Assembly (NCBI GenBank): GCA_016866975.1 | Contig: VGKP01000001.1 | Span: forward strand, 34,013 to 98,012 | Length of the DNA stretch: 64,000 nt | From: Candidatus Pacearchaeota archaeon | GTDB taxonomy: Archaea > Nanobdellota > Nanobdellia > Pacearchaeales > GW2011-AR1 | Direction of reading: 5' to 3' | Shown: positions 1 to 64,000 of the stretch, piece after piece | Layout of the letters: each line of letters opens with the position of its first letter | How positions within the stretch are numbered: position 1 is the stretch's first letter | Made by a program: the position numbers and the translations under genes | Notes under the pieces: generated by a model | Told to the model about the DNA's origin: nothing | The model's input: the letters and a program-made list of their open reading frames with translations, nothing else | Databases searched by the model: none

Positions 1-2034
1 GAGTGTTTCTTTGTAGAGAATGCGCATCAAAGAGAGGGCGAGGAAATTCAGATATTTGAGATGAAAGATCTTAAGGAAGAGGCGAGAAAAGTTATTGAGA
101 TAATAAAAGAAGAGCAGAGCAAAGGAGTACCTTCTGAAGAGATTTGCGTCATATTCAGGACACACCAATATGGACGAATAATAAAAAGAGCTCTTGAAGT
201 ATCAAATATCCCTTATTGCTCGGTATCTAGGTCCTCATTGCTCAAACAGCATTCAGTAAAAGTGATACATGATTACCTTATGATAATAGATAAGATAAAG
301 AGGGAGGATTCCGGAGGGGAACAAGCATGGTGGGACTTGCTCTATCTTATGAGATTCTCTTCTGAAGACTTGATGTCTCTTGGCAAAGTAATACAATCCC
401 TGTCAAAAGAGAGGAAGAAAGAAAGAGACTCTAGTGAGCCTCAGAAAGATCTTAAACCTTTCTCTCTGGCATTTTTAGATGACCTTAAGGGAGCAAAATT
501 ATCAGATGAAGGAAAACTTGCCGTAAAGATATTATTGGATAAAATACAGATGATGATTCCTCTGATGAGCCAACCCTTGTCAAAAGCTATCCAAGAGATA
601 TACAGGATATCGGGTATATTGAGCGAATCTAAGACTTTTGAAGACAGAGAAGCCATGCTCAACTTGCAGAAATTCTATGATCTGGCCAAAACCCATGAAG
701 ACTTATATGATGCAGAAGTATCAAATTTCCTTTATTATCTTGAAGTGATAGAAAACCTAGGCATAGAAATAGAGGCTGCAAGGCTTGAGGAAGAAGGAGT
801 GAGATTGATGACTTGCCATGCTACAAAAGGCCTAGAGTATAAGACAGTAATACTTACTAATTTTGCCCAAGGAAGATTTCCTATTGAGAGATATGTTGGC
901 AACTCCTTGATACCTACTGAACTTCTGCCAGAAGTAAAAGAAGAAATAAAACAAACATCATCAGCTGAAGCTGAGGAGTACATCCAAAAATATGAAAGGC
1001 ACCATCAAATGCTTGAAGAAAGAAGACTTGCTTATGTTACATTTACAAGAGCAAAGGAAAGACTCTATATTACTTACGCCAGAGAATACGGAGGAAAGAA
1101 ATTTTATCCATCAATATTTCTTGAGGAAATATCTTATATTAAAAATCCTGATATATCCTATGTAAAGGATGAATCCCAACTGTATGTTGAAGAAAATGAG
1201 ACCAAGACAACGTTTCATTTTGCAAGTTCATTAGAGTCAAGTAATTTTGAGAATGTCCTAAAGACTCTTGCAAATGAGACAGGAAAAGAAAAAGAGAAGG
1301 TCCATAGGCTCTCACCTTCTGCTCTTTTGTTGTTTGATGAATGTCAGAAAGAATTTGAGTATAAATACGTGTATCATATGCCTGAAAGAAAGACATTCTC
1401 CTGGGAAGCAATGCAACTTGGCAGCTTTGTACATTTAGTCCTTGAGAGGGGCGTTGCTTCACTTTTTCAGAGAGTTGACGATTTCCTTTACCTTGCTAAG
1501 CAATTGAGCATGGAAGAAGAGTGGTCAAGCATTTCTCTCCCAGAGGCCGAAACATTGATAAGAGTATTCTTTGAGAGAAATAAAGGAAGATATGACTCTA
1601 GGACAAGAACAGAACAGTTTCTTCCTTTGACTCTGGCCGGAATACCTTTTATGGGATTTGCAGACAGAATAGACGTCAAAGATGATGGAGTCGAGATAAT
1701 AGATTATAAGACTGGTAAGACGGCGATTTCCCCAAGAAGTAGGGATTGGCAACTTGGTTTTTATGCCATTGCAGCACAAGAGCGGTTTGGAAAAGTAAAG
1801 AAAGTTGTATTGGAAATGCTGAAACAGGAAAAGCCATTGGAATTCGAATTTGATGCCGCGGGCAATGCTCATTGCATTAGCTCTAAGTGGATAGATGGAT
1901 TCAACCTTGTTGATGTTCGGAATCAACTTATTGAAGCTGCCCAGGCAATACAAGGTGCCTATGCTTCAGGATTCAAGCCCTGTAACATAGAGAAAAACTG
2001 TGAATTCTGTAACGAATATGTTTACGGTTTGTAG
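1..2034 (+). CDS. UvrD/PcrA-like SF1 helicase C-terminal region fused to a RecB/Cas4-like PD-(D/E)xK nuclease domain with a C-terminal Cys cluster. The gene runs off the 5' end of the window, so it is partial.
   Basis: The frame is open from position 1 with no stop before the ATG at 61. Helicase motifs V/VI are present (MTCHATKGLEYKTV, VTFTRAKERLYI). A nuclease-like stretch (FADRIDVKDDGVEIIDYKTGK) is followed by C-x-C-xxC (CNIEKNCEFCNEY). Confidence 0.6.
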   Translation, partial: ECFFVENAHQREGEEIQIFEMKDLKEEARKVIEIIKEEQSKGVPSEEICVIFRTHQYGRIIKRALEVSNIPYCSVSRSSLLKQHSVKVIHDYLMIIDKIKREDSGGEQAWWDLLYLMRFSSEDLMSLGKVIQSLSKERKKERDSSEPQKDLKPFSLAFLDDLKGAKLSDEGKLAVKILLDKIQMMIPLMSQPLSKAIQEIYRISGILSESKTFEDREAMLNLQKFYDLAKTHEDLYDAEVSNFLYYLEVIENLGIEIEAARLEEEGVRLMTCHATKGLEYKTVILTNFAQGRFPIERYVGNSLIPTELLPEVKEEIKQTSSAEAEEYIQKYERHHQMLEERRLAYVTFTRAKERLYITYAREYGGKKFYPSIFLEEISYIKNPDISYVKDESQLYVEENETKTTFHFASSLESSNFENVLKTLANETGKEKEKVHRLSPSALLLFDECQKEFEYKYVYHMPERKTFSWEAMQLGSFVHLVLERGVASLFQRVDDFLYLAKQLSMEEEWSSISLPEAETLIRVFFERNKGRYDSRTRTEQFLPLTLAGIPFMGFADRIDVKDDGVEIIDYKTGKTAISPRSRDWQLGFYAIAAQERFGKVKKVVLEMLKQEKPLEFEFDAAGNAHCISSKWIDGFNLVDVRNQLIEAAQAIQGAYASGFKPCNIEKNCEFCNEYVYGL

Positions 2035-2113
2035 ATGCAGTATTCGTTCAGAATACTGTTATAAAAAAAGTCAAAAATAATTATAAAATAAAAAATAAAA
2101 TTCAGAAGATTAA

Positions 2114-2428
2114 TTAATATCTTCTGTTGAAAGATCGTCTTTCTCCGAAGTCTCTTCGAGGTCTTCTAGGGGCGTTTTCTTCCATAGGTCGGGCTTCATT
2201 GACAACCAATTGTCGGCCTTCAATATCTTTGCCGTTCATTTCTTGGATTGCCTTGTCAGCTTGTGCGTCATCCGCAAGCGTGACGAATCCGAAACCTTTT
2301 GATTTTCCTGTATCCTTAAAAGAGATAACAGTTGCCTCAACCACTTCACCATAAGCAGCAAAAAGCTCTTTTAGCTTATCGTTGTTTATGCTGTAGGGTA
2401 GATTACCTACATATAGTTTCTTACTCAT
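2114..2428 (-). CDS. RRM-type RNA-binding protein
   Basis: RNP-2 (LYVGNL) and RNP-1 (KGFGFVTL) motifs are present. The 104 aa protein has an RG-rich tail. Confidence 0.8.
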   Translation of the reverse strand: MSKKLYVGNLPYSINNDKLKELFAAYGEVVEATVISFKDTGKSKGFGFVTLADDAQADKAIQEMNGKDIEGRQLVVNEARPMEENAPRRPRRDFGERRSFNRRY

Positions 2429-2519
2429 GTTTTCCTTACTCTCCTTACACTTATGTCCTCAAGGCTTGTGCCTTGATAAACTTTGAGATGAATGATGGTA
2501 TATAAAGATATGTTTTTAT

Positions 2520-3401
2520 CTAGCTATGTAGAAAGTAAACCTCTATAGAGTAAAGGTTTACTAGTTTCTCCGCATTATAGGCAATAAATCTGAATAGTAA
2601 CTCATTCTTTTGACTAATAAATTTCCTAGCCAGAAGTAAATGTCCAAATCTTCTCTTTACAGCAGAAAAGGTACTTTCAACTAAGACTCTCTGATGATAG
2701 ATCTCCGATGGAAAATTGCGAAATAATCTCTTTCTATATTTGCCATTAACTCTTCTTCCCACAGTTGCAAACTTTCTTACAGGAACAATAAGTTCACTTC
2801 CACATTTATGAGCTAATTCGTGATTTCTCTCGCAATCATAGGCTTTGTCTGCAAGAAAAGCAGTTATAGGTAACTGCTTTGAAGACTGTTTCATAAGGTA
2901 AGGAACATCAATGATTTCATGACGCTTCTTTCTTCTCAGTCTAACGGCAATAATCAATCTTCTTTTCACTTCAACTGCAACATTCGCCTGCATGAAACGA
3001 TTGCGTTCTCCCGCAATCATGCAGAAGTAGGGGCTTCTTGAATTCAAACTAAACCCTGTCCCGTCAATTGCAACAAGACTCGATTCGTTACTTTTTACCA
3101 TGTTTGCAATTATTGTTTCCAGATAGGTTTGCTTAACTCGTAAGGCAAACTTATTTATCTTAGTAAAATGGACAGCTCTCGCTAAGTGGAGTTCTTCTTG
3201 TACAAGCGCAAGAAAAGCTGGCATCTTTCGTAATGCCTTACCTTCCAGTTGCATAAGCACCTGGATAACAATGTGTTGCTCATTAGAAAACACATTGTTC
3301 TTCTTTTTACTAAAGCTTCTAGGTATTCTAGCAGCTCTAACTCCAGATTTGACTCTCTGGATAAGTTTTTTATAGGAACTTTCCTCTTTCATTTGGACCA
3401 C
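2520..3401 (-). CDS. DDE transposase (IS4/IS5 family)
   Basis: The 293 aa protein carries the LADKAYD motif typical of DDE_Tnp_1 transposases. It fills the IS between the inverted repeats. Confidence 0.8.
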   Translation of the reverse strand: MVQMKEESSYKKLIQRVKSGVRAARIPRSFSKKKNNVFSNEQHIVIQVLMQLEGKALRKMPAFLALVQEELHLARAVHFTKINKFALRVKQTYLETIIANMVKSNESSLVAIDGTGFSLNSRSPYFCMIAGERNRFMQANVAVEVKRRLIIAVRLRRKKRHEIIDVPYLMKQSSKQLPITAFLADKAYDCERNHELAHKCGSELIVPVRKFATVGRRVNGKYRKRLFRNFPSEIYHQRVLVESTFSAVKRRFGHLLLARKFISQKNELLFRFIAYNAEKLVNLYSIEVYFLHS

Positions 3402-3457
3402 CTCTTTAGTCTCAAACCAAATAGGTGGTCAATATTCTTTTAACTTTCTACATAGCT
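2522..3457 (-). mobile_element. IS element of the IS4/IS5 superfamily, about 936 bp. It has perfect 15-bp terminal inverted repeats (AGCTATGTAGAAAGT) and a 9-bp direct target-site duplication (TTTTTATCT) at 2513-2521 and 3458-3466.
   Basis: The inverted and direct repeats were read directly from the sequence. They enclose a single DDE transposase ORF. Confidence 0.75.
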
Positions 3458-3542
3458 TTTTTATCTGCATTGTTAAGTTAAAGGGAGTTTAGGAAGTTTT
3501 AAAAGTAAGGTTTGGAGCAAATTTAATAAGGAGAGATATATT

Positions 3543-4346
3543 ATGTTAGAAATGAAAGTTTTAGCAATAGGAGACCCCCACGGAGATTTAGAAAAGGTGA
3601 AGATAATTCCAATTAAAGATGTAGATTTAATTCTTTTAACTGGAGATTTGGGAAGTGCAAATCTCATGCGAAAAATAGCTTTTGAAAATGTTGAAAGACA
3701 AAAGCGAGGATTAGAAAAAAGAGAATTTTCACCGACACAACGAAAAATGGCATTTATGGAAGCATATAATTCCACAATGAAAGTTATAAAATATTTAAGA
3801 AATTTTGCTCCTGTTTATACTATTTATGGTAATGTTGAAAGTTCTAATTTAGAAACAAGAAAAGAATCTAAAGAGATTGGATTGCTATTACCATTCTTAA
3901 CAGATGATTTAAGAGAGATAGATAATGTAAGAGTAATTAATAACAGACTTGTTAATTTTAACGGGGTTAGAATTGGAGGTTTACAATATTTTGTTGATAC
4001 AAATTGGGTACAAGATTTTAAACCAAAAGATTATAGAAAAAGAATGAAGAAAGCAAAGAGGCAAACAGACAAAGCAAGGGATATATTAAAGAGATTTGAT
4101 GAAGTAGATATTTTAGTCCATCATCAGCCCCCTTATAGTTATTTGGATAAAGTTACTTTTTCTGGGGCACCAAAGCATTGGAAAGGAAAACACGCAGGAA
4201 GTAAGTTAATACTCGATTATATACAGAGAAAACAACCAAGATATGCTTTCTGTGGACATATCCATGAAGGAGAAGGAATGAGAAGAATTGGAAGAACAGA
4301 AGTTTATAATTTAGGTGTTTGTGGATATAAATTTATTACTCTCTAA
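3543..4346 (+). CDS. Calcineurin-like metallophosphoesterase
   Basis: Motifs VLAIGDPHGD, LTGDLG and GHIHEGEG are present. It is a paralogue of the 13356..14264 product. Confidence 0.65.
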   Translation: MLEMKVLAIGDPHGDLEKVKIIPIKDVDLILLTGDLGSANLMRKIAFENVERQKRGLEKREFSPTQRKMAFMEAYNSTMKVIKYLRNFAPVYTIYGNVESSNLETRKESKEIGLLLPFLTDDLREIDNVRVINNRLVNFNGVRIGGLQYFVDTNWVQDFKPKDYRKRMKKAKRQTDKARDILKRFDEVDILVHHQPPYSYLDKVTFSGAPKHWKGKHAGSKLILDYIQRKQPRYAFCGHIHEGEGMRRIGRTEVYNLGVCGYKFITL

Positions 4347-4730
4347 ATCTCTAAAACTGCATTAATTGAGTAGTGGTCAGAAGCTTTTTCTGTTAATTTG
4401 TTTTTTATCTTCCCTGCTTCCATTATCTTGAAATCATCAGAACAGAAAATATAATCTATTCTAGAGTAATCTGGATTAGAATTATTAAGAGAAGTATGAT
4501 AACTATAATCCTATCTTTTATTTTTTATCTTGAATGTATCTGTTAATTTACTTTTTAATAAGACATTTATAGCTTTTCCAGTTAATATGTCATTAACAAT
4601 ACTTTTTGCTTTGTGTTTATCTTCTTGTTTTAGACTTAATTCAAATCCCCTGATTAACTTTCTTTTATTATATTTATCTTGTGGAGAAAAGGGCTTAAAA
4701 ATCAACATCTTTATAAATATTTTAATGTCG

Positions 4731-4840
4731 GGAACCGATGAAAACCACACCTTGAAAGGTGTGGTGGTTCCCGAGCATCTCCAAAAACGAGCGCCTGCAA
4801 CAAACCTCGGCTTTTAAGCCGAGGTGGCGCATCGTTTTTG
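4731..4840 (+). repeat. Double-hairpin repeat element, copy A (diverged copy)
   Basis: Hairpin 1 is cgggaacc..ccacacc-ttgaaa-ggtgtgg..ggttcccg. The linker is gagcatctcc. Hairpin 2 is aaaaacgagcgcc..cctcggc-ttttaa-gccgagg..ggcgcatcgttttt. It has the same architecture as copies B-D but carries compensatory stem changes. Confidence 0.7.
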
Positions 4841-4952
4841 TGATATTTATAGTCGAAGAGGAAACCATAGAAAAACATCTCCAGAGTGAGAGTTATTAAT
4901 GATGGTGGTGTGAATTTCCTTAGTTCAAAATAAAAGTCACCGAAAAATAATA

Positions 4953-5673
4953 TTGACGCAGATGAATAAAATTTTACTTAAGGATATACTTTTTAATGAA
5001 TCAAAAGTCAAGAAAATTGCGGATGAGATTCATAATGTATATTCATCATTTAAAAGAGAAGAATTTGTTCACGAAGTATTTACTAAATTTCCAGAACTTG
5101 AATTAAAAGCTCGTATTTCTTGGATAGCTGTAAGTCTCAAGAAGTATCTGCCAGAAGATTATCCGCGCACTGTTGGCATTCTTATTAAGTCCCTTCCACA
5201 AACTAATAATCCTGATGTCAAGGAACTTGACTAAAACTCCAGCTTAAAAGCTGGAGTTGTTCTTTGAGCATCTCCAAAAACGAGCGCCTGCATCAAACTG
5301 CGGCTTAAAAGCCGCAGTGGCGCATCGTTTTTTTTTGATTTATCTGATGGCGACTTTGGCGATTTCATTTATACCCCATATGCAGAGTATGTCGCAAAAA
5401 ATGGATGTATAGAAGAAAATTTACAACTCTCACTTAATGCGCTACATGAAATAACGCAACGATTCTCTGCTGAAGATGCCATTCGATATTTTATCAACGC
5501 ATTTCCTAAGGAAACACTAAAAGAACTTATGAAATGTTTCAGAAAGGAGATAAAGCTCATATTGGGGCAATGAATGAAATGATGGGACTTATGAAGGATG
5601 AAAAGGCTATGAAAAAATGGATGGATGAGAAGAAGAAAGAGTTTGATGCACTACCTGATGATAATTCCTAGAA
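4953..5673 (+). pseudogene. Hypothetical gene, possibly a HEAT-repeat DNA-repair-like protein, interrupted in frame by repeat copy B. The intact N-terminal ORF is 4953..5234. A same-frame continuation without a start codon runs 5343..5573, and a short tail runs 5570..5671 in another frame.
   Basis: The upstream ORF and the downstream start-less ORF are both in frame 0. The 120-bp repeat contributes only two in-frame stops, TAA at 5232 and TGA at 5265. Confidence 0.4.
5217..5336 (+). repeat. Double-hairpin repeat element, copy B
   Basis: It begins gtcaaggaacttgac..ctccagc-ttaaaa-gctggag and continues through gagcatctcc to aaaaacgagcgcc..ctgcggc-ttaaaa-gccgcag..ggcgcatcg, followed by T9. It is near-identical to copies C and D when those are read in reverse orientation. 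Confidence 0.8.
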
Positions 5674-5687
5674 GAAGATATAATAAA

Positions 5688-6317
5688 TCATATTTCTTTG
5701 ATAAATGATCTAATATCACTTACAAAATCATCTGAGCCAATGACATAGGATTGTTTATTTTTAGGTAAGAATTGCCTGAGGGTAGTTTTATTAATCCTCC
5801 CATAAAGGTAATCAGGATGATTTTCTTTTGTCAATGCAATTATATAATTATTGCCTAAAAAGCTTTTGAGTTCATTTTCAAGAAATAAGTCATCTCTTCT
5901 TGATACTGAATGTAAGAGAGTATTGCCTGTCAGAGAATTATCTCTTTTAAGCTGTCGCAGTATGGCGATGAAAGGGGTTATTGCCTGACCTGCAGCAATC
6001 ATAAGGCCCGGTTTAGTATATCTTATCGAGCCAAATTGGTCTGAAAGTATGAGGGAGTCTCCAGGTTTTAATGAATGTAGTCTAGATGTGAAATTCCCAG
6101 GGCTGTTGTATTTCTTAATATGAAATTCTAAGTAAGAATCATCATTTGTCGATGTGAATGAAAATGGATGAGAGTCTTTTATGTTTTCAGGAAGAGAGAT
6201 CATCACTGAATGACCTGGAATGAATTTAAAACCTGGGGGTTTATCCAGCCTGAATCTTTTTACATTATTGGAGACATCGACTATCTCTTCAATAATCACA
6301 ATATGCTCTTTTGCCAT
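5688..6317 (-). CDS. FNR-like FAD/NAD(P)-binding oxidoreductase domain protein
   Basis: The 209 aa protein has a GQAITPF-type NAD-binding signature and the layout of the FAD_binding_6/NAD_binding_1 fold. Confidence 0.5.
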   Translation of the reverse strand: MAKEHIVIIEEIVDVSNNVKRFRLDKPPGFKFIPGHSVMISLPENIKDSHPFSFTSTNDDSYLEFHIKKYNSPGNFTSRLHSLKPGDSLILSDQFGSIRYTKPGLMIAAGQAITPFIAILRQLKRDNSLTGNTLLHSVSRRDDLFLENELKSFLGNNYIIALTKENHPDYLYGRINKTTLRQFLPKNKQSYVIGSDDFVSDIRSFIKEI

Positions 6318-6403
6318 GATGGATAATAATTTGATACTGGTTAAAGATTTTTGGGTTTTCCACCATACAAAAACCTTTTAAATATAAATTATTTATATTA
6401 ATC

Positions 6404-6829
6404 ATGGCATTACCAAGTGTTGCGGTCAATTATGGGGCAGTTCTTGTCTCGGCTGTCGCAAGCATGATTATAGGGGTGATATGGTATTCCCCTTCAGTTT
6501 TTGGAAAAATCTGGATGAGGGGTGCGGGAATTTCTTCACAACAATTATCCAGAGCGAAAAAGAAAGGAATGGGAAAATTGTACTTGATTGCCTTTCTAGG
6601 TTTAATAGTCATGGCTTGTGTCCTTGCAAGTTTCTTGGCTTTCGTTGCCGCCACAACGGTGTCTGACACCCTAGAGCTGTCATTGTGGATATGGGTAGGT
6701 TTTGTATTACCACTTCTTCTTGGAAGCACATTATGGAAGGGAGAGTCATGGGGTTCTTATCTTGTGAATGTCGTATATCAGCTTGTCATTATTGTAGTCA
6801 TGTCTTTGATTCTTACTCTCTGGGTCTAA
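6404..6829 (+). CDS. Small integral membrane protein (DUF1761-like)
   Basis: Four hydrophobic helices are predicted from the sequence. There are no catalytic motifs. Confidence 0.4.
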   Translation: MALPSVAVNYGAVLVSAVASMIIGVIWYSPSVFGKIWMRGAGISSQQLSRAKKKGMGKLYLIAFLGLIVMACVLASFLAFVAATTVSDTLELSLWIWVGFVLPLLLGSTLWKGESWGSYLVNVVYQLVIIVVMSLILTLWV

Positions 6830-6830
6830 A

Positions 6831-7139
6831 ATGGTTTCTTTTAACGAGCGTTGTTATGCTTTGCTGAGTAAAGTGCCGAGAGGAAATGTAGTCACCTATA
6901 AGGCTCTTGCAAACGCAATGAGGACAAAAGCATATAGAGCAGTTGGAAATGCAATGAATAAAAATCCGTATGCTCCAAAAGTGCCGTGCCATCGCGTTGT
7001 TGGAAGCTCGGGGGCGTTGGTTGGGTTTGCATCTGGATTGAATAAGAAGAAAAAGATTCTTGAAGATGAAGGCATCAAGATAGATAATGGGAAGATAGAT
7101 CTTGAGAGATATGGATTTGAGTTTAAACAAGCTTTTTAA
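6831..7139 (+). CDS. ogt: Methylated-DNA-protein-cysteine methyltransferase, DNA-binding/active-site domain
   Basis: The PCHRVV active-site motif is present. The 102 aa protein corresponds to the MGMT C-terminal domain. Confidence 0.7.
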   Translation: MVSFNERCYALLSKVPRGNVVTYKALANAMRTKAYRAVGNAMNKNPYAPKVPCHRVVGSSGALVGFASGLNKKKKILEDEGIKIDNGKIDLERYGFEFKQAF

Positions 7140-7161
7140 ATAACTTATTCTTTGATAGAAG

Positions 7162-7893
7162 ATGTACCTATTGGAATTCAATGGGATAAATAAGAGGTAT
7201 GGGAATAAAGATGTCCTGACGGCACTTTCTCTAAAAATACGAGAAGGAGAGATATTTGGGCTGATCGGAAAGAGTGGAGAGGGTAAAACCACATTGCTTA
7301 AGATACTCATTGGGATGGTAAAAGCAGACAAAGGAGAAGTATATTTTGAAGGATCCCTATTACCTGAAGATCCAATGTATCTTAGGAGAAAAACAGGGTT
7401 TTCTACACAGGACAATACATTATTTGAAGAGTTGAATCTCGTAGAGAATAGCATATACTTTGGAAGTCTATACGGCATGAAGAAAAAAGAAATAGAGGCA
7501 AACATGAAAGAGCTTCTTCAATTGGTAGAATTGAAGGGATATGAGAACCTATTGATTAAGCAGATATCCGGGGGCATGAAAAAAAGAGCTAATTTGTTGG
7601 TATCCTTGATACATAAACCAAAACTCTTGGTATTGGATGAGCCTACTGTCGGTCTAGACCCGATTATAAGAAATGGAATATGGGAGTATATCCATAAGAT
7701 AAACCAGGCAGGCACCACTATTCTTGTGACCTCACATATACTTGAAGAGATAGAGAAAAACTGCAGCAGAATAGGTATATTGAACAAGGGAGATATGATA
7801 GCTGTAGGTACCATTGAACAATATAAGGCCAGTTATCCAAAGGCAGCAACTTTGAATGAGATATTTGGAGAGGTGTTAAATAAATCACCATGA
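7162..7893 (+). CDS. ABC transporter ATP-binding protein
   Basis: Walker A (GKSGEGKTT), the ABC signature (SGGMKKR) and Walker B (LLVLDEPT) are present. Confidence 0.85.
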   Translation: MYLLEFNGINKRYGNKDVLTALSLKIREGEIFGLIGKSGEGKTTLLKILIGMVKADKGEVYFEGSLLPEDPMYLRRKTGFSTQDNTLFEELNLVENSIYFGSLYGMKKKEIEANMKELLQLVELKGYENLLIKQISGGMKKRANLLVSLIHKPKLLVLDEPTVGLDPIIRNGIWEYIHKINQAGTTILVTSHILEEIEKNCSRIGILNKGDMIAVGTIEQYKASYPKAATLNEIFGEVLNKSP

Positions 7894-9263
7894 TCTGGCC
7901 AATATTCAGCAAGAATCTAAAGACTGTATCTAGGAATTGGAACTATTTTCTTGTCTTAGTGATTTTTCCAATATTTCTCATACTTCTCTCAGGAGCAGTA
8001 TTAAATTCCGCAAGCACTGATAACATAAAGGTAGGTCTCGTAAATGAAGGAGAGACCGTTTCTCTTGATTTTTCCAGCAAAGTTAAACAACTATACTCTC
8101 ATAGTTCATTAAGCGATTGCATTGCGAAGATGGCTGAAGGAAGCAGGGCGATCTGCATAAGAGTATATACAAAAGATGAAAAGCCACAGATAGATGCTTA
8201 TATAGACAATACACAGAAAGTTGTCGAGTCCTATACGAAACAGTTCTTCCTGGAGACTATATTGGAGAGGCAGAATCTAGAAATAGGCCATTCGGAGAAA
8301 ATCGAGGACAGACTATCTGTCTTCTCAACTTCTTTTCAAGATGCAAGAAAAGAACTTGATGTCAGCTTCCAAGAACTTGACAGACAAGAAAAGATATTGA
8401 CGGCTTATAGTGCCGAAATATTCGGGACAATGGAATCTTTTCCAAGAGATTCTCCTACAAGGAAATTACTTGAAAGAATGCAGTCAAATATTAGCAATTC
8501 AATACAGTCTGCACAAGAGGGCAAGAGAAAGATTGTTGTACTATTAAGCAAGACTGAACAAGGTAGTAAACAAATATACTCCTTAAAAGATTCCATAAGA
8601 GACAAAAGTGTAATATATCAAATTATGGATGGGATTGAAAACGTCCCAAAAAGTCCAGTAGCAAATACTTTCCCCCTCCTAGTAGCGATAATAATAACAT
8701 TTACTTCACTAATACTCTCAAACCTCTTCATATCGAGGCAAGTCAACCAGTCAAATTATTTCAGGTCGCTTATATCTCCCGTGAAAGGTTACTCCTTTTT
8801 CATCGCAGATTTCCTGATAAACTTATTCTTTGTGTTTATACAGTCACTGTTTATATTCATAGTAGGATTTTATATGTTTAATATACAAGTCATAAGCATC
8901 CTACCCCAATTAGCCTTGGTGATCTTCTTATCATCCTCCATATTTATCTTCTTAGGTATGAGCTTTGGCTATCTCTTCAAATCTGAAAACCTTTCAATGC
9001 TCGTATCTATATTTGTAGTAATTTTGTTCCAGATATTCTCAGATATCCTTGCACCTCCTGCACTGGTAGGCCCAGCAGTTGGATTCTTCATGAGCATAAA
9101 TCCATTCGTTATATTAGAGAATCTCTTAAGAGACCTTATAGTCATTGATAGACCTATGACATTACTGATTCCTTCCTTAAGCAAGTTGCTGATATTATTT
9201 TTATTGTCCATGGGCCTCGCAATTGCTGCTCAGAAGGCTAGGAAGAAAAAAGCTCTAGAGTAA
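7890..9263 (+). CDS. ABC-2 type transporter permease
   Basis: Its start overlaps the ATPase stop (ATGA). It has an N-terminal TM helix, a large extracytoplasmic loop and C-terminal TM helices. Confidence 0.6.
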   Translation: MIWPIFSKNLKTVSRNWNYFLVLVIFPIFLILLSGAVLNSASTDNIKVGLVNEGETVSLDFSSKVKQLYSHSSLSDCIAKMAEGSRAICIRVYTKDEKPQIDAYIDNTQKVVESYTKQFFLETILERQNLEIGHSEKIEDRLSVFSTSFQDARKELDVSFQELDRQEKILTAYSAEIFGTMESFPRDSPTRKLLERMQSNISNSIQSAQEGKRKIVVLLSKTEQGSKQIYSLKDSIRDKSVIYQIMDGIENVPKSPVANTFPLLVAIIITFTSLILSNLFISRQVNQSNYFRSLISPVKGYSFFIADFLINLFFVFIQSLFIFIVGFYMFNIQVISILPQLALVIFLSSSIFIFLGMSFGYLFKSENLSMLVSIFVVILFQIFSDILAPPALVGPAVGFFMSINPFVILENLLRDLIVIDRPMTLLIPSLSKLLILFLLSMGLAIAAQKARKKKALE

Positions 9264-9322
9264 TAATCCTGAAAAAGGTTATACTAGAGAACATCAAAGT
9301 TTTTATTGTGTAATTATAATTC

Positions 9323-9886
9323 TTGATAATGAGATTGAAAAAAGCAATTGTTGCTATTGGATTGTCTGGGCTACTATTAAATAATGGATGTATTGTTTTT
9401 AAAAAAATAGACCAAAGTCTAGATACATTTGCTGAAAAACTTGAGAAGAGAAGGGAAAAACACCCTGAAAGCATACTGAATAGACAGGGCTATATCGTTT
9501 ATACTGGAGATGCAGATATCCAACCTATTCAGACAACTATTGTAACAAATATTGAGAAAATTGTCAAATTTTCTTATCATGCTCCAGAGAATGTAAATGT
9601 TGAAGACACATATCTTGTCTTATCCAGGGAATTTAAAGATGTTTTAGGAGAACCATTTCATGAAGTGAAGCATAGGATCTATCCAGCAGGTTTTGATTTA
9701 GAGAAAAATACAGAAGGCACTGTGATGTCTTATACTTTCAAAAGCGGAGATATTGAACCGGGGAGATACCTTTATGAATGGATAATGGTGCTTCCTCAAG
9801 ATTCAAATTCAGGTTTATTAAAGAGCATTTCTAGAGTCTTTTCATCTAAAAGTAGAATTTTAATGAAGGGATATTATCAGCATTAA
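9323..9886 (+). CDS. Hypothetical lipoprotein
   Basis: The signal peptide ends in a lipobox-like LNNGC. Confidence 0.35.
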   Translation: MIMRLKKAIVAIGLSGLLLNNGCIVFKKIDQSLDTFAEKLEKRREKHPESILNRQGYIVYTGDADIQPIQTTIVTNIEKIVKFSYHAPENVNVEDTYLVLSREFKDVLGEPFHEVKHRIYPAGFDLEKNTEGTVMSYTFKSGDIEPGRYLYEWIMVLPQDSNSGLLKSISRVFSSKSRILMKGYYQH

Positions 9887-10494
9887 TTTAGGTTCCGGTC
9901 TTCCCATGCCCTAATATAATCCTCGTCAAGATGTACATTGCTTCTATTTGGCTTTTGTGGGATATACTTCCGATAGTAGGCCCCAAATAAAAATCCAAAG
10001 AATATTCCTCCAAGATGAGCGAGATTTGCCACATTACTTGGGATAAAAAGACCAATCAAGTCCCCTATAATCCATAGAGATCCGGCCAGAAAAAGAGGCA
10101 TGGGAAGACCAAATGCAAAAACCATCATGCTCGGCCTTATCATTATCAGCGCACCTATCACTCCAAAAATCGCCCCTGATGCTCCTAATGCAGAGTCATA
10201 AAATGGCAACGATATAAAATTTGCAGAAATACCTGTCAAAAGAAAGACAGAGACAAACCTTCTTGGCCCTATCCATGCCTCCAACATGCTCCCAAAAAGA
10301 GCAAGGGCAAAAGAATTGTATAATAGATGACTTAATCCTCCATGAAGGAAAATTGCAGTTATAAATCGCCAAGGCTGTACCAATGAAGATTTGTTGAGCA
10401 ATAAAGATTCTGTGAATCCTGGGACAAGTGTTTGCACTATAAACATAACTATGCAAAGAAAAGTTGTCATTATTGCTATTCCTTTGAATGCCAT
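9883..10494 (-). CDS. Rhomboid-family intramembrane serine protease
   Basis: The GASGAIFG (GxSG) motif and a downstream His in AHLGG lie within a multi-TM protein. Confidence 0.65.
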   Translation of the reverse strand: MAFKGIAIMTTFLCIVMFIVQTLVPGFTESLLLNKSSLVQPWRFITAIFLHGGLSHLLYNSFALALFGSMLEAWIGPRRFVSVFLLTGISANFISLPFYDSALGASGAIFGVIGALIMIRPSMMVFAFGLPMPLFLAGSLWIIGDLIGLFIPSNVANLAHLGGIFFGFLFGAYYRKYIPQKPNRSNVHLDEDYIRAWEDRNLN

Positions 10495-10585
10495 TAATAA
10501 GAGAATTATGTTACCCTTATTAACTCTCCTAAAATCCTATGGGTTAGCGGTAGATTAAAAAACTCTCCTTTTTGTATATCTTTAT

Positions 10586-10657
10586 GGCGGATGTAGTTTA
10601 ATGGTAGAACGACGGTCTGTGGCGCCGTAGACGAGGGTTCGATTCCCTCCTTCCGCT
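10586..10657 (+). tRNA. tRNA-His (GTG) with a genomically encoded G-1
   Basis: It folds as a cloverleaf. The acceptor is gcggatg/cttccgc, the anticodon loop is ctGTGgc, the T-arm is gaggg-ttcgatt-ccctc, and an extra 5' G is present. Confidence 0.8.
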
Positions 10658-10708
10658 TATAAAAAGGATTTACATAAAGTTTATAATGTCTTTTAGTTTT
10701 TTGAGAAA

Positions 10709-12100
10709 ATGAAAGGTGTTGTTATTAAAAAGAAGGCATATGACAATCATTCTCCTTGGATACACCAGCTTGAGAAAGTAAGGAAGCCTCGAGATATATT
10801 AAAAAAAGACATAAAGACCGATATGGCCATTGTAGGTGCAGGAATAGCAGGCATTTGTACAGCATATTTTATTTTAAGAGACACAAAAAACAAAGTAGTT
10901 GTAGTAGAGGCCAATAAAGTTGCACATGGTGCTACAGGGCATAATGCTGGCCAAATAGTAAGTTATTTTGAGAAGCCATTTTCAAAAATAGTGGAAGAAT
11001 ATGGGCTTGAATTGGCAGCAAGAGGGCAAGAAGAGATACTTAGCGGCTGGGAATTGCTTGAGCAAGTATATTCCGAGAGTGAGATTAAGACTTATTTCTC
11101 CCAGTTCATAGGATATGCCGGGTGCTCAACCTTAAAACAGCTCAATTCTCATCTTGAGAACAAGTATCTTAGAAACAAGGCAAATATCTCAATTGAAAAA
11201 GTCTTTGTATCTGAGAAGGCTCCGTTTTTAAAAGAAATACCTAAAAAATATGATGGCCTTTACGAGCTTGTTCCACATAAAAAAGTACTTGAAATATTAG
11301 AGACCAAAAGCAGTTTATATCATGCTGCATTGGCTTCTAAAAAAGGCTGTCTTAATAGTGCATTGTTTTGTGAGGAGCTTATTAGTTATCTTCTTTATAA
11401 ATATAAAGATAGGATTTCCCTATATGAGTTTACACCTATTGATAAGGTAGAGCTTTATGGTGATCATGTAAAACTTTCTACTAGAAAGGGTAAAATAATC
11501 AATGGAAAGAAAGTTGTGTTATGCACAAATGGATTTCAGAAATTAAAGATAAATAATAAATCTGGAAAGAACATAGATACCAGTTTCCATGATTTTATAC
11601 TGGGAGTTGTTGGATACATGGCTGCATACATAAGCCCTCAGACTGGAACCAAATCAAATGCCATAAGTTACTTCCCTAAAAGTAACAATGATGCAAGTGA
11701 TGCATATTTCTATCTTACTAAAAGAGAGTTCTCTGACAAGATGGAATCTGGCAATCTTATTTCTGTAGGTGGCCCTGAAGTCACACTTGACAATACTATA
11801 GAGTATATAAGAGACAAGCCTTATTTTGAGAAACATGAGAAAAAAATAGACAAGTTTCTCAAAAAGAATTATATCCATGCTCCAAAAAAGATAAATTACA
11901 AATACCACTGGCATGGCCTTATGGGGTACACCAAAAGTGAACTTAGAGCGATAGGTCCTCACCCTTATAACAAAAACCTATTATATAATCTTGGATGCAA
12001 TGGAGTAGGCATCCTGCCTTCGATATATGGGGGATACAAGATAGCACGTTTTATAACTGGGATAAAGATGCCAAAGTCAATATTTGATGTTGGAGTATAA
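10709..12100 (+). CDS. FAD-dependent oxidoreductase (DAO-like)
   Basis: An N-terminal GxGxxG motif (IVGAGIAGICTAYF) is present. Confidence 0.55.
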   Translation: MKGVVIKKKAYDNHSPWIHQLEKVRKPRDILKKDIKTDMAIVGAGIAGICTAYFILRDTKNKVVVVEANKVAHGATGHNAGQIVSYFEKPFSKIVEEYGLELAARGQEEILSGWELLEQVYSESEIKTYFSQFIGYAGCSTLKQLNSHLENKYLRNKANISIEKVFVSEKAPFLKEIPKKYDGLYELVPHKKVLEILETKSSLYHAALASKKGCLNSALFCEELISYLLYKYKDRISLYEFTPIDKVELYGDHVKLSTRKGKIINGKKVVLCTNGFQKLKINNKSGKNIDTSFHDFILGVVGYMAAYISPQTGTKSNAISYFPKSNNDASDAYFYLTKREFSDKMESGNLISVGGPEVTLDNTIEYIRDKPYFEKHEKKIDKFLKKNYIHAPKKINYKYHWHGLMGYTKSELRAIGPHPYNKNLLYNLGCNGVGILPSIYGGYKIARFITGIKMPKSIFDVGV

Positions 12101-12342
12101 TCAACTCTTATCATCTACTTGGTAGTTTTGACCATCACTATCTAGAATTTCTTCAGGTGGAGAATGGCTTGGAGGTTCGGGATGCATATATGGTTCGCAG
12201 ATTGTCCAGGCAGCACTCATATCTTCTCTGGCTTGATAGAGGGCGGCTGCGCATTTCTCGAGTTGTCCTGCGAGCTGTGGTCTTCCTCTTTTTTTGTCTG
12301 CCGTGGCTTGCCGTTGGATGTCTTCTGCGAGATCAAAAAAAC

Positions 12343-12453
12343 GATGCGCCACTGCGGCTTTTAAGCCGCAGTTTGATGCAGGCGCTCGTTTTTTGGATGC
12401 TCAAGGAACAACTCCAGCTTTTAAGCTGGAGTTTTAGTCAAGTTCCTTGACAT
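12343..12453 (-). repeat. Double-hairpin repeat element, copy C (reverse orientation)
   Basis: It is the reverse complement of copy B, including flipped hairpin loops (ttttaa). Confidence 0.8.
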
Positions 12454-12646
12454 AATAAATAACTTTTTCAGTTTGATCATAACGCATATTACCAATGGCT
12501 TGCGCTAATTCTTGAAGAGTACCAGAATAACCTTGTACATGATCGGGATGTTTGTTGCAGTTGTCCATTTTATTCTAAGTCTGATTTGCTCTTTTTGTGG
12601 GCATCCTCGCTTACGCTGCGGTGCTCTTCACTACGGGCAAACAGAC

Positions 12647-12783
12647 TGGCCTCGAGGGGATTTGAACCCCCGACACCTGGATTTCCTCCTAAGAGAAACA
12701 ATGTTCCCTTATGGGTAAACTCTCCTTTCAGAGAGTTTCTTAGGTAAAAGTCCAGTACTCTAACCGGGCTGAGCTACGAGGCC
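12647..12783 (-). tRNA. tRNA-Lys (TTT) with an intron of about 62 nt at the canonical 37/38 position
   Basis: Acceptor ggcctcg/cgaggcc, D-arm gctc..gagt, anticodon stem ctgga/tccag, loop cTTTTa interrupted by the intron, T-arm ggggg-ttcaaat-cccct. Confidence 0.65.
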
Positions 12784-12889
12784 TTATAAAAAGAAGTAGA
12801 GGGGCGTTTTTAAATCTTTATTTTGAATCAATGAGAAAGCGTCTTTGCAGAACTTTTAGAAATGCGTGCTTTTTTAAATCTAATAAATT

Positions 12890-13207
12890 TTAGAATGTCT
12901 CTTTGACGAGCTTGAGAATTTCGGCTTTGGAGATTGCGCCGGTGTGCGCATAGACCATCTTGCCGTCTTTGAAAAACATTGTTGTGGGTATGCTCATGAT
13001 ATTGAAACGATCGGAGAGCTCGAAATGGTCCTCAACATTGACTTTTCCGAAATGCACTTTTCCCTTTAATTCCCGCGCTGCTGCTTCAAATTCAGGAGCC
13101 ATCATCTTGCACGGTCCGCACCAACTTGCCCAAAAATCAATAATCCAATGCCCTTTTTTGGTTTTCGAATCAAATGTACCTGTAGTCAGCTCTATTGTAT
13201 CTGTCAT
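12890..13207 (-). CDS. trxA: Thioredoxin
   Basis: The WCGPC active site lies in a 105 aa protein. Confidence 0.85.
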   Translation of the reverse strand: MTDTIELTTGTFDSKTKKGHWIIDFWASWCGPCKMMAPEFEAAARELKGKVHFGKVNVEDHFELSDRFNIMSIPTTMFFKDGKMVYAHTGAISKAEILKLVKETF

Positions 13208-13355
13208 GATAACCTCTTTGATTGAGATGTTCGGGAATGCGAGTTAATAAATGTTATGTCTTTATTGTATTTGTCTAAGATAATTAATCCTTGACAGCTG
13301 TCAAGGAATTTATGGTTTATTAGAATATTTTAAATACTCATCATTTTCGATATAT

Positions 13356-14264
13356 TTGATGAATTTAAAAGATTTATACATTGGGATGATAGGAGTTTTT
13401 CTAGCTAGCGCAGCATGTGATTCAAAGATAAAAAGATCAGAGCATTCTTCAATAGAATCTCGTGTAAAAATAAATAACCTTGAGACAAACAGAATTTCAT
13501 TGACAAATGATTTTTTTGCAGATGGTACTCTTAATGTAGGAGTTGTTAGTGATATTGAAGGTGCCATTGACAGAGCTGAATTAAGCGCAAAGGCATTGAA
13601 GGACAATAAAGTCGATATAATCCTTATTGCTGGAGACCTATATGAGAATGAAAATATACGGAAGAATCCTTTGTATCCAACTTCAACTAATAATGTTGAT
13701 GAAATGTTATCTGGTATCAGACCATATGCAAAAATTGGCGTACCTGTATTTGTGATTGCTGGCAATCATGAAGAATCTCCTGTTTATACTAATGCCCTTG
13801 CACTATTGAAGAAGGAATTTCCTCATGTGCATGATATCTCCCGACGTTCTGCTGACCTAAATGGCATTAATATTGTTGGCCTTGGAGGCTATCACGACCC
13901 TAAATTTATTGCTAAGCAGGGTTTTATGATTAAAAGACAAGATTATATGCGTTCTGAAAACGAAATAGTAGAACTAATGCAAAAAAAAGATCCTTTGGTT
14001 TTTATGACTCATGGTCCACCCCTTGCAACTAATAATATAGATTATGTGAAAGGCGTAGGCCATGTTGGAGATCCTGAAATTGCGCGCATTCTCTCTAATA
14101 AATATAGTCGACAAATCACTCATGTGCATGGACATATCCATGAAGGAGGGGGAACTAATTCTTATTATCCTGCTGGCTTTTCTATCAATGTCTCATCTAT
14201 CACTCCTTATAATTCCTCACAAAGAGAGCTTGACCATACTATTTTGATTTATCCTAAGAAGTAA
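13356..14264 (+). CDS. Metallophosphoesterase, probable lipoprotein
   Basis: It has a signal peptide with a Cys (LASAAC) and the motifs IAGDLYENE, IAGNHE and GHIHEGGG. Confidence 0.6.
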   Translation: MMNLKDLYIGMIGVFLASAACDSKIKRSEHSSIESRVKINNLETNRISLTNDFFADGTLNVGVVSDIEGAIDRAELSAKALKDNKVDIILIAGDLYENENIRKNPLYPTSTNNVDEMLSGIRPYAKIGVPVFVIAGNHEESPVYTNALALLKKEFPHVHDISRRSADLNGINIVGLGGYHDPKFIAKQGFMIKRQDYMRSENEIVELMQKKDPLVFMTHGPPLATNNIDYVKGVGHVGDPEIARILSNKYSRQITHVHGHIHEGGGTNSYYPAGFSINVSSITPYNSSQRELDHTILIYPKK

Positions 14265-17200
14265 TTATTCTCCACAGCCACTTCTTGTTGTCTGCTTGCA
14301 AGAAGGGCAGTAGATGGCGCAATTACCCATACGCTTTGCAGAACTGCCACATTGAGGGCAGACAAGGCCCTCATTGCCGAAATCCTTAAGTGATTTCTGC
14401 TCTTCGTTAGTATTAATGGCTGTCGGTGTTTCTGAATGCTGCTGATGAGCCTCTATGGGGGCTATCTCTATCTCCACATCCATCTTAGGGGTCTTGCCAA
14501 AAGTCTGTATCATGAACTGGGCAACATAGTCGATTATAGATGATGCTGTGCGTATCATTGGTCTGTTCTTATCTAATTCTCCAGGAGGAGTATTCCTTAC
14601 GAAACCAGATGGCTCAAACTTCTGATGCCTGAATTTATTGAATAATATCTCTACAGGTATCCCATATTGAAGATTTAAGGATATCGATGCCGCCCATGCA
14701 TCCATAAGTCCTCTGATTGTGGATCCCTCCTTGCTCATAGTGATGAATATCTCTCCTGGTTTGCCATCATCATACAAACCTATCGTGAGATATCCTTTAT
14801 GTCCTGCAATCTCGAATCTATGCGTTATGGATTTCCTTGTCTGAGGCATATCCTGCTGTTGCATCCTAACTACCTGGACTGTCTGTTGCTGCTTCTTCAC
14901 CATCTCTCCTTCTGTCTTCTGGGTGTTTAGTGGCTGACTGCGCTTGCTATTCTCTCTATAGATTGCGACTGCTTTCAATCCTTGCTCCCATGCGAATACA
15001 TAGGCATCCATGATATCATCGACAGTGGCTTGCTCTGGAAGATTGACTGTCTTACTTATAGCTCCGGAGATGAATGGTTGTGTTACTGCCATCATCTTTA
15101 TATGCCCTTTATAATGTATAGCTCTCTTTCCTTTTGCTGGCTTGAAAGCACAGTCAAAGATAGGTAGATGTTCTTGCCTTATCCAAGGTGCTCCCTCTAT
15201 GGTGTCGTTCTTATCTATATATTGAATTATTTCCTGGACTTGTTCGTGGCCATATCCTAGAGAGGTTAATGCTATTGGTACTGAACGATTAACTAACTTC
15301 AACATCCCTCCTCCTGAAAGGACTTTGTATTTAACAAGAGCGATATCTGGCTCTATACCTGTAGTATCACAGTCCATCATGAAAGCTATTGTGCCAGTTG
15401 GGGCTAATACAGTAGTCTGTGCGTTCCTATATCCAAATTTCTCTCCTAGTTCTATAGCCTCTGTCCAAGAATCCCAGGCCTCATTTACAAGAAACTTAAG
15501 GTGAGATGGCATTTTTGTGACTTGTATCTCCTTGACATGTTCCCTGTGCATATTCATCACTTGGAGCATTGGCTCTTTATTCTTTTCATATCCAGGGAAT
15601 GGACCCATTAAGGCTGCAAGTTCTGCTGATGTCTTGTAAGCCTCACCGCACATGATTGCAGTTATGGCTGCTGCAACTGCTCTGCCTTCATCTGAATCAT
15701 AAGGAAGCCCGAAACTCATAAGCAATGCACCTAGATTTGCATATCCTAAACCTAATGTCCTGAAAATATGAGACCTTTCGGCTATATCTTGGGTAGGATA
15801 GCTTGCTCCATCTACAATTATATCCATTGAAGTTATAAAATTCCTTACTACTGCCTTGAATTTCTGGACATCAAAATTTCCATCTGGGGTAAGGAATTTC
15901 ATCAGATTGATTGATGCTAAATTGCAGGCAGTATCGTCCAAGAAGAGGTATTCACTGCAATTATGCGCCGTAATGCCATTGGGCATAAAGGTATGGGTTA
16001 AAGGTTCTGTAAGATCATACACATCTTCTTCACCTTTGTAGACAAGAGAGGCTACAGCATCAATAGGCAGATCGCGATAGGTTGTTACCGATTCATTCAA
16101 TGCTTTTAGTTTTGCAGCTTTAGGAGACTCCGCTATAAATCCTATATATTTTTCAAAAAGATTCCTGCTCGAACGAGAAATGCGAAGTGAATGTATTTCA
16201 AGAACTTCGTATTCTTTCATCCCTCCTTTTCCATCAGGCAAGTGAGAATGTAAATTTCCTGCTCTTCGGTTTTTATAGAGCTTGCTTTTAATTCCAAATC
16301 CTAAGAGAAGTGTTTGAACTCCCTTGAGTAATTGCAAACTTGTAGAATCTAAAGAGATATATTGAGATTTTTCACCATAATTCGCAACTGTTCCATCCGT
16401 AGTAAAGAGTCCTTGAATAACATACTTCTGTGCTGAAAGTGGAAGGGCAAAGATTGCATCTGAGATGGTCTTTTGATGAGAATAGAGTGATAAGTCAAGC
16501 ATCCCGTTAATTTTCTGTACTAGAGCAGTATTCGCAATATTATACTTTGCAGAAGTCTGCGTTATTTGGACTTGTGCAGGTGAAGACTTATGAGTTGTTC
16601 GTTCATAATGTTTTGCGATATGCTCTGAAAAAGCCTGAAGAATAGGGATTTCATCCTTTTTGCTCATCGTAATCTGAATTGCATTATCTTCTGTTCCTTT
16701 TCTTGATCCATCTCCGAGATAAATGCCTATAAGTTGATAGAAACGTTTTTCCTCTTCTGGCAATTCCTGGAGTTCTGCTACTGGGTGGGCAGGAAGAAGA
16801 AGGTGATCGTCTTTTGTTAATTCGCAGGCCTTTACAAATCCTCTATTTATAGTAAACATTTGATGGTCTGCGGTTAAATTTAATTCGTAACCTGATTGCG
16901 TGGTTAGAGTATAAACTGGTTTTTTTCCAGTCTTAAAAGACCCATCAATATTCGCTTCCTGAATAATCCCTGTATTCGTAAGAATTGTTGTGGGTTTTCC
17001 TATAAGTTGGTCTATTCTGAACCACTTCCCATCTTTTGTCAATACTTTAGTATCCCCTGTGAAACATGGATTTGTTGCGTTGATCCTGCCAGAATTCTTA
17101 CAAGTATGGTATTTTTGGATAACTGAATCGCACTGGATTCCAGGATCTCCGCATATCCAAGTACCTTCTGCAATTGCGCGCATTATATCTTTTGCCTTAA

Positions 17201-18230
17201 ATGTCTCTATTGGCCTCCCATCCATCACCGCCTTTGTCTGCCATTCACCGTCTTCCCTCACAGCATTCATGAATTCATCGGTAACTCTGACTGACATATT
17301 GCAATTCTGGAAGAAAATACTACTATATGCCTCTCCATTCATCCCTCCACTATACCCTTGCTCTATCAAAGCCCAAGCTTTCTTTTCTTCACTCTGTTTA
17401 GAATTGATAAATTCCATTATATCTGGATGTGAGACATTAAGAATCTCCATCTTGGCCGCCCTTCTAGTCTTTCCTCCAGATTTGATTATGTTGGCATATG
17501 CGTCATAGCCTCTCATGAACGATACTGGTCCTGAAGCCCTGCCTCCTCCAGTTATCTTCTCTTTTGAGCTTCTTAGTGGAGAACGATTGGTTCCTGTCCC
17601 AGATCCTGCCTTGAACAGAATAGCTTCAGCAGTCTGCACCTTCAAAATCGACTCCATATTATCTTCTATACTTAAAATAAAGCAAGCAGAACATTGAGGC
17701 CGATCATCTGATTTTATAGCCTTGACAACTTTCTGAGAGTCATTGTCCCATTTCCATGCAGATACACCGCCTGCTTCCTTGTTGTATTCACAGATGCCTG
17801 CATTAAACCAGACTGGGGAATTGAAGACGCAAAGCTGATTAAGAGTTATCGATGCTATCTCGTCCCTCAATAGATTTGCTTGTGCTTCATTAAAGTATTT
17901 CTGCTCAAATGCCTGTCTGCCTATGTATCTTGAGACTCTCCCTATAATCTTCTCCACAGAATTTTCTCTTTCTCCCTTGGCCTGGTCTCCCCAGAAATAT
18001 TTGCTGGCTACTACTTTTATGGCTAAGGGGCTCCAAAAGTCTGGTCTTCTTACAGAAGGCTGAGTGAATATAGGTTTGCCCATGTCATCCGTTACCTTGA
18101 CATCTTCTGCTACCCATTTTATTGGATTCCCATAAAGGTCGAATTCAAATGGACTCTTGCCTTCAAAACTGAAGGTTCTCGAAATTTGCATTTTCCCTAG
18201 ACTTAGTTGTTCTATTTTTTCAGGCGTCAC
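14265..18230 (-). CDS. nrdJ: Class II (adenosylcobalamin-dependent) ribonucleotide reductase containing an intein
   Basis: The extein rejoins as NP|CSEY, matching the conserved NPCGE thiyl-radical motif. The N-terminal part has an ATP-cone-like region and the C-terminus has a Cys-rich zinc ribbon. The product is 1321 aa including the intein. Confidence 0.85.
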   Translation of the reverse strand: MTPEKIEQLSLGKMQISRTFSFEGKSPFEFDLYGNPIKWVAEDVKVTDDMGKPIFTQPSVRRPDFWSPLAIKVVASKYFWGDQAKGERENSVEKIIGRVSRYIGRQAFEQKYFNEAQANLLRDEIASITLNQLCVFNSPVWFNAGICEYNKEAGGVSAWKWDNDSQKVVKAIKSDDRPQCSACFILSIEDNMESILKVQTAEAILFKAGSGTGTNRSPLRSSKEKITGGGRASGPVSFMRGYDAYANIIKSGGKTRRAAKMEILNVSHPDIMEFINSKQSEEKKAWALIEQGYSGGMNGEAYSSIFFQNCNMSVRVTDEFMNAVREDGEWQTKAVMDGRPIETFKAKDIMRAIAEGTWICGDPGIQCDSVIQKYHTCKNSGRINATNPCFTGDTKVLTKDGKWFRIDQLIGKPTTILTNTGIIQEANIDGSFKTGKKPVYTLTTQSGYELNLTADHQMFTINRGFVKACELTKDDHLLLPAHPVAELQELPEEEKRFYQLIGIYLGDGSRKGTEDNAIQITMSKKDEIPILQAFSEHIAKHYERTTHKSSPAQVQITQTSAKYNIANTALVQKINGMLDLSLYSHQKTISDAIFALPLSAQKYVIQGLFTTDGTVANYGEKSQYISLDSTSLQLLKGVQTLLLGFGIKSKLYKNRRAGNLHSHLPDGKGGMKEYEVLEIHSLRISRSSRNLFEKYIGFIAESPKAAKLKALNESVTTYRDLPIDAVASLVYKGEEDVYDLTEPLTHTFMPNGITAHNCSEYLFLDDTACNLASINLMKFLTPDGNFDVQKFKAVVRNFITSMDIIVDGASYPTQDIAERSHIFRTLGLGYANLGALLMSFGLPYDSDEGRAVAAAITAIMCGEAYKTSAELAALMGPFPGYEKNKEPMLQVMNMHREHVKEIQVTKMPSHLKFLVNEAWDSWTEAIELGEKFGYRNAQTTVLAPTGTIAFMMDCDTTGIEPDIALVKYKVLSGGGMLKLVNRSVPIALTSLGYGHEQVQEIIQYIDKNDTIEGAPWIRQEHLPIFDCAFKPAKGKRAIHYKGHIKMMAVTQPFISGAISKTVNLPEQATVDDIMDAYVFAWEQGLKAVAIYRENSKRSQPLNTQKTEGEMVKKQQQTVQVVRMQQQDMPQTRKSITHRFEIAGHKGYLTIGLYDDGKPGEIFITMSKEGSTIRGLMDAWAASISLNLQYGIPVEILFNKFRHQKFEPSGFVRNTPPGELDKNRPMIRTASSIIDYVAQFMIQTFGKTPKMDVEIEIAPIEAHQQHSETPTAINTNEEQKSLKDFGNEGLVCPQCGSSAKRMGNCAIYCPSCKQTTRSGCGE
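15960..17066 (-). other. Intein (369 aa) with a LAGLIDADG homing-endonuclease domain, inserted immediately before the catalytic Cys of the RNR
   Basis: It starts CFTGDTKVL and ends TAHN, followed by C. The LAGLIDADG blocks are IGIYLGDGS and IQGLFTTDGT. Confidence 0.8.
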
Positions 18231-18487
18231 GCTGCAACACCTCTCTGAAGCTCTGTAATACGGTCTGCAAGAACAATCTTTCCCCTGCCAGGTCGACCTT
18301 CATAGGCAAGAAATTGAAACGCCTCACTTTCCTTATGAAAATAATAATTATCGCCATCTTCATCGATAAAGTGAACAAGACCTTTTAATGACCAGCGCTG
18401 AGAATCTCCTCTCAATACGAGACCTTGGCTTTGCAAATGTTCTAGTGTGTACTCTGCTCTGTTTTCAAGAAATGATGTTGCACCCAT
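18227..18487 (-). CDS. Hypothetical protein lying between nrdR and nrdJ
   Basis: The 86 aa ORF overlaps both neighbours by 1-4 bp. Confidence 0.3.
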   Translation of the reverse strand: MGATSFLENRAEYTLEHLQSQGLVLRGDSQRWSLKGLVHFIDEDGDNYYFHKESEAFQFLAYEGRPGRGKIVLADRITELQRGVAA

Positions 18488-18924
18488 TATACAAGCTCCT
18501 TTATCTCTTTCTTGAAATCTTCAAGATCCCTAAAATCCCTATAGACTGAGGCAAATCTTATGTAAGCTATCTTATCAGATTTCTTTAACTCTCTAGAAAC
18601 TGTCTCCCCTATTAGGGACGATTTTACCTCTTTCCCGTGTTTTCTCAATTTCTCTTCTATCGATGTAAGCATTTTTTCTATTTTTTCTGATCCAATGGGC
18701 CTCTTCTCACAGGCCTTCACCAGTCCTCTTTTTATTTTTTCTCGATCAAAGTCCTCCATCCGACCATCTTTCTTAATGACTCTTAAGTGGATGTCTTCAA
18801 CCTTCTCAAGAGTGTTATAGCGTCTCTCACACTTAAGACACTCTCTCCTTCTTCGGGTAAAATTATCTATATCTCTCTTGTCCACTACCTTAGTATCTTC
18901 ATTATTGCAGTAGGGACATTTCAT
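18487..18924 (-). CDS. nrdR: Transcriptional repressor NrdR
   Basis: An N-terminal zinc ribbon (CPYC..CLKC) is followed by an ATP-cone. It lies immediately upstream of the RNR. Confidence 0.8.
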   Translation of the reverse strand: MKCPYCNNEDTKVVDKRDIDNFTRRRRECLKCERRYNTLEKVEDIHLRVIKKDGRMEDFDREKIKRGLVKACEKRPIGSEKIEKMLTSIEEKLRKHGKEVKSSLIGETVSRELKKSDKIAYIRFASVYRDFRDLEDFKKEIKELV

Positions 18925-19180
18925 TCCTTCTTGTTTACCCCAAGATGTTGTGTCTCAGAGCAATTCCGGACACAATACCTTGTAATTTTATTTTTTAACT
19001 GCATTTACTATTTAAATGTTTCTTCAAAAATAAATCTTTCGTCGCTGTTTTAGAAGAAATATTATTTTGTCACTTTGTCATGATTATTTTTGGATTTTCC
19101 CTCGAGACTCCGTCGGAAAATATTTCCCATACCCTGATTGCGATAGGAATATTTAAATTGAGGCAGATATTGATTGTTTC

Positions 19181-19420
19181 ATGAATACAAAGTTCAAAAG
19201 ACATCAATCCGTAGTGCTTATTAGAGATCCAGACCCTGAGTACGTAGAGTATCATAATGAGGATGACGCTGAATTTAAGGAGATACCTATTAAGAAAGGC
19301 ATGAAAGGAAAAGTCAATGTATTGCTCCCTAATGGCAAGTATCATGTAGAAGTATTTGATTCCAAAGGCAATATCCTTGCTTATGTGCCTATGAACGAAG
19401 AAGATCTAGAGGCAGAATAA
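19181..19420 (+). CDS. Hypothetical small protein
   Basis: The 79 aa ORF shows no recognisable motifs. Confidence 0.3.
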   Translation: MNTKFKRHQSVVLIRDPDPEYVEYHNEDDAEFKEIPIKKGMKGKVNVLLPNGKYHVEVFDSKGNILAYVPMNEEDLEAE

Positions 19421-19725
19421 TGGTCCGTTTTGCGACTGGCACTGTGCATAAGGTGCCATCTGACTTGAAAAAGGCCTTATGCGCTGATTCAAGAGCTTTA
19501 GCAGAATGGAATGATATTACATCGCTTGCCCGCAATGAATGGATATGCTGGGTCACTTTTGTGAGGAAAGAAGAGACAAGAAAAGAGCACCTTAATAGAC
19601 TATTAATAGAAATTAAAGAAGGAAAGCGGCGGCCGTGCTGTTGGATAGGCTGCATCCATCGAAAAGACAAAACTATAAGTCCTTCAGTGAGAGGAATACT
19701 AGAAAGAAGAAAAAATAAGTCGTGA
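19420..19725 (+). CDS. YdeI/OmpD-associated (OmdA) family protein
   Basis: The pattern LPxDLxxAL, a W-rich EW motif and a basic RRPCCW tail are typical of this family. Confidence 0.45.
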   Translation: MVRFATGTVHKVPSDLKKALCADSRALAEWNDITSLARNEWICWVTFVRKEETRKEHLNRLLIEIKEGKRRPCCWIGCIHRKDKTISPSVRGILERRKNKS

Positions 19726-19767
19726 TGAGATGGAAATCTTTAATAATAGATATTTAGTTGTTTTTTT

Positions 19768-20151
19768 ATGAATGATCCTATATCTGAGCTAAGATTAACT
19801 GTTGGAAAGTATTTGCAAGGCAGTGGTCCTGAAGGAGAGCATCTTGACCAATGTTACTTGGTCCGGGCTAGATCTGAGATATTGAAAGGTTGGTATGGGG
19901 AAAAATTTACTAGATTCAAAGAGTCTTATTTTACGATATCTACTTATGTTTGTGGCAGAAATGGCCTTGAAAATCCTGAATTTATACCACTCAGAGATTC
20001 TTTCTTCCATGTGCAGGGAATCATTAATAACTGTCGCCCCGCTCATTTTGATAAAGAACGTGCGTATTCTCATCTTTCAGGATTGTTTACTGCTTTGGAA
20101 TTAATGGAGCTAATTTCGTCTGACGGAATGGAAATCCGAAGAGAAATTTAG
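19768..20151 (+). CDS. Hypothetical protein
   Basis: The 127 aa ORF shows no recognisable motifs. Confidence 0.3.
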   Translation: MNDPISELRLTVGKYLQGSGPEGEHLDQCYLVRARSEILKGWYGEKFTRFKESYFTISTYVCGRNGLENPEFIPLRDSFFHVQGIINNCRPAHFDKERAYSHLSGLFTALELMELISSDGMEIRREI

Positions 20152-20200
20152 CAAGATAGTTTTATATATGCCTTGGTATTTAATTGCCTTGAGGTGATAA

Positions 20201-21061
20201 ATGTTAATAGCTGGTTTTCCTGATACTAGAGAGATTGCTAAGAGAGTTGCACAGTCATTAGGGGCACATTATACTGAAGTCAAAGTAAAAGATTTCCCTG
20301 ATTCTGAGTTCCATATAAAATTAAAGAAGAATCCTGCCCATCAGACTGTTGTTTTCATCACATCAATCACCAAGGATCCAGATGATAAATTGATAGAGAC
20401 TATCCTTGCATCAGGGATAGCAAAAGATTATGGAGCAAAGAAAGTAGTAGTGGTCGCAACATATTTCCCCTATATGAGGCAAGACAAGCATTTCAAGAAA
20501 TATGATAGTTTCTCTTCAAAATATATTCTGGATATGTTCAAGCATGTTGATAAACTGCTTGTCATTGATCCCCACCTGCACAGAATACCTAAGATGGAAA
20601 AATTGCTGCCGCAAGCGCATGCTTTCACAGTGAATGACCTTCTTGTAGAGTACATAAAGAAAAGATTCAAGGATGACTTTTCCATAGTCGGTCCAGATGA
20701 AGAGAGTGCACAGTGGAGCCAGAAGATAGCAGACAAGCTTGGAAAGAAAGTGGTTATACTGAAAAAAACAAGATTCTCTTCGACACATGTCAAGATAAAA
20801 GAAAAACCTCTTGGAAAAAATATAATAATCATAGATGATATAATAAGCACTGGAAAGACAATAGTGGAGACGATAAAGATGGCCAAAAGGCAGGGAGCAA
20901 ATAGGATAATCTGCATGGGTATCCATGGAGTACTTGTAAATAAGGCGGATAAGCACATCTCAAAGCACGCTGAACTGATAACTACCAACACCATAGAAAA
21001 CAAATATGCAAAGATAGATGTTTCACCAGCAATTGTAAACATTCTGAAGAAATATCGCTAA
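20201..21061 (+). CDS. prs: Ribose-phosphate pyrophosphokinase
   Basis: The PRPP-binding motif IIIDDIISTGKT is present. Confidence 0.8.
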   Translation: MLIAGFPDTREIAKRVAQSLGAHYTEVKVKDFPDSEFHIKLKKNPAHQTVVFITSITKDPDDKLIETILASGIAKDYGAKKVVVVATYFPYMRQDKHFKKYDSFSSKYILDMFKHVDKLLVIDPHLHRIPKMEKLLPQAHAFTVNDLLVEYIKKRFKDDFSIVGPDEESAQWSQKIADKLGKKVVILKKTRFSSTHVKIKEKPLGKNIIIIDDIISTGKTIVETIKMAKRQGANRIICMGIHGVLVNKADKHISKHAELITTNTIENKYAKIDVSPAIVNILKKYR

Positions 21062-21091
21062 TTTTATAAGACATCTACCTCATACCATCTG

Positions 21092-22384
21092 ATGGTAAAA
21101 GACATAGTTTTTGTTGTATTTGGGGGGACGGGAGACTTGATGAGGAGAAAACTGGCTCCTGCCATATCAAAGCTTTCTGAGAAAAATCTTATAGGCAAAG
21201 ATTCCATATTGATTGGGGTATCAAGAAAGAAACTTAGTAATGAAGAATATAAAGAATATATAAATTCTGGGGCTAGCGGACTGAATTCTTTAAAAGTGAT
21301 TTATGAATCTGGAGATGCCTCGAAAGCTGATGGATTGGACAATCTCATGGAAAGGCTCAAAAATTTTAAAGATAAAGAGAAAATCTTTTATCTTGCGACC
21401 TCTTTCAAGCTTTTTCCTTCCATTCTTGGCAGACTTAAAAAAGAAGGATTTGATGATAATTCAAAGATAGTGTTTGAAAAGCCATTCGGAAATGACCTCA
21501 AATCTTCTGATTTGTTGAATGATGATATAAAGGCATATTTTCCAGAGGAGAAAACATTCAGAATAGACCATTATTTAGCGAAAGAGACTGTCCTTAATCT
21601 CACAACTCTAAAGTTCTCTAATCCAGTGATACACGACCTCATGAATAATAATTATGTGGATAAGATAGAGATAATCGCACATGAAGATCTTGGAGTAAAG
21701 GATAGGATAGAATACTATAATGATTCTGGAGCGATAAAGGACATGATACAAAGCCATCTTCTCCAGATACTAGCTTTGCTCCTTGCAGAAAAGCAAGGCA
21801 ATATCCATGAAGAAAAAAGAAATATATTGTCCGATATTAATATCATGGATTCCCCGTTAAATATTATAGGGCAATACAAGTCATATGCTGATGAATTGAG
21901 AGCAAAAGAGATCCCCCATTCAAAGACAGAGACATTTGCACAGATAGCATTGGAATGCAAGAATAGCACATGGGGAGGCGTGCCTTTGATAGTAAGCACT
22001 GGAAAGAAACTCAAGAGTAAATATGGCCAGATAAAAATATCCTTCAAAAGCGAGAAAGGCATTCCATCCAATATGCTTATCGTAGATATATATCCTAAAC
22101 AAGATATAGCTATGATATTGAATTCCAGGATGCCTGGCAGCGATATGTTTAAACCTGTAAGACTTGAATTTTGCAGGGAGTGTGAATTTGGCCCCAATAG
22201 CCCAGATGAATATTCTGTCCTCTTAAACGAGATAATAAAAGGTGAGAATCTGCTTTTCCCAAAATATGAAGAAGTAAGAGAATCCTGGAGAATTGTAGAG
22301 GATATTGAATCTCTGAGGAAGGGTATGAATTTAGTAATATATGATGATGGGAGCAATCTTGCCGACATTATTTCTAGGGATTAG
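21092..22384 (+). CDS. zwf: Glucose-6-phosphate 1-dehydrogenase
   Basis: The RIDHYLAKE and EKPFGND signature motifs are present. Confidence 0.8.
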   Translation: MVKDIVFVVFGGTGDLMRRKLAPAISKLSEKNLIGKDSILIGVSRKKLSNEEYKEYINSGASGLNSLKVIYESGDASKADGLDNLMERLKNFKDKEKIFYLATSFKLFPSILGRLKKEGFDDNSKIVFEKPFGNDLKSSDLLNDDIKAYFPEEKTFRIDHYLAKETVLNLTTLKFSNPVIHDLMNNNYVDKIEIIAHEDLGVKDRIEYYNDSGAIKDMIQSHLLQILALLLAEKQGNIHEEKRNILSDINIMDSPLNIIGQYKSYADELRAKEIPHSKTETFAQIALECKNSTWGGVPLIVSTGKKLKSKYGQIKISFKSEKGIPSNMLIVDIYPKQDIAMILNSRMPGSDMFKPVRLEFCRECEFGPNSPDEYSVLLNEIIKGENLLFPKYEEVRESWRIVEDIESLRKGMNLVIYDDGSNLADIISRD

Positions 22385-22659
22385 TTGACTTTTCTTCTTA
22401 TTAGTGCAATAAACCCTAAAATCAAGCATAGAATGCCTATGAATAGAAAAAATGTTTGCCAAAATAAGAAATCTTGTTGTGTACATGTATGCAGAGAAAT
22501 AAGACACGATCCAAAGAGACAGAGATATTCGCATTGTCCTATTTGGAGAGGGCCTAGATGAATGAGGACGCCCACTATTGTAAAGACAAAGCCTACTAAA
22601 AGAGATATTGCTATTCCTAATTTGCTATCTTTGGGAAGAATAATATGATTCTTTGCCAT
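22381..22659 (-). CDS. Small membrane protein
   Basis: Two hydrophobic helices are predicted from the sequence. Confidence 0.3.
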   Translation of the reverse strand: MAKNHIILPKDSKLGIAISLLVGFVFTIVGVLIHLGPLQIGQCEYLCLFGSCLISLHTCTQQDFLFWQTFFLFIGILCLILGFIALIRRKVN

Positions 22660-22851
22660 TGAAGGAAACAGTAATATGCATTATAAAAATATTCCTAAGA
22701 GAATTTTATAAAAGATGAAGTTTTATTAAAAGATGAAAAAGTTGGTTGTATTTGTTTTTAATCCTTCTAATGATTAAAAATTCCTATTCCATCCTAATAA
22801 GATTTAAATCCGTAAGGATATGTTTAAATACGTCTTTCTTTTAATATTTCT

Positions 22852-23403
22852 ATGAAGAGTGTTGATTTCTTTATGCAATTCATAAAAAACAAGAGAGAGA
22901 TAGGTGCTATTGCACCTAGCTCAAATTTTCTTGCAAGAAAGATTACTGGATGCGTTGATTTTGATCGCGCCAAGCTCATAGTCGAACTGGGAGCAGGCAC
23001 TGGAATCATAACAAGGCACTTGGCAGAAAGCCTTAGGCCTGAATCTAATCTCATCGTAGTTGAGCCAAATGATGAATTCCATAGGGATCTTATAAAACTT
23101 AAAAGAAGGAATATAAAAATAATAAAAGGATATGCCGAAGACCTTTCTAAACATATTGAGGATAAAGGTTTCTGCAAAGCAGACTATATAGTATCAGGGC
23201 TTCCTTTGGCTGCTTGGAGTGAGGTGCAAAGGAAAGATGTCATGGAATCAATAATGAGAGGGTTATCAGATAAGGGAGGATTTGTACAATTCCAGTATTC
23301 ACTGCAATCCTATAGAAAATTCAAAGAATTATTCTCAGATGTACAGATAAAATTCACCTTAATGAACCTGCCTCCTGCCTTTGTCTATTCGTGTTCTATC
23401 TGA
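22852..23403 (+). CDS. Class I SAM-dependent methyltransferase
   Basis: Motif I (VELGAGTGIIT) is present. Confidence 0.6.
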   Translation: MKSVDFFMQFIKNKREIGAIAPSSNFLARKITGCVDFDRAKLIVELGAGTGIITRHLAESLRPESNLIVVEPNDEFHRDLIKLKRRNIKIIKGYAEDLSKHIEDKGFCKADYIVSGLPLAAWSEVQRKDVMESIMRGLSDKGGFVQFQYSLQSYRKFKELFSDVQIKFTLMNLPPAFVYSCSI

Positions 23404-23405
23404 GA

Positions 23406-25414
<2,009 letters not shown>

Positions 25415-25418
25415 GTTC

Positions 25419-25853
25419 CTACAGCTCAGTCAGGGTTTTTAAAGATTTCTTTAGTAAAAAATACTTTTCCCCCTCACTACTTGATAAATCATTTACAGGC
25501 ACTTTTAAGATATTTCCAAGAGTTCTGACCTCTGGTGTAGCGCAGGCCCTGTCAACTGTAGAACCTTGGATGGCTATCACATGAGGACCATTTATAGGTA
25601 CTGCTATGTAAACGAGGCCCCGATTATCATGACGGAATGCGGCTGTTCTTTTTGAGTCTACCAATGGAGAAAAAGCATTTGGTTCAACCTCAATACGAGT
25701 CAGTAAAGGGGTAAATAAATTCGTATCAAGATTCTGGATGTATATTAGAAAGGCATCAAGGACATTACCTCCTGAACTACAGAGATAGTTTATATCTATG
25801 CTTGCAGTTTTTTGGTCAATCCGAGCAGGAGATTCGTATTGGCCTGTTATCAT
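25419..25853 (-). CDS. Hypothetical protein inside the groES-groEL operon
   Basis: The 144 aa ORF ends 2 bp after groES. No motif was recognised. Confidence 0.35.
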   Translation of the reverse strand: MITGQYESPARIDQKTASIDINYLCSSGGNVLDAFLIYIQNLDTNLFTPLLTRIEVEPNAFSPLVDSKRTAAFRHDNRGLVYIAVPINGPHVIAIQGSTVDRACATPEVRTLGNILKVPVNDLSSSEGEKYFLLKKSLKTLTEL

Positions 25854-25854
25854 C

Positions 25855-26127
25855 TTACTCTATTTTGGCCGCGATATCCTTTAATTCGATTATGAGATGT
25901 TTCTCGCTATTAATTTCAATTTCCTCAGAACTATATCCGCCATATATTACTCTATCGCCTTCTTTTACAGGAAATGTTGAACCATTATTCATTGTACCTA
26001 CTGCAACTACTATTCCTTCTTTTTTCTCATCCTTTGATTTGGGGAGAATAAGGCCAGACTTAGTCCTTTCTTCCGTTTGTTTAATATGTCTTAAAAGGAC
26101 TCTCTCTCCTAATGGCTTGATGTTCAT
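25855..26127 (-). CDS. groES: Co-chaperonin GroES (Cpn10)
   Basis: The 90 aa protein carries the GroES mobile-loop pattern. Confidence 0.85.
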   Translation of the reverse strand: MNIKPLGERVLLRHIKQTEERTKSGLILPKSKDEKKEGIVVAVGTMNNGSTFPVKEGDRVIYGGYSSEEIEINSEKHLIIELKDIAAKIE

Positions 26128-26230
26128 GGTTCTTACGATATTTTAGGGTTTTTAAGGTTTTTTGTGATTGACTGCCATCACTGTTATTGCACATGTGAAG
26201 GTTTATTAATGCCAATTTGTATTTTTTATT

Positions 26231-26443
26231 ATGGGAAAGGTTGACTCATGGGCAGTTGTTACGGGAGTAGTGTTTGTGGTAATTGGAGCGTTGCTCTTAT
26301 TATTATCATTTCTTTTTATACCTGCCCTTATTTATGCAATAATTGCTCTGGCTATAGGAATAGCCATACTTGTGACGCTTAAAGAACAAGATGCGATTGA
26401 ACCTATAAAAGAGAAAAGAATAAAAAGGAGAAATAACAGGTAG
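26231..26443 (+). CDS. Small membrane protein
   Basis: The 70 aa ORF has two TM helices and a basic tail. Confidence 0.3.
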   Translation: MGKVDSWAVVTGVVFVVIGALLLLLSFLFIPALIYAIIALAIGIAILVTLKEQDAIEPIKEKRIKRRNNR

Positions 26444-26447
26444 TAAC

Positions 26448-26768
26448 ATGAGCATTATAGTTTCTTCTACTTCTGAAGTGCCTGGGAAGAAAGTAAAGAA
26501 AATACTCGGAGTTGTCAAAGGGAATACTGTGCGCTCAAGGCATATCGGGAGAGATATCATGGCAGGATTCAAGAATATTGTCGGAGGAGAAATAAAGAGT
26601 TATACTGAACTGCTTACGCAGGCAAGAGAAGAGGCATATAACAGGATGGTAAACCAAGCAATAGATCTTGGAGCAGATGCTGTGCTCAATGTAAGATTTA
26701 CAACATCAAATGTTATGAATGCTGCCTCTGAAATACTTGCTTATGGCACTGCGGTGAAGTTGGATTAA
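26448..26768 (+). CDS. YbjQ/UPF0145 family protein
   Basis: The 106 aa protein carries the characteristic GEIKSYTELL..AYNRM..GADAV pattern. Confidence 0.65.
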   Translation: MSIIVSSTSEVPGKKVKKILGVVKGNTVRSRHIGRDIMAGFKNIVGGEIKSYTELLTQAREEAYNRMVNQAIDLGADAVLNVRFTTSNVMNAASEILAYGTAVKLD

Positions 26769-26865
26769 TACTCCAGAATCATACTATTTTTCTATGTCCA
26801 ATCTTAAGGATGGTATTACTTGAGAAGCCTTGTCGATATCAATTATTATCCTATAATCTCCTCTT

Positions 26866-27102
26866 TTAAAAGCCAAGAATTTTCTTAGCTTCTTCTTCTG
26901 TATAGAATTCTCCTTTCTTAATTCTTTCCCTTGCCTCTTGAATTTCTATCATTACTTGCTTGCTTAATCTGGGATTTTTTTGAGCTGATTTAGCAATGTA
27001 GATCAATTTTCTAATGAGTTCATCATAGCTCTCGCTTTTATATTGCTTAAACATATCGAGTTCTGTTTTTGTTTCTGCAGCTAGCCTAATCGTAGTATCC
27101 AT
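26866..27102 (-). CDS. Hypothetical small protein, possibly antitoxin-like
   Basis: The 78 aa product is charged and helical. Confidence 0.25.
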   Translation of the reverse strand: MDTTIRLAAETKTELDMFKQYKSESYDELIRKLIYIAKSAQKNPRLSKQVMIEIQEARERIKKGEFYTEEEAKKILGF

Positions 27103-27184
27103 ACATATGTATACATTTGTAGATTATATAAATGTTTGTATGCCTATTCAAAGTAATGAGGTACGAATCTGCTTGTATTGTTTG

Positions 27185-28372
27185 TTATTTCTTCAGCACT
27201 TCAAGACCTGGAAGCCTGTCACCTGCAAGATAAGCCATTAAAGCCCCGCCTGAAAGACTTATTGAAGAGAACCTATTTGGGATATGATATGTTGTCAAAG
27301 TTGTCGTAAGATGACCTCCACCCAGAAGAGAGTGACATCTCTTCTTAATTGTCTGGGAGCTTATTTCTTTAAGTATATCAACGGTGCCATAGCTAAACTT
27401 TGGATCCTCTGAATAACCTACTGGCCCTTTCATGAAAACTGCCTTTGCGTAAGAGATATGCTCCTTGAAGAGAGCAGAAGTCATATGGCCTATATCCCAT
27501 ATCTTTTCCTCTGATGGTGTATCTGATAAAAGAATTTCCTTTCTTTTCTTATTGCCTATCGCAAAATCTATTGGGAGTATAATCTGTCCAGGGTGCTTGC
27601 TGAACAAGTATCTCAGATTAGGATATAAAATATGAAAACCTTTCTTCTTCATCCATATATTTTCATATCCTAAATCTATGCCTTGTGCTGCTATAAATGC
27701 ATTGCCTAAAACACCTGAAGTCAGAATTTTGTTATCCTTGTTTTTCAAGACTTTGAAGAATGATATATAGTCATCAAGCTTTGTACCTCCAAGGAGATAT
27801 ACTTTCTTCCCGCTCTTGTCCTTGACAAAATAATCAGCAGACTTCAGCTCATTCTCAAAACTCCTGCCTATTGCGCTTGGAAGATACATTGGAGGGATGA
27901 TTATGCTTCCTTGCTCCCTATGAGAGACTGAGAAAGCATCATTTATGAAAAAATCAAAAAGAGAACAAAATCCCTTGAACCTGTTTTTTTTCCCAAGGCT
28001 CGTCTCATCATCTTGAAATCTTGTATTCTCTAGAAGAAGGACTTCTCCAGGAGGCAAATGTGTTATATATTCGGATGCTCTCTCGCCAAACAAGTCATTG
28101 ACAAAATGCACTTTTTTTCCAATATGTTTTGACAGAATTGATGAATGATGTTTCAAAGATATGCAATCAGCTTCGCCCTGCCTGCCTTGATGGGCAATTA
28201 TCACAACTTTCGCTTTTTTATCACATAACTCTGTTATTGTCTTTGAGTGTTCTATAAAGCGGGGAGAATCTAGAGGCTTGCCATTCCTTAGGGCTGAATT
28301 TATATCTATCCTAAGAAGGACTCTTGCATTTGAGAGATGAAAAGAGTCTAATGTTTTTAAGGCCATAGTCAC
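27185..28372 (-). CDS. pgk: Phosphoglycerate kinase
   Basis: Call is based on the 395 aa length, its position next to gap and overall pattern; no PGK-specific motif was identified. Confidence 0.8.
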   Translation of the reverse strand: MTMALKTLDSFHLSNARVLLRIDINSALRNGKPLDSPRFIEHSKTITELCDKKAKVVIIAHQGRQGEADCISLKHHSSILSKHIGKKVHFVNDLFGERASEYITHLPPGEVLLLENTRFQDDETSLGKKNRFKGFCSLFDFFINDAFSVSHREQGSIIIPPMYLPSAIGRSFENELKSADYFVKDKSGKKVYLLGGTKLDDYISFFKVLKNKDNKILTSGVLGNAFIAAQGIDLGYENIWMKKKGFHILYPNLRYLFSKHPGQIILPIDFAIGNKKRKEILLSDTPSEEKIWDIGHMTSALFKEHISYAKAVFMKGPVGYSEDPKFSYGTVDILKEISSQTIKKRCHSLLGGGHLTTTLTTYHIPNRFSSISLSGGALMAYLAGDRLPGLEVLKK

Positions 28373-29388
28373 TTCCTTGACTTTTTAGGGACCTTCTCGC
28401 TTTCCAAGATCATCTGGGCTACATCAATAAGACGATTGGAATATCCCCATTCATTGTCGTACCAACCAGCTATGCTTATAGTATCGTCTATCACTTGAGT
28501 GAAATGTGAGTTGAAGATACATGAGTGAGGATTGCCTATGATATCTGAAGATACAAGGAAATCATCTGAGTACTCAACAATGCCTTTGTAGTCTGTAGAT
28601 GTCTTCCTCTTGAAAACGGCGTTGACATCCTTCGCAGAGACTTTCTTCTCGACTTTTGCAACAATACTTGTGATCGAGCCGTCTATGACTGGCACCCTAA
28701 GTGCGTAGCCTTCTATCTTACCTTTCAATTGAGGCAGGCTCTCAACCACAGATATTGCTGCCCCGGATGTAGTGGGAACAATATTATACGCTGCCGCCCT
28801 GCCTCTTGCAAGGTCGCGCTTGTCATGCCCGTCAACTAGGCGTTGAGTCGAAGTATAAGCGTGGGTTGTGACAAAGAATGCGCTCTTCAGATTGTATGCC
28901 TCGTGGAGTATCTTTATCATTGGAGCAGTACAATTTGTAGTGCAGCTTCCCGCAGATATTATTTTATGCTCTTTCCTGAAATCAGAATTATTGACGCCAG
29001 GTATAAGTGTGAGGTCATGGCCCTTTGCTGGGGCGGAAATAAGGACCTTCCTAGCGCCCGCCTTGAGATGTTTCTCTGCTCCTTCCTTTTCAGTAAAGAA
29101 ACCTGTGCATTCAACCACGAGATCTATGTTCTCTTTCTTCCAAGGCAATTTAAGGGGATCTGTCTCATGGACTGTGAGGAATTTTCTTTTTCCTATGAAA
29201 AGATGTTTTCCATCATGATGAATAGGTTCCTGGATTCCATGATGCACTGAATCATGTTTTAGTGTGTATACCACATAATCTGGGTCACCCATCTCATTTA
29301 TGACAATATTCCAAGGCACATTCTTCTGTACGCAGGTCTGAAGAAAAAGCTTGCCTATTCTTCCTAAGCCGTTAATGGCAACATTCAT
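28369..29388 (-). CDS. gap: Glyceraldehyde-3-phosphate dehydrogenase, type I
   Basis: It carries the INGLGRIGK NAD-binding motif and the SCTTNCTAP catalytic Cys. Confidence 0.85.
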   Translation of the reverse strand: MNVAINGLGRIGKLFLQTCVQKNVPWNIVINEMGDPDYVVYTLKHDSVHHGIQEPIHHDGKHLFIGKRKFLTVHETDPLKLPWKKENIDLVVECTGFFTEKEGAEKHLKAGARKVLISAPAKGHDLTLIPGVNNSDFRKEHKIISAGSCTTNCTAPMIKILHEAYNLKSAFFVTTHAYTSTQRLVDGHDKRDLARGRAAAYNIVPTTSGAAISVVESLPQLKGKIEGYALRVPVIDGSITSIVAKVEKKVSAKDVNAVFKRKTSTDYKGIVEYSDDFLVSSDIIGNPHSCIFNSHFTQVIDDTISIAGWYDNEWGYSNRLIDVAQMILESEKVPKKSRK

Positions 29389-29427
29389 GCTCCACCCACT
29401 CTTTCATAGACTCTTGAGGAGAAAGGC

Positions 29428-29438
29428 ATATTTAAAAG
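29428..29438 (-). promoter_or_regulatory. Candidate TATA box for the gap-pgk operon
   Basis: Reads cttttaaatat on the coding strand about 40 nt upstream of the gap start codon. Confidence 0.3.
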
Positions 29439-29567
29439 TTGGGTTTTTAGGAGCAAAAGTAGTGTCACTTAAGAGGATTAACTTTTTGGAAAATTAATAA
29501 CGATAATACCTCCTCTTAGAGGTCTTTTCTCAAGGATTTTTTATTAGCTTCAGGAGCTTCTTGATGA

Positions 29568-30251
29568 TCATTCTCTCTCGTTTGAGGCTAGGATATAAGA
29601 AGCTACACAACCTTTTCCTTTTTTATCACCTGCGTACACTCTGAGGTCAGATGTAACGTTTGGATCATCTGAATCCCTCATCATGACTTTTAGGGGAGAC
29701 CTGATTGCTATTATGCTCCTTCCATCGAATCCTTCAGGGGAAAACTTTTCTGTAAATTCTCCCATGCCCAAGGCTTTTTCACTGTTTGTCGCTCCCCAGA
29801 TGGCGACATATCCTTTTTCTCCTGGAAGATGAGCAGATATACATGAAACGCCATATCCTCCTCTCTGGGAGCTTCTCCAAACCCCCCAAGTGCCAGCTTC
29901 TTTCTGTTCGAGAGAAAAGCCATCGCCTTGATAGCCTGCTGCTGAAGTGATTAGTGCAGCCTCTACATTCCCAGGTGAAGATATGCGGACAATTGTAGAA
30001 CCAACAAGAGCGCGAGTAACATCTTTCACATCGTTGGCGAAAGGATTGCCTTGCACGTTAATTAGATAGTCTCGTGCCTGCCTTTTAAGGCCAGAGGTCA
30101 GTTCATCATGAACAGTAAAATCTCCATCGGCAAGCTTTAATAGAAGAGGATTTTCTTGTATATCCTTTTGCAAGTCTGGGAATATCCCGGTCAGCACCCT
30201 TGTTATAAGGCCTGATGTGATGCCACCCAATTCCTTCTTTAAGCCACTCAT
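29568..30251 (-). CDS. Island gene 5: hypothetical protein
   Basis: The 227 aa ORF overlaps gene 4 by 4 bp. No motif was recognised. Confidence 0.45.
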   Translation of the reverse strand: MSGLKKELGGITSGLITRVLTGIFPDLQKDIQENPLLLKLADGDFTVHDELTSGLKRQARDYLINVQGNPFANDVKDVTRALVGSTIVRISSPGNVEAALITSAAGYQGDGFSLEQKEAGTWGVWRSSQRGGYGVSCISAHLPGEKGYVAIWGATNSEKALGMGEFTEKFSPEGFDGRSIIAIRSPLKVMMRDSDDPNVTSDLRVYAGDKKGKGCVASYILASNERE

Positions 30252-31291
30252 TCTTTTCTCCCCACATTAATGGTGTGGTGAATCCTGCTGTCATTTTGAA
30301 AAGACTCCATACTCTGGAACAATTGACAAGCTATATTTAAAGCTTTCCTTTCTTCCTCTCCTGCGCTGTTATATTTTAAACTTATGAGCTCATAAGCTTG
30401 TCCTGGAGAAATCGCATAGACTGGCAACATTTCATTCAACACAAGGTTTACCAGTTGCTGTCTTAGAACTGCATTTGGATTAAATAAAACTCTGCCTGCA
30501 GAGCGCATATTTGCGAAAGACTCCCAGTCTATGAATCCTGATCCTATAGTAGATGTTTTGACCCTTATTTTTCCAAAAACAGACTTTAGAGAGAGAGCAT
30601 CATTTTGAGACTTTGGAAGCTCTGGCTGGGCTTGAATTCGTTCGGCATAACAGTCTCTTACAGCCTTAAGATCGGGGTCGATAATGACTTCTTTGGATTT
30701 TAATGACCTTCTATGTGACTCTTCAAGATTTTTATACAATTCTGAATCTAGGAGCGGTTCTAGTTCACTTAGAAGGTCTGTGCTTTGCTCAAAACGGAAA
30801 AGCAGACGTTCAAGAAGAGGAGAAAATCTTCCTTGACGATTATCAGTACCTTTCATCATATACTCGAAAAAGTCTAATCCTGGACCGCGTTGCAATTCTA
30901 CAAGATATTCATTAGCTGCCTCCCTTAAGAGAGTACGGTCTAAGATTATTTCGCGTAAACTAGAAGTGTCTGGACATTGAACCAGATTTGAAAGAAAAAG
31001 CCTCCCGACCAAAGGAGAGTTTCTCATAGAGAGCATGCTATAATAATTTATCGGATTGCTGGATTTTGGAATTAGGAAGTTTGGCTTTAACACACTCTCT
31101 TCATTTGCACGTGCCTGATCAAACAATGATGGTATTATATCTTCCCACCTGTCTCCTTTATTTGACCAGTTATAACAAACTCCCCAGAGAGTGAATTCTG
31201 GTCTGTATTTGCAGGATTCGTAATTTGCCAGAATAGTGGAAGCTACTTCCTCACAAGCTCCTCTGATGTCATTTCCCATCGTATCCTCCAA
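30248..31291 (-). CDS. Island gene 4: hypothetical protein
   Basis: The 347 aa ORF overlaps gene 3 by 23 bp. No motif was recognised. Confidence 0.45.
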   Translation of the reverse strand: MEDTMGNDIRGACEEVASTILANYESCKYRPEFTLWGVCYNWSNKGDRWEDIIPSLFDQARANEESVLKPNFLIPKSSNPINYYSMLSMRNSPLVGRLFLSNLVQCPDTSSLREIILDRTLLREAANEYLVELQRGPGLDFFEYMMKGTDNRQGRFSPLLERLLFRFEQSTDLLSELEPLLDSELYKNLEESHRRSLKSKEVIIDPDLKAVRDCYAERIQAQPELPKSQNDALSLKSVFGKIRVKTSTIGSGFIDWESFANMRSAGRVLFNPNAVLRQQLVNLVLNEMLPVYAISPGQAYELISLKYNSAGEEERKALNIACQLFQSMESFQNDSRIHHTINVGRKE

Positions 31292-34200
31292 GGGCTGCTT
31301 TTATCTGAGAAAGAGCTGCAGAAACATCTTTTGGATCTGACTTATTCAATATCCTATCTATCCTGCCATCATAATCTTCTCTCTCTACATCCACATTCGC
31401 AAGATTAAGCCCTGATTCTAGCTTGACGAAATATTCTGCATGTAATGGAACTGATTTTCTTACCTTAGGTTCTGAAACTTCTTCTTGTATGCGATGTTCT
31501 ATCACCTTTGTTTCAGGCTTAAGCCTCAATCCAAGAGGTTCATTTGGCAAATTGACTTGGTGGCGTTGAGCTACTATCACATATGCCTCAACATTCTCTC
31601 CTCTTTCATCATCTCCTTTGCTTATCCTGCCCTGATATGTGCCTGTGAAATAAGGAATGACAGAAAAACCATAGTGCCCCATATCTTTTGAGAATGCGTC
31701 CCTACAAGAGTCGTCTATCTTCTTTGATGTCAGCACTGTTACAAGATATTTTCCATTTCCTAGCACCCTATTTGCCTCCCGCAAGAAACTGTCCCTGCCT
31801 TCCCTATCAAGAAGATCTAAGACCAAAGAAGCTACCATTACATCTTGTGAGGCATTATCTATCCTTACTTCGTTCTGATAATGGCCTTCTGAGTTGAATA
31901 CAGATTGAGGTGAACTGTTTAAAGGAACAAGCTTATTGAGATTGCATATATCTCCCAAATAACATGTGCTTTCAGGTATCTTTGATTCTGAGCAAGCATC
32001 TATCCCATGATGCAATTGGAATGGATTCAAATCTATTGCAGTAGTTGGCCTTTTTATTGTCTGAGCGACTGCCAGCGGCCCAGCACCTGCATCAAGTATT
32101 CTTTCGAGAGAGGTACAATATCTTTTTTCTATTCCTAGAAGAATATCCTTGGTCAGCCTTGCGATGTTTCCTGCATAGGTCTCATCCCATTTTCTATTAT
32201 ATATTGATGAAATGAAGAACGCATTATTCGCATGAGAAAGGGCTGCGCTGTACGTCATGCCTCCTGCACCTTCCATGGAATTAAAATGGGCTGCCAAGAC
32301 ATCTCTCACTCTCAGATTTTTAAGAGTATCGATGACTGATTTTTGGTCGTCTCCCTCTATCCATGACAGCATTTCTGAATCACTGACCTCTCCAGGATTT
32401 TGATGAATCTCCTCGATAAGCTTCTCCTTTCTTATACGCTTTCTTTCAAGATAACTCTCAACTGTCTGCAAGATAGGGGAACGAACATTTAGTATGTGGA
32501 CCTGTCTCCTCTGGCCAGATCTTACTGTCCGGCTTATCAATTGCTCGTGCTTGCAAGGCACAGTAGTCTCCTCAAAATTTATTATATAAGTTGCTTCCTT
32601 TGCTTCCATGCCTTCCCTAAGGGCCCTTGTTGTAACCAGCACAGAGACATCTGGATCTGTAGCAAACTCATGCAATACTTTCTCCCTTTCTGACATCCCA
32701 TATATCTCATAAGGAAGTATCTTTAGATGTTGCCTTGCCTGTGGCGAGAGATCGGAAAGATATGTCTCATCTCCCCTCATAAAGCCATCTTCCACAAGTA
32801 TGCATTTCTGCCATTCTTTTATCTTCACCTCTTTGACTTCTGCAGAAACTGTCTGGTCTATACGCCTTGCCCCGAGATCACTAAGCATAGACTCTAACTC
32901 AGTCGTCACATCTCTCTGATATTCGCATACCACCAAACACTTCTCACCTTTTTCTTTTATCTCCTTGACAAGGCCTCTAGTGAATTCCATACGCGATTTT
33001 TTGACTCTGCGTACTTTGTCTTCAAGACCTGGATTTGAATTGAAGAAAGATTGCATCCTCTCCTGCAAAGGATCATCGCCATCACATAAATGACCAAGAT
33101 TGTCTGGAAGAAGCTTGCTTGGATTTGCTATAAGATATCTTAGAAGAAGGTACTTTTCTCTACCGTCAAATACTTCTGCTTCAAGAAGAGCACTGAAAAG
33201 TTCTGTCTCTGCATCAGTTATATCATATGTGCGAGTCTCTGAGATTGGTTTCTTGACACTAGGATCGACCTCTTCAAGAGTGCGGATAGGAAAAACAGAC
33301 TTTAAGTCTATGAATGCCCTGACTTTCTTGGCAGTATCCTTGCCTTCTATAAATTTCTTGAAATCATCCGGGTCTTTTACAAATTCAGTCACATATGCTG
33401 CCCAAGCCAAGCCTTCAGGAGTATTTCCTATACCTGTACCTGACATCAATATGGCCCAGCGTGCAGGCCTGGCAATAGAAGCTATCGCCCTAGACCTTTT
33501 GGCGTCGGTACCAACAAGATTATGAAACTCATCCACTATAGCGTAATAAGGCATGTTCTCTGGAAAGACTTTCTGTTTCAGGGCGTCAAACACTGCCAAA
33601 GACTCTGACTTCGACTCTTCTCTAAGTATTATCTCGTGAAGCTCCGGTAAGGGAGTGTTTCTTTTCTTTAATTTTTCAACGCGCGTACTACCTATAAGAG
33701 GTCTAAGAAATTCATAGGCTTTGGAAGGTGTAGGATATTCGCAAAATACTCTGACCATTTCCCCCATTTCATCCTGAGGTTCAGAACCATTCCCCAGAGT
33801 TGCCCCCCTGAAAGTCATGTCATAACCTACAATGACAAAGCTTGTACCTGGAAGTGAAGCATGCCTTATCGCCTGTTCCCTGTTCTCTCTAGTTATTATC
33901 GCTATTTCGGGATTTACAAATAGCCTCTCAATCTCCCTGAGCCATATTGGCACTATATATCCTGGACAAGTTATGAATGTTTTTATGCTCTCTTGTCCTG
34001 CAGAAATCTCTGGGAGCATTCTATTGATGGGGACGATAGCACTTAGTGCGCTTATAGTCTTCCTTGTGCCTGGCTTGCTGAGCTCAATGACTTTTCCTCT
34101 CTGTGCCACTGTTGCTCCAACAAGCTTCTGCTCAAGAGAAGGCAGAGGATGCCTCTCAAATGAAAAATATCCTGCAGGCGCTACTTTATTTATAAGCGCC

Positions 34201-34382
34201 TTGAATCCTCCTGGATAGTCTTTGGAACTATCTAAAAGCTTTTTCCAATAAGGGACTTGTTTTAGAAAATCAGTATCGAACGGCCTTGGCAAAAACCCTA
34301 AACGATCTACAACGGCCCTTAACCTGCGCTCGAGGTCTGAAGAAGATGCTAAGTCACTATTTTGTTGGATGCTGCCGCTCAT
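31269..34382 (-). CDS. Island gene 3: SNF2-family helicase fused to a C-terminal class I SAM-dependent methyltransferase domain
   Basis: Helicase motifs are SKPGTRKT (I), VDEFHN (II), MSGTGIGNTPEGL (III, SNF2-like) and LVTTRALREGME (VI). The MTase motif I is ILDAGAGPL, followed by AIDLN and DVMVASLVLDLL. No (D/N/S)PP(Y/F/W) DNA-MTase motif was found. Confidence 0.6.
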   Translation of the reverse strand: MSGSIQQNSDLASSSDLERRLRAVVDRLGFLPRPFDTDFLKQVPYWKKLLDSSKDYPGGFKALINKVAPAGYFSFERHPLPSLEQKLVGATVAQRGKVIELSKPGTRKTISALSAIVPINRMLPEISAGQESIKTFITCPGYIVPIWLREIERLFVNPEIAIITRENREQAIRHASLPGTSFVIVGYDMTFRGATLGNGSEPQDEMGEMVRVFCEYPTPSKAYEFLRPLIGSTRVEKLKKRNTPLPELHEIILREESKSESLAVFDALKQKVFPENMPYYAIVDEFHNLVGTDAKRSRAIASIARPARWAILMSGTGIGNTPEGLAWAAYVTEFVKDPDDFKKFIEGKDTAKKVRAFIDLKSVFPIRTLEEVDPSVKKPISETRTYDITDAETELFSALLEAEVFDGREKYLLLRYLIANPSKLLPDNLGHLCDGDDPLQERMQSFFNSNPGLEDKVRRVKKSRMEFTRGLVKEIKEKGEKCLVVCEYQRDVTTELESMLSDLGARRIDQTVSAEVKEVKIKEWQKCILVEDGFMRGDETYLSDLSPQARQHLKILPYEIYGMSEREKVLHEFATDPDVSVLVTTRALREGMEAKEATYIINFEETTVPCKHEQLISRTVRSGQRRQVHILNVRSPILQTVESYLERKRIRKEKLIEEIHQNPGEVSDSEMLSWIEGDDQKSVIDTLKNLRVRDVLAAHFNSMEGAGGMTYSAALSHANNAFFISSIYNRKWDETYAGNIARLTKDILLGIEKRYCTSLERILDAGAGPLAVAQTIKRPTTAIDLNPFQLHHGIDACSESKIPESTCYLGDICNLNKLVPLNSSPQSVFNSEGHYQNEVRIDNASQDVMVASLVLDLLDREGRDSFLREANRVLGNGKYLVTVLTSKKIDDSCRDAFSKDMGHYGFSVIPYFTGTYQGRISKGDDERGENVEAYVIVAQRHQVNLPNEPLGLRLKPETKVIEHRIQEEVSEPKVRKSVPLHAEYFVKLESGLNLANVDVEREDYDGRIDRILNKSDPKDVSAALSQIKAALGGYDGK

Positions 34383-35988
34383 TGACTACAGCCCCCTGAA
34401 ATCTTGACCTTTGCGAGCCAATATAGTAAGTAAGGAGGCTCTCCATCATTGTGCCTCTCTTTCCATCCGGAGCAGCCAATGGCTCGTCTCCTTTAAGTGT
34501 GGTGAAGACAGATTGCCTTACTCTCTGAGGTATAGAATCATAAATTTTTATGCCTAGCTGATAGTCATCTAATGCAGACTTGAGATCAATTTCTTTGATA
34601 GATCTTTCCTCGACCAATTTCTCGAATGCAGGCCATAACACTGCATCATATTTATTGAATCTCCTCATCAGATGCTTTATAGGAAATCCATATTGCGTTG
34701 ACAATCCTGCTAGCTCTCTATCACTCTCCCTGAATTCGTTTTTTTCTCCTGAAGAGTTTTCTATCTCTCCTCTCTTTGGAAGATAGCCTTTAAGCCATAA
34801 TCCCTCAAAAATGAAATCAAGCTCGTTTGAAGAATATTGAAGACTTTGATTAATCATGTTTGCTGTCAGCGCCATCATACCTTCATAGACATGATTAGTT
34901 GTTGATTCACTCGTCTTTCCTCTGCTCTTATTGAAGAAAGGCGCTACTCTCTTCATTCTCTCGTCCTTGTCTATAACTTCGGCAGCTTTTGCTACTCTTA
35001 TCCACCAACCCAGGCTCGTCCTTATCCTTGTCTCTAAAGCAGTATCATTACGAACAATTCTCAGTGTGCTAAAACGAAGAGCGTCAAACATTTCTTCAAC
35101 TTCCACTCCTTCAACCCTATGTCTTGGATTTGAGAAGAATTCATAGGCCGGCCTTGCATTTGAGCTCTGCGCAAGATATTCAAAGGCATCTTTATAGTTA
35201 GCACCAAGATGAATAGACTGCATAAATTCGTTTATGCAGGGCGTAACCATCTCATTCGCGAGAAGAGAATTTATTCGATTCCTGTGTATCTTAAATATCT
35301 TGCCTCTATATGCCTTCATGAAGTCTATATTGCTCTGGAGGCTGAATGTGAATCCTGAATTTGCTGCACTATTGAGGACCTTCTCTGGAACACCTAAAGA
35401 TCTCAATTCATCAAAAGATTCTAGAGCCTTGCCTTTTTGTCCGCTTATCTGACTAAATGCCTCTGCTATAAGATACCCTTTATGGCCCTTAAGATAACTG
35501 ACAAGGGCTGGATCGACTATTACTTGATAGGAGGGCTTAGGAACACTCTGGATAGGCGGTTTATTAGGGCCTGGTTTATACTGCTTTGTATTCAAAGCTG
35601 GGACTCTGGGCAATGCGCATCCAGTAAATACGTTCTCTAGAAGATGTTCAAGACTACGTGCTCCAACCAGTCCTTCTCTTTCCAGGATATCTACCTGTAA
35701 ATCCCTGATGTTCTGCCCTAGCTGCCCATTGTGGAAAGTAGTCATGAATTTGACCCTTGGATTGCCAAAAGGAAGCTCTATGCAGGCTATGTAAACCTGA
35801 CTATTGGTTGATTGATAAGATTCTGTCTCTTGGGCGCACACCTTCTGAATATCTGAAAGGATGCGCTCTAGTTCGTCAGTAGTTATCTGGCCTTTTGTAG
35901 ATATCTTGCCTGATATAATTGCCTCAAAATACTTGTCATGACCTAATCTTGCTACTATCTCCTCCCTGGAGCCTATAACCTTACTCAT
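34357..35988 (-). CDS. Island gene 2: hypothetical protein
   Basis: The 543 aa ORF overlaps gene 3 by 26 bp. No motif was recognised. Confidence 0.45.
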   Translation of the reverse strand: MSKVIGSREEIVARLGHDKYFEAIISGKISTKGQITTDELERILSDIQKVCAQETESYQSTNSQVYIACIELPFGNPRVKFMTTFHNGQLGQNIRDLQVDILEREGLVGARSLEHLLENVFTGCALPRVPALNTKQYKPGPNKPPIQSVPKPSYQVIVDPALVSYLKGHKGYLIAEAFSQISGQKGKALESFDELRSLGVPEKVLNSAANSGFTFSLQSNIDFMKAYRGKIFKIHRNRINSLLANEMVTPCINEFMQSIHLGANYKDAFEYLAQSSNARPAYEFFSNPRHRVEGVEVEEMFDALRFSTLRIVRNDTALETRIRTSLGWWIRVAKAAEVIDKDERMKRVAPFFNKSRGKTSESTTNHVYEGMMALTANMINQSLQYSSNELDFIFEGLWLKGYLPKRGEIENSSGEKNEFRESDRELAGLSTQYGFPIKHLMRRFNKYDAVLWPAFEKLVEERSIKEIDLKSALDDYQLGIKIYDSIPQRVRQSVFTTLKGDEPLAAPDGKRGTMMESLLTYYIGSQRSRFQGAVVNERQHPTK

Positions 35989-37621
35989 ATATATCTCCTA
36001 GAGAATAATTTCTCCAATTTACACCAAGCTTGCTCAGAACCTTTCTAGAGCGTGCTTCTTTGACCCTTTGTGTGAACCCTGAGATTAGACCAGTTGGATT
36101 AGAAGGCATCTCGAACTCAAGAGTGAAGATAGGGCTTCCCAAGCAGGAAGTTGTCCTACTACCTGAAATTTTCTCTCCTTGAAGAGATTCCTTGATTGAA
36201 GTTGACAAGTCATGATTAACTGCTCTTGTAAAATTAGTCTCTGCTGTCTCTTGAGTGCATGGAACGATATACGATAAAGATACCGTGTTTCCTGTACTTG
36301 ATGCAAGAGTGACTATTGGTAGTGTGTATGGAAGTGTTGAAGAATTATAAGTTGCATGTGCAAGATTGTAATTTTCCCTGTTTGAATCCAAAACTCTTAA
36401 GAATTGATGAGCTATTGGTATTCCCTGCTCCCAGCCATTTGACTGCGTAAGAAAATCCTGTATCGCCTTTTCAATATATTCTTTTTCTTTCAGAGAGAGT
36501 GAGGCACCCATACTGATAGCATTGTGCAAAGATAGAGCTCCAAGATAAGGCAATCTTAATTTTCCATATTCATTTGAATCTTTGAATTCTCTTGTTCTAA
36601 GTAAGGCAGCAGATTTGAGATCATCCCAAGATGAATCGAGAGGAAGGCCAATAGAGGATGCTAATGCTACCAATTCTGGAGTCAGTACGAAAGACCTCTC
36701 GTCGGTTTCAAGAGCATTGCGGACGAGATCTTCTATATTCTGAGGAAAAGCCACCTCATAAGCTTTTAAACATTGATCATAAGAAGCTCCTGCAATCCTA
36801 CGCGCAGTCATAACGCCAAGCTCTTCCAAAGAAAATTCATCAGTCTTAGGGGCTGCGGCTAGACGAGAATGAAGGCCAACATTCTCCTCCCTGAGACGGT
36901 CAAGTGCCTCATTTGCTTCTAAAAGTGCGACCTCTGACTGCTCTGCCTGTCCACTCAAATTCTGGTATTCAGACTCAAGAGTGCTATAACTCTGGCTTAA
37001 CTTGGAAGCAGTTTCCTCAGCTTTATTGGCGCGTGCATTTGCCTCTTCTAACAAAGTATTGCTTGAGCTAGTAAGTGTCTGAAGCTGATGGTTGAGTTTA
37101 CCATTCTGTTCTTCAAGAGCCTGATTGGCTCCCTGAAGAGTTTCGTATTCCTTAATTTTAGCCACTAAAGCACGATTAGTAGTGCCAAGTTGTACCTTAG
37201 TATTTTCCAATCCTCTTTCAACATTAGTTAGCTTTCCTTCCAAATCTCTCTGAAGATTATTAAATTCTCTGCGCGAAACTAATTTCTTGCCAGAGGGTAA
37301 GATTTCTATAGTATATTTCTTAAAGCACCCAGAACCATGTCGGGCTGTAGTAGATGAAAGAAGAGATTCTACTGCTTGAGTAAGAATATTCTGTCCCAAA
37401 TTATCTACTGAGATAACCTCTTTACATAGTCCTAAATACACTTGAATTTTAGATTTATCTAATATTGGGATCACGCTTATTGGCAAACCATGTTTTCTGG
37501 ACATTGTAGACGCGACATTTTTAAAATGATTATGAAAAGAGCTCCAGCAGTCTTGGTGAAACATTTCATAAACAATACGCATTACATATGGCTCTTCAGA
37601 TTCTTGTTCTTGATTTGACAT
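35981..37621 (-). CDS. Island gene 1: hypothetical protein with a long central coiled-coil
   Basis: The 546 aa protein has heptad-rich residues at about 115-260 (LEGKLTNVERGLENTKVQL...ALDRLREEN). Confidence 0.45.
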   Translation of the reverse strand: MSNQEQESEEPYVMRIVYEMFHQDCWSSFHNHFKNVASTMSRKHGLPISVIPILDKSKIQVYLGLCKEVISVDNLGQNILTQAVESLLSSTTARHGSGCFKKYTIEILPSGKKLVSRREFNNLQRDLEGKLTNVERGLENTKVQLGTTNRALVAKIKEYETLQGANQALEEQNGKLNHQLQTLTSSSNTLLEEANARANKAEETASKLSQSYSTLESEYQNLSGQAEQSEVALLEANEALDRLREENVGLHSRLAAAPKTDEFSLEELGVMTARRIAGASYDQCLKAYEVAFPQNIEDLVRNALETDERSFVLTPELVALASSIGLPLDSSWDDLKSAALLRTREFKDSNEYGKLRLPYLGALSLHNAISMGASLSLKEKEYIEKAIQDFLTQSNGWEQGIPIAHQFLRVLDSNRENYNLAHATYNSSTLPYTLPIVTLASSTGNTVSLSYIVPCTQETAETNFTRAVNHDLSTSIKESLQGEKISGSRTTSCLGSPIFTLEFEMPSNPTGLISGFTQRVKEARSRKVLSKLGVNWRNYSLGDIYE

Positions 37622-37640
37622 GTAAATGCCTTCATTTTCT

Positions 37641-37650
37641 TATTTTTAAA
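37641..37650 (-). promoter_or_regulatory. Candidate TATA box for the five-gene island operon, implying a leaderless or short-leader transcript
   Basis: Reads tttaaaaata on the coding strand 20-29 nt upstream of the gene 1 ATG. Confidence 0.35.
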
Positions 37651-37735
37651 CCTTTCTATATGTTATCCCTTAGTAGTTACACTACTGGCTTCTGATATTT
37701 AAGAGAACCTATTTTATAAGATATTAGTGAGTGAT

Positions 37736-38644
37736 CTACGCTTTCCCCACACTTCCGAAAAGTCTAAGATGCTCTTCTACACTTCTTTGAGTGGCTTTCT
37801 GTGCATAAGAAAGAGCATCACGAGGGTTGATTGATTCTGGATGCTTTTGCGTGTATTCTCTTAGGGCTGTGGAGAATGCAAGGCGGAGGTCTGTATCTAC
37901 ATTTATTTTGCAGATCCCTAAATTAATTGCTTTCTTTATTTGTGACTTTGGTATGCCTTGAGCTTTGCCGACCTGCATACCCAATGAACGTGCTTTGGTA
38001 AGCGCATGTTTGGGAACGAGAGAAGCACCATGAAGAACTAGGGGAATGGAAACACGTTTACGAATTTCTTTGAGAATATCGAGCCGGAGGCGGTCGCCTT
38101 TGACTTTGTATGCTCCATGACTCGTACCAATGGCGACTGCAAGAGAATCTATGCCTGTCTGCCTTACAAATTTTACGGCTTGCTTAGGGTCTGTACACCA
38201 ACTAGTGCCCTCTAAATCATCTTCTTTTCCCCCTATAATGCCAAGTTCAGATTCTACAGTGATATTTCTCTTTTTAGCTGCTTTTACAATTTCTTTAGTG
38301 AGCTTAATATTTTCTTCAAATGGATGATGTGAAGCATCAATCATTACGCTAGTGTATCCAATACTTATTGCTTTTTTTATCAATTTCATATCCCTTCCGT
38401 GATCGACATGAATGGCGATGGGTACTTTTGATTCTCTTGCCGCAATACGCATCATATCAATTAGTATCTCAAGACCTGCATAGGCTATGGCGGACTCACT
38501 TGTCTGTATGATTATTGGGGATTGAAGATTTTCAGCAGCGTCTATTGCTGCGTGAAGAGTTTCTATATTGTAGATGTTGAAAGCCCCCACTGCATACTTT
38601 CCTTTCTGCGCTTTATTCAGAATTGTTTTTGCTGTTATGATCAT
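37736..38644 (-). CDS. fba: Class II fructose/tagatose-bisphosphate aldolase
   Basis: The IHVDHG zinc-ligand motif lies in a 302 aa protein. Confidence 0.8.
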   Translation of the reverse strand: MIITAKTILNKAQKGKYAVGAFNIYNIETLHAAIDAAENLQSPIIIQTSESAIAYAGLEILIDMMRIAARESKVPIAIHVDHGRDMKLIKKAISIGYTSVMIDASHHPFEENIKLTKEIVKAAKKRNITVESELGIIGGKEDDLEGTSWCTDPKQAVKFVRQTGIDSLAVAIGTSHGAYKVKGDRLRLDILKEIRKRVSIPLVLHGASLVPKHALTKARSLGMQVGKAQGIPKSQIKKAINLGICKINVDTDLRLAFSTALREYTQKHPESINPRDALSYAQKATQRSVEEHLRLFGSVGKA

Positions 38645-39552
38645 TCTAATTTTGTAAGGAGCCCTGTGTGGGCACCGATTGATGAGAGAACTGATTGAGA
38701 CTCTTTTACACCATAGGATAGCGCAGTAGGCAGATCTTTGCCAATCATCCTTGCGTAAACAAAGCCCGCTGCGAAAGCATCTCCCGCCCCAGTGGCATTT
38801 ATGGGATGGAGATTCTTTATTTTTTGAGTGTGATGTTGTTGGCCCATATAGGCATGCACTGGGTTCGCACCATCAGTGATGACAAGTATGCCTGGAAGAT
38901 ATTTTAATATAGCCATAGCTGCTTTGTTTAAGTCTCTTTTCTTTGAAATAAGCTCTGCTTCATCCCGATTAATTATGAGGATGCTGATTTTTTGAAGGAA
39001 AGATGAAAGTTTATGGGTGCCTAGTGAAGCAGCATATGAACTTAGATTTGCTGCAACAGGGACATGATGCTCGCGTGCCACTTTTGCAACGCGCTGCGCA
39101 GTCTCGAAGCTTTTTCCATGGAGTGTAGATATGTATATCCAATGAGTTTTGAATTCTGGGAGATCGTTAATTTCAAGCTGGTCATTGATCCCTTTATGGA
39201 CCAAAATTGTGCGGTCCTCTTTTCCAGTCAAAATGATAGAGAATCCTGTAGGTCCATTCTTAATCTTACCTAAAAATGTCACGTTTTCTTTTTTGAGGTC
39301 ATTGAGAATTGTATGCGCGTGTTCATCGTTGCCCAGGCAGGCAATTGATGCCGTCTTCAATCCCAGCCTTGAAAAAGCTATCGCAGTGTTTAGTGCACCT
39401 CCTCCTGTACAAAAAAAAAGATTTTCCACAAGTACTTTTTCACCTTCATGGAAGCAGATATCCAGATGGTCGTGATGTTTCTTCTCTAGTTTTTTTCCTA
39501 AAACAAACAGGTCCCTGTTCATCCCACCTATAGTGATTATATCGTAGCTCAT
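38641..39552 (-). CDS. PfkB-family carbohydrate kinase
   Basis: The GAGDAF motif (INATGAGDAFAAGF) is present. Confidence 0.75.
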   Translation of the reverse strand: MSYDIITIGGMNRDLFVLGKKLEKKHHDHLDICFHEGEKVLVENLFFCTGGGALNTAIAFSRLGLKTASIACLGNDEHAHTILNDLKKENVTFLGKIKNGPTGFSIILTGKEDRTILVHKGINDQLEINDLPEFKTHWIYISTLHGKSFETAQRVAKVAREHHVPVAANLSSYAASLGTHKLSSFLQKISILIINRDEAELISKKRDLNKAAMAILKYLPGILVITDGANPVHAYMGQQHHTQKIKNLHPINATGAGDAFAAGFVYARMIGKDLPTALSYGVKESQSVLSSIGAHTGLLTKLE

Positions 39553-40511
39553 TTGATCAAATTGATGGCTTTATTTATTAGGAAAGATTGGATATTTTCT
39601 ATGGTAGTGAAAAGAATCCGTTGGACCGATTCCTTACTATAAAAAGCTGAATGTGGGGTGAAAAAAACGTCTTGGTGTGAAAGAAGATATTTTTGGTCTG
39701 GAGAGAGTTTGTTATGTTCCAATATATTATCCTCATTCTCCATGACATCTAATCCTGCTCCTGAAATCTTATTTGACCTGAGAGCTTTTACCAGCGCCCT
39801 TGTATCTATAACTGGCCCTCTAGAAGTATTAATAATGATTGCGCCTTTTTTTACGTACTTGAAAGTCTTTTCATTAAGCAAATGTCTTGTCTGGTCTGTA
39901 AGAAGAACGTGTAATGTGATTATGTCTGATTTTTTGAGTAGTTCTGGCAAGTCTACATAAGTGTAATTCATTGTCTTCGCCGCCTCTTCATTCTTGAAAA
40001 TATCATATGCAAGTACGTTCATTCCAAATCCTTTAGCAATATGTATTGAAGACTGCCCTATCTTTCCTGTCCCAATCACTCCAATCGTCTTTCTTTTAAG
40101 ATCAAAACAATTCATTTCTGCAATTGGCTTCTTATTCTCCAAGACTTCTTTCCTTGTCTGAGAGACTCTTCTTGATAATTCCAATATGAGCGCAAATGCA
40201 TGCTCTGCCACAGTATTCTCGCCATAAGAAGGGACATTGCATACAACTATGCCTCTTTTCCTGCATTCTTCAAGGCTTATATGGTCGAACCCGGTTGAAC
40301 GTGTTGTAATAAGTTTAAGATTTGGGAGCTGATCAAGAATATCTTTATTGATTTTTGAGCATATGTAAACAGAGAGAATCTCGGTATCCTTTACTTTCCT
40401 TACGTTCTTTACTGTCAGAATATCATCTGAGAAGAATAGCTTGTGCGACTTGAATGTCTTTTTAAGCTCTTCTTTTTCCCATGGATGGGTCTCGAAAAAT
40501 GATATCTGCAT
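39549..40511 (-). CDS. D-isomer-specific 2-hydroxyacid dehydrogenase
   Basis: The NAD-binding motif GVIGTGKIGQ is present. Catalytic R/E/H positions follow the family pattern. Confidence 0.75.
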   Translation of the reverse strand: MQISFFETHPWEKEELKKTFKSHKLFFSDDILTVKNVRKVKDTEILSVYICSKINKDILDQLPNLKLITTRSTGFDHISLEECRKRGIVVCNVPSYGENTVAEHAFALILELSRRVSQTRKEVLENKKPIAEMNCFDLKRKTIGVIGTGKIGQSSIHIAKGFGMNVLAYDIFKNEEAAKTMNYTYVDLPELLKKSDIITLHVLLTDQTRHLLNEKTFKYVKKGAIIINTSRGPVIDTRALVKALRSNKISGAGLDVMENEDNILEHNKLSPDQKYLLSHQDVFFTPHSAFYSKESVQRILFTTIENIQSFLINKAINLIK

Positions 40512-40813
40512 ATGGTCTCCTTTTATTTATATGTTAAGAAATGGATATATAAAAAGGTATGTGCCTGTTCCGAGCGTAATAGCACAATGTCTCTTTCTAT
40601 TGGAATACAAGAATAATACAAGTCTCTTATAAGAGCAATTTGTTTTGTAGTCAGATGAAAATAGGTCTATATAGACACAAAGAAAGATGGGAGAAGATTC
40701 AAATTAAAAGGCTTATGTGATTTATTATAAGCTACGAAATAGGCATTTTTGGTCTGAGAAATGTTTAAAAAGGGTCGGTCTTACCCGTGCCTAATTAAAC
40801 CCTTTTTAGCACC

Positions 40814-40957
40814 ATGAGAAAAAGCAAGATAGTAGAAGACACGGAAGAAGAGGAAATTGAAGAAGCTTTTGATGAAGAGGCGTTAGAACATCTTCACGAT
40901 GATGAGGAATTCGATGATGAACCTCAAAATAAAGAAGAAGATGACCCTTTCTCATAA
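40814..40957 (+). CDS. Small acidic protein of 47 aa, below the ORF-track cutoff
   Basis: ATG..TAA translates to MRKSKIVEDTEEEEIEEAF...DDPFS. Confidence 0.2.
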   Translation: MRKSKIVEDTEEEEIEEAFDEEALEHLHDDEEFDDEPQNKEEDDPFS

Positions 40958-40980
40958 GCGCACCTAGCTAGGCAATCACC

Positions 40981-40990
40981 ACTAATTTTA
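40981..40990 (+). promoter_or_regulatory. Candidate TATA box for the thermosome gene
   Basis: Reads aattttaaaa about 30 nt upstream of the ATG at 41016. Confidence 0.35.
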
Positions 40991-41015
40991 AAAGAGAGAA
41001 GGGCATTGCCAAATT

Positions 41016-42608
41016 ATGAGCGAGAAGCAGCCTGTATATGTCCTACCTGAACATGTTTCTAGAACTCTCGGCAAAGATGCACAACGCAACAATATTCTTG
41101 CTGCAAAGATCATTGCAGATATTGTGAAGACCACTTTGGGACCAAAGGGAATGGATAAGATGCTTGTTGATGCAGCAGGAGATGTGATTGTCACAAACGA
41201 TGGAGTAACTATATTGGAAGAGATGGAAATAGACCATCCTGCTGCAAAAATGCTTGTTGAGATAGCCAAGACACAGGAACATGAAGTAGGAGACGGAACT
41301 ACTACTGCTGCTTTACTCGCAGGCAAATTGCTGGAGCATGCTGAAAAACTTCTAGATAGAAAGATACATCCAACTGTGATTGTAAAAGGTTACAGGAAGG
41401 CTGCAGAAAAATCACATCAACTTCTGCAAGAGCTTGCTTTGCCTGTGAGGGATGCAATCATTTTAAGGCAGATTGCTATGACTGCCATGACTGGAAAGGG
41501 TGCTGAAGGACATAAAGAAAAGCTCGCAGACCTTATTGTGAAAGCTGCTGAACAAGTAGCGGCCGGAAGAGAGATATCTTTGAATGATATAAAGGTGCAG
41601 AAGTTGAAAGGACAGGACGTTCAGGAAAGCGAGATAGTGCAAGGACTTGTTTTGGAGAGGGAGAGATCAAATAGTGCGATGCCCTCAATTGTCAAAGATG
41701 CGAAGGTTCTCCTTGTTGACTTTTCTCTTGAAATTAAGAGTCCTGAAAGCGAGGCTAAGATCGCTGTGTCTACCCCTGAGCAGCTAGATAGTTTCCTTGC
41801 ATCTGAGGAAAGATATCTTAAGATGATGACTGACAAGATACTCTCGACCGGGGCAAACGCAGTATTCTGCCAAAAAGGAATAGATGATGTTGCACAATAC
41901 TATCTTGCGCAGGCAGGTGTATTTGCATGCCGAAGAGTGTCAAAATCAGACATGGAGTTTCTTTCCAGGGCTACTGGAGCAAAAATATTATCAAACTTGC
42001 ATGATGTGCATGCCTCTGCCCTTGGAGATGCTAAAGAAGTTGAGGAAAAGACGAATGGTGATGATCATTTTATATATTTTAGAGGGTGCCAGAATCAAAG
42101 AGTAGCTACATTGATATTAAGAGGCCAGACTGTGCATGTTGTCGATGAGATAGAGAGGGCAGTAAAGGATGGCCTTGGAGATGTCATCTCTACTGTAAAG
42201 AGCGGAAAAATCGTGCCAGGAGGAGGAGCGATAGAGATTGAGTTGGCCAGAAGATTAAGAGTCTATGCAAAAAGCATGGGTGGAAGAGAACAGCTGGCAA
42301 TAGAAGAGTTTGCGCACGCACTAGAGAGCATACCTGAATCCCTTGCTGAGAATGCTGGCCTTGACCCTCTTGATATTTTGACCGAGTTAAGAAAGAGACA
42401 TGAAGCTGGAATGCAAGGGCATGGGTTGAATCTTTTTACTGATACTATTGAAGATACTCTAAACGCGGGAATTGTAGAGCCCCTAAAAGTCAAGACACAG
42501 GCAATAAGCTCTGCATCTGAGGTCGCAATGATGATATTGCGTATTGATGATGTCCTTGTGAGCAAGAGAGGCGCGCAACAGATGCCAAGATATGAAGGCA
42601 TGGATTAA
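41016..42608 (+). CDS. ths: Thermosome subunit (group II chaperonin)
   Basis: The 530 aa protein has group II chaperonin motifs ([21 protein letters not shown]). Confidence 0.9.
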
Positions 42609-42623
42609 CGCTCGTAGAAATCC

Positions 42624-42664
42624 TCTACCTTTAGGTAGAGGTTAAAACCCGAAGGGTTTTGTGG
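42624..42664 (+). terminator. Tandem hairpins just 3' of the thermosome gene, shared with the motif at 57794..57830
   Basis: ctctacc-ttta-ggtagag is followed by aaaaccc-gaa-gggtttt. Confidence 0.4.
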
Positions 42665-42785
42665 TGATCAAATGTACTTTGTGCCATAATGCCCTAAACC
42701 TCGAGGATGTGAATCCTTGAATGCCATCAATAATGGAATATTATTAAAGTGCTTGAGTTTTATTCAAGTAACTTGACATGATAAA

Positions 42786-43100
42786 ATGAAAAATGAGAAT
42801 AGAGATAAAAGGATGAATGAGACTAGAGCTCTTACACCTGAACAACTGAGCTTGCTTGAAAGAAATTTATTTGGAATTGGCGCAGCCATTGGATTTGTAA
42901 ATGGTGCTTTTCTTGGAAATTTTGATGTTTCTTTAGAAGCATATTTTATAACGGCCATTCCAATATTTACTCCTGCATATATTATAGCTTATCAATTAAC
43001 ATTTAAAGATAAAAAGAATTCATTTAGAATAGGAAGTTGTGCGTGTGGAGGATATTTGGTAGGTGAGGCTTTAGAGATGTTAGTTAGGAATTATCTCTAA
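42786..43100 (+). CDS. Hypothetical protein
   Basis: The 104 aa ORF has a hydrophobic core. Confidence 0.3.
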   Translation: MKNENRDKRMNETRALTPEQLSLLERNLFGIGAAIGFVNGAFLGNFDVSLEAYFITAIPIFTPAYIIAYQLTFKDKKNSFRIGSCACGGYLVGEALEMLVRNYL

Positions 43101-43103
43101 AAA

Positions 43104-43919
43104 TTAATGCTGTTTTTTCCTTCGCGCTTTCTTTTTCAATATCCGGCCCAGATTATAATGTGCTTTCTTTACCGCTACTTTTTTTCTCTTTCTAATATGA
43201 CTTGATATTGGATTGTATATTCTTTCATTTTCTGGTAATGTGGGGGATATTCTAGGATGTTTTATTAATACCGGAAAAATTTGTTCTGGAGTGAATATTC
43301 CTTCTCCTTTTAAGATATCCAATACAGTCTCTTCACTTAAATTATGATTCCCTCCTCTGTACTCCCTATATAATTCTGATCGAGATTTTTGAACAACTGA
43401 TACTCCATAGAATCCGGTTGTGTCAGCTTCATTTATATTTCCACAATAAAGAATTAGTTTGGGAGAAGTTTCGGGATTACCGAAATGATAATCTACAAAT
43501 TTTCTATATTCGCTGAAATTTCTGAAATGTTCATCTAAAAATTCTGTAATTTCTTTATTTTCTCTTCCTGTGCATTTAATAATTTGTTTAAAATCTCTAA
43601 AATTTTTAAGTTGGAGATGAATATGACGTTCGTCTTTTGAATGGCAGTAACCTAGCTGACCTTGAATAAGCCTTATAAAATCGTCCCCGCATATTCCTTC
43701 GTAAAAATGATTATCGCTGATTATCGCTGAATATCTTTTTCCTAATTGTATTATATCTTTGAGATGTTCCATTGCCTCCACTGGACTCTCTGTATACTGA
43801 GTAAATTCTCCTGATTCTGGGAAAGCTAAATTGGCTGCTCTTTCTATAACTTCTTCTAGGTCTGAGATGTTTTCATACTCATTATCTACCATCAATATTG
43901 GGTCAAATTTATCATCCAT
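43104..43919 (-). CDS. Hypothetical protein with a basic C-terminal tail. It contains a 10-bp tandem duplication.
   Basis: The 271 aa ORF carries gattatcgct twice in tandem at 43709..43728. Confidence 0.35.
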   Translation of the reverse strand: MDDKFDPILMVDNEYENISDLEEVIERAANLAFPESGEFTQYTESPVEAMEHLKDIIQLGKRYSAIISDNHFYEGICGDDFIRLIQGQLGYCHSKDERHIHLQLKNFRDFKQIIKCTGRENKEITEFLDEHFRNFSEYRKFVDYHFGNPETSPKLILYCGNINEADTTGFYGVSVVQKSRSELYREYRGGNHNLSEETVLDILKGEGIFTPEQIFPVLIKHPRISPTLPENERIYNPISSHIRKRKKVAVKKAHYNLGRILKKKARRKKQH

Positions 43920-44100
43920 GTATTTATTGATTTAAAAAGGAGGTTTTTAAGTCTTTCTTAAAAGAAATATAGAAATACTATGTTTGTAATTTTCTCTCCC
44001 AGATTTTCTCTTAATCCTGAACAAAATTCTCTGTTCGGGAGAGTAGTATTTAGAAAAGGATAAGGAAAAGATTATAAACCTACTCCTGAAGAAATTTTGT

Positions 44101-44622
44101 ATGGAATTTAATAAAATTTCCTTGAAAAAATGTCTTGACTTAGTTGAAGCCTCACGCAAAATGGTATTTGACAAACGTATTCCTCCTATTGAGAAGTGCG
44201 ATTCTCCTCTTTCAAGAAACAGATTAGTCTTAAAAGGAGTCCTCTCCGCAGGAGCGCGAAATGGATGTTTCAATTCCGGGCAATATAACTTTATTAAAAA
44301 TGCTTTGCCGTATTATCAACGTATTGTTGATGCAAACAAGCAGATTGATGAAACTCCATTCTTGAGAGAATCTGGAGTTTCTTTGGTATCTGATGCCCTT
44401 ACTATATCAGAAAATATCTGCTATAAAAGTTCTCCGCGAGACCGCTTGCTGTTCCTTCTCAGAAAGCGACAGGAAACACTTGCCCAGAATGATGTTTATT
44501 TTGAGCAATTTTACTTCCATCCTGTAGAAAAAGTAATAAGAAGAATTGAATCTGAATATGACTCTTGTGTGCAACTTCGCCATGAACTTAATTCCTGGAG
44601 AGAACGCCTGCCCTGTTCTTAA
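44101..44622 (+). CDS. Hypothetical protein
   Basis: The 173 aa ORF ends immediately before the first repeat of the tRNA 3' end. Confidence 0.3.
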   Translation: MEFNKISLKKCLDLVEASRKMVFDKRIPPIEKCDSPLSRNRLVLKGVLSAGARNGCFNSGQYNFIKNALPYYQRIVDANKQIDETPFLRESGVSLVSDALTISENICYKSSPRDRLLFLLRKRQETLAQNDVYFEQFYFHPVEKVIRRIESEYDSCVQLRHELNSWRERLPCS

Positions 44623-44623
44623 A

Positions 44624-44876
44624 TGCGCCCGCCGGCTGAAAGAATTTTCCTGCGAAATTCTTAGTGCCGTCTGTCGCACTTGTTTTCATTTCATTCAACA
44701 AGAAATGCGCCCGCCGGTGCTCGCAGACAAAGTCCGCGGCAACTTTGATGCTTACGCATTCAAAGTGAATTCTTCCCGGCAATGTGCGACAACATGCGCC
44801 CGCCGGCTGAAAGAATTTTCCTGCGAAATTCTTAGTGCCGTCTGTCGCACTTGTTTTCATTTCATTCAACAAGAAA
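44624..44876. repeat. Direct-repeat array downstream of tRNA-Gly: three extra copies of the tRNA 3' terminal 12-mer (tgcgcccgccgg) separated by a duplicated 69-bp unit and a 78-bp unit
   Basis: The 12-mer occurs at 44624, 44705, 44795 and 44877, the last inside the tRNA. The unit 44624..44704 is identical to 44795..44875. Confidence 0.75.
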
Positions 44877-44947
44877 TGCGCCCGCCGGGAATCGAACCCG
44901 AATTTACTGATTGGCAACCAGTCGTTCTACCACTAAACTACGAGCGC
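44877..44947 (-). tRNA. tRNA-Gly (GCC)
   Basis: Acceptor gcgctcg/cgggcgc, anticodon loop ttGCCaa, T-arm tcggg-ttcgatt-cccgg. Confidence 0.8.
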
Positions 44948-45026
44948 TTGATTGTTGAAGAAAAAAGGGTTATTTAAAAGTTCACATGGAATAAGAATCA
45001 GCCTAATTTTAGCCACCTCTTCCGAT

Positions 45027-45374
45027 TCATTGTTTCGTATTGGCCTTGCAAAAGATAAGAGGGATATCGTCACATTTATCGGCAATGTGGTCAAGAGATT
45101 TGCCTTGAGACGTCTCCTTCCGCGTCATTGCATTGTGAAGTCTGCCTCTTACGAATATTACCTTATATATCCCCTTATTTCTCTGGAAATATCCTCTTTC
45201 CCCATAGAGATAATCATCGAGAGTAGTTCCGCCATCTACAATCCCTCTTAACGCCTTATCATGTATAGATTTTATTAGAATTTCTGCCCCAGATTCAGGT
45301 AAGGCAAGCATTGTCTTTTTCGTATGACCTTCATCACCAGGATTATAAACGCTTATCTGATCAATAAAACTCAT
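45027..45374 (-). CDS. Hypothetical protein
   Basis: The 115 aa ORF shows no recognisable motifs. Confidence 0.3.
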   Translation of the reverse strand: MSFIDQISVYNPGDEGHTKKTMLALPESGAEILIKSIHDKALRGIVDGGTTLDDYLYGERGYFQRNKGIYKVIFVRGRLHNAMTRKETSQGKSLDHIADKCDDIPLIFCKANTKQ

Positions 45375-45448
45375 TATGATAAAATAATTAGATGTTATTT
45401 AAAGATTGTTATGATTAGATTTATTAATTTACTGAATATCTTATAATT

Positions 45449-45688
45449 ATGAAAAAGAAGTATATGAAAATACCTAAAGTTGTTTTCATCTCGTGTTCTA
45501 ACTGTGGAAAAAGATGTAAAAGGAGAGTACCTGAAGACTTTAGCCCTGGATTTTTCGATTGTGATAATTGCAGCAATAGGATGAATACTCCTGTTTCGTC
45601 ATGTTGTATAATATGTGCGTATACTGGAAAGAAATGCGCCCCTACTCTGATAATGGAAGCAAAGATAAAAGGATTAGAGATAAGATAA
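45449..45688 (+). CDS. Zinc-ribbon protein
   Basis: Motifs CSNCGKRC..CDNCSNR..CCIICAYTGKKC are present. Confidence 0.4.
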   Translation: MKKKYMKIPKVVFISCSNCGKRCKRRVPEDFSPGFFDCDNCSNRMNTPVSSCCIICAYTGKKCAPTLIMEAKIKGLEIR

Positions 45689-45820
45689 CTTCAATAGAAA
45701 ACATATGGCTTTAGGAAATAAAACTTGCAGATAGATTTAAACTTTCATATTAACTTTATTTGTCTTAACAATACATCTGTATCTATAGGTTTAAATAGGA
45801 TTTTTATTTGTTTTTGCTAA

Positions 45821-45891
45821 GGCCCATTAGGCTAATGGTAGACCGGGTCGTTTACACCGACCATGCCGAAGTTCGATTCTTCGATGGGCCA
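45821..45891 (+). tRNA. tRNA-Val (TAC)
   Basis: Acceptor ggcccat/atgggcc, anticodon stem ggtcg/cgacc, loop ttTACac, T-arm cgaag-ttcgatt-cttcg. Confidence 0.7.
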
Positions 45892-46170
45892 TTTATATTT
45901 ATTGAATCAAACTAAAAGAGCCGGGAGATAAGGAAGATAGTTTTGGAGGTATACCTTAAGGGTATTGTAAGTTTTCTGTGCTGAGGGAGAGTTTTCCAAT
46001 ATCTTTTCCAAGGGTCTTCTTATCTGTGCAGATGCCTCTCGTGAGCATTCTATCACTGAAACTATGCTGAATAAAGCGCCTGAGATTGTATAGCTCTTAA
46101 AAGAGTCGGATTCTCCCATTTTTTTACTAAATTAGGTGATTATAAATATCCTTGCATATTCAATCTAAGA

Positions 46171-46241
46171 GGCCCTATAGTCTAGTGGCAGAACGCCTCT
46201 TTCACGTGGAGGACGCCGGGGTTCGATTCCCTGTGGGGCCA
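46171..46241 (+). tRNA. tRNA-Val (CAC)
   Basis: Acceptor ggcccta/tggggcc, anticodon stem cctct/ggagg, loop ttCACgt, T-arm cgggg-ttcgatt-ccctg. Confidence 0.7.
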
Positions 46242-46265
46242 TTTAGTGAGTGTCAAAGAAGACAT

Positions 46266-47033
46266 TTAATCTAATTCGTAAGCTCCGTTCCCTTTGAAGC
46301 GTAGAAATCCTTTATCTCTGAGTATTTGAAGTTGCTGCCGTATTTTGTCTTTAATGTGGAGATTATTAGGGTGGATTCTCGCGAGTTCTCCTTCAAATCT
46401 GTAAATTTCATCAAGCTGAAAAGTTTTCTTGCTAAGTGAATGGATGACATTGAGAATATCAATTGTCCACCCTCTTTCCGAAAGAGGAGTTTTCTTCATA
46501 AAATCAACTTTTCTCCACTTTTCATTTACTTCTTTCTTTTCTAATATAGCACCATCTTTAATAATCGAGATTCTGCCTTCTTTGGGTATTTTTTCCATTA
46601 AGAGGTTGCATCCAACCCATCCTCTTCTTCGCGCATTCTCAGAGAGAGGTCTTCTCTTTTCTATAATTTCCTCAACAAAAAAGAAAGAAGGCACGATAAG
46701 CAGATTTTTGACACAATAGTCCTTAGTGTATTGGAGAAAGAGGAAATTGGGTCGCGTTCCTTCTTTAATTGACTGAATCATTGTAGAAAAGGCTCCATCT
46801 ACAATTTTCTTAGCAAGAGTGTTATTTTGGCTTTTCAGTTGGAAAGTCTCTTGACAAATTTCACAAATAAAATCTGCGACGGGAGTTCCAGCTTTCAATT
46901 TTAGAATGTGTTCGCTTAAACAAGATACACAAAAAAGATTTTTCTCGGCCCAATCTTCGCTCAGAACACGTATTCGTTGCGTGTTGCTTTTGTACTTATC
47001 AAAAACACCTTGATTATACAATTGTAATTCCAT
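46266..47033 (-). CDS. DpnI/DRP-like restriction endonuclease candidate (methyl-directed type IIM) with a C-terminal winged helix
   Basis: The 255 aa protein resembles DpnI as recalled from memory. It has an N-terminal CxxC..CxxC region, a central catalytic region and a C-terminal KIRQQLQILRDKGFL winged-helix-like segment. The assignment is not database-verified. Confidence 0.45.
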   Translation of the reverse strand: MELQLYNQGVFDKYKSNTQRIRVLSEDWAEKNLFCVSCLSEHILKLKAGTPVADFICEICQETFQLKSQNNTLAKKIVDGAFSTMIQSIKEGTRPNFLFLQYTKDYCVKNLLIVPSFFFVEEIIEKRRPLSENARRRGWVGCNLLMEKIPKEGRISIIKDGAILEKKEVNEKWRKVDFMKKTPLSERGWTIDILNVIHSLSKKTFQLDEIYRFEGELARIHPNNLHIKDKIRQQLQILRDKGFLRFKGNGAYELD

Positions 47034-47094
47034 CTTAAAGTTTTCTTAGAATATCATGGATCTATTTAAATACTCGCGAGATCACTGAAAAAAT

Positions 47095-47355
47095 ATGAAG
47101 ATTACGCAGACAATCCTGCAGAAGACATTTCGTGTTGAACATCATGGAAAAGTCTACTATGTGGATTATGTAAACTCTGATGGACAAGCATTAATTTTGT
47201 TAAATAGAGACAACTGGCAGATTTATGATGAAAATCATGAAGAATTGAACATTTACCTTTGGAAAGATTCAAATAAGAAAGAAAAGAAAAAAATAGAAAT
47301 GAACTTATGTCTCGCAGAAAAGCTTATTTCTTTTTGTATTCTAAAATTTAATTAG
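47095..47355 (+). CDS. Hypothetical protein
   Basis: The 86 aa ORF shows no recognisable motifs. Confidence 0.25.
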   Translation: MKITQTILQKTFRVEHHGKVYYVDYVNSDGQALILLNRDNWQIYDENHEELNIYLWKDSNKKEKKKIEMNLCLAEKLISFCILKFN

Positions 47356-47395
47356 TACCATCCACCAATATATCTGTAATGTTCCTCTAGAATGT

Positions 47396-47563
47396 ATGAA
47401 GGTACTCAAAGAGAGGTCACGAGTGTATAATGGGAAACCGTATTACAAGTATAAGGTGAACATTCCTGCCGAGGATCTTGAGAAAGCAGGGTTTAAGGAA
47501 GGGGATGAGTTGGAGACGGATGTGAAGAAGGGTGAGATTGTTCTAAAAAAGAAATATGATTAA
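47396..47563 (+). CDS. AbrB/MazE/SpoVT-like swapped-hairpin DNA-binding protein of 55 aa, below the ORF-track cutoff
   Basis: The translation MKVLKERSRVYNGKPYYKYKVNIPAEDLEKAGFKEGDELETDVKKGEIVLKK fits the family pattern. Confidence 0.4.
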   Translation: MKVLKERSRVYNGKPYYKYKVNIPAEDLEKAGFKEGDELETDVKKGEIVLKKKYD

Positions 47564-47771
47564 ATTTTCTATGAACGATGTTTCGAAGGCTTCTGCTATT
47601 GCTAATTTTAAAGAAGAATTAGCCTAAAATAAGTCGCTGCAAGAGCGAAAATACCCGCAGCGATTACATTTTATCTTGCATCTATCTTCTTGCATCTGAG
47701 CTCCACAGGATTCATAGACTCGATAATTGTCATCTTCTTTTTGGATGTCCAAGGAGTTAATTGTAGTCATA

Positions 47772-48290
47772 TTAAGCTAGTAAATAATTTATAAAATAAC
47801 CTGCTGCGAATGCTAGAAGTGCCGCAACTCCTCCTATTAGGAGAGTCTCCACAGAAGATTTTATGGGACTTTTCTTTGAGATTATGCCTTTTGCAGATCC
47901 AATTATTATGAGTGCTATTGCGGTAAGGATGAATGAAAGAGTAAATTGTAAAGGGATAAGTTGCGGGATGAATGCTGCCAGGACAAATGAGAGTAGAGGG
48001 ATGAATCCTATTGCGACGAATGATGCAAAAGTCGCCATGGCTGTCTTAATTGGTAGTTTTCCTTTCTTGCTTGGAGAAATGTCTTTTTGTGATTTTGTCG
48101 AAAGATAATTTGAGACTGCCATAGAGAATCCGTCTGCAAGGAGATTGGCAAAACCTAAGATGAGAATGATTGATGATGACAATGAAGCTCCAATCGCGCC
48201 TGTAACGACTGCAAATGTTGTAATTGAGCCGTCCGTGCCACCATAGACAAACTCTGGAAGGTACTTTCTTTCCTCTCTTTTCCAAGACAT
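47772..48290 (-). CDS. VIT1/CCC1-family Fe/Mn transporter
   Basis: The GGTDGSITTFAVVTG hallmark and multiple TM helices are present. Confidence 0.7.
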   Translation of the reverse strand: MSWKREERKYLPEFVYGGTDGSITTFAVVTGAIGASLSSSIILILGFANLLADGFSMAVSNYLSTKSQKDISPSKKGKLPIKTAMATFASFVAIGFIPLLSFVLAAFIPQLIPLQFTLSFILTAIALIIIGSAKGIISKKSPIKSSVETLLIGGVAALLAFAAGYFINYLLA

Positions 48291-48332
48291 AAATAAAAAA
48301 GAATGAGAGATTATATAAATGATTTGTGTGTT

Positions 48333-49298
48333 TTATTTTAGAATATCTTCGAGATTGATGCCCGCTTCCTGGGCAAGAAGGTGCATTTTTTGGGCATAGC
48401 GTGTTTCTGGACTCTTCATCAATACTTTTGCTTTTTGCGGATTGTGCAGCATCGTCTTCCATGCTTCTGCTATGTCCTCTCCTACTTTTATCGAGCCATA
48501 AGCGCTAAAGACACCTTCGCGAGGCTCATGGAAAGATGCTAAGATAGTATTATACTCTTGAATGGCGCTTGAGTATTCCTGTGACTTTCTGTTAAATGCT
48601 TCTGCACGAGTATTAAACGTATTTACTCGAGTTAGGTACTGACTGTCAGCAGGCGAATCATTTTCAAGACTCTCTCGTATTAGGAAAAGGTCTTTTTTTT
48701 CTTTCTCAAGCACTGGATACAGTGTTTCAACTTTTTTTCCTAGGGCTTTCCATCTCTCAATTTTCTCTCCGCTTCTCCATTTTGTTAAATCATTTTCCTC
48801 AGTATTATGATTGCCATAGTTAAATTTTGCAATTGCATTCCAGCGCGCTAAAAATCTTTCCCTATTTTCATTCGACAAGCTGTTTTCCCAGACATGCCCA
48901 CATTCATGAAAGAAATTTCCATTCGTTAGTCCACCATGATAAAAAATTGCAAGTCCCCCATCGAGACCGCCACGGCCACCTACATTAGAATTATTTGATT
49001 CTTCGTCTTTATTATTTATCCTGACTTCTTTAAGAGATTTTCTGATTGCTGGGGGAAGTCTGGAGATTGCTTGTTCGAGACGAGCAATTGTGACGGAATT
49101 CGTCTGATTGAGATAAATTTGAAATCCTAACTTTTCTGATTCTGGCGCCTTAAAGTACCCTCTTTGTACATATTCTTGATGTCTTGCCTCTGGAGAGCCA
49201 TAGACGACAAAATCCTCTGGATTTTCTGCTCTTGCTACACCTATGGCGAGCATCGATGTGAGCACTCCTGTTTGTATAATCTTCTTTAATCTTTTCAC
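48333..49298 (-). CDS. Secreted protein with an HExxH motif, a putative zinc metallopeptidase
   Basis: A signal peptide and the motif HECGH are present. Confidence 0.35.
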   Translation of the reverse strand: MKRLKKIIQTGVLTSMLAIGVARAENPEDFVVYGSPEARHQEYVQRGYFKAPESEKLGFQIYLNQTNSVTIARLEQAISRLPPAIRKSLKEVRINNKDEESNNSNVGGRGGLDGGLAIFYHGGLTNGNFFHECGHVWENSLSNENRERFLARWNAIAKFNYGNHNTEENDLTKWRSGEKIERWKALGKKVETLYPVLEKEKKDLFLIRESLENDSPADSQYLTRVNTFNTRAEAFNRKSQEYSSAIQEYNTILASFHEPREGVFSAYGSIKVGEDIAEAWKTMLHNPQKAKVLMKSPETRYAQKMHLLAQEAGINLEDILK

Positions 49299-49380
49299 AT
49301 TTTTATGGAGATTAAGAAGTATATAAATCTTCCTATTTGTAACTATTTTATAGTGATAACTAATAATCGAAAAAGTTATA

Positions 49381-49402
49381 TATGCGTATGTGCATACGCA
49401 TA
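49381..49402 (+). promoter_or_regulatory. Inverted-repeat operator candidate for vapBC
   Basis: It reads tatgcgtatg-tg-catacgcata: 10-bp arms with a 2-bp spacer, ending 1 nt before the vapB ATG. Confidence 0.45.
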
Positions 49403-49403
49403 C

Positions 49404-49640
49404 ATGGTTAAAGTGATTTCGTTATCTGAGGAGGCCTATAGGAGATTGAAGGCAAACAAAGGCAGCAAGAGCTTTTCTGAAGTGGTGATTGAATTTGTGC
49501 CTGAACGGAAGAAAAGAAATATTATGGAATTTGCGGGAGCATTCAAGGACAATGCAGAGGAGTGGGAACGGATTGAGAAAGAAATTTATGCAGAAAGAAA
49601 GAGGGCAAAACTGCGAGACCGATGGCAACGTATTGCTTAG
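49404..49640 (+). CDS. vapB: VapB-like antitoxin
   Basis: The 78 aa product starts MVKVISLSEEAYRRLK. It overlaps the downstream PIN gene. Confidence 0.55.
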   Translation: MVKVISLSEEAYRRLKANKGSKSFSEVVIEFVPERKKRNIMEFAGAFKDNAEEWERIEKEIYAERKRAKLRDRWQRIA

Positions 49641-50017
49641 ACACTGGTATTGTTATTGCTTTTTTAAAGCAACAACCTTCCATCTTTGAGAAGATTGCTT
49701 CCCTCAGTGAGACGAACTCTATGTACATTACTTCCATTGTTCTGTGCGAACTTTATAAGGGTGTTTATCGCTCTTCAAATCTTGCGTATGAACTTTCAAT
49801 CCTTGAAAAATTCATAGAAACAGTGCCTGTTTTAGATTTTAGTATAGAGGCGTGCCGTATCTTTGGAGAGGATTTTGTGAGATTGCAAAAAGAAGGGAAT
49901 ATGATTGATGATTTTGATGTTATGGTTGCCTCCATTGCGAAAGCCCATGGAGCGACAGTGGTGACGCGGAACAAAAAACATTTTATGCAAACAGGCGTCG
50001 CAGTCGAGGAATGGTAA
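49622..50017 (+). CDS. vapC: PIN-domain toxin VapC
   Basis: It has an N-terminal D in CLDTGIVI, further acidic residues and the TRNKKHF tail. Confidence 0.7.
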   Translation: MATYCLDTGIVIAFLKQQPSIFEKIASLSETNSMYITSIVLCELYKGVYRSSNLAYELSILEKFIETVPVLDFSIEACRIFGEDFVRLQKEGNMIDDFDVMVASIAKAHGATVVTRNKKHFMQTGVAVEEW

Positions 50018-50066
50018 TTTTTTCCTTGAGCATAGTTTTAAATATCCTTTTAGAGTGACATAGGGG

Positions 50067-51959
50067 ATGGCAAAGGAAAAAACACATTCTGATGATAATG
50101 CTGGGAAAAAAGACAAGGAAGAGAAGAAAGAAACGTATATTCCCCAGATAAAAATGCCTGCAATACCTCAAATGCCAACCAATGGAGCGCCTCTTTCTGG
50201 AAGGATGATGCCTCTGCCGCAAGGTGTGCCTGGAATGGTGCCTCAGTCGCCTCCTCCTGCTGCTATTGATTTTGAGAAGATAAAGCAGAAGCTTGAAGGA
50301 TTGAAAAAGAATATAGTAAAGAAGTATCCTTTTACAATCGCATTTGGTATATTGCCTCAACAAGCTGCGCCAATGTTTGAGGAAGATGATATGATTCCAA
50401 AAGAGATAGCACAGACAAGGCCCCTCTATGCAATTGTTTTGATTCCTGAGGAGCAATACAAAAATATTCCGAAGATAAAGCCTGAGATTATAAAGATGGT
50501 TAAGGAAACTGGGGAGAACATATGGGTTATGATAAAGACTCCAGTGGACCTATGGAACTATGGTCTTGACAGCAAGTATGAATTCCTGGACGCTGTATCT
50601 GCAATGTTTCCTCTTCATGACAATGGATTCCTTGGAGCGCTTAGGGTAGCCAATATACACAAATCCCTTGCATTAAGGAAGTTTGACAAATATGTCGCGA
50701 GTTATGTCATAGGCGGGAGTCTTATAAGAGGGACAGCAAGCAAAGATAGCGATGTGGATGTATTCATAATAATAGACGATACTGATGTCAAGAGGATGAG
50801 CAGGATAGACCTTCTTGAAAGATTAAGGAACATAATAGTGCATGATTTTATAAGAGAAGCGACTGCGCTTGCTGGAGTCAAAAATATATTGAGTGTACAA
50901 GTATGGCTCCTTACGGATTTCTGGCAAAGAGTGAAAGATGCAGAGCCTGTAGCATTCACATTTATCCGTGATGGAATTCCGTTGTATGATAGAGGGACGT
51001 TCATACCTTGGAAATTATTGTTGAAGATGGGAAGAATAAGGCCATCTTCAGAAGCGATTGAGATGTATATGAAGCAGGGAGAGCAGACAGAAGAGATAGT
51101 GAAGAGAAAACTGTTGGATGTGATGGTAGATGTATATTATGGCGTTGTGACTCCTACGCAGGCAATGGTGATGCTTGCTGGAGAAGGGCCTGAATCCCCT
51201 AAGAACATTGTTTCCCAGATAAAGCAACTTTTTGTTGAAAGAGAAAAAATGATGAGTGAAAAGGATTTGAAAACCCTTGAGAAGGCAGTACACCTTTTCA
51301 AGCAATATGAATATGGAAAGTTGAAAGAATTTTCTGGGAAGGAATTAGATGAATTCCTTAAAGAGTCACAAGAATATAATAAGATGCTTAAGGAGCTAAG
51401 GAAGAAGATAGAAAAGAACTTACAGCATAAGAGCGCACAAGAGCTGTATAATGAAGTTTTTGGACTGCTTAAGACATTCTTCGGAAACCAAAGACAGCAA
51501 GAGCTTGTAAAGAGCTTTGAAAGCCAGATGATTAAGAAAGGGAAGATATCTGGGCGATTCTCCTCAGTGATGAAAGAATTGGTAAATCTCAAGAAAAAGG
51601 TAACTTCAGGGAAGATGAACTCATTTGAGAGCGATAGGGCAAAAAAAGATGCCCTTGAATTGATTAATGCTCTCGTAGAGTATGCGCAGAGAGCCGACCT
51701 CATAAGCACGGAGAAAGGGATGGTGCAGATAACATATGCTGGGAACAGGAAGGCTGAGCTTGTACTTATGGGTAGAGTCAATTTCCTCGTGGAAGGTAAG
51801 GATATAAATAAGATTAGCGAAGGCAAATTAGTTCTTTCTACACAGGAAGAATTTGACAAAGTTCTTTCTGAGAACAAAGGGAAGCTGACGGCAAAAGTAT
51901 CTGGTGAGCTTTTCCACCTCCTTGAGAAAGAGCTTGGCAAGTTTGAACTCGAGTTCTAG
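50067..51959 (+). CDS. Large nucleotidyltransferase-domain (Pol-beta superfamily) protein with a Pro-rich N-terminus and a helical C-terminal region
   Basis: The motif GGSLIRGTASKDSDVDVFIIIDD is of the GS..DxD type. The 630 aa protein is a paralogue of 57835..58659. Confidence 0.55.
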   Translation: MAKEKTHSDDNAGKKDKEEKKETYIPQIKMPAIPQMPTNGAPLSGRMMPLPQGVPGMVPQSPPPAAIDFEKIKQKLEGLKKNIVKKYPFTIAFGILPQQAAPMFEEDDMIPKEIAQTRPLYAIVLIPEEQYKNIPKIKPEIIKMVKETGENIWVMIKTPVDLWNYGLDSKYEFLDAVSAMFPLHDNGFLGALRVANIHKSLALRKFDKYVASYVIGGSLIRGTASKDSDVDVFIIIDDTDVKRMSRIDLLERLRNIIVHDFIREATALAGVKNILSVQVWLLTDFWQRVKDAEPVAFTFIRDGIPLYDRGTFIPWKLLLKMGRIRPSSEAIEMYMKQGEQTEEIVKRKLLDVMVDVYYGVVTPTQAMVMLAGEGPESPKNIVSQIKQLFVEREKMMSEKDLKTLEKAVHLFKQYEYGKLKEFSGKELDEFLKESQEYNKMLKELRKKIEKNLQHKSAQELYNEVFGLLKTFFGNQRQQELVKSFESQMIKKGKISGRFSSVMKELVNLKKKVTSGKMNSFESDRAKKDALELINALVEYAQRADLISTEKGMVQITYAGNRKAELVLMGRVNFLVEGKDINKISEGKLVLSTQEEFDKVLSENKGKLTAKVSGELFHLLEKELGKFELEF

Positions 51960-52279
51960 ATTACGTACAAATTACATAATTAATTAGGGAAATGCGTGTC
52001 TTGTTATCTATTGATCCTGTAATTAAGCGTTGGTTTAACGCTAGCAGAATACGATTTTGAAGGAGCGCATTATAACTTTTATGGATAAAAATATTATATT
52101 GCAGCTTTCTTTTGTCAGCAAAGTGTTGAACTTTGATCATTGATTTTAAGAACTAGGCGATTTCTTTTTTTATATCTACGAGAGCGATGTTCCTTATACC
52201 GACGTGTTATCTTCGGTTCTTGCATGGTTTTTCTTTTATTCGCAGAAAGATTTAAATACCCTTATGTTTTAACTAGTGA

Positions 52280-52801
52280 ATGCAAAGAAGAGGGTTATTG
52301 ATGGAGGACAAAAAAGGTTTGAGTGAAGTTGTCTCTTCAGTATTATTAATTCTGCTTGTATTGGCAGGAGTTGCGATTATGTGGGTAGTTATAAGACAGT
52401 TTATTGTTGGAACAACAAGTCAGTTGAGTTCAAGTGCTTTGGCTGTATCCTTTACAATTTTACCTGGTGAAAAAACTTGTTATTGGACCGGTAATACTCA
52501 AACTTTGACCTTTAATGTTCGGAGAGATCAGGGAGGAGGGGAGGCGCGTGTTTCCACTCTTAAGTTTGTTTTACGAGATGGGGCTGGCAGAGAGGTAACT
52601 CAAGACTGGAGTGTTCCAGGAGGAAATTTCAAAGAGCTTGAGGCGCAAAGAGTTGATTTAACTATTTCAGGCTTGCCGCTTAGAGGTAAAATCACTTCTA
52701 TCAAAGTTCAACCTCTCCTCATTCTTCCTGATGGCACGACACAGGTAGGAATGCTTTCTGCTGAGCAACTCATTAAGGAAAGTCAGTGTCAGGCATTTTA
52801 A
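52280..52801 (+). CDS. Archaeal type IV pilin-like protein (class III signal peptide)
   Basis: KKG|LSEVVSSVLLILLVLAGVA fits a class III signal peptide. Confidence 0.45.
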   Translation: MQRRGLLMEDKKGLSEVVSSVLLILLVLAGVAIMWVVIRQFIVGTTSQLSSSALAVSFTILPGEKTCYWTGNTQTLTFNVRRDQGGGEARVSTLKFVLRDGAGREVTQDWSVPGGNFKELEAQRVDLTISGLPLRGKITSIKVQPLLILPDGTTQVGMLSAEQLIKESQCQAF

Positions 52802-52870
52802 GGAAGGTGTCTGTCCCATTTAGCCTCGGTGGGGCTAAAGGTTTAAAAAGGTGTTTTTTCTTTAAGAAAG

Positions 52871-53140
52871 ATGAAAGGTATTTTAGTACAATTCCGTCGA
52901 AGCAGGCACAGAATTCATGAGAAGCATTATCTTATAGATTTGGGATGCACTACTCGTGATGAAGCAAAGAAATATGTGGGCAAACAAGTTTCATGGAAGA
53001 GTTCTTCTGGTAAAGTAATAGTTGGCAAGATTAGTGATGCTCATGGAAATAAGGGTGTTGTCCGAGCCATATTTGAGAAAGGATTGCCTGGACAGGCAAT
53101 GACTGATGAGATTGAAGTGAGTGAAGGAGGGAAGAAGTAA
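52871..53140 (+). CDS. rpl35ae: Ribosomal protein L35Ae (eL33)
   Basis: The GKISDAHGNKGVVRAIFEKGLPGQAM pattern is present. Confidence 0.7.
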   Translation: MKGILVQFRRSRHRIHEKHYLIDLGCTTRDEAKKYVGKQVSWKSSSGKVIVGKISDAHGNKGVVRAIFEKGLPGQAMTDEIEVSEGGKK

Positions 53141-53684
53141 AATGGCTTTAAGAAAAGCACTGGCATATTCTAAGAAGAAAGCTAGACCATATACTAGAAA
53201 TTCAAGGAAAAAGGGCAAATCATACATAAAGACTATACCATTTAGCAAGATTGTAAAATTTGATTCTGGAGTTAGAAAGGACTATGAACAAGGAAAGTTC
53301 CCCTATAAAATAAGCCTAGAGGCTGAGGAGGGCGTACAGGTAAGAGATAATGCATTAGAAGCGTGCAGAATGTTGCTCACAAAGCAAATGGATGAGAATG
53401 CTTTGGGACAGTATTTCTTAATGGTTAAAGTTCATCCTCACCATTTTATTCGTGAGAATAAAAGCGCTGCTGCAGTAGCTGGAGCAGACAGAATTTCTAC
53501 CGGAATGACTCAATCGTTTGGGGTAGTAATAGGAAGAGCTGCAAGAGTCAAGCCTGGACAGGAACTCTTCTTTATATCAGCTGCAACTGAAAAAGGCGCC
53601 CAGGCAGCCAAATCTGCTCTCAACATGATAAGGTCTAAAGTGCCTTGCAAGTCAAGAGTGGTTTTCCAGAAAGCAGGGCAGTAG
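53121..53684 (+). CDS. rpl10e: Ribosomal protein L10e (uL16)
   Basis: The 187 aa protein has an N-terminal ARPYTRNSRKKGKSYIKT region and archaeo-eukaryotic L10e-like conservation. Confidence 0.65.
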   Translation: MKEGRSKMALRKALAYSKKKARPYTRNSRKKGKSYIKTIPFSKIVKFDSGVRKDYEQGKFPYKISLEAEEGVQVRDNALEACRMLLTKQMDENALGQYFLMVKVHPHHFIRENKSAAAVAGADRISTGMTQSFGVVIGRAARVKPGQELFFISAATEKGAQAAKSALNMIRSKVPCKSRVVFQKAGQ

Positions 53685-54067
53685 ATTTATTAATCGCTAT
53701 TTCTATATTTATTCAATGCATACTAAAAGAGTTATTGCTGGAGTAGCGTCAATTATTGTCGGAACTCTGTCACTTTTGCCGTCCCTTACGGGATTTGTTA
53801 CTTCTGAACAAGTATTGAGAGAAGGGATATCCCTAGTATAATTTATATTGATAATAGGGGGGATATTAATTGCCTTCACAGGTACAAGAGATGAAAGAGA
53901 AAGCCGTTTGGTAGGACTCGTCCTGGAACCCCATAAAGAACAGAGGCATCATAGTTTTGCCAGTTAATACTTGATATTTAAACCTTTGTTTTACACTCTT
54001 TTAAGGTACGACTTTATATGGAGACCTACATGTAAATCTTTATTAACCTAAATATCTTTTTGAAGAT

Positions 54068-56638
54068 ATGAAAAAAGAGGAGCAGAGGACCGACTTAGTG
54101 AAGTGGTTTTCTGAACTAAGCAATAAAGATATTGCAATTGGGGGAGGGAAAGGTGCAAGCCTTTCGGAAATGTATAACAATAAATTCCCAATACCTCCTG
54201 GGTTTATAATAACTGCACAGGCTTATTCTTACTTTATAGACAAAGCCGGTTTAAAGATAAAAATAGAAGAGGTGTTGAAAGATGTCGACAAGGAAGACAC
54301 CAAGGCTTTGGAAGAAGTTTCGAAGAAGATAAAACAACTGATAGTGTCTTCAGAGATTCCTGTTGATCTTGCAGAGGCAATAACTGAATCTTATGATGTC
54401 CTTGATGTGGATAAAAGGGGTATTGAGAATGCGCATGGAAGTGCGCTTGCTATATTGAAAAGATCACATGAACCTCCATTTGTCGCTGTAAGGAGCTCTG
54501 CAACTACTGAAGACCTTGCAGATGCTAGTTTTGCTGGACAGCAAGATTCTTTCCTTAATGTAAAAGGCAATTCAGAACTCATTCAAAAAGTCAAGAAGTG
54601 TTTTGCTTCTCTCTTCAATGCACGTGCTATATATTACAGAATGACTAAAGGATTCTCACAAACTGGAGCACAGCTTGCAGTGGTTGTGCAAAGAATGGTT
54701 GATTCAGAGAAATCTGGAGTAATGTTCTCAAAGAATCCTACAAAGAATGATGGAAGTGTTGTAATAGAGGCAGTATGGGGCTTAGGAGAGGGAATAGTAT
54801 CTGGGATGATAAAGCCAGACCACTATCAGTTGTCTGAGAAAGATGGTGAGTTTGATATAAAAGATGCTCAAGTCTCTGAAAAGAAGATAGCCATATTGAG
54901 AGATTCATCTGGAGAGAATAAAGTGATGAAGCTGACTCCTACCAAGAGCATGCACAGAGTCCTATTGGATAAGGAATTAAAATCTCTTGCGAGATATGCC
55001 CTTAAGTTAGAGGAACATTATGGCAAGCCTCAAGATATAGAATTTGCAATAACTGGGGAAGAGATATTCATTGTGCAGTCAAGGCCGATAACTACAAAGT
55101 TCCAGGAGAGGAAGAGCGACATTAAATTAGGAAAAGAACTTCTCTCTGGATTAGGAGCTTCTCCCGGAGTATCGTCTGGAGTTGTAAGGATAGTTCATTC
55201 ACTTGAAGATCTAGACAAAGTGAAGAAAGGAGATGTATTGGTCACAGAAATGACAAACCCTGACATGGTCGTATCTATGGCAAGAGCAGCTGCAATCGTG
55301 ACTGATGAAGGAGGGGTAACGAGCCATGCAGCCATTGTCTCAAGAGAAATGGGAATTCCGTGTGTTGTTGGCACCGGAAAAGCTACTTCAACACTTCATG
55401 AAGGACAGGAGATTACTGTAGATGGAAGCGCAGGAAAAGTCCATGAGGGGAAAGGAGAAGAACACTTGATAGAAGTAAGACCAATAGTCCCTACAAAGAC
55501 TAAAATAAAAGTTATAGTCGACCTTCCATTGGCAGCTGAAAGGGCTGCGTTGTCTAAGGCACAGGGAATCGGATTGTGCAGGCTCGAAGGAATAATAGCT
55601 GCTTCAGGCAAGCATCCATTCTATTATGTGCAGAAAAAAGACATGGAACCTTATTATAATACACTTCTTAAGGGCCTTGAGAATATATCTAGGCATTTTC
55701 ATGAGACCTGGATTAGAACCTCTGACCTAAGAAGTGATGAATTCAATCAACTTGAGGGCGCACCCAATGAAATTGAAGGGAACCCTATGCTTGGCGACCA
55801 TGGAGTAAGGTTCGGTGTAAAACATCTTGATATTATGGAGACTGAAGTAAAAGCAATACTTGATCTTGCAAGGAAGCATTCTGACAAGGTGTTTGGGATA
55901 ATGGTGCCTCAAGTCATAAGTGTGGAAGAATTGCAACTGACCAAGAAGATAGCAAGAGCAAACGGTCTTCCTTCTAATGTCAAAATTGGGATAATGGTTG
56001 AGACACCTGCTGCAGTACAGATAATTCATGACCTTTGCGAAGAAGGACTTGACTTCATAAGCTTTGGGACAAATGACCTAACTCAATATACCCTTGCAAT
56101 AGACAGGAACAACGCAAGTGTCCAGCACCTTTTCAATGAAATGAATCCTGCTGTTTTGTCATCAATAAAATATGTGATAAGAAAGTGCAAAAAATACGGC
56201 GTTGAGACATCTATTTGCGGCCAGGCGGGAAGCAAGGAAGAGATGGCCAAGTTCCTTGTTGGCGAGGGCATTGACAGTATATCTGTAAATGCTGATGCTG
56301 CTGAGAAAGTAAGCAAGATTGTAGCAGAGATAGAATCTCGGGCCAATACACACAATGAAGAATATGTTGAAAGCGGGAAGATAAAGAAGAATTCTGTGAG
56401 CGACCCTGAATTGTCTGAAGACCAGAAGCCTGTATCGAGAGGAGGGATAATTCCTGTTCCCGCGATAACTGCTGCACCTTTGCTATTGGAGCAGAAAGAC
56501 ATTGAGGAAGTCATACTTGAAGAACTGGATGGAAAGACAGAGCAGGAATATGAACCTGGAGAAAGCGACCCGAAGAAAGACATACCTGCATTAAATGATG
56601 CCATCCCCGTCAATAGTGAGATGCTTAACAATAAATAA
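54068..56638 (+). CDS. ppsA: Phosphoenolpyruvate synthase (pyruvate, water dikinase) with an acidic C-terminal extension
   Basis: It has an ATP-grasp N-domain, the phospho-His mobile domain GGVTSHAAIVSREMGIPCVVG and a PEP-utilising TIM barrel. Confidence 0.85.
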   Translation: MKKEEQRTDLVKWFSELSNKDIAIGGGKGASLSEMYNNKFPIPPGFIITAQAYSYFIDKAGLKIKIEEVLKDVDKEDTKALEEVSKKIKQLIVSSEIPVDLAEAITESYDVLDVDKRGIENAHGSALAILKRSHEPPFVAVRSSATTEDLADASFAGQQDSFLNVKGNSELIQKVKKCFASLFNARAIYYRMTKGFSQTGAQLAVVVQRMVDSEKSGVMFSKNPTKNDGSVVIEAVWGLGEGIVSGMIKPDHYQLSEKDGEFDIKDAQVSEKKIAILRDSSGENKVMKLTPTKSMHRVLLDKELKSLARYALKLEEHYGKPQDIEFAITGEEIFIVQSRPITTKFQERKSDIKLGKELLSGLGASPGVSSGVVRIVHSLEDLDKVKKGDVLVTEMTNPDMVVSMARAAAIVTDEGGVTSHAAIVSREMGIPCVVGTGKATSTLHEGQEITVDGSAGKVHEGKGEEHLIEVRPIVPTKTKIKVIVDLPLAAERAALSKAQGIGLCRLEGIIAASGKHPFYYVQKKDMEPYYNTLLKGLENISRHFHETWIRTSDLRSDEFNQLEGAPNEIEGNPMLGDHGVRFGVKHLDIMETEVKAILDLARKHSDKVFGIMVPQVISVEELQLTKKIARANGLPSNVKIGIMVETPAAVQIIHDLCEEGLDFISFGTNDLTQYTLAIDRNNASVQHLFNEMNPAVLSSIKYVIRKCKKYGVETSICGQAGSKEEMAKFLVGEGIDSISVNADAAEKVSKIVAEIESRANTHNEEYVESGKIKKNSVSDPELSEDQKPVSRGGIIPVPAITAAPLLLEQKDIEEVILEELDGKTEQEYEPGESDPKKDIPALNDAIPVNSEMLNNK

Positions 56639-56721
56639 TGTTTTATAAAAGATATTCTTGTTACTACTATATAGATACTACTAACCGAAAGATTTAAATA
56701 GTCGGAGTATATAGGTAGAGT

Positions 56722-57567
56722 ATGGCGAAAAGTAAATCGAAAAAACCAAAAAGTCCACCTAAACCAGGACAGGAAGAATTTGATTCTTGGAAGAATGCAT
56801 CCAATAATTATTATTCACTTGAAAATGCAGGAAAGAATCTGAAATCTGAAAACCCTGATGAGAGAGGTGCAGCTAGAGGCAATTTAGAAAGAGTACTCAA
56901 GGCTTATACTGGAATAACTTTTGGAAGGCATGACGATGAAAACCACATGTTAAAACATTATCCTGGCGCCTTAAATGATTTTTCAAGAAACTCTCTTGAA
57001 GAATTTAAAAAAAACCCTTCTGAAATTATTGACTATGCTTATTCAGATCAAAAAAATCAGAAAAAGTTTGCTAATAATTATCTAAATATTGACCCTCATT
57101 TCCTTGAAGGTAAAGATGGAAAATATGAAAGAAAAAAAATTGAACTTGGAAAGAGTGAAGATGATAAAATTATAGCTGAAACACACAGCCTATACTTCCT
57201 TTTGAATGAAGAAACTGAAAAAGTCAAATCTGCAAAGGAATTAGGAGCCACCGCCGAGTTTATCAGTAAAACTTCTCAACTCTTGGAAGGATCCTTGTTT
57301 CATCATTTTATCCTCTCTGGGTCTTCTGAAGTTGAGGCTGGTTCTCGCGCTCGATTAATTAGGGAAACCTATGATTCTTCTAACCCTAATGAAGCTTATC
57401 AGATACTCAATATTACTAAAAATCACATGAAGAATCATATGAATAGTCTTGTAAATGAATCTAATAGAGCAGAATATGCAATGAAACTTATAAAGGCTAA
57501 AGCGAATAAGAATGACCTTATAAATATCGGTCAAGCATCCCAAGATCTCTATAAGGCGCTGAAATAA
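56722..57567 (+). CDS. Hypothetical protein
   Basis: The 281 aa ORF is lysine-rich at its N-terminus. Confidence 0.3.
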   Translation: MAKSKSKKPKSPPKPGQEEFDSWKNASNNYYSLENAGKNLKSENPDERGAARGNLERVLKAYTGITFGRHDDENHMLKHYPGALNDFSRNSLEEFKKNPSEIIDYAYSDQKNQKKFANNYLNIDPHFLEGKDGKYERKKIELGKSEDDKIIAETHSLYFLLNEETEKVKSAKELGATAEFISKTSQLLEGSLFHHFILSGSSEVEAGSRARLIRETYDSSNPNEAYQILNITKNHMKNHMNSLVNESNRAEYAMKLIKAKANKNDLINIGQASQDLYKALK

Positions 57568-57661
57568 GGGTCTTTGATAAGCCTCGTGTTTTTCTGAAAT
57601 AATCTGAATTAAGACGTGGAACGTGAGCAAAGTGGTTTTATCTGTCTTAAGAGCTATTATC

Positions 57662-57780
57662 AAAAAAACGATGCGCCACTGCGGCTTAAAAGCCGCAGTT
57701 TGATGCAGGCGCTCGTTTTTTGGATGCTCAAGGAACAACTCCAGCTTAAAAGCTGGAGTTTTAGTCAAGTTCCTTGACAT
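57662..57780 (-). repeat. Double-hairpin repeat element, copy D (reverse orientation)
   Basis: It is near-identical to copy C but with ttaaaa loops. It lies 55 bp downstream of the stop of the minus-strand gene 57835..58659. Confidence 0.8.
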
Positions 57781-57793
57781 AAAATATAAGGAT

Positions 57794-57830
57794 CTCTTTA
57801 GGTAAAGGTTAAAACCCGAAGTGTTTTGTG
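57794..57830. terminator. Hairpin motif related to 42624..42664, lying between convergent genes
   Basis: The sequence ctctttaggtaaaggttaaaacccgaagtgttttgtg is about 85% identical to the thermosome 3' motif. Confidence 0.35.
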
Positions 57831-57834
57831 AATT

Positions 57835-58659
57835 TTATTTTTTCTGCTCGTAGAGCTTGTCGATGATATTAGCCATATCTTTCATGAATTTCTCTGCTAT
57901 GGCTTGCCATTTATCGATATCCGCGCCTTTTATCTCCGAGATTTCCTGATGAAGGATTCCTTTGTGGATAGCATAAAGGTCGCGCATTGATTTAACTGCA
58001 TCCATGCTCAGCATTCCTTTATCCACGAAGAACTCTTTTAACATCAGAGGTATCTGCTCTGGAGAAGGAGGTATCTTGCCCGCCATCATAAGCGCGGCTT
58101 GTGCAGAGTCTGTCATGCACCAGTATATGCCTTCTATGGCGCTCATCTCGGATGCTTTGCTTCTTGAGAGATGGTCGGGAGCCCTCTGGAGGGCAGCATA
58201 TATCGCTTCTGGAGTAGAATGTATCTTCCCCTTTAGAAGAAGGGCTTTGAGAGGAGTGAAGAATCCTCCAACATCTATAAGTGCCTCTCCGTACCTAAGT
58301 ATATTTATCACTACGGGGTCGCCATACATAAGATCCTGCCACCATGTAGTCAACTTTACTGTATTGATATGCAGATTTGCGCTCTGAGGATTTGTTTCTA
58401 TAATTTTTGCAAGCTCTTCCCTATACCAGGATATTAACTCAAGATCCCAGCTTATCGAAGCGTCGTCTATTATTAATATAATATCTATGTCAGATCCTGG
58501 CTGAGGGGTATTCTTGGCATGAGAACCGAACAATATAGATGCTTTTACTATCCTATCAAATTTTTCATGGACCTTTATAGCAAATTCCCTTGCCAAGTTC
58601 TTCGCATCATTTAGCTTGCGCGTAGGACTGGGGGACGATTTCCTCTTTTTCCTCTCCAT
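57835..58659 (-). CDS. Nucleotidyltransferase-domain protein, a paralogue of the C-terminal two-thirds of 50067..51959
   Basis: The motif FGSHAKNTPQPGSDIDIILIIDD is present. A shared helical region (TPTQAMVMLAGEGPESP versus DSAQAALMMAGKIPPSP) links the two proteins. Confidence 0.55.
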   Translation of the reverse strand: MERKKRKSSPSPTRKLNDAKNLAREFAIKVHEKFDRIVKASILFGSHAKNTPQPGSDIDIILIIDDASISWDLELISWYREELAKIIETNPQSANLHINTVKLTTWWQDLMYGDPVVINILRYGEALIDVGGFFTPLKALLLKGKIHSTPEAIYAALQRAPDHLSRSKASEMSAIEGIYWCMTDSAQAALMMAGKIPPSPEQIPLMLKEFFVDKGMLSMDAVKSMRDLYAIHKGILHQEISEIKGADIDKWQAIAEKFMKDMANIIDKLYEQKK

Positions 58660-58728
58660 ATTCTAATCAAGAGACTCTTGTTTTTAAACTTTGGGATTTG
58701 AATTAGTAGACATCGACTTAATAAATGC

Positions 58729-59157
58729 CTATAAAATAGAACCTTCCTTTGTCTTCCTTTTCTTTTTATAATCGTCAAATGAAGCAAATCCATGTTTCCG
58801 CGCCCAATCTTCTCGATAAGCCTGAGCCGAAACATGATTATGCCTCTTTGCCCAATTATCATAATAAGAGCTGAGTGATTTCTCACCTCTACTTAAAGCT
58901 AGTTTCTCAAGATATTCAGTAGTTGTTTCGCAGCCTCTTCTTCGGGCAATATCGAGAGCATATCCCTTTCTGCCACTTAATCCTCTTCTTTGGGCAATAT
59001 GATCGTAATAATCCCTAGGATTTTCAGCATGAATGCAAGCTAAAACAGTGGTCCTACTGAGATTTACTATTCCGGCAATATCTCTGATACTATTATTCTC
59101 CATACGAAGTGCGCGAATATGTTCAATATCTCCTGAAGTCACTTTCGATCTTTTCAT
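58729..59157 (-). CDS. HTH DNA-binding protein
   Basis: It has an N-terminal helix-turn-helix (IRDIAGIVNLSRTTV) and internally repeated basic segments. Confidence 0.4.
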   Translation of the reverse strand: MKRSKVTSGDIEHIRALRMENNSIRDIAGIVNLSRTTVLACIHAENPRDYYDHIAQRRGLSGRKGYALDIARRRGCETTTEYLEKLALSRGEKSLSSYYDNWAKRHNHVSAQAYREDWARKHGFASFDDYKKKRKTKEGSIL

Positions 59158-59169
59158 GCTGAATAGAAT

Positions 59170-61083
59170 TTACTCCATTGGTGCGCCAGAAAGGCGGTTT
59201 CTGCCTGCTATCTGACCGCCTAATTCTACAGGAAGACCTGAGAAACCTGCGCCATATATGCTATGGTGAATGTCTGGGTTGAAACCGTATCCTGAGAAAT
59301 AACCTGAACTTGCGAAGGCTGCCTGATTCCATGCGGGAGCCATTTGCATGCTATATAAGGGAGACCCGAATGCGGCTAGAGTCTCTCTAAAAGGTGTTGT
59401 CTTGAAATCCTTGAACCAACCTCCAGTCTCTATTATTTTTTTTGCTTTCTTAAAATTCTCATCCAATGATAAAATCTCTTTCGTAGCCACATTACCCATA
59501 CCCATAGGAAGCTCAGTATGTTCGAGGCCAAAATTGTCTGAGAGATGAACGTGCTTTACATGCGGGGCGATTATTTTTGCTTCTTCAATTGTATCTTTTT
59601 TGCTGTAACCAAATTTCCTTATCATATTTATATGGCCTACATCCCACGTGGCACCTATAATTTTCTTTGCTTGCTCTCTTGCTTGTTTTTCAGAGAGATT
59701 AAGTTCTGAAACTGCTTTCTCGACAAACTTATCCTGGCTCTTTTCAATCAAGTTCCTTAGATCTTTGGCCCTATCAAATGCTGTCGTGCCTGCTGGAGGA
59801 TTCTCTATGCTGATTATAGGGGTTGTGTTCTTAGGCTTGCCATGAGCAAATTCCTTATAAGCATTGAAAGCCACGTTAGAAAAAGTGTCTGAGGCTTTGT
59901 CCAGAGCAAACTCAGTAAGAGGCTTTCTTGTCTCTGGAGGACTTATACTGCGCAATATATTGACACCCTTCAATATCTCATCCCCGAGTTTATCTATCTC
60001 TTGAGGCTTATCCAACTTATTCACTACTTGTGATATCTCTTTTTTGAATGCTTCGAGCATCTCCAGGTCTTTCCTAGCCCTTTCTTTTCGCTGATCATCA
60101 TTAGATTTGGAATTTCTTTCTGCCGCCCCATATGCCTGATTGAAGAGATTCTTAAGATCACTATAAGCGTCCCTGAGATAGATGTCGCCATGTGCAATCT
60201 CCTGAATTTTTTTAGTTACGACTTTCTCATAAGCTGGCCCTAGAGCACTTATTTCTTTCTGCGTTTTAACGTCTCCATACTTTTCATAATATGTAAGGAG
60301 TGCTTCCGGCTTTTCCAGAACTTTCTTCTCTTCAAGATCTTTTGATTCCAGAGGATGGAGGGCATGGTCTACTATCTGCTTTCCTTGATAAGCATGATAA
60401 CTTAATCCTTGAAGCTTTTTAGTCCATTCTTCTTTATTGGCCTTTTTAAGTTCATCATCAATTTTCTTAGCATCACCCACATCCCTTTCTTCTCCTGGAA
60501 AATATCTTTTTTCTGCAAGGGAGATGTTTGAAAATGAACCAGTAGATTCATCTGCAACCATGATTGACATTGTCTTTTCTTTCTTCTCCTTCTCATCCCA
60601 AATCTTTGTCTCTGGTTGCAATGAAGTTACTCCTGAATGGAAAGTGACTACTATGTTTCCGTCTGGGTTTACCTGATGGGCTCTTTGCACGGCACTCAAC
60701 ATCTTCTTCTCAGATTCAACTCTTTGTGATTCATCCCAACCTTGCCTTGTTATACCCGTAGGCTCTACAAGTGGGCCATGGAAAGTGAGGTCTACACCTG
60801 TAAGCTTCCTAAGACGATTTATTTCATCAAGATGCTGTTTTGGAATATAATCCAGAGCCTCCATCTGAATGGCAGTGATCTCAATGCCCTTGATACCTGT
60901 GGATATCTTGTCAGAGACTGCCTTAAGTTGATTGCTTGTCCTTGGATCTGTAGTTGCTCCTAATGATCCTGCAGAGACAGTGTAATTGGGCATAGTGTCA
61001 GATTGACCATAATCTTTTGTTATATTCGCCCCTACATCTAAGGGATACTGCCCGCCAGGATAGAATGTATGTTCGCCTCCCAT
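59170..61083 (-). CDS. Xylose-isomerase-like TIM-barrel protein split by a charged coiled-coil insertion of about 300 aa
   Basis: The C-terminal PHVKHVHLSDNFG matches the HxHxxD pattern of sugar-phosphate isomerase/epimerase TIM barrels. N-terminal barrel strands are present and the central region is K/E-rich. Confidence 0.4.
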   Translation of the reverse strand: MGGEHTFYPGGQYPLDVGANITKDYGQSDTMPNYTVSAGSLGATTDPRTSNQLKAVSDKISTGIKGIEITAIQMEALDYIPKQHLDEINRLRKLTGVDLTFHGPLVEPTGITRQGWDESQRVESEKKMLSAVQRAHQVNPDGNIVVTFHSGVTSLQPETKIWDEKEKKEKTMSIMVADESTGSFSNISLAEKRYFPGEERDVGDAKKIDDELKKANKEEWTKKLQGLSYHAYQGKQIVDHALHPLESKDLEEKKVLEKPEALLTYYEKYGDVKTQKEISALGPAYEKVVTKKIQEIAHGDIYLRDAYSDLKNLFNQAYGAAERNSKSNDDQRKERARKDLEMLEAFKKEISQVVNKLDKPQEIDKLGDEILKGVNILRSISPPETRKPLTEFALDKASDTFSNVAFNAYKEFAHGKPKNTTPIISIENPPAGTTAFDRAKDLRNLIEKSQDKFVEKAVSELNLSEKQAREQAKKIIGATWDVGHINMIRKFGYSKKDTIEEAKIIAPHVKHVHLSDNFGLEHTELPMGMGNVATKEILSLDENFKKAKKIIETGGWFKDFKTTPFRETLAAFGSPLYSMQMAPAWNQAAFASSGYFSGYGFNPDIHHSIYGAGFSGLPVELGGQIAGRNRLSGAPME

Positions 61084-61122
61084 GATTATTCTAAGGAAAA
61101 GGTTTATTTAAATCCTTACAAG

Positions 61123-61617
61123 TCAAACTTCCCAGGGATATCGCCTTCTAGAATCTCTTTTTTCAGGAGATTTAGAAAGATCATAGTTCTTCTCATCATT
61201 CATTGATTGGCCCCTTATGCCTTGTATATCTTGGCCTCTATTCAATGGATTCCTGCCAAATGTAATGTCCTGAGGTATCACTGTGGCAGCAGTATTCTGA
61301 GCTTGATATTTTCTTCCCGCCTGTACAGCTGTCTGTGCGTACCATCGCTTTACTTCCTGAGAATCTTCTTGAGGATTTTGCTGGAGGGCTGTGTTTCCTG
61401 CCCTAGGAGATGCTTGTGGTTGGACCGGTGACGGCCTTATCATCATAGGGCTTGTCCCAGATGGCATAGAAATAATCTCTCTTTCTACTTCCTCTTCTCT
61501 TCTCTCAAGACCTGAGGGTCTTTGCGATTGATGCTCTTCTTTGGGAATCTGCCTTATTATCTTGACCTTGGCCGCCAACTCTTTTATTACCACTTTCTTT
61601 TTCCCTTTCTGGACCAT
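61123..61617 (-). CDS. Hypothetical low-complexity protein
   Basis: The 164 aa product is P/Q/S-rich. Confidence 0.3.
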   Translation of the reverse strand: MVQKGKKKVVIKELAAKVKIIRQIPKEEHQSQRPSGLERREEEVEREIISMPSGTSPMMIRPSPVQPQASPRAGNTALQQNPQEDSQEVKRWYAQTAVQAGRKYQAQNTAATVIPQDITFGRNPLNRGQDIQGIRGQSMNDEKNYDLSKSPEKRDSRRRYPWEV

Positions 61618-61658
61618 GATTTAACGAGGACAAGCAAGTAAATAAATGTTATTAGTCT

Positions 61659-63206
61659 TCAGAAGGTTGGCATATTATGGGCGCTCTTGTAAAGGCCATA
61701 TATTTTGCGACATTCTTTCCTAGCCTTTATTATAACTTGTGAACGCAGGACTGCCTCTAGATCGCTGTCTGGTTTAATCTCTCCTTTTTTATCTTTCTTC
61801 TCCTCTTCCTTCTTTTTCTTTCCAAAAAGGTCTTTCCATGCTTCAACTAGTGCTGAGAAAGGATTGCCTAAGTCTTTCTTTTCTTCCTTCTTCTCCTTTT
61901 TATTATCTTCTTCTAGGAATTCATTTATCTCCTCCTGTATCTGGGAAAGGCTTTCTGATGTAGCTCCTTCTATTAACGCAAATGTGTCGTCCAAATCATC
62001 CTTGTCCACTTCTTTTTTTAGGATGTCTATCTCTTCGTCATTAAGAGAGTAGCTTGTGAACTCTATCTCAACCTTTCCCCTGTAGCCGTAACCCTGCTGT
62101 CCCGCTCTCTCTGGAATGCTTCTGAACCTGAACTGAACAACGACAATTGTCCTTGGTTGCCTTATGTTCTTGTTGCTGAAAATCTTTGGAAGATTGCCCC
62201 TAATTATCTCATCTCCTACCTTGTATTCTCCTTCTGCAACTATCAATAGTTCGAACATGGCAGTATTAAATACAGTCACAATATTGGCGTCTGGAGACAT
62301 TCTCTGTTCAAGAGCCCTGGCAGCCTTAAGGTAAGGTTTTGCCCAATGCGCGTAGAGCTTAACTGCATTCACCTGGCTCTTCAGGTAAGTCTTCTCAATC
62401 TCATATCTCTTCCTCAACTCTTTATCTGACTCTTTGACCCATAAGAAAAATTCATAGACCCTTTGCTGTACAATTCGCCTGACTCTTTCATTAAGGTCGA
62501 GGCCGCCTTTGTCTGAAGGCTTTGCCACATCATCAGCAGACTCAGCAGACATGAATGCATCAATCAATGTAACATAATCGTACTGCTGAGCCATCATCTT
62601 TAGACCAGTATTGCCTCTCTTTGCATCAACTGTGTCCATCCAGACTTGCTTAAGCGACAAGAGTGCCGCATTTTTTTCTGCCTTGCTCTTGGCATCCTTG
62701 TATGTGTCGTAAAGGCCGAGACGAAGCCTGAATTCCTTGAGATCGTAGACTATGTTCAAAATAGATTTCAGAACATTATTTGCATCACCAAGAAGTTTAA
62801 GGCCCTGGTTCTGCATAGTAGTGGCCTTCATCCCAAACTCTGAGAAGTGGCTTGAACCTGGAGAAGAGACAAAATTGTCTACAAGCTTATGGACATCCCT
62901 AATATCATCTAACTCTTTATTGATTGTATCTATTACCCAGAAGTATATCGCTTCCAATGATTCACTTGATGCGTCGTATGTCAATTTGTGCTTTTCTATT
63001 GGATTTCCATGCCCTGGTTTTTTGAAAGGGTTTTCGTACGCGATATCGTCAAAATTCATAAACTCTGACTTTAGTGGCTTTGCCTTCTTTGCTGCTTCTC
63101 TGATGCCTTTCTCTTTCTTAGTCTCCTTGACTTCTTTCTTTTTCTCAGAGTCACAATAAATATCGGGATTTATTGCTGCTATAAGATTATGGATATCTAG
63201 TGCCAC
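61659..63206 (-). CDS. Hypothetical protein
   Basis: The 515 aa protein has K/E-rich termini and a central region (VVQFRFRSIPERAGQQGYGYRGKVEIEF) of unknown fold. Confidence 0.35.
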   Translation of the reverse strand: MALDIHNLIAAINPDIYCDSEKKKEVKETKKEKGIREAAKKAKPLKSEFMNFDDIAYENPFKKPGHGNPIEKHKLTYDASSESLEAIYFWVIDTINKELDDIRDVHKLVDNFVSSPGSSHFSEFGMKATTMQNQGLKLLGDANNVLKSILNIVYDLKEFRLRLGLYDTYKDAKSKAEKNAALLSLKQVWMDTVDAKRGNTGLKMMAQQYDYVTLIDAFMSAESADDVAKPSDKGGLDLNERVRRIVQQRVYEFFLWVKESDKELRKRYEIEKTYLKSQVNAVKLYAHWAKPYLKAARALEQRMSPDANIVTVFNTAMFELLIVAEGEYKVGDEIIRGNLPKIFSNKNIRQPRTIVVVQFRFRSIPERAGQQGYGYRGKVEIEFTSYSLNDEEIDILKKEVDKDDLDDTFALIEGATSESLSQIQEEINEFLEEDNKKEKKEEKKDLGNPFSALVEAWKDLFGKKKKEEEKKDKKGEIKPDSDLEAVLRSQVIIKARKECRKIYGLYKSAHNMPTF

Positions 63207-63333
63207 CTAAGACACCTCCGGTTTTGTGGTACAACTTCCCCTCTTTCATTAAGCAGTATAGACAGAGGTTTATTTAAATGTTTAGAGAGAAGATTTATAA
63301 ATAAGTTCCACGTATTGATGCTGAGGTTGATGC

Positions 63334-64000
63334 ATGAATATACTTCAGTGGCGTTGTTTGCAATTATCTATCTTGTTCTTATTGTCTATCCTCATTAGTT
63401 TATCTGTTGTAAGCTTTACTAGTGCTGCTGTTAGCTGTGACGTGGCAGTCAGCAGGACAACGGTGCTGCCCACAGATTTTACAGAACAACAGAAAACTGC
63501 ACGCACCCTGGTCTTTGGGGAAGCCCTTGGACAGTTCAGTGAGACCAGTGTGCCTTCGGTCATGGTTGATTGCAATGCAAAAAATATTGAACCCAAGCCA
63601 TTGGAAAAAAATGTCAAGGCCAGAGTCACATATTCTGCGACATCGTTATCCTACCGTGCTGATTGTTATTATCCTAGACCTAAAATTGATACAACCTATA
63701 CTGTGGGAGCGACTTTGTTACCTGATAGTGTGCCTTGCGTGCTTTCAGTTGAAAGCGGGACCATAACTACACCTGGCTCGGGACAGGAAGACCAGAAAAC
63801 AACACCTATAGAATGTGGAATTGCGGGAGCCAAGGTTTGTGAGAGCGGATATAAATGTAAACATCCTGCTGTACCTGATGGATATGGAAAATGCACTACC
63901 TGTCCGCAAGGAACTACGCCTAAAGATGGAAAGTGTGTAGGAGATTCTAAAGGAGATATTAAAAAAGGTGGAGAAGATACTTCTGGATTGGTATGCTTGG
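63334..64000 (+). CDS. Secreted Cys-rich protein. It runs off the 3' end of the window and is not in the ORF track.
   Basis: Start is the ATG at 63334-63336. It has an N-terminal signal peptide (LQLSILFLLSILISLSVVSFTSAAVS) and a stop-free frame to the window end, with multiple CxxC/CK motifs. Confidence 0.5.
   Translation, partial: MNILQWRCLQLSILFLLSILISLSVVSFTSAAVSCDVAVSRTTVLPTDFTEQQKTARTLVFGEALGQFSETSVPSVMVDCNAKNIEPKPLEKNVKARVTYSATSLSYRADCYYPRPKIDTTYTVGATLLPDSVPCVLSVESGTITTPGSGQEDQKTTPIECGIAGAKVCESGYKCKHPAVPDGYGKCTTCPQGTTPKDGKCVGDSKGDIKKGGEDTSGLVCL

Follow-up and report, generated by a model that had tools for sequence, protein, structure and literature searches.

Five adjacent genes (g1-g5) in a Candidatus Pacearchaeota archaeon, a member of the DPANN archaea, form one conserved, co-inherited module that, judging from its protein sequences, probably encodes an undescribed DNA-surveillance or DNA-marking machine. 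By its sequence, the central protein g3 combines an SNF2 ATPase in which all motifs are kept with the SAM-binding motifs of a Methyltransf_11/25/8-type methyltransferase, as the original prediction had proposed in more general terms, and g5 has the alkyladenine DNA glycosylase (AAG/MPG) fold without the catalytic Glu.

A conserved five-gene module

The window analysed here, which is the whole stretch of 64,000 nucleotides taken from the archaeal contig, carries five minus-strand ORFs with successive overlaps of 8, 26, 23 and 4 nt. Their sizes, positions and range of overlaps agree with those predicted originally, and glycolytic genes were confirmed on both sides of the block, all of them on the minus strand (Table 1). 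We consider g1-g5 to be real genes, because the same five proteins are found colinear again in unrelated contigs and because a 1037-aa ORF at 39% GC far exceeds chance. Transmembrane segments were found in none of the five proteins. The predicted TATA box TTTAAAAATA is present and matches the consensus, it is the single TATA-like box upstream of the five-gene block, and its 3' end lies 19 nt ahead of the g1 ATG. This spacing suits an archaeal TATA box with a leaderless or short-leader mRNA, the box being a candidate by consensus match alone. The neighbouring gap has a TATA-like box of its own (29437-29428).

Table 1. Positions in the window of the five genes, their domains and the flanking genes.
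Feature	Position	Strand	Remarks
pgk	27185-28372	minus	flank, same side as gap
gap	28369-29388	minus	flank of block
g5	29568-30251	minus	227 aa
g5 AAG-like domain	29583-30044	minus	aa ~70-223
g5 N-terminal helical hairpin	aa 1-67 of g5	minus	precedes AAG/MPG-fold domain
g4	30248-31291	minus	347 aa; TTG start
g3	31269-34382	minus	1037 aa; SNF2-family ATPase + class I SAM methyltransferase fusion
g3 methyltransferase domain with conserved N-terminal extension	31548-32315	minus	aa ~690-945
g3 SNF2 ATPase core	32463-34100	minus	aa ~95-640; Pfam SNF2-rel_dom + Helicase_C
g2	34357-35988	minus	543 aa
g1	35981-37621	minus	546 aa; ATG at 37621
candidate TATA box TTTAAAAATA	37641-37650	minus	consensus match in AT-rich spacer
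class II fba	37736-38644	minus	opposite flank
pfkB	38641-39552	minus	opposite flank, with fba
2-hydroxyacid dehydrogenase	39549-40511	minus	opposite flank, with fba and pfkB

That the five genes travel together was borne out by their occurrence in other genomes, where all five were found in 10 loci with 26-71% identity to g3. Five further loci hold every gene that their contig ends permit, and two more are fragments containing g3 only. Gene order is colinear in nine of the 10 complete loci; in the tenth (L100) the genes are rearranged into two adjacent divergent operons, g5-g1-g2 and g3-g4, and are still linked. The neighbouring genes differ at every locus and are of the housekeeping type, for example those for ThrRS, RFC, the proteasome or ribosomal proteins, and the position of the block varies by lineage. 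In alignments, identities amount to 31-71% for g3, 23-50% for g4 and 12-38% for g1. The g3 family is small, with about 25-30 full-length or N-terminal-domain-containing clusters (50% identity) among 1.84 billion representatives, and the five-gene set was found together in a few DPANN archaea only, which are tiny symbionts. Since purifying selection maintains this 8-kb machine of five proteins in such very small genomes, the block must pay for itself.

The proposed interruption of a glycolytic cluster by the block is consistent with a Woesearchaeota metagenome-assembled genome in which gap-pgk-pfkB-fba are contiguous and the block is missing, although gene order there differs from that of the window. 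The signs of insertion looked for around the block, namely mobile-element genes, an integrase, flanking repeats or att sites and an anomaly in GC or composition, were not found, and block GC is indistinguishable from that of neighbouring genes. The block is also absent from phages, plasmids and IMG/VR viral contigs. A DpnI-like restriction gene is located 8.6 kb from the block, L001 has a SLOG/PRTase pair and NTP_transf_2 genes close to it, and SET-domain genes adjoin it in L011, as they do a distant SNF2-methyltransferase in L095.

The SNF2 ATPase-methyltransferase fusion

Pfam searches with g3 returned SNF2-rel_dom with 25.8 bits (cut-off 24.9) and Helicase_C with 44.6 bits (cut-off 23.5), and both families match in 10/10 g3 orthologues. 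The ATPase motifs PGTRKT (I), DEFHN (II), SGTG (III) and QLISRTVRSGQ (VI) are present in the window protein, and a regular-expression check recovered PGT[RQ]K[TS], DE[FYI]HN, SGTG and Q...R..R.[GN]Q in every one of the 10 orthologues. When the g3 profile was compared with solved structures, the best matches to the ATPase were archaeal and eukaryotic SNF2 remodellers, namely ISWI, SsoRad54 (1Z63), SWR1 and INO80 (E 1e-12 to 1e-8), and CHD1 and CSB/Rad26 were also among the PDB matches. These similarities cover the conserved lobes only; outside them, g3 carries an N-terminal domain and inserts of its own as well as the C-terminal methyltransferase.

In the methyltransferase domain, motif I reads DAGAGP and post-I reads IDLN. 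Methyltransf_11 was matched by 9/10 orthologues (best E 1.3e-7), Methyltransf_25 by 8/10 and Methyltransf_8 by 4/10; with the window g3 searched alone, Methyltransf_8 was the sole methyltransferase match (E 0.046). Motif I follows D[AL][GA].G[PS] in eight of the 10 orthologues and differs at its first residue in P0005 (EAGSGP) and P0010 (SLASGP), and the Asp and Asn of post-I do not vary across the orthologue alignment. Among solved chains, those closest to the domain are generic SAM methyltransferases, arsenite methyltransferase and RRP8 (E 3e-6 to 5e-4). The DNA amino-methyltransferase motif (D/N/S)PP(Y/F/W/H) was absent from all 10 orthologues in a regular-expression search, and neither g3 nor its orthologues matched Pfam families of the N6_Mtase or MethyltransfD12 type; the domain does not belong with the N6-adenine or N4-cytosine DNA amino-methyltransferases.

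The presence of the rRNA m1A methyltransferase RRP8 among the nearest relatives would fit a role in RNA or RNP modification, such as rRNA or tRNA methylation aided by an SF2 ATPase, with g5 binding RNA through an FMT_C/AAG-type fold. We regard such a role as very unlikely, as the DExH, SGTG and QxxxRxxRxGQ motifs mark the ATPase as SNF2-type, SNF2-type ATPases translocate on double-stranded DNA, and a rare and patchy distribution is unlike that of housekeeping RNA modification.

The AAG-like subunit and three new families

The original prediction had found no placeable motif in the four other genes, which proved wrong for g5, where the fold of the AAG/MPG methylpurine DNA glycosylases was recognised. 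Identity to human AAG (PDB 1EWN) is only 18%, and the g5 profile was aligned to the human AAG sequence by hhalign. Where AAG has its catalytic Glu (E125, IVETEAY), the nine aligned orthologues have Ala (seven) or Gly (two), and the AAG-like domain contains no invariant acidic alignment column. Aromatic residues are retained at the positions of Y127 and Y159, Arg occupies the position of the intercalating Tyr162 and the loop that holds His136 in AAG is shortened. Two further differences from human AAG are the additional N-terminal helical hairpin of g5 and its encoding in an SNF2-methyltransferase operon. By sequence, PF02245 was matched by four g5 orthologues below threshold, in constant register and over profile positions 1-60 only; the best of them reached 20.9 bits, short of the gathering score of 27 that defines membership, and the window g5 itself gave no match.

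An AAG fold, which is that of an alkylpurine glycosylase, together with repair SNF2 proteins such as CSB/Rad26 among the PDB matches of g3, might point to alkylation-damage scanning, in which the SNF2 motor would scan DNA and g5 would sense purines that are alkylated or deaminated and pass them to repair. This appears improbable to us: the catalytic Glu is missing from all orthologues and the His136 loop is shortened, it is not obvious what a fused methyltransferase would do in alkylation repair, base-excision repair does not usually involve a patchily distributed set of five dedicated subunits of which three are unique, and the block is not linked to an AP endonuclease or lyase.

New protein families are defined by g2, g4 and the C-terminal domain of g1. 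In g1, a variable N-terminus is followed by the long coiled coil that had been predicted for one of the block proteins (~aa 110-255) and by a conserved C-terminal domain of ~285 aa. Weak matches to coiled coils of the SMC/Rad50/JetC type extend over aa 118-337, mostly 120-255, with a crude heptad signal. This protein is the fastest-evolving subunit, and its C-terminal domain can still be recognised in L099 and L100, two distant loci; g1 gave no PDB match by sequence and the C-terminal domain matched no sequence family. The g2 protein begins with a small alpha/beta domain, which a basic linker of low confidence (aa ~122-153) joins to a large all-helical domain; its AlphaFold2 model (pLDDT 81) had no structural neighbour in the PDB and shows no recognisable fold. 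In the case of g4, no match was obtained in any family library or, by sequence, in the PDB. It is kept in every locus, and is recognisable also beside a distant SNF2-methyltransferase (L093), where hhalign of g4 against the neighbouring gene product gave 95.8% probability (E 7e-9). Nuclease, protease, NADase or other effector domains were detected in none of the subunits, g4 and the g1 C-terminal domain having been compared by sequence, and an effector fold could be hidden in either of these two.

Relation to known systems and candidate functions

Searches of PADLOC, Pfam, NCBIfam and PHROGs assigned the block to no described system, in agreement with what had been predicted. Weak PADLOC matches of g3 to HmaA (4e-8), BrxH (1.4e-7), DrmD (2.6e-7), ZorD (5e-6) and mad2 (4e-3) could be taken to indicate a divergent member of a described defence system (DISARM, BREX, Hma, Zorya or MADS). 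However, all of them are confined to the generic C-terminal lobe of the helicase, of which they span just ~70-110 residues. Nothing is matched by g2, g4 or g5, and g1 yields coiled-coil noise only. Equivalents of PglZ, BrxC, PglX, DrmA, DrmB, DrmC, HmaC, ZorA and ZorB were not found, and the class of methyltransferase differs. Such membership is thus extremely improbable and is effectively refuted by the PADLOC search.

The block resembles DISARM in being a multi-gene operon with an SNF2-family helicase, a methyltransferase and accessory proteins, but DrmD models match only the helicase C-terminal lobe of g3 (aa 560-662), weakly, and g1, g2, g4 and g5 match no Drm model. It is devoid of DrmA, DrmB (DUF1998) and the PLD nuclease DrmC, it adds an AAG-like subunit and three unique proteins, and its methyltransferase is fused to the helicase and belongs to the Methyltransf_11 type instead of being an N6-adenine or C5-cytosine DNA methyltransferase. 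With Hma, a PADLOC candidate system composed of the SNF2 helicase HmaA, the methylase HmaB and the ATPase HmaC, it shares a helicase-plus-methylase logic; HmaA is the best PADLOC match of g3, although only over aa 564-633, no full-length HmaA, HmaB or HmaC was found in the block and its other genes have no Hma match. For BREX, the BrxH-type lobe match is the only one, as neither PADLOC nor Pfam matched PglZ, BrxC or PglX. The membrane motor ZorA/ZorB of Zorya has no place among five proteins free of transmembrane segments, and ZorD matches are weak and limited to the lobe.

As our tentative preference, the block would encode a multi-subunit cytoplasmic DNA-tracking methylation complex, a DPANN-restricted accessory that most likely serves an immunity-type genome surveillance. 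The SNF2 motor would translocate on double-stranded DNA and bring the fused methyltransferase along, g5 may flip bases without excising them, either to recognise a purine that is modified or unusual or to present the target base, the complex may be dimerised or scaffolded through the g1 coiled coil, and g2 and g4 might be structural or specificity subunits. Foreign DNA would be discriminated or disabled by base modification instead of a canonical nuclease. Genome surveillance is favoured by the overlapping operon behind a single TATA-like box, the joint occurrence of the five genes amid differing flanks, the rarity of the family, the soluble nature of all five proteins and the motifs of ATPase and methyltransferase, which are intact in all orthologues apart from the motif I variants described above. 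It is further favoured by a combination of SNF2 helicase, methyltransferase and accessory genes that follows the logic of DISARM, BREX and Hma, whose helicases are the best PADLOC matches, and by the DpnI-like, SLOG/PRTase and NTP_transf_2 genes in the vicinity. Against it stand the failure to detect an effector domain, a methyltransferase family that does not point to a DNA substrate, the lack of mobile-element genes, att repeats and GC anomaly, flanks of the housekeeping type rather than defence islands, the absence from viral and plasmid sequences and the restriction of PADLOC matches to a generic lobe. Of the defence or surveillance island proposed originally, the single co-inherited module outside known systems has stood, whereas effector domain, integrase, att sites and compositional anomaly were not found; a defence role is a plausible hypothesis.

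A serious rival, though in our estimate a rather unlikely one, is a host chromatin or epigenetic machine, in which an SNF2 remodeller would carry the methyltransferase as writer, with a chromatin protein or host DNA as its substrate, and the AAG-like g5 as reader, and would regulate genome packaging or expression in some DPANN archaea. The ATPase's nearest solved relatives are remodellers, the methyltransferase is similar to enzymes that act on proteins, small molecules or RNA (RRP8/nucleomethylin and Methyltransf_8 among them), no effector domain was detected, the block always lies amid housekeeping genes and in the window has the GC of its neighbours, and SET-domain genes adjoin it in L011 and the distant SNF2-methyltransferase in L095. 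For a chromatin role, however, the family is too rare and patchy, its genomic position varies between loci, g1 and g4 evolve fast compared to g3, and the likeness to remodellers is confined to generic helicase lobes.

We also consider, as an unlikely and more speculative proposal, motor-coupled base modification, in which the SNF2 translocase and a Methyltransf_11/RRP8-like enzyme would write an unusual purine methylation on DNA and the glycosylase-derived, catalytically dead AAG module would read or hold the flipped base, together with three unprecedented folds. This would provide either a nuclease-free immunity that marks or poisons foreign DNA or the first archaeal writer-reader-remodeller epigenetic complex. 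An immune function would make the block a helicase-methyltransferase system in which no nuclease is recognisable and, according to database and literature searches, the first case of an AAG-type fold being recruited to read bases without catalysis. A chromatin function would make it a rare archaeal SNF2 remodeller equipped with built-in writer and reader, with a bearing on how eukaryote-like chromatin machinery arose. In both cases, new protein families are at hand and the five soluble proteins are a concrete, expressible target.

An SNF2 ATPase and a methyltransferase also share a single polypeptide in eukaryotic DNMT5, where a C5-cytosine methyltransferase is N-terminal to the ATPase. Outside the SNF2 core no sequence relationship to g3 is known, and by analogy the DNMT5 architecture suggests a model for ATP-coupled methylation on DNA by g3. 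The g3 domain order (SNF2-rel_dom, Helicase_C, Methyltransf_11/25) recurs in prokaryotic SNF2 and Methyltransf_11 fusions (P0079-P0200), which match g3 profile positions ~557-990 (109 clusters with E<1e-30), are mostly 770-1300 aa long and are devoid of the g3-specific N-terminal domain. The two such loci examined, L094 and L095, have unrelated neighbours, and only the P0079 type (L093) retains g4-like and g5-like genes.

Layout of the five-gene block and its glycolytic flanks

The five minus-strand ORFs of the original prediction are present exactly where it had put them and are numbered g1 to g5 in transcription order. Successive genes overlap by 8 (g1/g2), 26 (g2/g3), 23 (g3/g4) and 4 nt (g4/g5), as expected from the claimed range of 4-26 bp. 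By consensus match only, TTTAAAAATA could plausibly be the archaeal TATA box of an mRNA with a short leader or none, and gap, the neighbour downstream of the block, has a separate TATA-like box.

Features of the window discussed in the text
Feature	Position	Strand	Remarks
g1	35981-37621	-	546 aa
g2	34357-35988	-	543 aa
g3	31269-34382	-	1037 aa
g4	30248-31291	-	347 aa, TTG start
g5	29568-30251	-	227 aa
Candidate TATA box TTTAAAAATA	37650-37641	-	consensus match; 3' end 19 nt ahead of g1 ATG
TATA-like box of gap	29437-29428		
fba	37736-38644	-	
Thermosome (Cpn60/TCP-1) paralogue	23406-25013	-	
Thermosome (Cpn60/TCP-1) paralogue	41016-42608	+	
DpnI-like endonuclease	46266-47033	-	PF06044 (1.8e-67) and DpnI_C; 8.6 kb from block
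tRNA-Val	46171-46241		
tRNA-Val	45821-45891		
tRNA-Gly	44877-44947		
Class II ribonucleotide reductase	14265-18230	-	split by intein
tRNA gene	12647-12783	-	137 nt, implied intron ~66 nt

Pfam matches agree with the flanks that had been named, gap and pgk downstream and class II fba, pfkB and a 2-hydroxyacid dehydrogenase gene upstream. The GC content of the block (0.41-0.43) equals that of the neighbouring genes, so that the block shows no GC anomaly. The att sites or target-site duplications to be expected of the island that had been proposed did not materialize, direct repeats around the window block being merely chance-sized.

Among GTDB species representatives, the window fba had its best match (51% identity) in a Woesearchaeota MAG; Woesearchaeota provided the sole archaeal match and all others were bacterial (Bacillota, Planctomycetota and others; 40-50% identity), a pattern that would fit an acquisition of bacterial-type glycolytic genes by DPANN. 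On the Woesearchaeota MAG contig L013, gap-pgk-pfkB-fba are contiguous on one strand (5336-9444) and no g1-g5 homologues were found. This locus fits the idea of a glycolytic cluster split by the block, though it is distant and its gene order is different. Two thermosome paralogues that differ strongly in conservation (E = 3.7e-77 versus 1.2e-175) flank the region.

Conservation and rarity of the block

The window g3 protein is identical to the hypothetical protein FJZ18_00430 from a Candidatus Pacearchaeota (DPANN) MAG. A word-indexed search of 5.8e9 proteins retrieved just nine non-identical relatives (31-71% identity), all of them embedded in the same colinear block, in which a coiled-coil protein of 454-781 aa is followed by proteins of 508-605, 1023-1152, 339-370 and 209-265 aa, encoded by mostly overlapping genes; contigs that end prematurely carry as many block genes as space permits. 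Additional loci (L097, L098, L099 and L100/L102) came from a metagenome scan. In L099 the block resides on a 1.2-Mb contig, with a ThrRS gene of archaeal type on one side and a gene for a Ski2-like helicase on the other. L100 (4368-14307) retains the whole set split into two divergent operons, g5-g1-g2 and g3-g4, and L102 has the identical arrangement. The C-terminal domain of g1 is still detectable in L099 and L100. Orthologue identifiers were obtained from exact cluster look-ups, and a search with a concatenated g1C+g2+g4+g5 profile recovered 3 proteins.

Complete five-gene loci number ten (the window, L001, L004, L007, L008, L009, L010, L012, L099 and L100), five others (L003, L011, L093, L097 and L098) contain every block gene that contig ends permit, and L096 and L101 are fragments with g3 alone. 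Thus, the idea that the five genes travel together was borne out in the ten complete loci, with a linkage that survived the rearrangement in L100, and retention of the same set through the L100/L102 rearrangement is strong evidence for functional linkage of the five genes. The flanks of the block are housekeeping genes that differ at each locus (RFC, ribosomal proteins, PPDK, POR, proteasome, CPSF, RNA polymerase subunits and AMP phosphorylase were seen), and no integrase, transposase or att-like repeats were found around the block at the loci examined, including the window and L099.

Distribution was assessed by an exhaustive g3 profile search of 1.84e9 cluster representatives. About 25-30 clusters match either the entire profile or a stretch of it that starts in the N-terminal domain, 109 clusters in all match at E < 1e-30, and the ~11,000 clusters at E < 1e-3 are generic SNF2 matches. 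Intermediate matches (P0079-P0200) are further proteins, 770-1300 aa long, in which SNF2 is fused to Methyltransf_11; P0079, encoded at L093, has g4-like and then g5-like genes behind it, and the fusion proteins of L094 and L095 have neighbours unrelated to the five-gene block. Distribution and neighbourhoods therefore place the five-gene system as a rare sub-branch of a wider, poorly known fusion family, and the fusion proteins in the 109 clusters (E < 1e-30) apparently constitute a family without description so far. Searches of IMG/VR viral contigs, phage genomes and plasmids yielded no relatives of g3 or g5, and the plasmid matches of one distant fusion protein covered the generic helicase core only.

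Some further observations were made at individual loci. A 69%-identical g3 orthologue (L096, 1433-1435) has an in-frame TAG in place of a conserved Glu codon (GDDPLQ*RMQ versus GDDPLQERMQ), which could reflect a pseudogene, a sequencing error or recoding. A SET-domain (lysine methyltransferase) gene directly adjoins the block in L011 (5168-5647) and another adjoins a distant SNF2-methyltransferase gene in L095 (1860-2516), where a Fic gene is also near; a chromatin link is possible, as is coincidence. In L001, the closest relative, SLOG/LSDAT_prok and phosphoribosyltransferase genes forming an overlapping pair and a nearby NTP_transf_2 gene are located 1-5 kb downstream of the block (16081-17666 and 19010-19570). 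These gene types are frequent in conflict systems.

Predicted properties of the five proteins

Both domains attributed to the central gene were recovered. SNF2-rel_dom and Helicase_C exceed the Pfam cut-offs in g3, its profile matched ISWI, SsoRad54, SWR1 and INO80 in the PDB, and helicase motifs I, II (DEFHN), III and VI are present in 10/10 orthologues. SNF2 ATPases track double-stranded DNA. The class I SAM methyltransferase domain lies within the C-terminal 350 residues, with matches to Methyltransf_11 in 9/10, Methyltransf_25 in 8/10 and Methyltransf_8 in 4/10 orthologues. Motif I is conserved in it, as is the acidic post-I residue. Among solved chains, the domain comes closest to generic SAM methyltransferases, arsenite methyltransferase and RRP8 (E 3e-6 to 5e-4), and neither a (D/N/S)PP(Y/F/W) motif nor a DNA methyltransferase family match was found in the ten orthologues. 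RNA modification as the function of the block is considered quite improbable.

Four g5 orthologues gave sub-threshold matches to PF02245, the family of human alkyladenine DNA glycosylase (AAG), each confined to profile positions 1-60 and all sharing one register. The g5 profile matched nothing significant among PDB sequences, one g5 orthologue searched against the PDB was equally uninformative, and an AlphaFold2 model from an alignment of 12 orthologues reached a pLDDT of 88. Residues were mapped by hhalign of the g5 profile with a human AAG sequence, together with alignment columns and the predicted structure. According to this provisional mapping, the catalytic Glu125 of AAG ('IVETEAY') is replaced by Ala or Gly in 9/9 aligned g5 orthologues ('ITSAAGY'), the aromatics aligned with Y127 and Y159 are kept, Arg occupies the site of the intercalating Tyr162, and g5 has a shortened equivalent of the His136 loop. 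The fully invariant columns of g5 are, besides the start Met, Gly only. The g5 protein is a predicted AAG-fold module without the catalytic Glu. AAG mutated at Glu125 (E125Q) reportedly binds flipped lesions and does not excise them, and 1EWN is presumably the crystal form of this variant. Because of this behaviour and the missing Glu, g5 is read as a predicted module that flips or binds bases and not as an active glycosylase, and another catalytic residue may exist. Alkylation repair is rated an unlikely function of the block.

The long coiled coil noted in one protein belongs to g1, where it varies in length and is accompanied by a conserved C-terminal domain of ~285 residues. Pfam, PADLOC, NCBIfam and PHROGs (orthologues by Pfam) gave no family match for g2 and g4 and coiled-coil noise only for g1, and profile searches of PDB sequences gave nothing significant for g2, g4 or the g1 C-terminal domain. 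The claim that only the central gene has recognisable domains therefore stands for g2 and g4, but fails for g5 with its AAG-like fold. No structural neighbour of g2 was found in the PDB, no relatives of g4 were detected outside the five-gene system, hhalign revealed no paralogy among g1, g2 and g4, and transmembrane segments are absent from g1-g5. Judged from sequence, the recognisable catalytic capacities of the five soluble proteins are SNF2 ATP-driven translocation and SAM-dependent methylation only.

Putative role of the block and other features of the window

Membership in a described defence system is essentially excluded, as the PADLOC matches of g3 span just ~70-110 residues in the helicase C-terminal lobe and, g1 coiled-coil noise aside, PADLOC is blank for the remaining genes. 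DISARM, BREX, Hma, Zorya and MADS were rejected on these limited matches, in line with the view that the composition matches no known system, and literature on SNF2 + methyltransferase + AAG-like systems or DPANN defence systems yielded no description of this gene set. We rate the block among helicase-methyltransferase multi-gene modules, with several unprecedented parts, namely the SNF2 fusion with a Methyltransf_11-type domain, the predicted degenerate AAG-fold subunit g5, g2 without a PDB structural neighbour, and g4 and the g1 C-terminal domain, both without a sequence family match.

In the mechanism we propose, the g3 motor would track double-stranded DNA and position its fused methyltransferase, g5 would flip and hold a purine, be it a foreign modification or the base that the methyltransferase targets or produces, g1 would scaffold or dimerise the complex, and g2 and g4 would act as structural or specificity subunits. 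A putative accessory genome-surveillance (immunity-type) role is tentatively ranked first, because the block is rare and variable in location, because g1 and g4 evolve fast, and because DISARM, BREX and Hma share its helicase-plus-methyltransferase logic. A serious, if somewhat unlikely, rival is a writer-reader-remodeller acting in chromatin or epigenetics, favoured by the lack of recognisable effector domains in the block, its housekeeping surroundings, a methyltransferase family of non-DNA type and the SET-domain neighbours at two loci. A bolder and rather doubtful reading is that the block represents a categorically different, motor-coupled base-modification system.

Elsewhere in the window, a gene for a DpnI-like methyl-directed restriction endonuclease adjoins a tRNA cluster and may be a small defence islet. 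One tRNA gene with an implied intron, which speaks for an archaeal origin of the window, was found by Rfam and missed by ARAGORN, and the intein that splits the class II ribonucleotide reductase contains a LAGLIDADG homing-endonuclease domain.

Follow-up and report, generated by a model that had tools for sequence, protein, structure and literature searches.

The locus lies in a 64-kb stretch, hereafter the window, of the metagenome contig JGI 3300020200 Ga0194121_10000274 from a Pacearchaeota-type DPANN archaeon, and it centres on a tRNA-Gly(GCC) gene on the minus strand (44877..44947; ARAGORN; Rfam tRNA, 67.5 bits). The last 12 nt of this gene, tRNA positions 62-73 (44888..44877, minus strand) and hereafter T, read CCGGCGGGCGCA on the tRNA strand and TGCGCCCGCCGG on the plus strand. 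The latter occurs exactly four times in the window, at 44624, 44706, 44795 and 44877, all within a span of 265 bp; no further copy with one mismatch was found in the 64 kb, and 100 shuffles gave 0. With one extra common base the repeat is 13 nt long, ATGCGCCCGCCGG, at 44623, 44705, 44794 and 44876. The order given in the preliminary description, T-R-T-S-T-R-T(tRNA), was reproduced, with two like copies of R (69 bp) and one S (76 bp). The two T-R-T blocks, of 95 nt each, are 100% identical to one another and recur with a period of 171 bp.

A long six-frame ORF (44546..44977, plus strand) runs through the array, antisense to tRNA-Gly. It is present as previously described and, because it overlaps both the tRNA and the array, it is spurious. 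On the far side, a 173-aa ORF (44101..44622, plus strand) converges on the array, and its stop codon abuts the distal T. It has no homologue in a collection of 5.8 billion proteins, making it the only true singleton of the block of ORFans between the thermosome gene and the array; it does not belong to the R element and may or may not be a real gene. The other neighbours of the array (a 115-aa ORF, a 79-aa ORF, tRNA-Val genes and a DpnI gene) contain no recombinase domain according to Pfam. The DpnI-like endonuclease, specific for methylated DNA, is encoded at 46266-47033 (minus strand) beside the tRNA-Val genes UAC and CAC (45821-45891 and 46171-46241); in several relatives' loci, tRNA-Val(UAC) alone is found near tRNA-Gly. 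A few kb from the array lie a pair of a VapB-like antitoxin and a PIN-domain protein (49305-50017) and, separate from it, a 55-aa MazE/AbrB-like ORF (47396-47563).

It had been suggested that the ORFan block (42786-44622) is a degraded integrated element, and this was not borne out. No T copy was found near the thermosome end of the interval 42609-44622, even with three mismatches allowed. The 271-aa protein of the block has a few homologues in other Pacearchaeota (44-65% identity in database searches), which, where the contig context is known, are encoded beside the thermosome gene or one gene away from it; the 271-aa gene therefore belongs to the local backbone of this subclade and is not recent cargo. 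The 10-bp tandem duplication reported earlier was found inside this ORF (TGATTATCGC, 2.8 copies, 43708-43735). The loci of 80 relatives were fetched through the thermosome gene, for which the best identity to any species-representative genome was 71%, and tblastn of the ORFan proteins against these loci, the 104-aa and 115-aa ORFs included, gave no match. Among the relatives, the interval between the thermosome gene and tRNA-Gly varies in content and ranges in length from about 100 nt to more than 9 kb; it is thus a hot spot. The thermosome stop codon is followed at once by CGCTCGTAG (42609-42618), which on the opposite strand agrees over 9 nt with the tRNA-Gly(GCC) 5' end; chance alone would give about 0.5 such matches in the window. 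Two terminator-like hairpins come next.

Read on the tRNA strand, R together with one T forms an 82-nt structured unit that begins directly after the discriminator base. In the tRNA-proximal copy (44795..44876, minus strand; covariance model R1, 82 bits, E 3e-19; delimited also by fold and family alignment), the order is U, hairpin A (44873..44850), the octamer UGCGACAG (44849..44842), ACGG (44841..44838), hairpin B (44837..44807) and the terminal T copy (44806..44795). Hairpin A is CUUGUU / AACAAG with a purine-rich loop. The octamer is an imperfect complement of the acceptor 3' strand plus the discriminator and is referred to as anti-T. Hairpin B consists of C-ACU-AAGAAUUU, a loop and AAAUUCUU-UCA-G, with the conserved core ACGGCACUAAGAAUUU..AAAUUCUUUCAGCCGG, and the T copy can be read as CCGG + CGGGCGC + A, which is tRNA positions 62-73. 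The distal copy (44624..44705, minus strand; 82 bits with R1; part of the 95-nt identity) has the same sequence, with anti-T and ACGG at 44678..44667 and its T copy at 44635..44624.

Since R contains an internal 8-nt complement of its own T copy, the minimum-energy prediction is hairpin A and, after it, a single long hairpin with the anti-T/T duplex as its base. In this model the base of the long hairpin is a mimic of the host tRNA's acceptor stem and of its last T-stem pairs, and an A opposite position 69 is conserved and unpaired. The fold is supported by covariation. In an alignment of 12 members, a hand-drawn structure (basal stem, 4-bp CGGC/GCCG stem, 3x3 internal loop and 8-bp A/U stem) has 89.5% of its cells paired, as against 80.5 +/- 1.1% in shuffles; both sides change at seven pairs, and the covariation score was reached by 0 of 500 shuffles. 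When the partner strand was slid by 1-3 columns, pairing fell to 31-52%. RNAalifold arrived at the same helix independently of the hand-drawn structure, and every member folds likewise (z -2.2 to -5.3). The 3' strand of the basal stem is set by the host tRNA, and the 5' strand changes along with the host acceptor sequence, with the exception of the almost invariant A opposite position 69 (unpaired in 9/12) and an invariant A opposite G65. Apart from the 3x3 internal loop, columns 32/86 and 36/82 stay unpaired in the alignment and in RNAalifold. Hairpin A is present in nine of the 12 members with entirely different stem sequences, several having a GAAGAAUGAAA-like loop, and is missing or truncated in loci L012, L031 and L089. 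G-U pairs outnumber A-C pairs on the tRNA strand by 10 to 3, a weak hint that this is the working strand. An Rfam cmscan of 42000-47500 (E<=1) returned only three tRNAs and two chance matches elsewhere, and R falls in no Rfam family. The GAAGAAU/GAAUGAAA motif is not enriched as a general feature downstream of tRNAs (5 occurrences versus 2.3 expected), and its occurrences there are mostly members of the R family.

The 3' two-thirds of the unit occurs outside the window as well. In two of the 80 relatives' loci the motif stands behind the resident tRNA-Gly(GCC), namely in L012 and L031 (thermosome identity 71% and 63%, respectively); the downstream 12-mer is the end of the locus's own tRNA in L031 and differs from it at two positions in L012. 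The family motif is ACGGYACTAARAATTT-N-TTYARCCGG. A metagenome scan with ACGGYACTAARAATTT-N(6-24)-TTYARCCGG returned 11 contigs; in each of them a 12-mer precedes the motif by 61-90 nt and recurs at the motif's own 3' end. The hosts in these contigs are tRNA-Ala(GGC), tRNA-Ala(UGC), tRNA-Gly(UCC), tRNA-Glu(CUC), one intron-bearing tRNA-Gly and two intron-bearing tRNA-Glu(CUC) lineages. After deduplication the R unit is present in 13 independent Pacearchaeota/Woesearchaeota-type loci. In all 13 the element lies on the strand of the upstream 12-mer, 48-90 nt after it, and the terminal copy of that 12-mer is exact in nine and different at one or two positions in four. The repeated block starts at tRNA position 62 with no leftward extension (0/13), and its right end is the discriminator plus 0-3 T-rich bases. 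The core is nearly invariant across tRNA isotypes and across hosts whose thermosomes are only 60-70% identical. A search of 1.29 Mb with R1, the covariance model built for the family, gave no further members. R is an intact copy of a tiny, gene-less hairpin family that sits behind DPANN tRNA genes and mimics the upstream tRNA end. A full-text search found no account of such hairpin elements within the library searched, and on this basis the family appears not to have been described previously.

Several details of individual loci deserve mention. One family member (L097, 2127-2260) follows a T-like 12-mer, ACGGAGGGAGCA, outside any recognisable tRNA, perhaps a secondary site or the remains of a tRNA gone to decay. 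The tRNA-Glu(CUC) introns are about 115-120 nt long and contain a GAGATGATAC/GAGATGATGC box (L094, 7770-7970; L098, 10090-10320; L091, 4180-4350); L094 and L098 are about 95% identical in the intron and the 3' half of the tRNA, whereas many positions differ in its 5' part. The 17 nt past the distal T copy in the window (44623-44640, TTAAGAACAGGGCAGGCG) resemble 11995-12028 of L031 (TCGCGAACAGCAGCGCC), where the flanking genes are unrelated; this likeness could reflect an old common tRNA trailer or chance.

Evidence for mobility comes from the comparison of loci. In L088 and L093, from different samples, the same 90-nt element, 100% identical, stands behind tRNA-Ala(GGC) and tRNA-Ala(UGC); the tRNA bodies differ at many positions, the flanks are unrelated, and the final base of the T copy marks the exact limit of the identity. 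Among about 34 tRNA-Gly(GCC) loci, three have the R element. The closest relative found, L107, has a nearly identical tRNA-Gly and a neighbouring 79-aa protein with 75% identity, and its site is empty, no T copy being present within 400 nt; L099 likewise lacks the T repeat and represents an empty site. Furthermore, L009 and L010 have a common tRNA-Gly 3' end, and in L010 a filler of 105 nt and a T copy are followed by a trailer like the one that directly follows the tRNA in L009.

We therefore favour, with a probability of about 0.55, the reading that the 82-nt unit is a non-autonomous miniature element that has no genes of its own and inserts specifically at the 3' end of tRNA genes, within the 12-nt T and by means of a recombinase encoded elsewhere. 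The element would insert by site-specific recombination within T, and the recombinase would recognise a folded single strand whose stem reproduces the double-stranded target. A folded single-strand substrate is favoured because the stem reproduces the duplex target, because its mismatches are conserved, and because a unit of 50-90 nt is too short to circularise as a duplex but not as a single strand. By analogy with integron attC sites and CTX phage, recombination may thus proceed through a folded single strand; transposition of the IS200/IS605 type is a second possibility of the same general kind.

Some observations weigh against the insertion reading. No integrase and no HUH enzyme were found in the 30 of 63 window ORFs scanned (ORFs of at least 90 aa, with all those inside or beside the array included), and the sole transposase among the ORFs scanned, a 293-aa ORF with a DDE_Tnp_1 domain (E 2e-15; 2520-3401, minus strand), is 42 kb away. 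Beside the R elements of the other loci there is likewise no recombinase, the neighbours being housekeeping genes only (RFC, DisA-like cyclase, PLD, rubrerythrin and GTPase). Searches turned up neither a larger parent element nor any copy in viruses or plasmids; blastn of the whole array against phage and plasmid collections gave chance matches or none, and exact 20-mers of S and R and the family motif had no match in viral contigs. Neither an excised form nor a pair of empty and filled sites within one population was seen, and the sole length variant, otherwise 100% identical, could be an assembly collapse. The identity between L088 and L093 could be due to gene conversion if both loci already had the element, and the member in L097 has no recognisable tRNA upstream.

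The main alternative is that R is not mobile and is a structure of use to the host: a 3' processing signal, a terminator or insulator, or a minihelix RNA cut by RNase P and RNase Z. In variants of this explanation the hairpin would be co-transcribed with the tRNA, or would act on DNA or on an antisense transcript; the acceptor mimic would be maintained by selection, with the tRNA also acting as donor in gene conversion. Relevant here is the comparison of L094 with L098, which are orthologous. Ten of their 14 differences fall at unpaired positions, that is, in loops and at mismatches (Fisher p = 0.004), and two of the four differences at paired positions make up a compensatory change from C-G to U-A. 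This pattern shows selection on the fold; it does not tell who benefits, and it fits a host-useful structure as well as it fits an insertion element that is still active. The right boundary of the repeat, at the discriminator, coincides with the RNase Z site, the G-U excess lies on the tRNA strand, the distal T copy runs on into a T-rich trailer typical of tRNAs, and on the plus strand R scores as a hairpin with a T-run that faces the convergent 173-aa ORF. All of this would suit a host function. A processing signal would nevertheless hardly be so sporadic as to occur at three of about 34 tRNA-Gly(GCC) loci and to be missing in the closest relatives, nor is one core behind unrelated tRNAs in distant hosts, or 100% identical copies with sharp borders at two loci, readily explained in this way. 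Two R copies and S, as in the window, would be superfluous for processing, and at many tRNAs a T-run separates the tRNA from the element. The possibility, raised in the preliminary description, that the repeat structure is simply conserved in relatives with no cargo is half right: the structure of R is kept in distant relatives, but its distribution is sporadic. On balance we consider a host structure unlikely.

The preliminary description itself had read the repeats as scars of site-specific integration and excision. In the classical form of this reading, larger plasmids or viruses would have integrated at the tRNA through a tyrosine integrase and later been cut down by deletion to short stretches flanked by attL and attR. 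A direct repeat of the 3' end of a tRNA is the hallmark of integration at tRNA genes, as set out for ordinary tRNA-fragment repeats from integrating elements (PMC9897764). In keeping with such events, L009 and L046 have repeats of 42-46 nt that start in the anticodon arm and lie 1.3 kb apart, and the interval adjoining the tRNA is variable. Random deletion, on the other hand, would yield neither one structured unit of 50-90 nt with covarying stems at 13 loci nor identical copies at two of them; neither an integrase fragment nor a parent element was found, and the internal complement of T is left unexplained. The part of the earlier claim that stands is that the T copies were made by insertion at the tRNA gene, and more than one use of the site is supported, relatives too having copies of tRNA 3' ends downstream. 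What does not stand is the notion of a decayed remnant, R being a full-length structured member of a family, and we regard deletion-derived scars as quite improbable.

If the tRNA-specific insertion element is accepted, the array could have grown by one unit per insertion at the intact, tRNA-proximal T, with R, then S, then R again inserted there to give T-R-T-S-T-R-T(tRNA). Alternatively, it could have arisen by unequal recombination between T copies and subsequent deletion. S (44718..44793, minus strand; delimited by sequence, fold and blastn) is closed by an exact T 12-mer (44706..44717, minus strand). It is predicted to form two hairpins closed by pairing of its own 5' part with the T that follows, and it carries a GAAGAAU motif, as do the loops of hairpin A. 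No relatives of S were found by blastn-short in all the fetched loci. By analogy S may be a unit of another hairpin family; since it is without relatives, its status as an element is a matter of analogy, which counts against the insertion reading. Arrays with three T copies are found also at L044 and L037.

The number of units in the array may be affected by assembly. The contig of a sister sample, 3300020198, has only T-R-T(tRNA) and is otherwise 100% identical over 3.1 kb, and two Logan contigs break off inside R; from these observations it follows that the number of 171-bp units can be fixed only with reads. The length difference is either a true 171-bp polymorphism or the path of the assembler through a repeat loop. 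Gain or loss of a 171-bp unit through unequal recombination of the 95-nt T-R-T blocks would account for the short form in the sister sample. It could also be held that the multiplicity is an artefact of an arbitrary path through the loop, the genome itself containing just T-R-T(tRNA) or a different count of 171-bp units; a 95-nt repeat is shorter than typical final k-mers, and both the short sister contig and the Logan contigs ending within R would agree with this. S with T on both sides is, however, real sequence, whose sole consistent place is between two T-R-T blocks, and all long contigs show the long form. We therefore think an artefact very unlikely, and it would touch the copy number alone and not the identity of R.

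Among known systems, R resembles integron cassettes in several respects. Like attC, it is an imperfect hairpin with conserved unpaired bases at the 3' end of each unit, with an inverse copy of the junction at its 5' foot and the junction sequence itself at its 3' foot; as in cassette arrays, units are stacked at one primary site and contain no recombinase, and related DPANN fillers likewise carry one or two genes, such as those of toxin type. It differs in that the junction is the 12-nt tRNA 3' end (CCGG + acceptor 3' strand), so that R has no attC core (RYYYAAC ... GTTRRRY) and no GTTRRRY at its borders, and in that the primary site is a tRNA gene and not attI. Neither IntI nor attI lies beside the array as judged from the flanking ORFs and Pfam, no IntI occurs near R, the hosts are archaea, the units of the window are gene-less, and folded-strand recombination is, for R, inferred. 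The attP(+) hairpin of CTX phage, which is used by Xer, shares with R a single-strand stem that reproduces a double-stranded target with mismatches, and arrays at one site; its target is dif and not a tRNA end, and R is 50-90 nt long and has no genes. Both attC sites and the CTX-phage attP hairpin work as folded single-strand recombination substrates.

The PATEs derived from IS200/IS605 are, like R, small, gene-less and hairpin-rich; they lie in one orientation just 3' of a specific sequence, and inside them is a stretch that can pair both with the adjoining target and with their own end. R has subterminal hairpins of this kind and is inserted in one orientation 3' of a fixed target, on the tRNA strand after the 12-mer in 13 of 13 loci. 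Its complementarity, however, comprises 8-12 Watson-Crick pairs as against 4-5 nt, its target and its right end are the same 12-mer, it appears to occupy one site per genome rather than many, and neither TnpA (the Y1 HUH transposase) nor TnpB is present among the 30 window ORFs scanned. With archaeal integrative plasmids and viruses of the SSV, pTN3 and pNOB8 types R shares a direct repeat of the tRNA 3' end with the tRNA left intact (four exact 12-mers, the last inside the tRNA) and a variable presence among relatives (L107 and L099 empty). In contrast to these, its repeat is only 12 nt, the filler is 36-78 nt with a conserved structure, and no integrase was found in or beside the inserts of 69 and 76 nt by Pfam on the flanking and 20 other window ORFs. 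Insertion of the casposon or CRISPR type would give a duplication of similar size at a tRNA 3' end, with units added by the intact site and the repeat alternating with inserts; R, though, has no terminal inverted repeats and no Cas1, and the presence within it of a complement to the duplicated sequence is not accounted for by simple duplication of a target. By analogy, R would work most like a hairpin site of attC or CTX type anchored on a tRNA end. Insertion targeted at tRNA genes is of a known kind; what is new in R is that the inserted unit has a target-mimicking hairpin and no genes.

Some other candidates were rejected. A MITE of the DDE type is excluded by the want of terminal inverted repeats (R ends with CTGAAAGAAT.. 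and ..CAACAAGAA), by 5' ends that vary among members and by the scarcity of copies within the loci examined, R1 finding two in the 64-kb window and one per locus elsewhere. An archaeal tRNA intron would need a bulge-helix-bulge motif; the helices of R are interrupted by single mismatches and a 3x3 loop, two 3-nt bulges separated by 4 bp are lacking, and the upstream tRNA is complete without splicing. In a CRISPR array the repeats are about 24-48 nt, compared with 12-13 nt here, and the spacers are unique, whereas two of the three in this array are identical; the repeat here is, moreover, the end of a tRNA. A retro-copy of a mature tRNA-like RNA was rejected because none of the T copies is followed by CCA.

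Copies of tRNA 3' ends are not restricted to the R family. Among 91 tRNAs of related Pacearchaeota loci, there are 15 whose 3' 12-mer recurs, with up to one mismatch, in the 3 kb downstream, at spacings of 48 nt to 1.4 kb. For one of the 91 the copy is upstream, this being a tRNA-Val 3'-segment repeat seen from its other side, and for none is the 5' end repeated downstream. Further short fillers belong to other hairpin families and likewise end in a T copy. A second family, CCCAGAGAU..AUCUCUGAGC, occurs in L013 and L015, where CCCAGAGAT-ATWAAT-ATCTCTGAGC stands directly before the T copy (L013, about 10320-10540, host tRNA-Gly; L015, about 11900-12685, host tRNA-Val) and is preceded by more hairpins of the AAGAAT/ATTCTT type. 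A third, CUGUAUA..UAUACAG, occurs in L047 and L049, with CTGTATA-TGTTTT-TATACAG just before a one-mismatch copy of the tRNA-Ala(GGC) 3' end (about 8400-9110 and 8300-8580, respectively). In L067 (7275-7624), tRNA-Glu(UUC) is followed by three tandem 61-nt units (..GGTTTAAACAAATATTCAAACAGGAAAGTGCGCGAG..) and then by 17 nt that repeat the 3' end of the tRNA. The longer intervals between tRNA-end copies (0.8-1.4 kb) are free of integrase genes and contain one or two small ones, which, judged by their motifs, encode a Fic protein (L071), a nucleotidyltransferase (MNT) and HEPN-like pair (L009), an NYN/LabA-like protein (L037), an HD protein (L046) and a membrane protein (L015).

From the tRNA 3'-end copies and the filler families in relatives, we conclude that tRNA 3' ends are a general landing site in this lineage, of which the array in the window, with its gene-less units, is one instance. 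A more far-reaching proposal, which we put forward tentatively and hold to be doubtful, is that tRNA 3' ends serve as the primary sites of an integron-like cassette platform in Pacearchaeota/Woesearchaeota. A recombinase encoded elsewhere would insert and excise acceptor-mimic hairpin units, R would represent empty cassettes, related units would carry the Fic, HEPN/MNT, NYN and HD genes, and, as the element would recognise its target through its own base-pairing, a change in two short strands would suffice to redirect it to a new tRNA.

DPANN archaea have small genomes, and their mobile elements are little known. The R family, with its covariance model, offers a compact and recognisable marker for insertions at DPANN tRNA genes. 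It also serves as a warning for annotation, as short copies of tRNA ends, and long ORFs running across them, are not genes. More importantly, a targeting rule is suggested within the element's own sequence, in that the stem of the hairpin copies the target. Should the proposed mechanism be true, the family would be an archaeal counterpart of the folded-strand sites attC and CTX attP, anchored on tRNA genes, and it could help to account for the gain of small defence and toxin genes in the reduced genomes of DPANN archaea.
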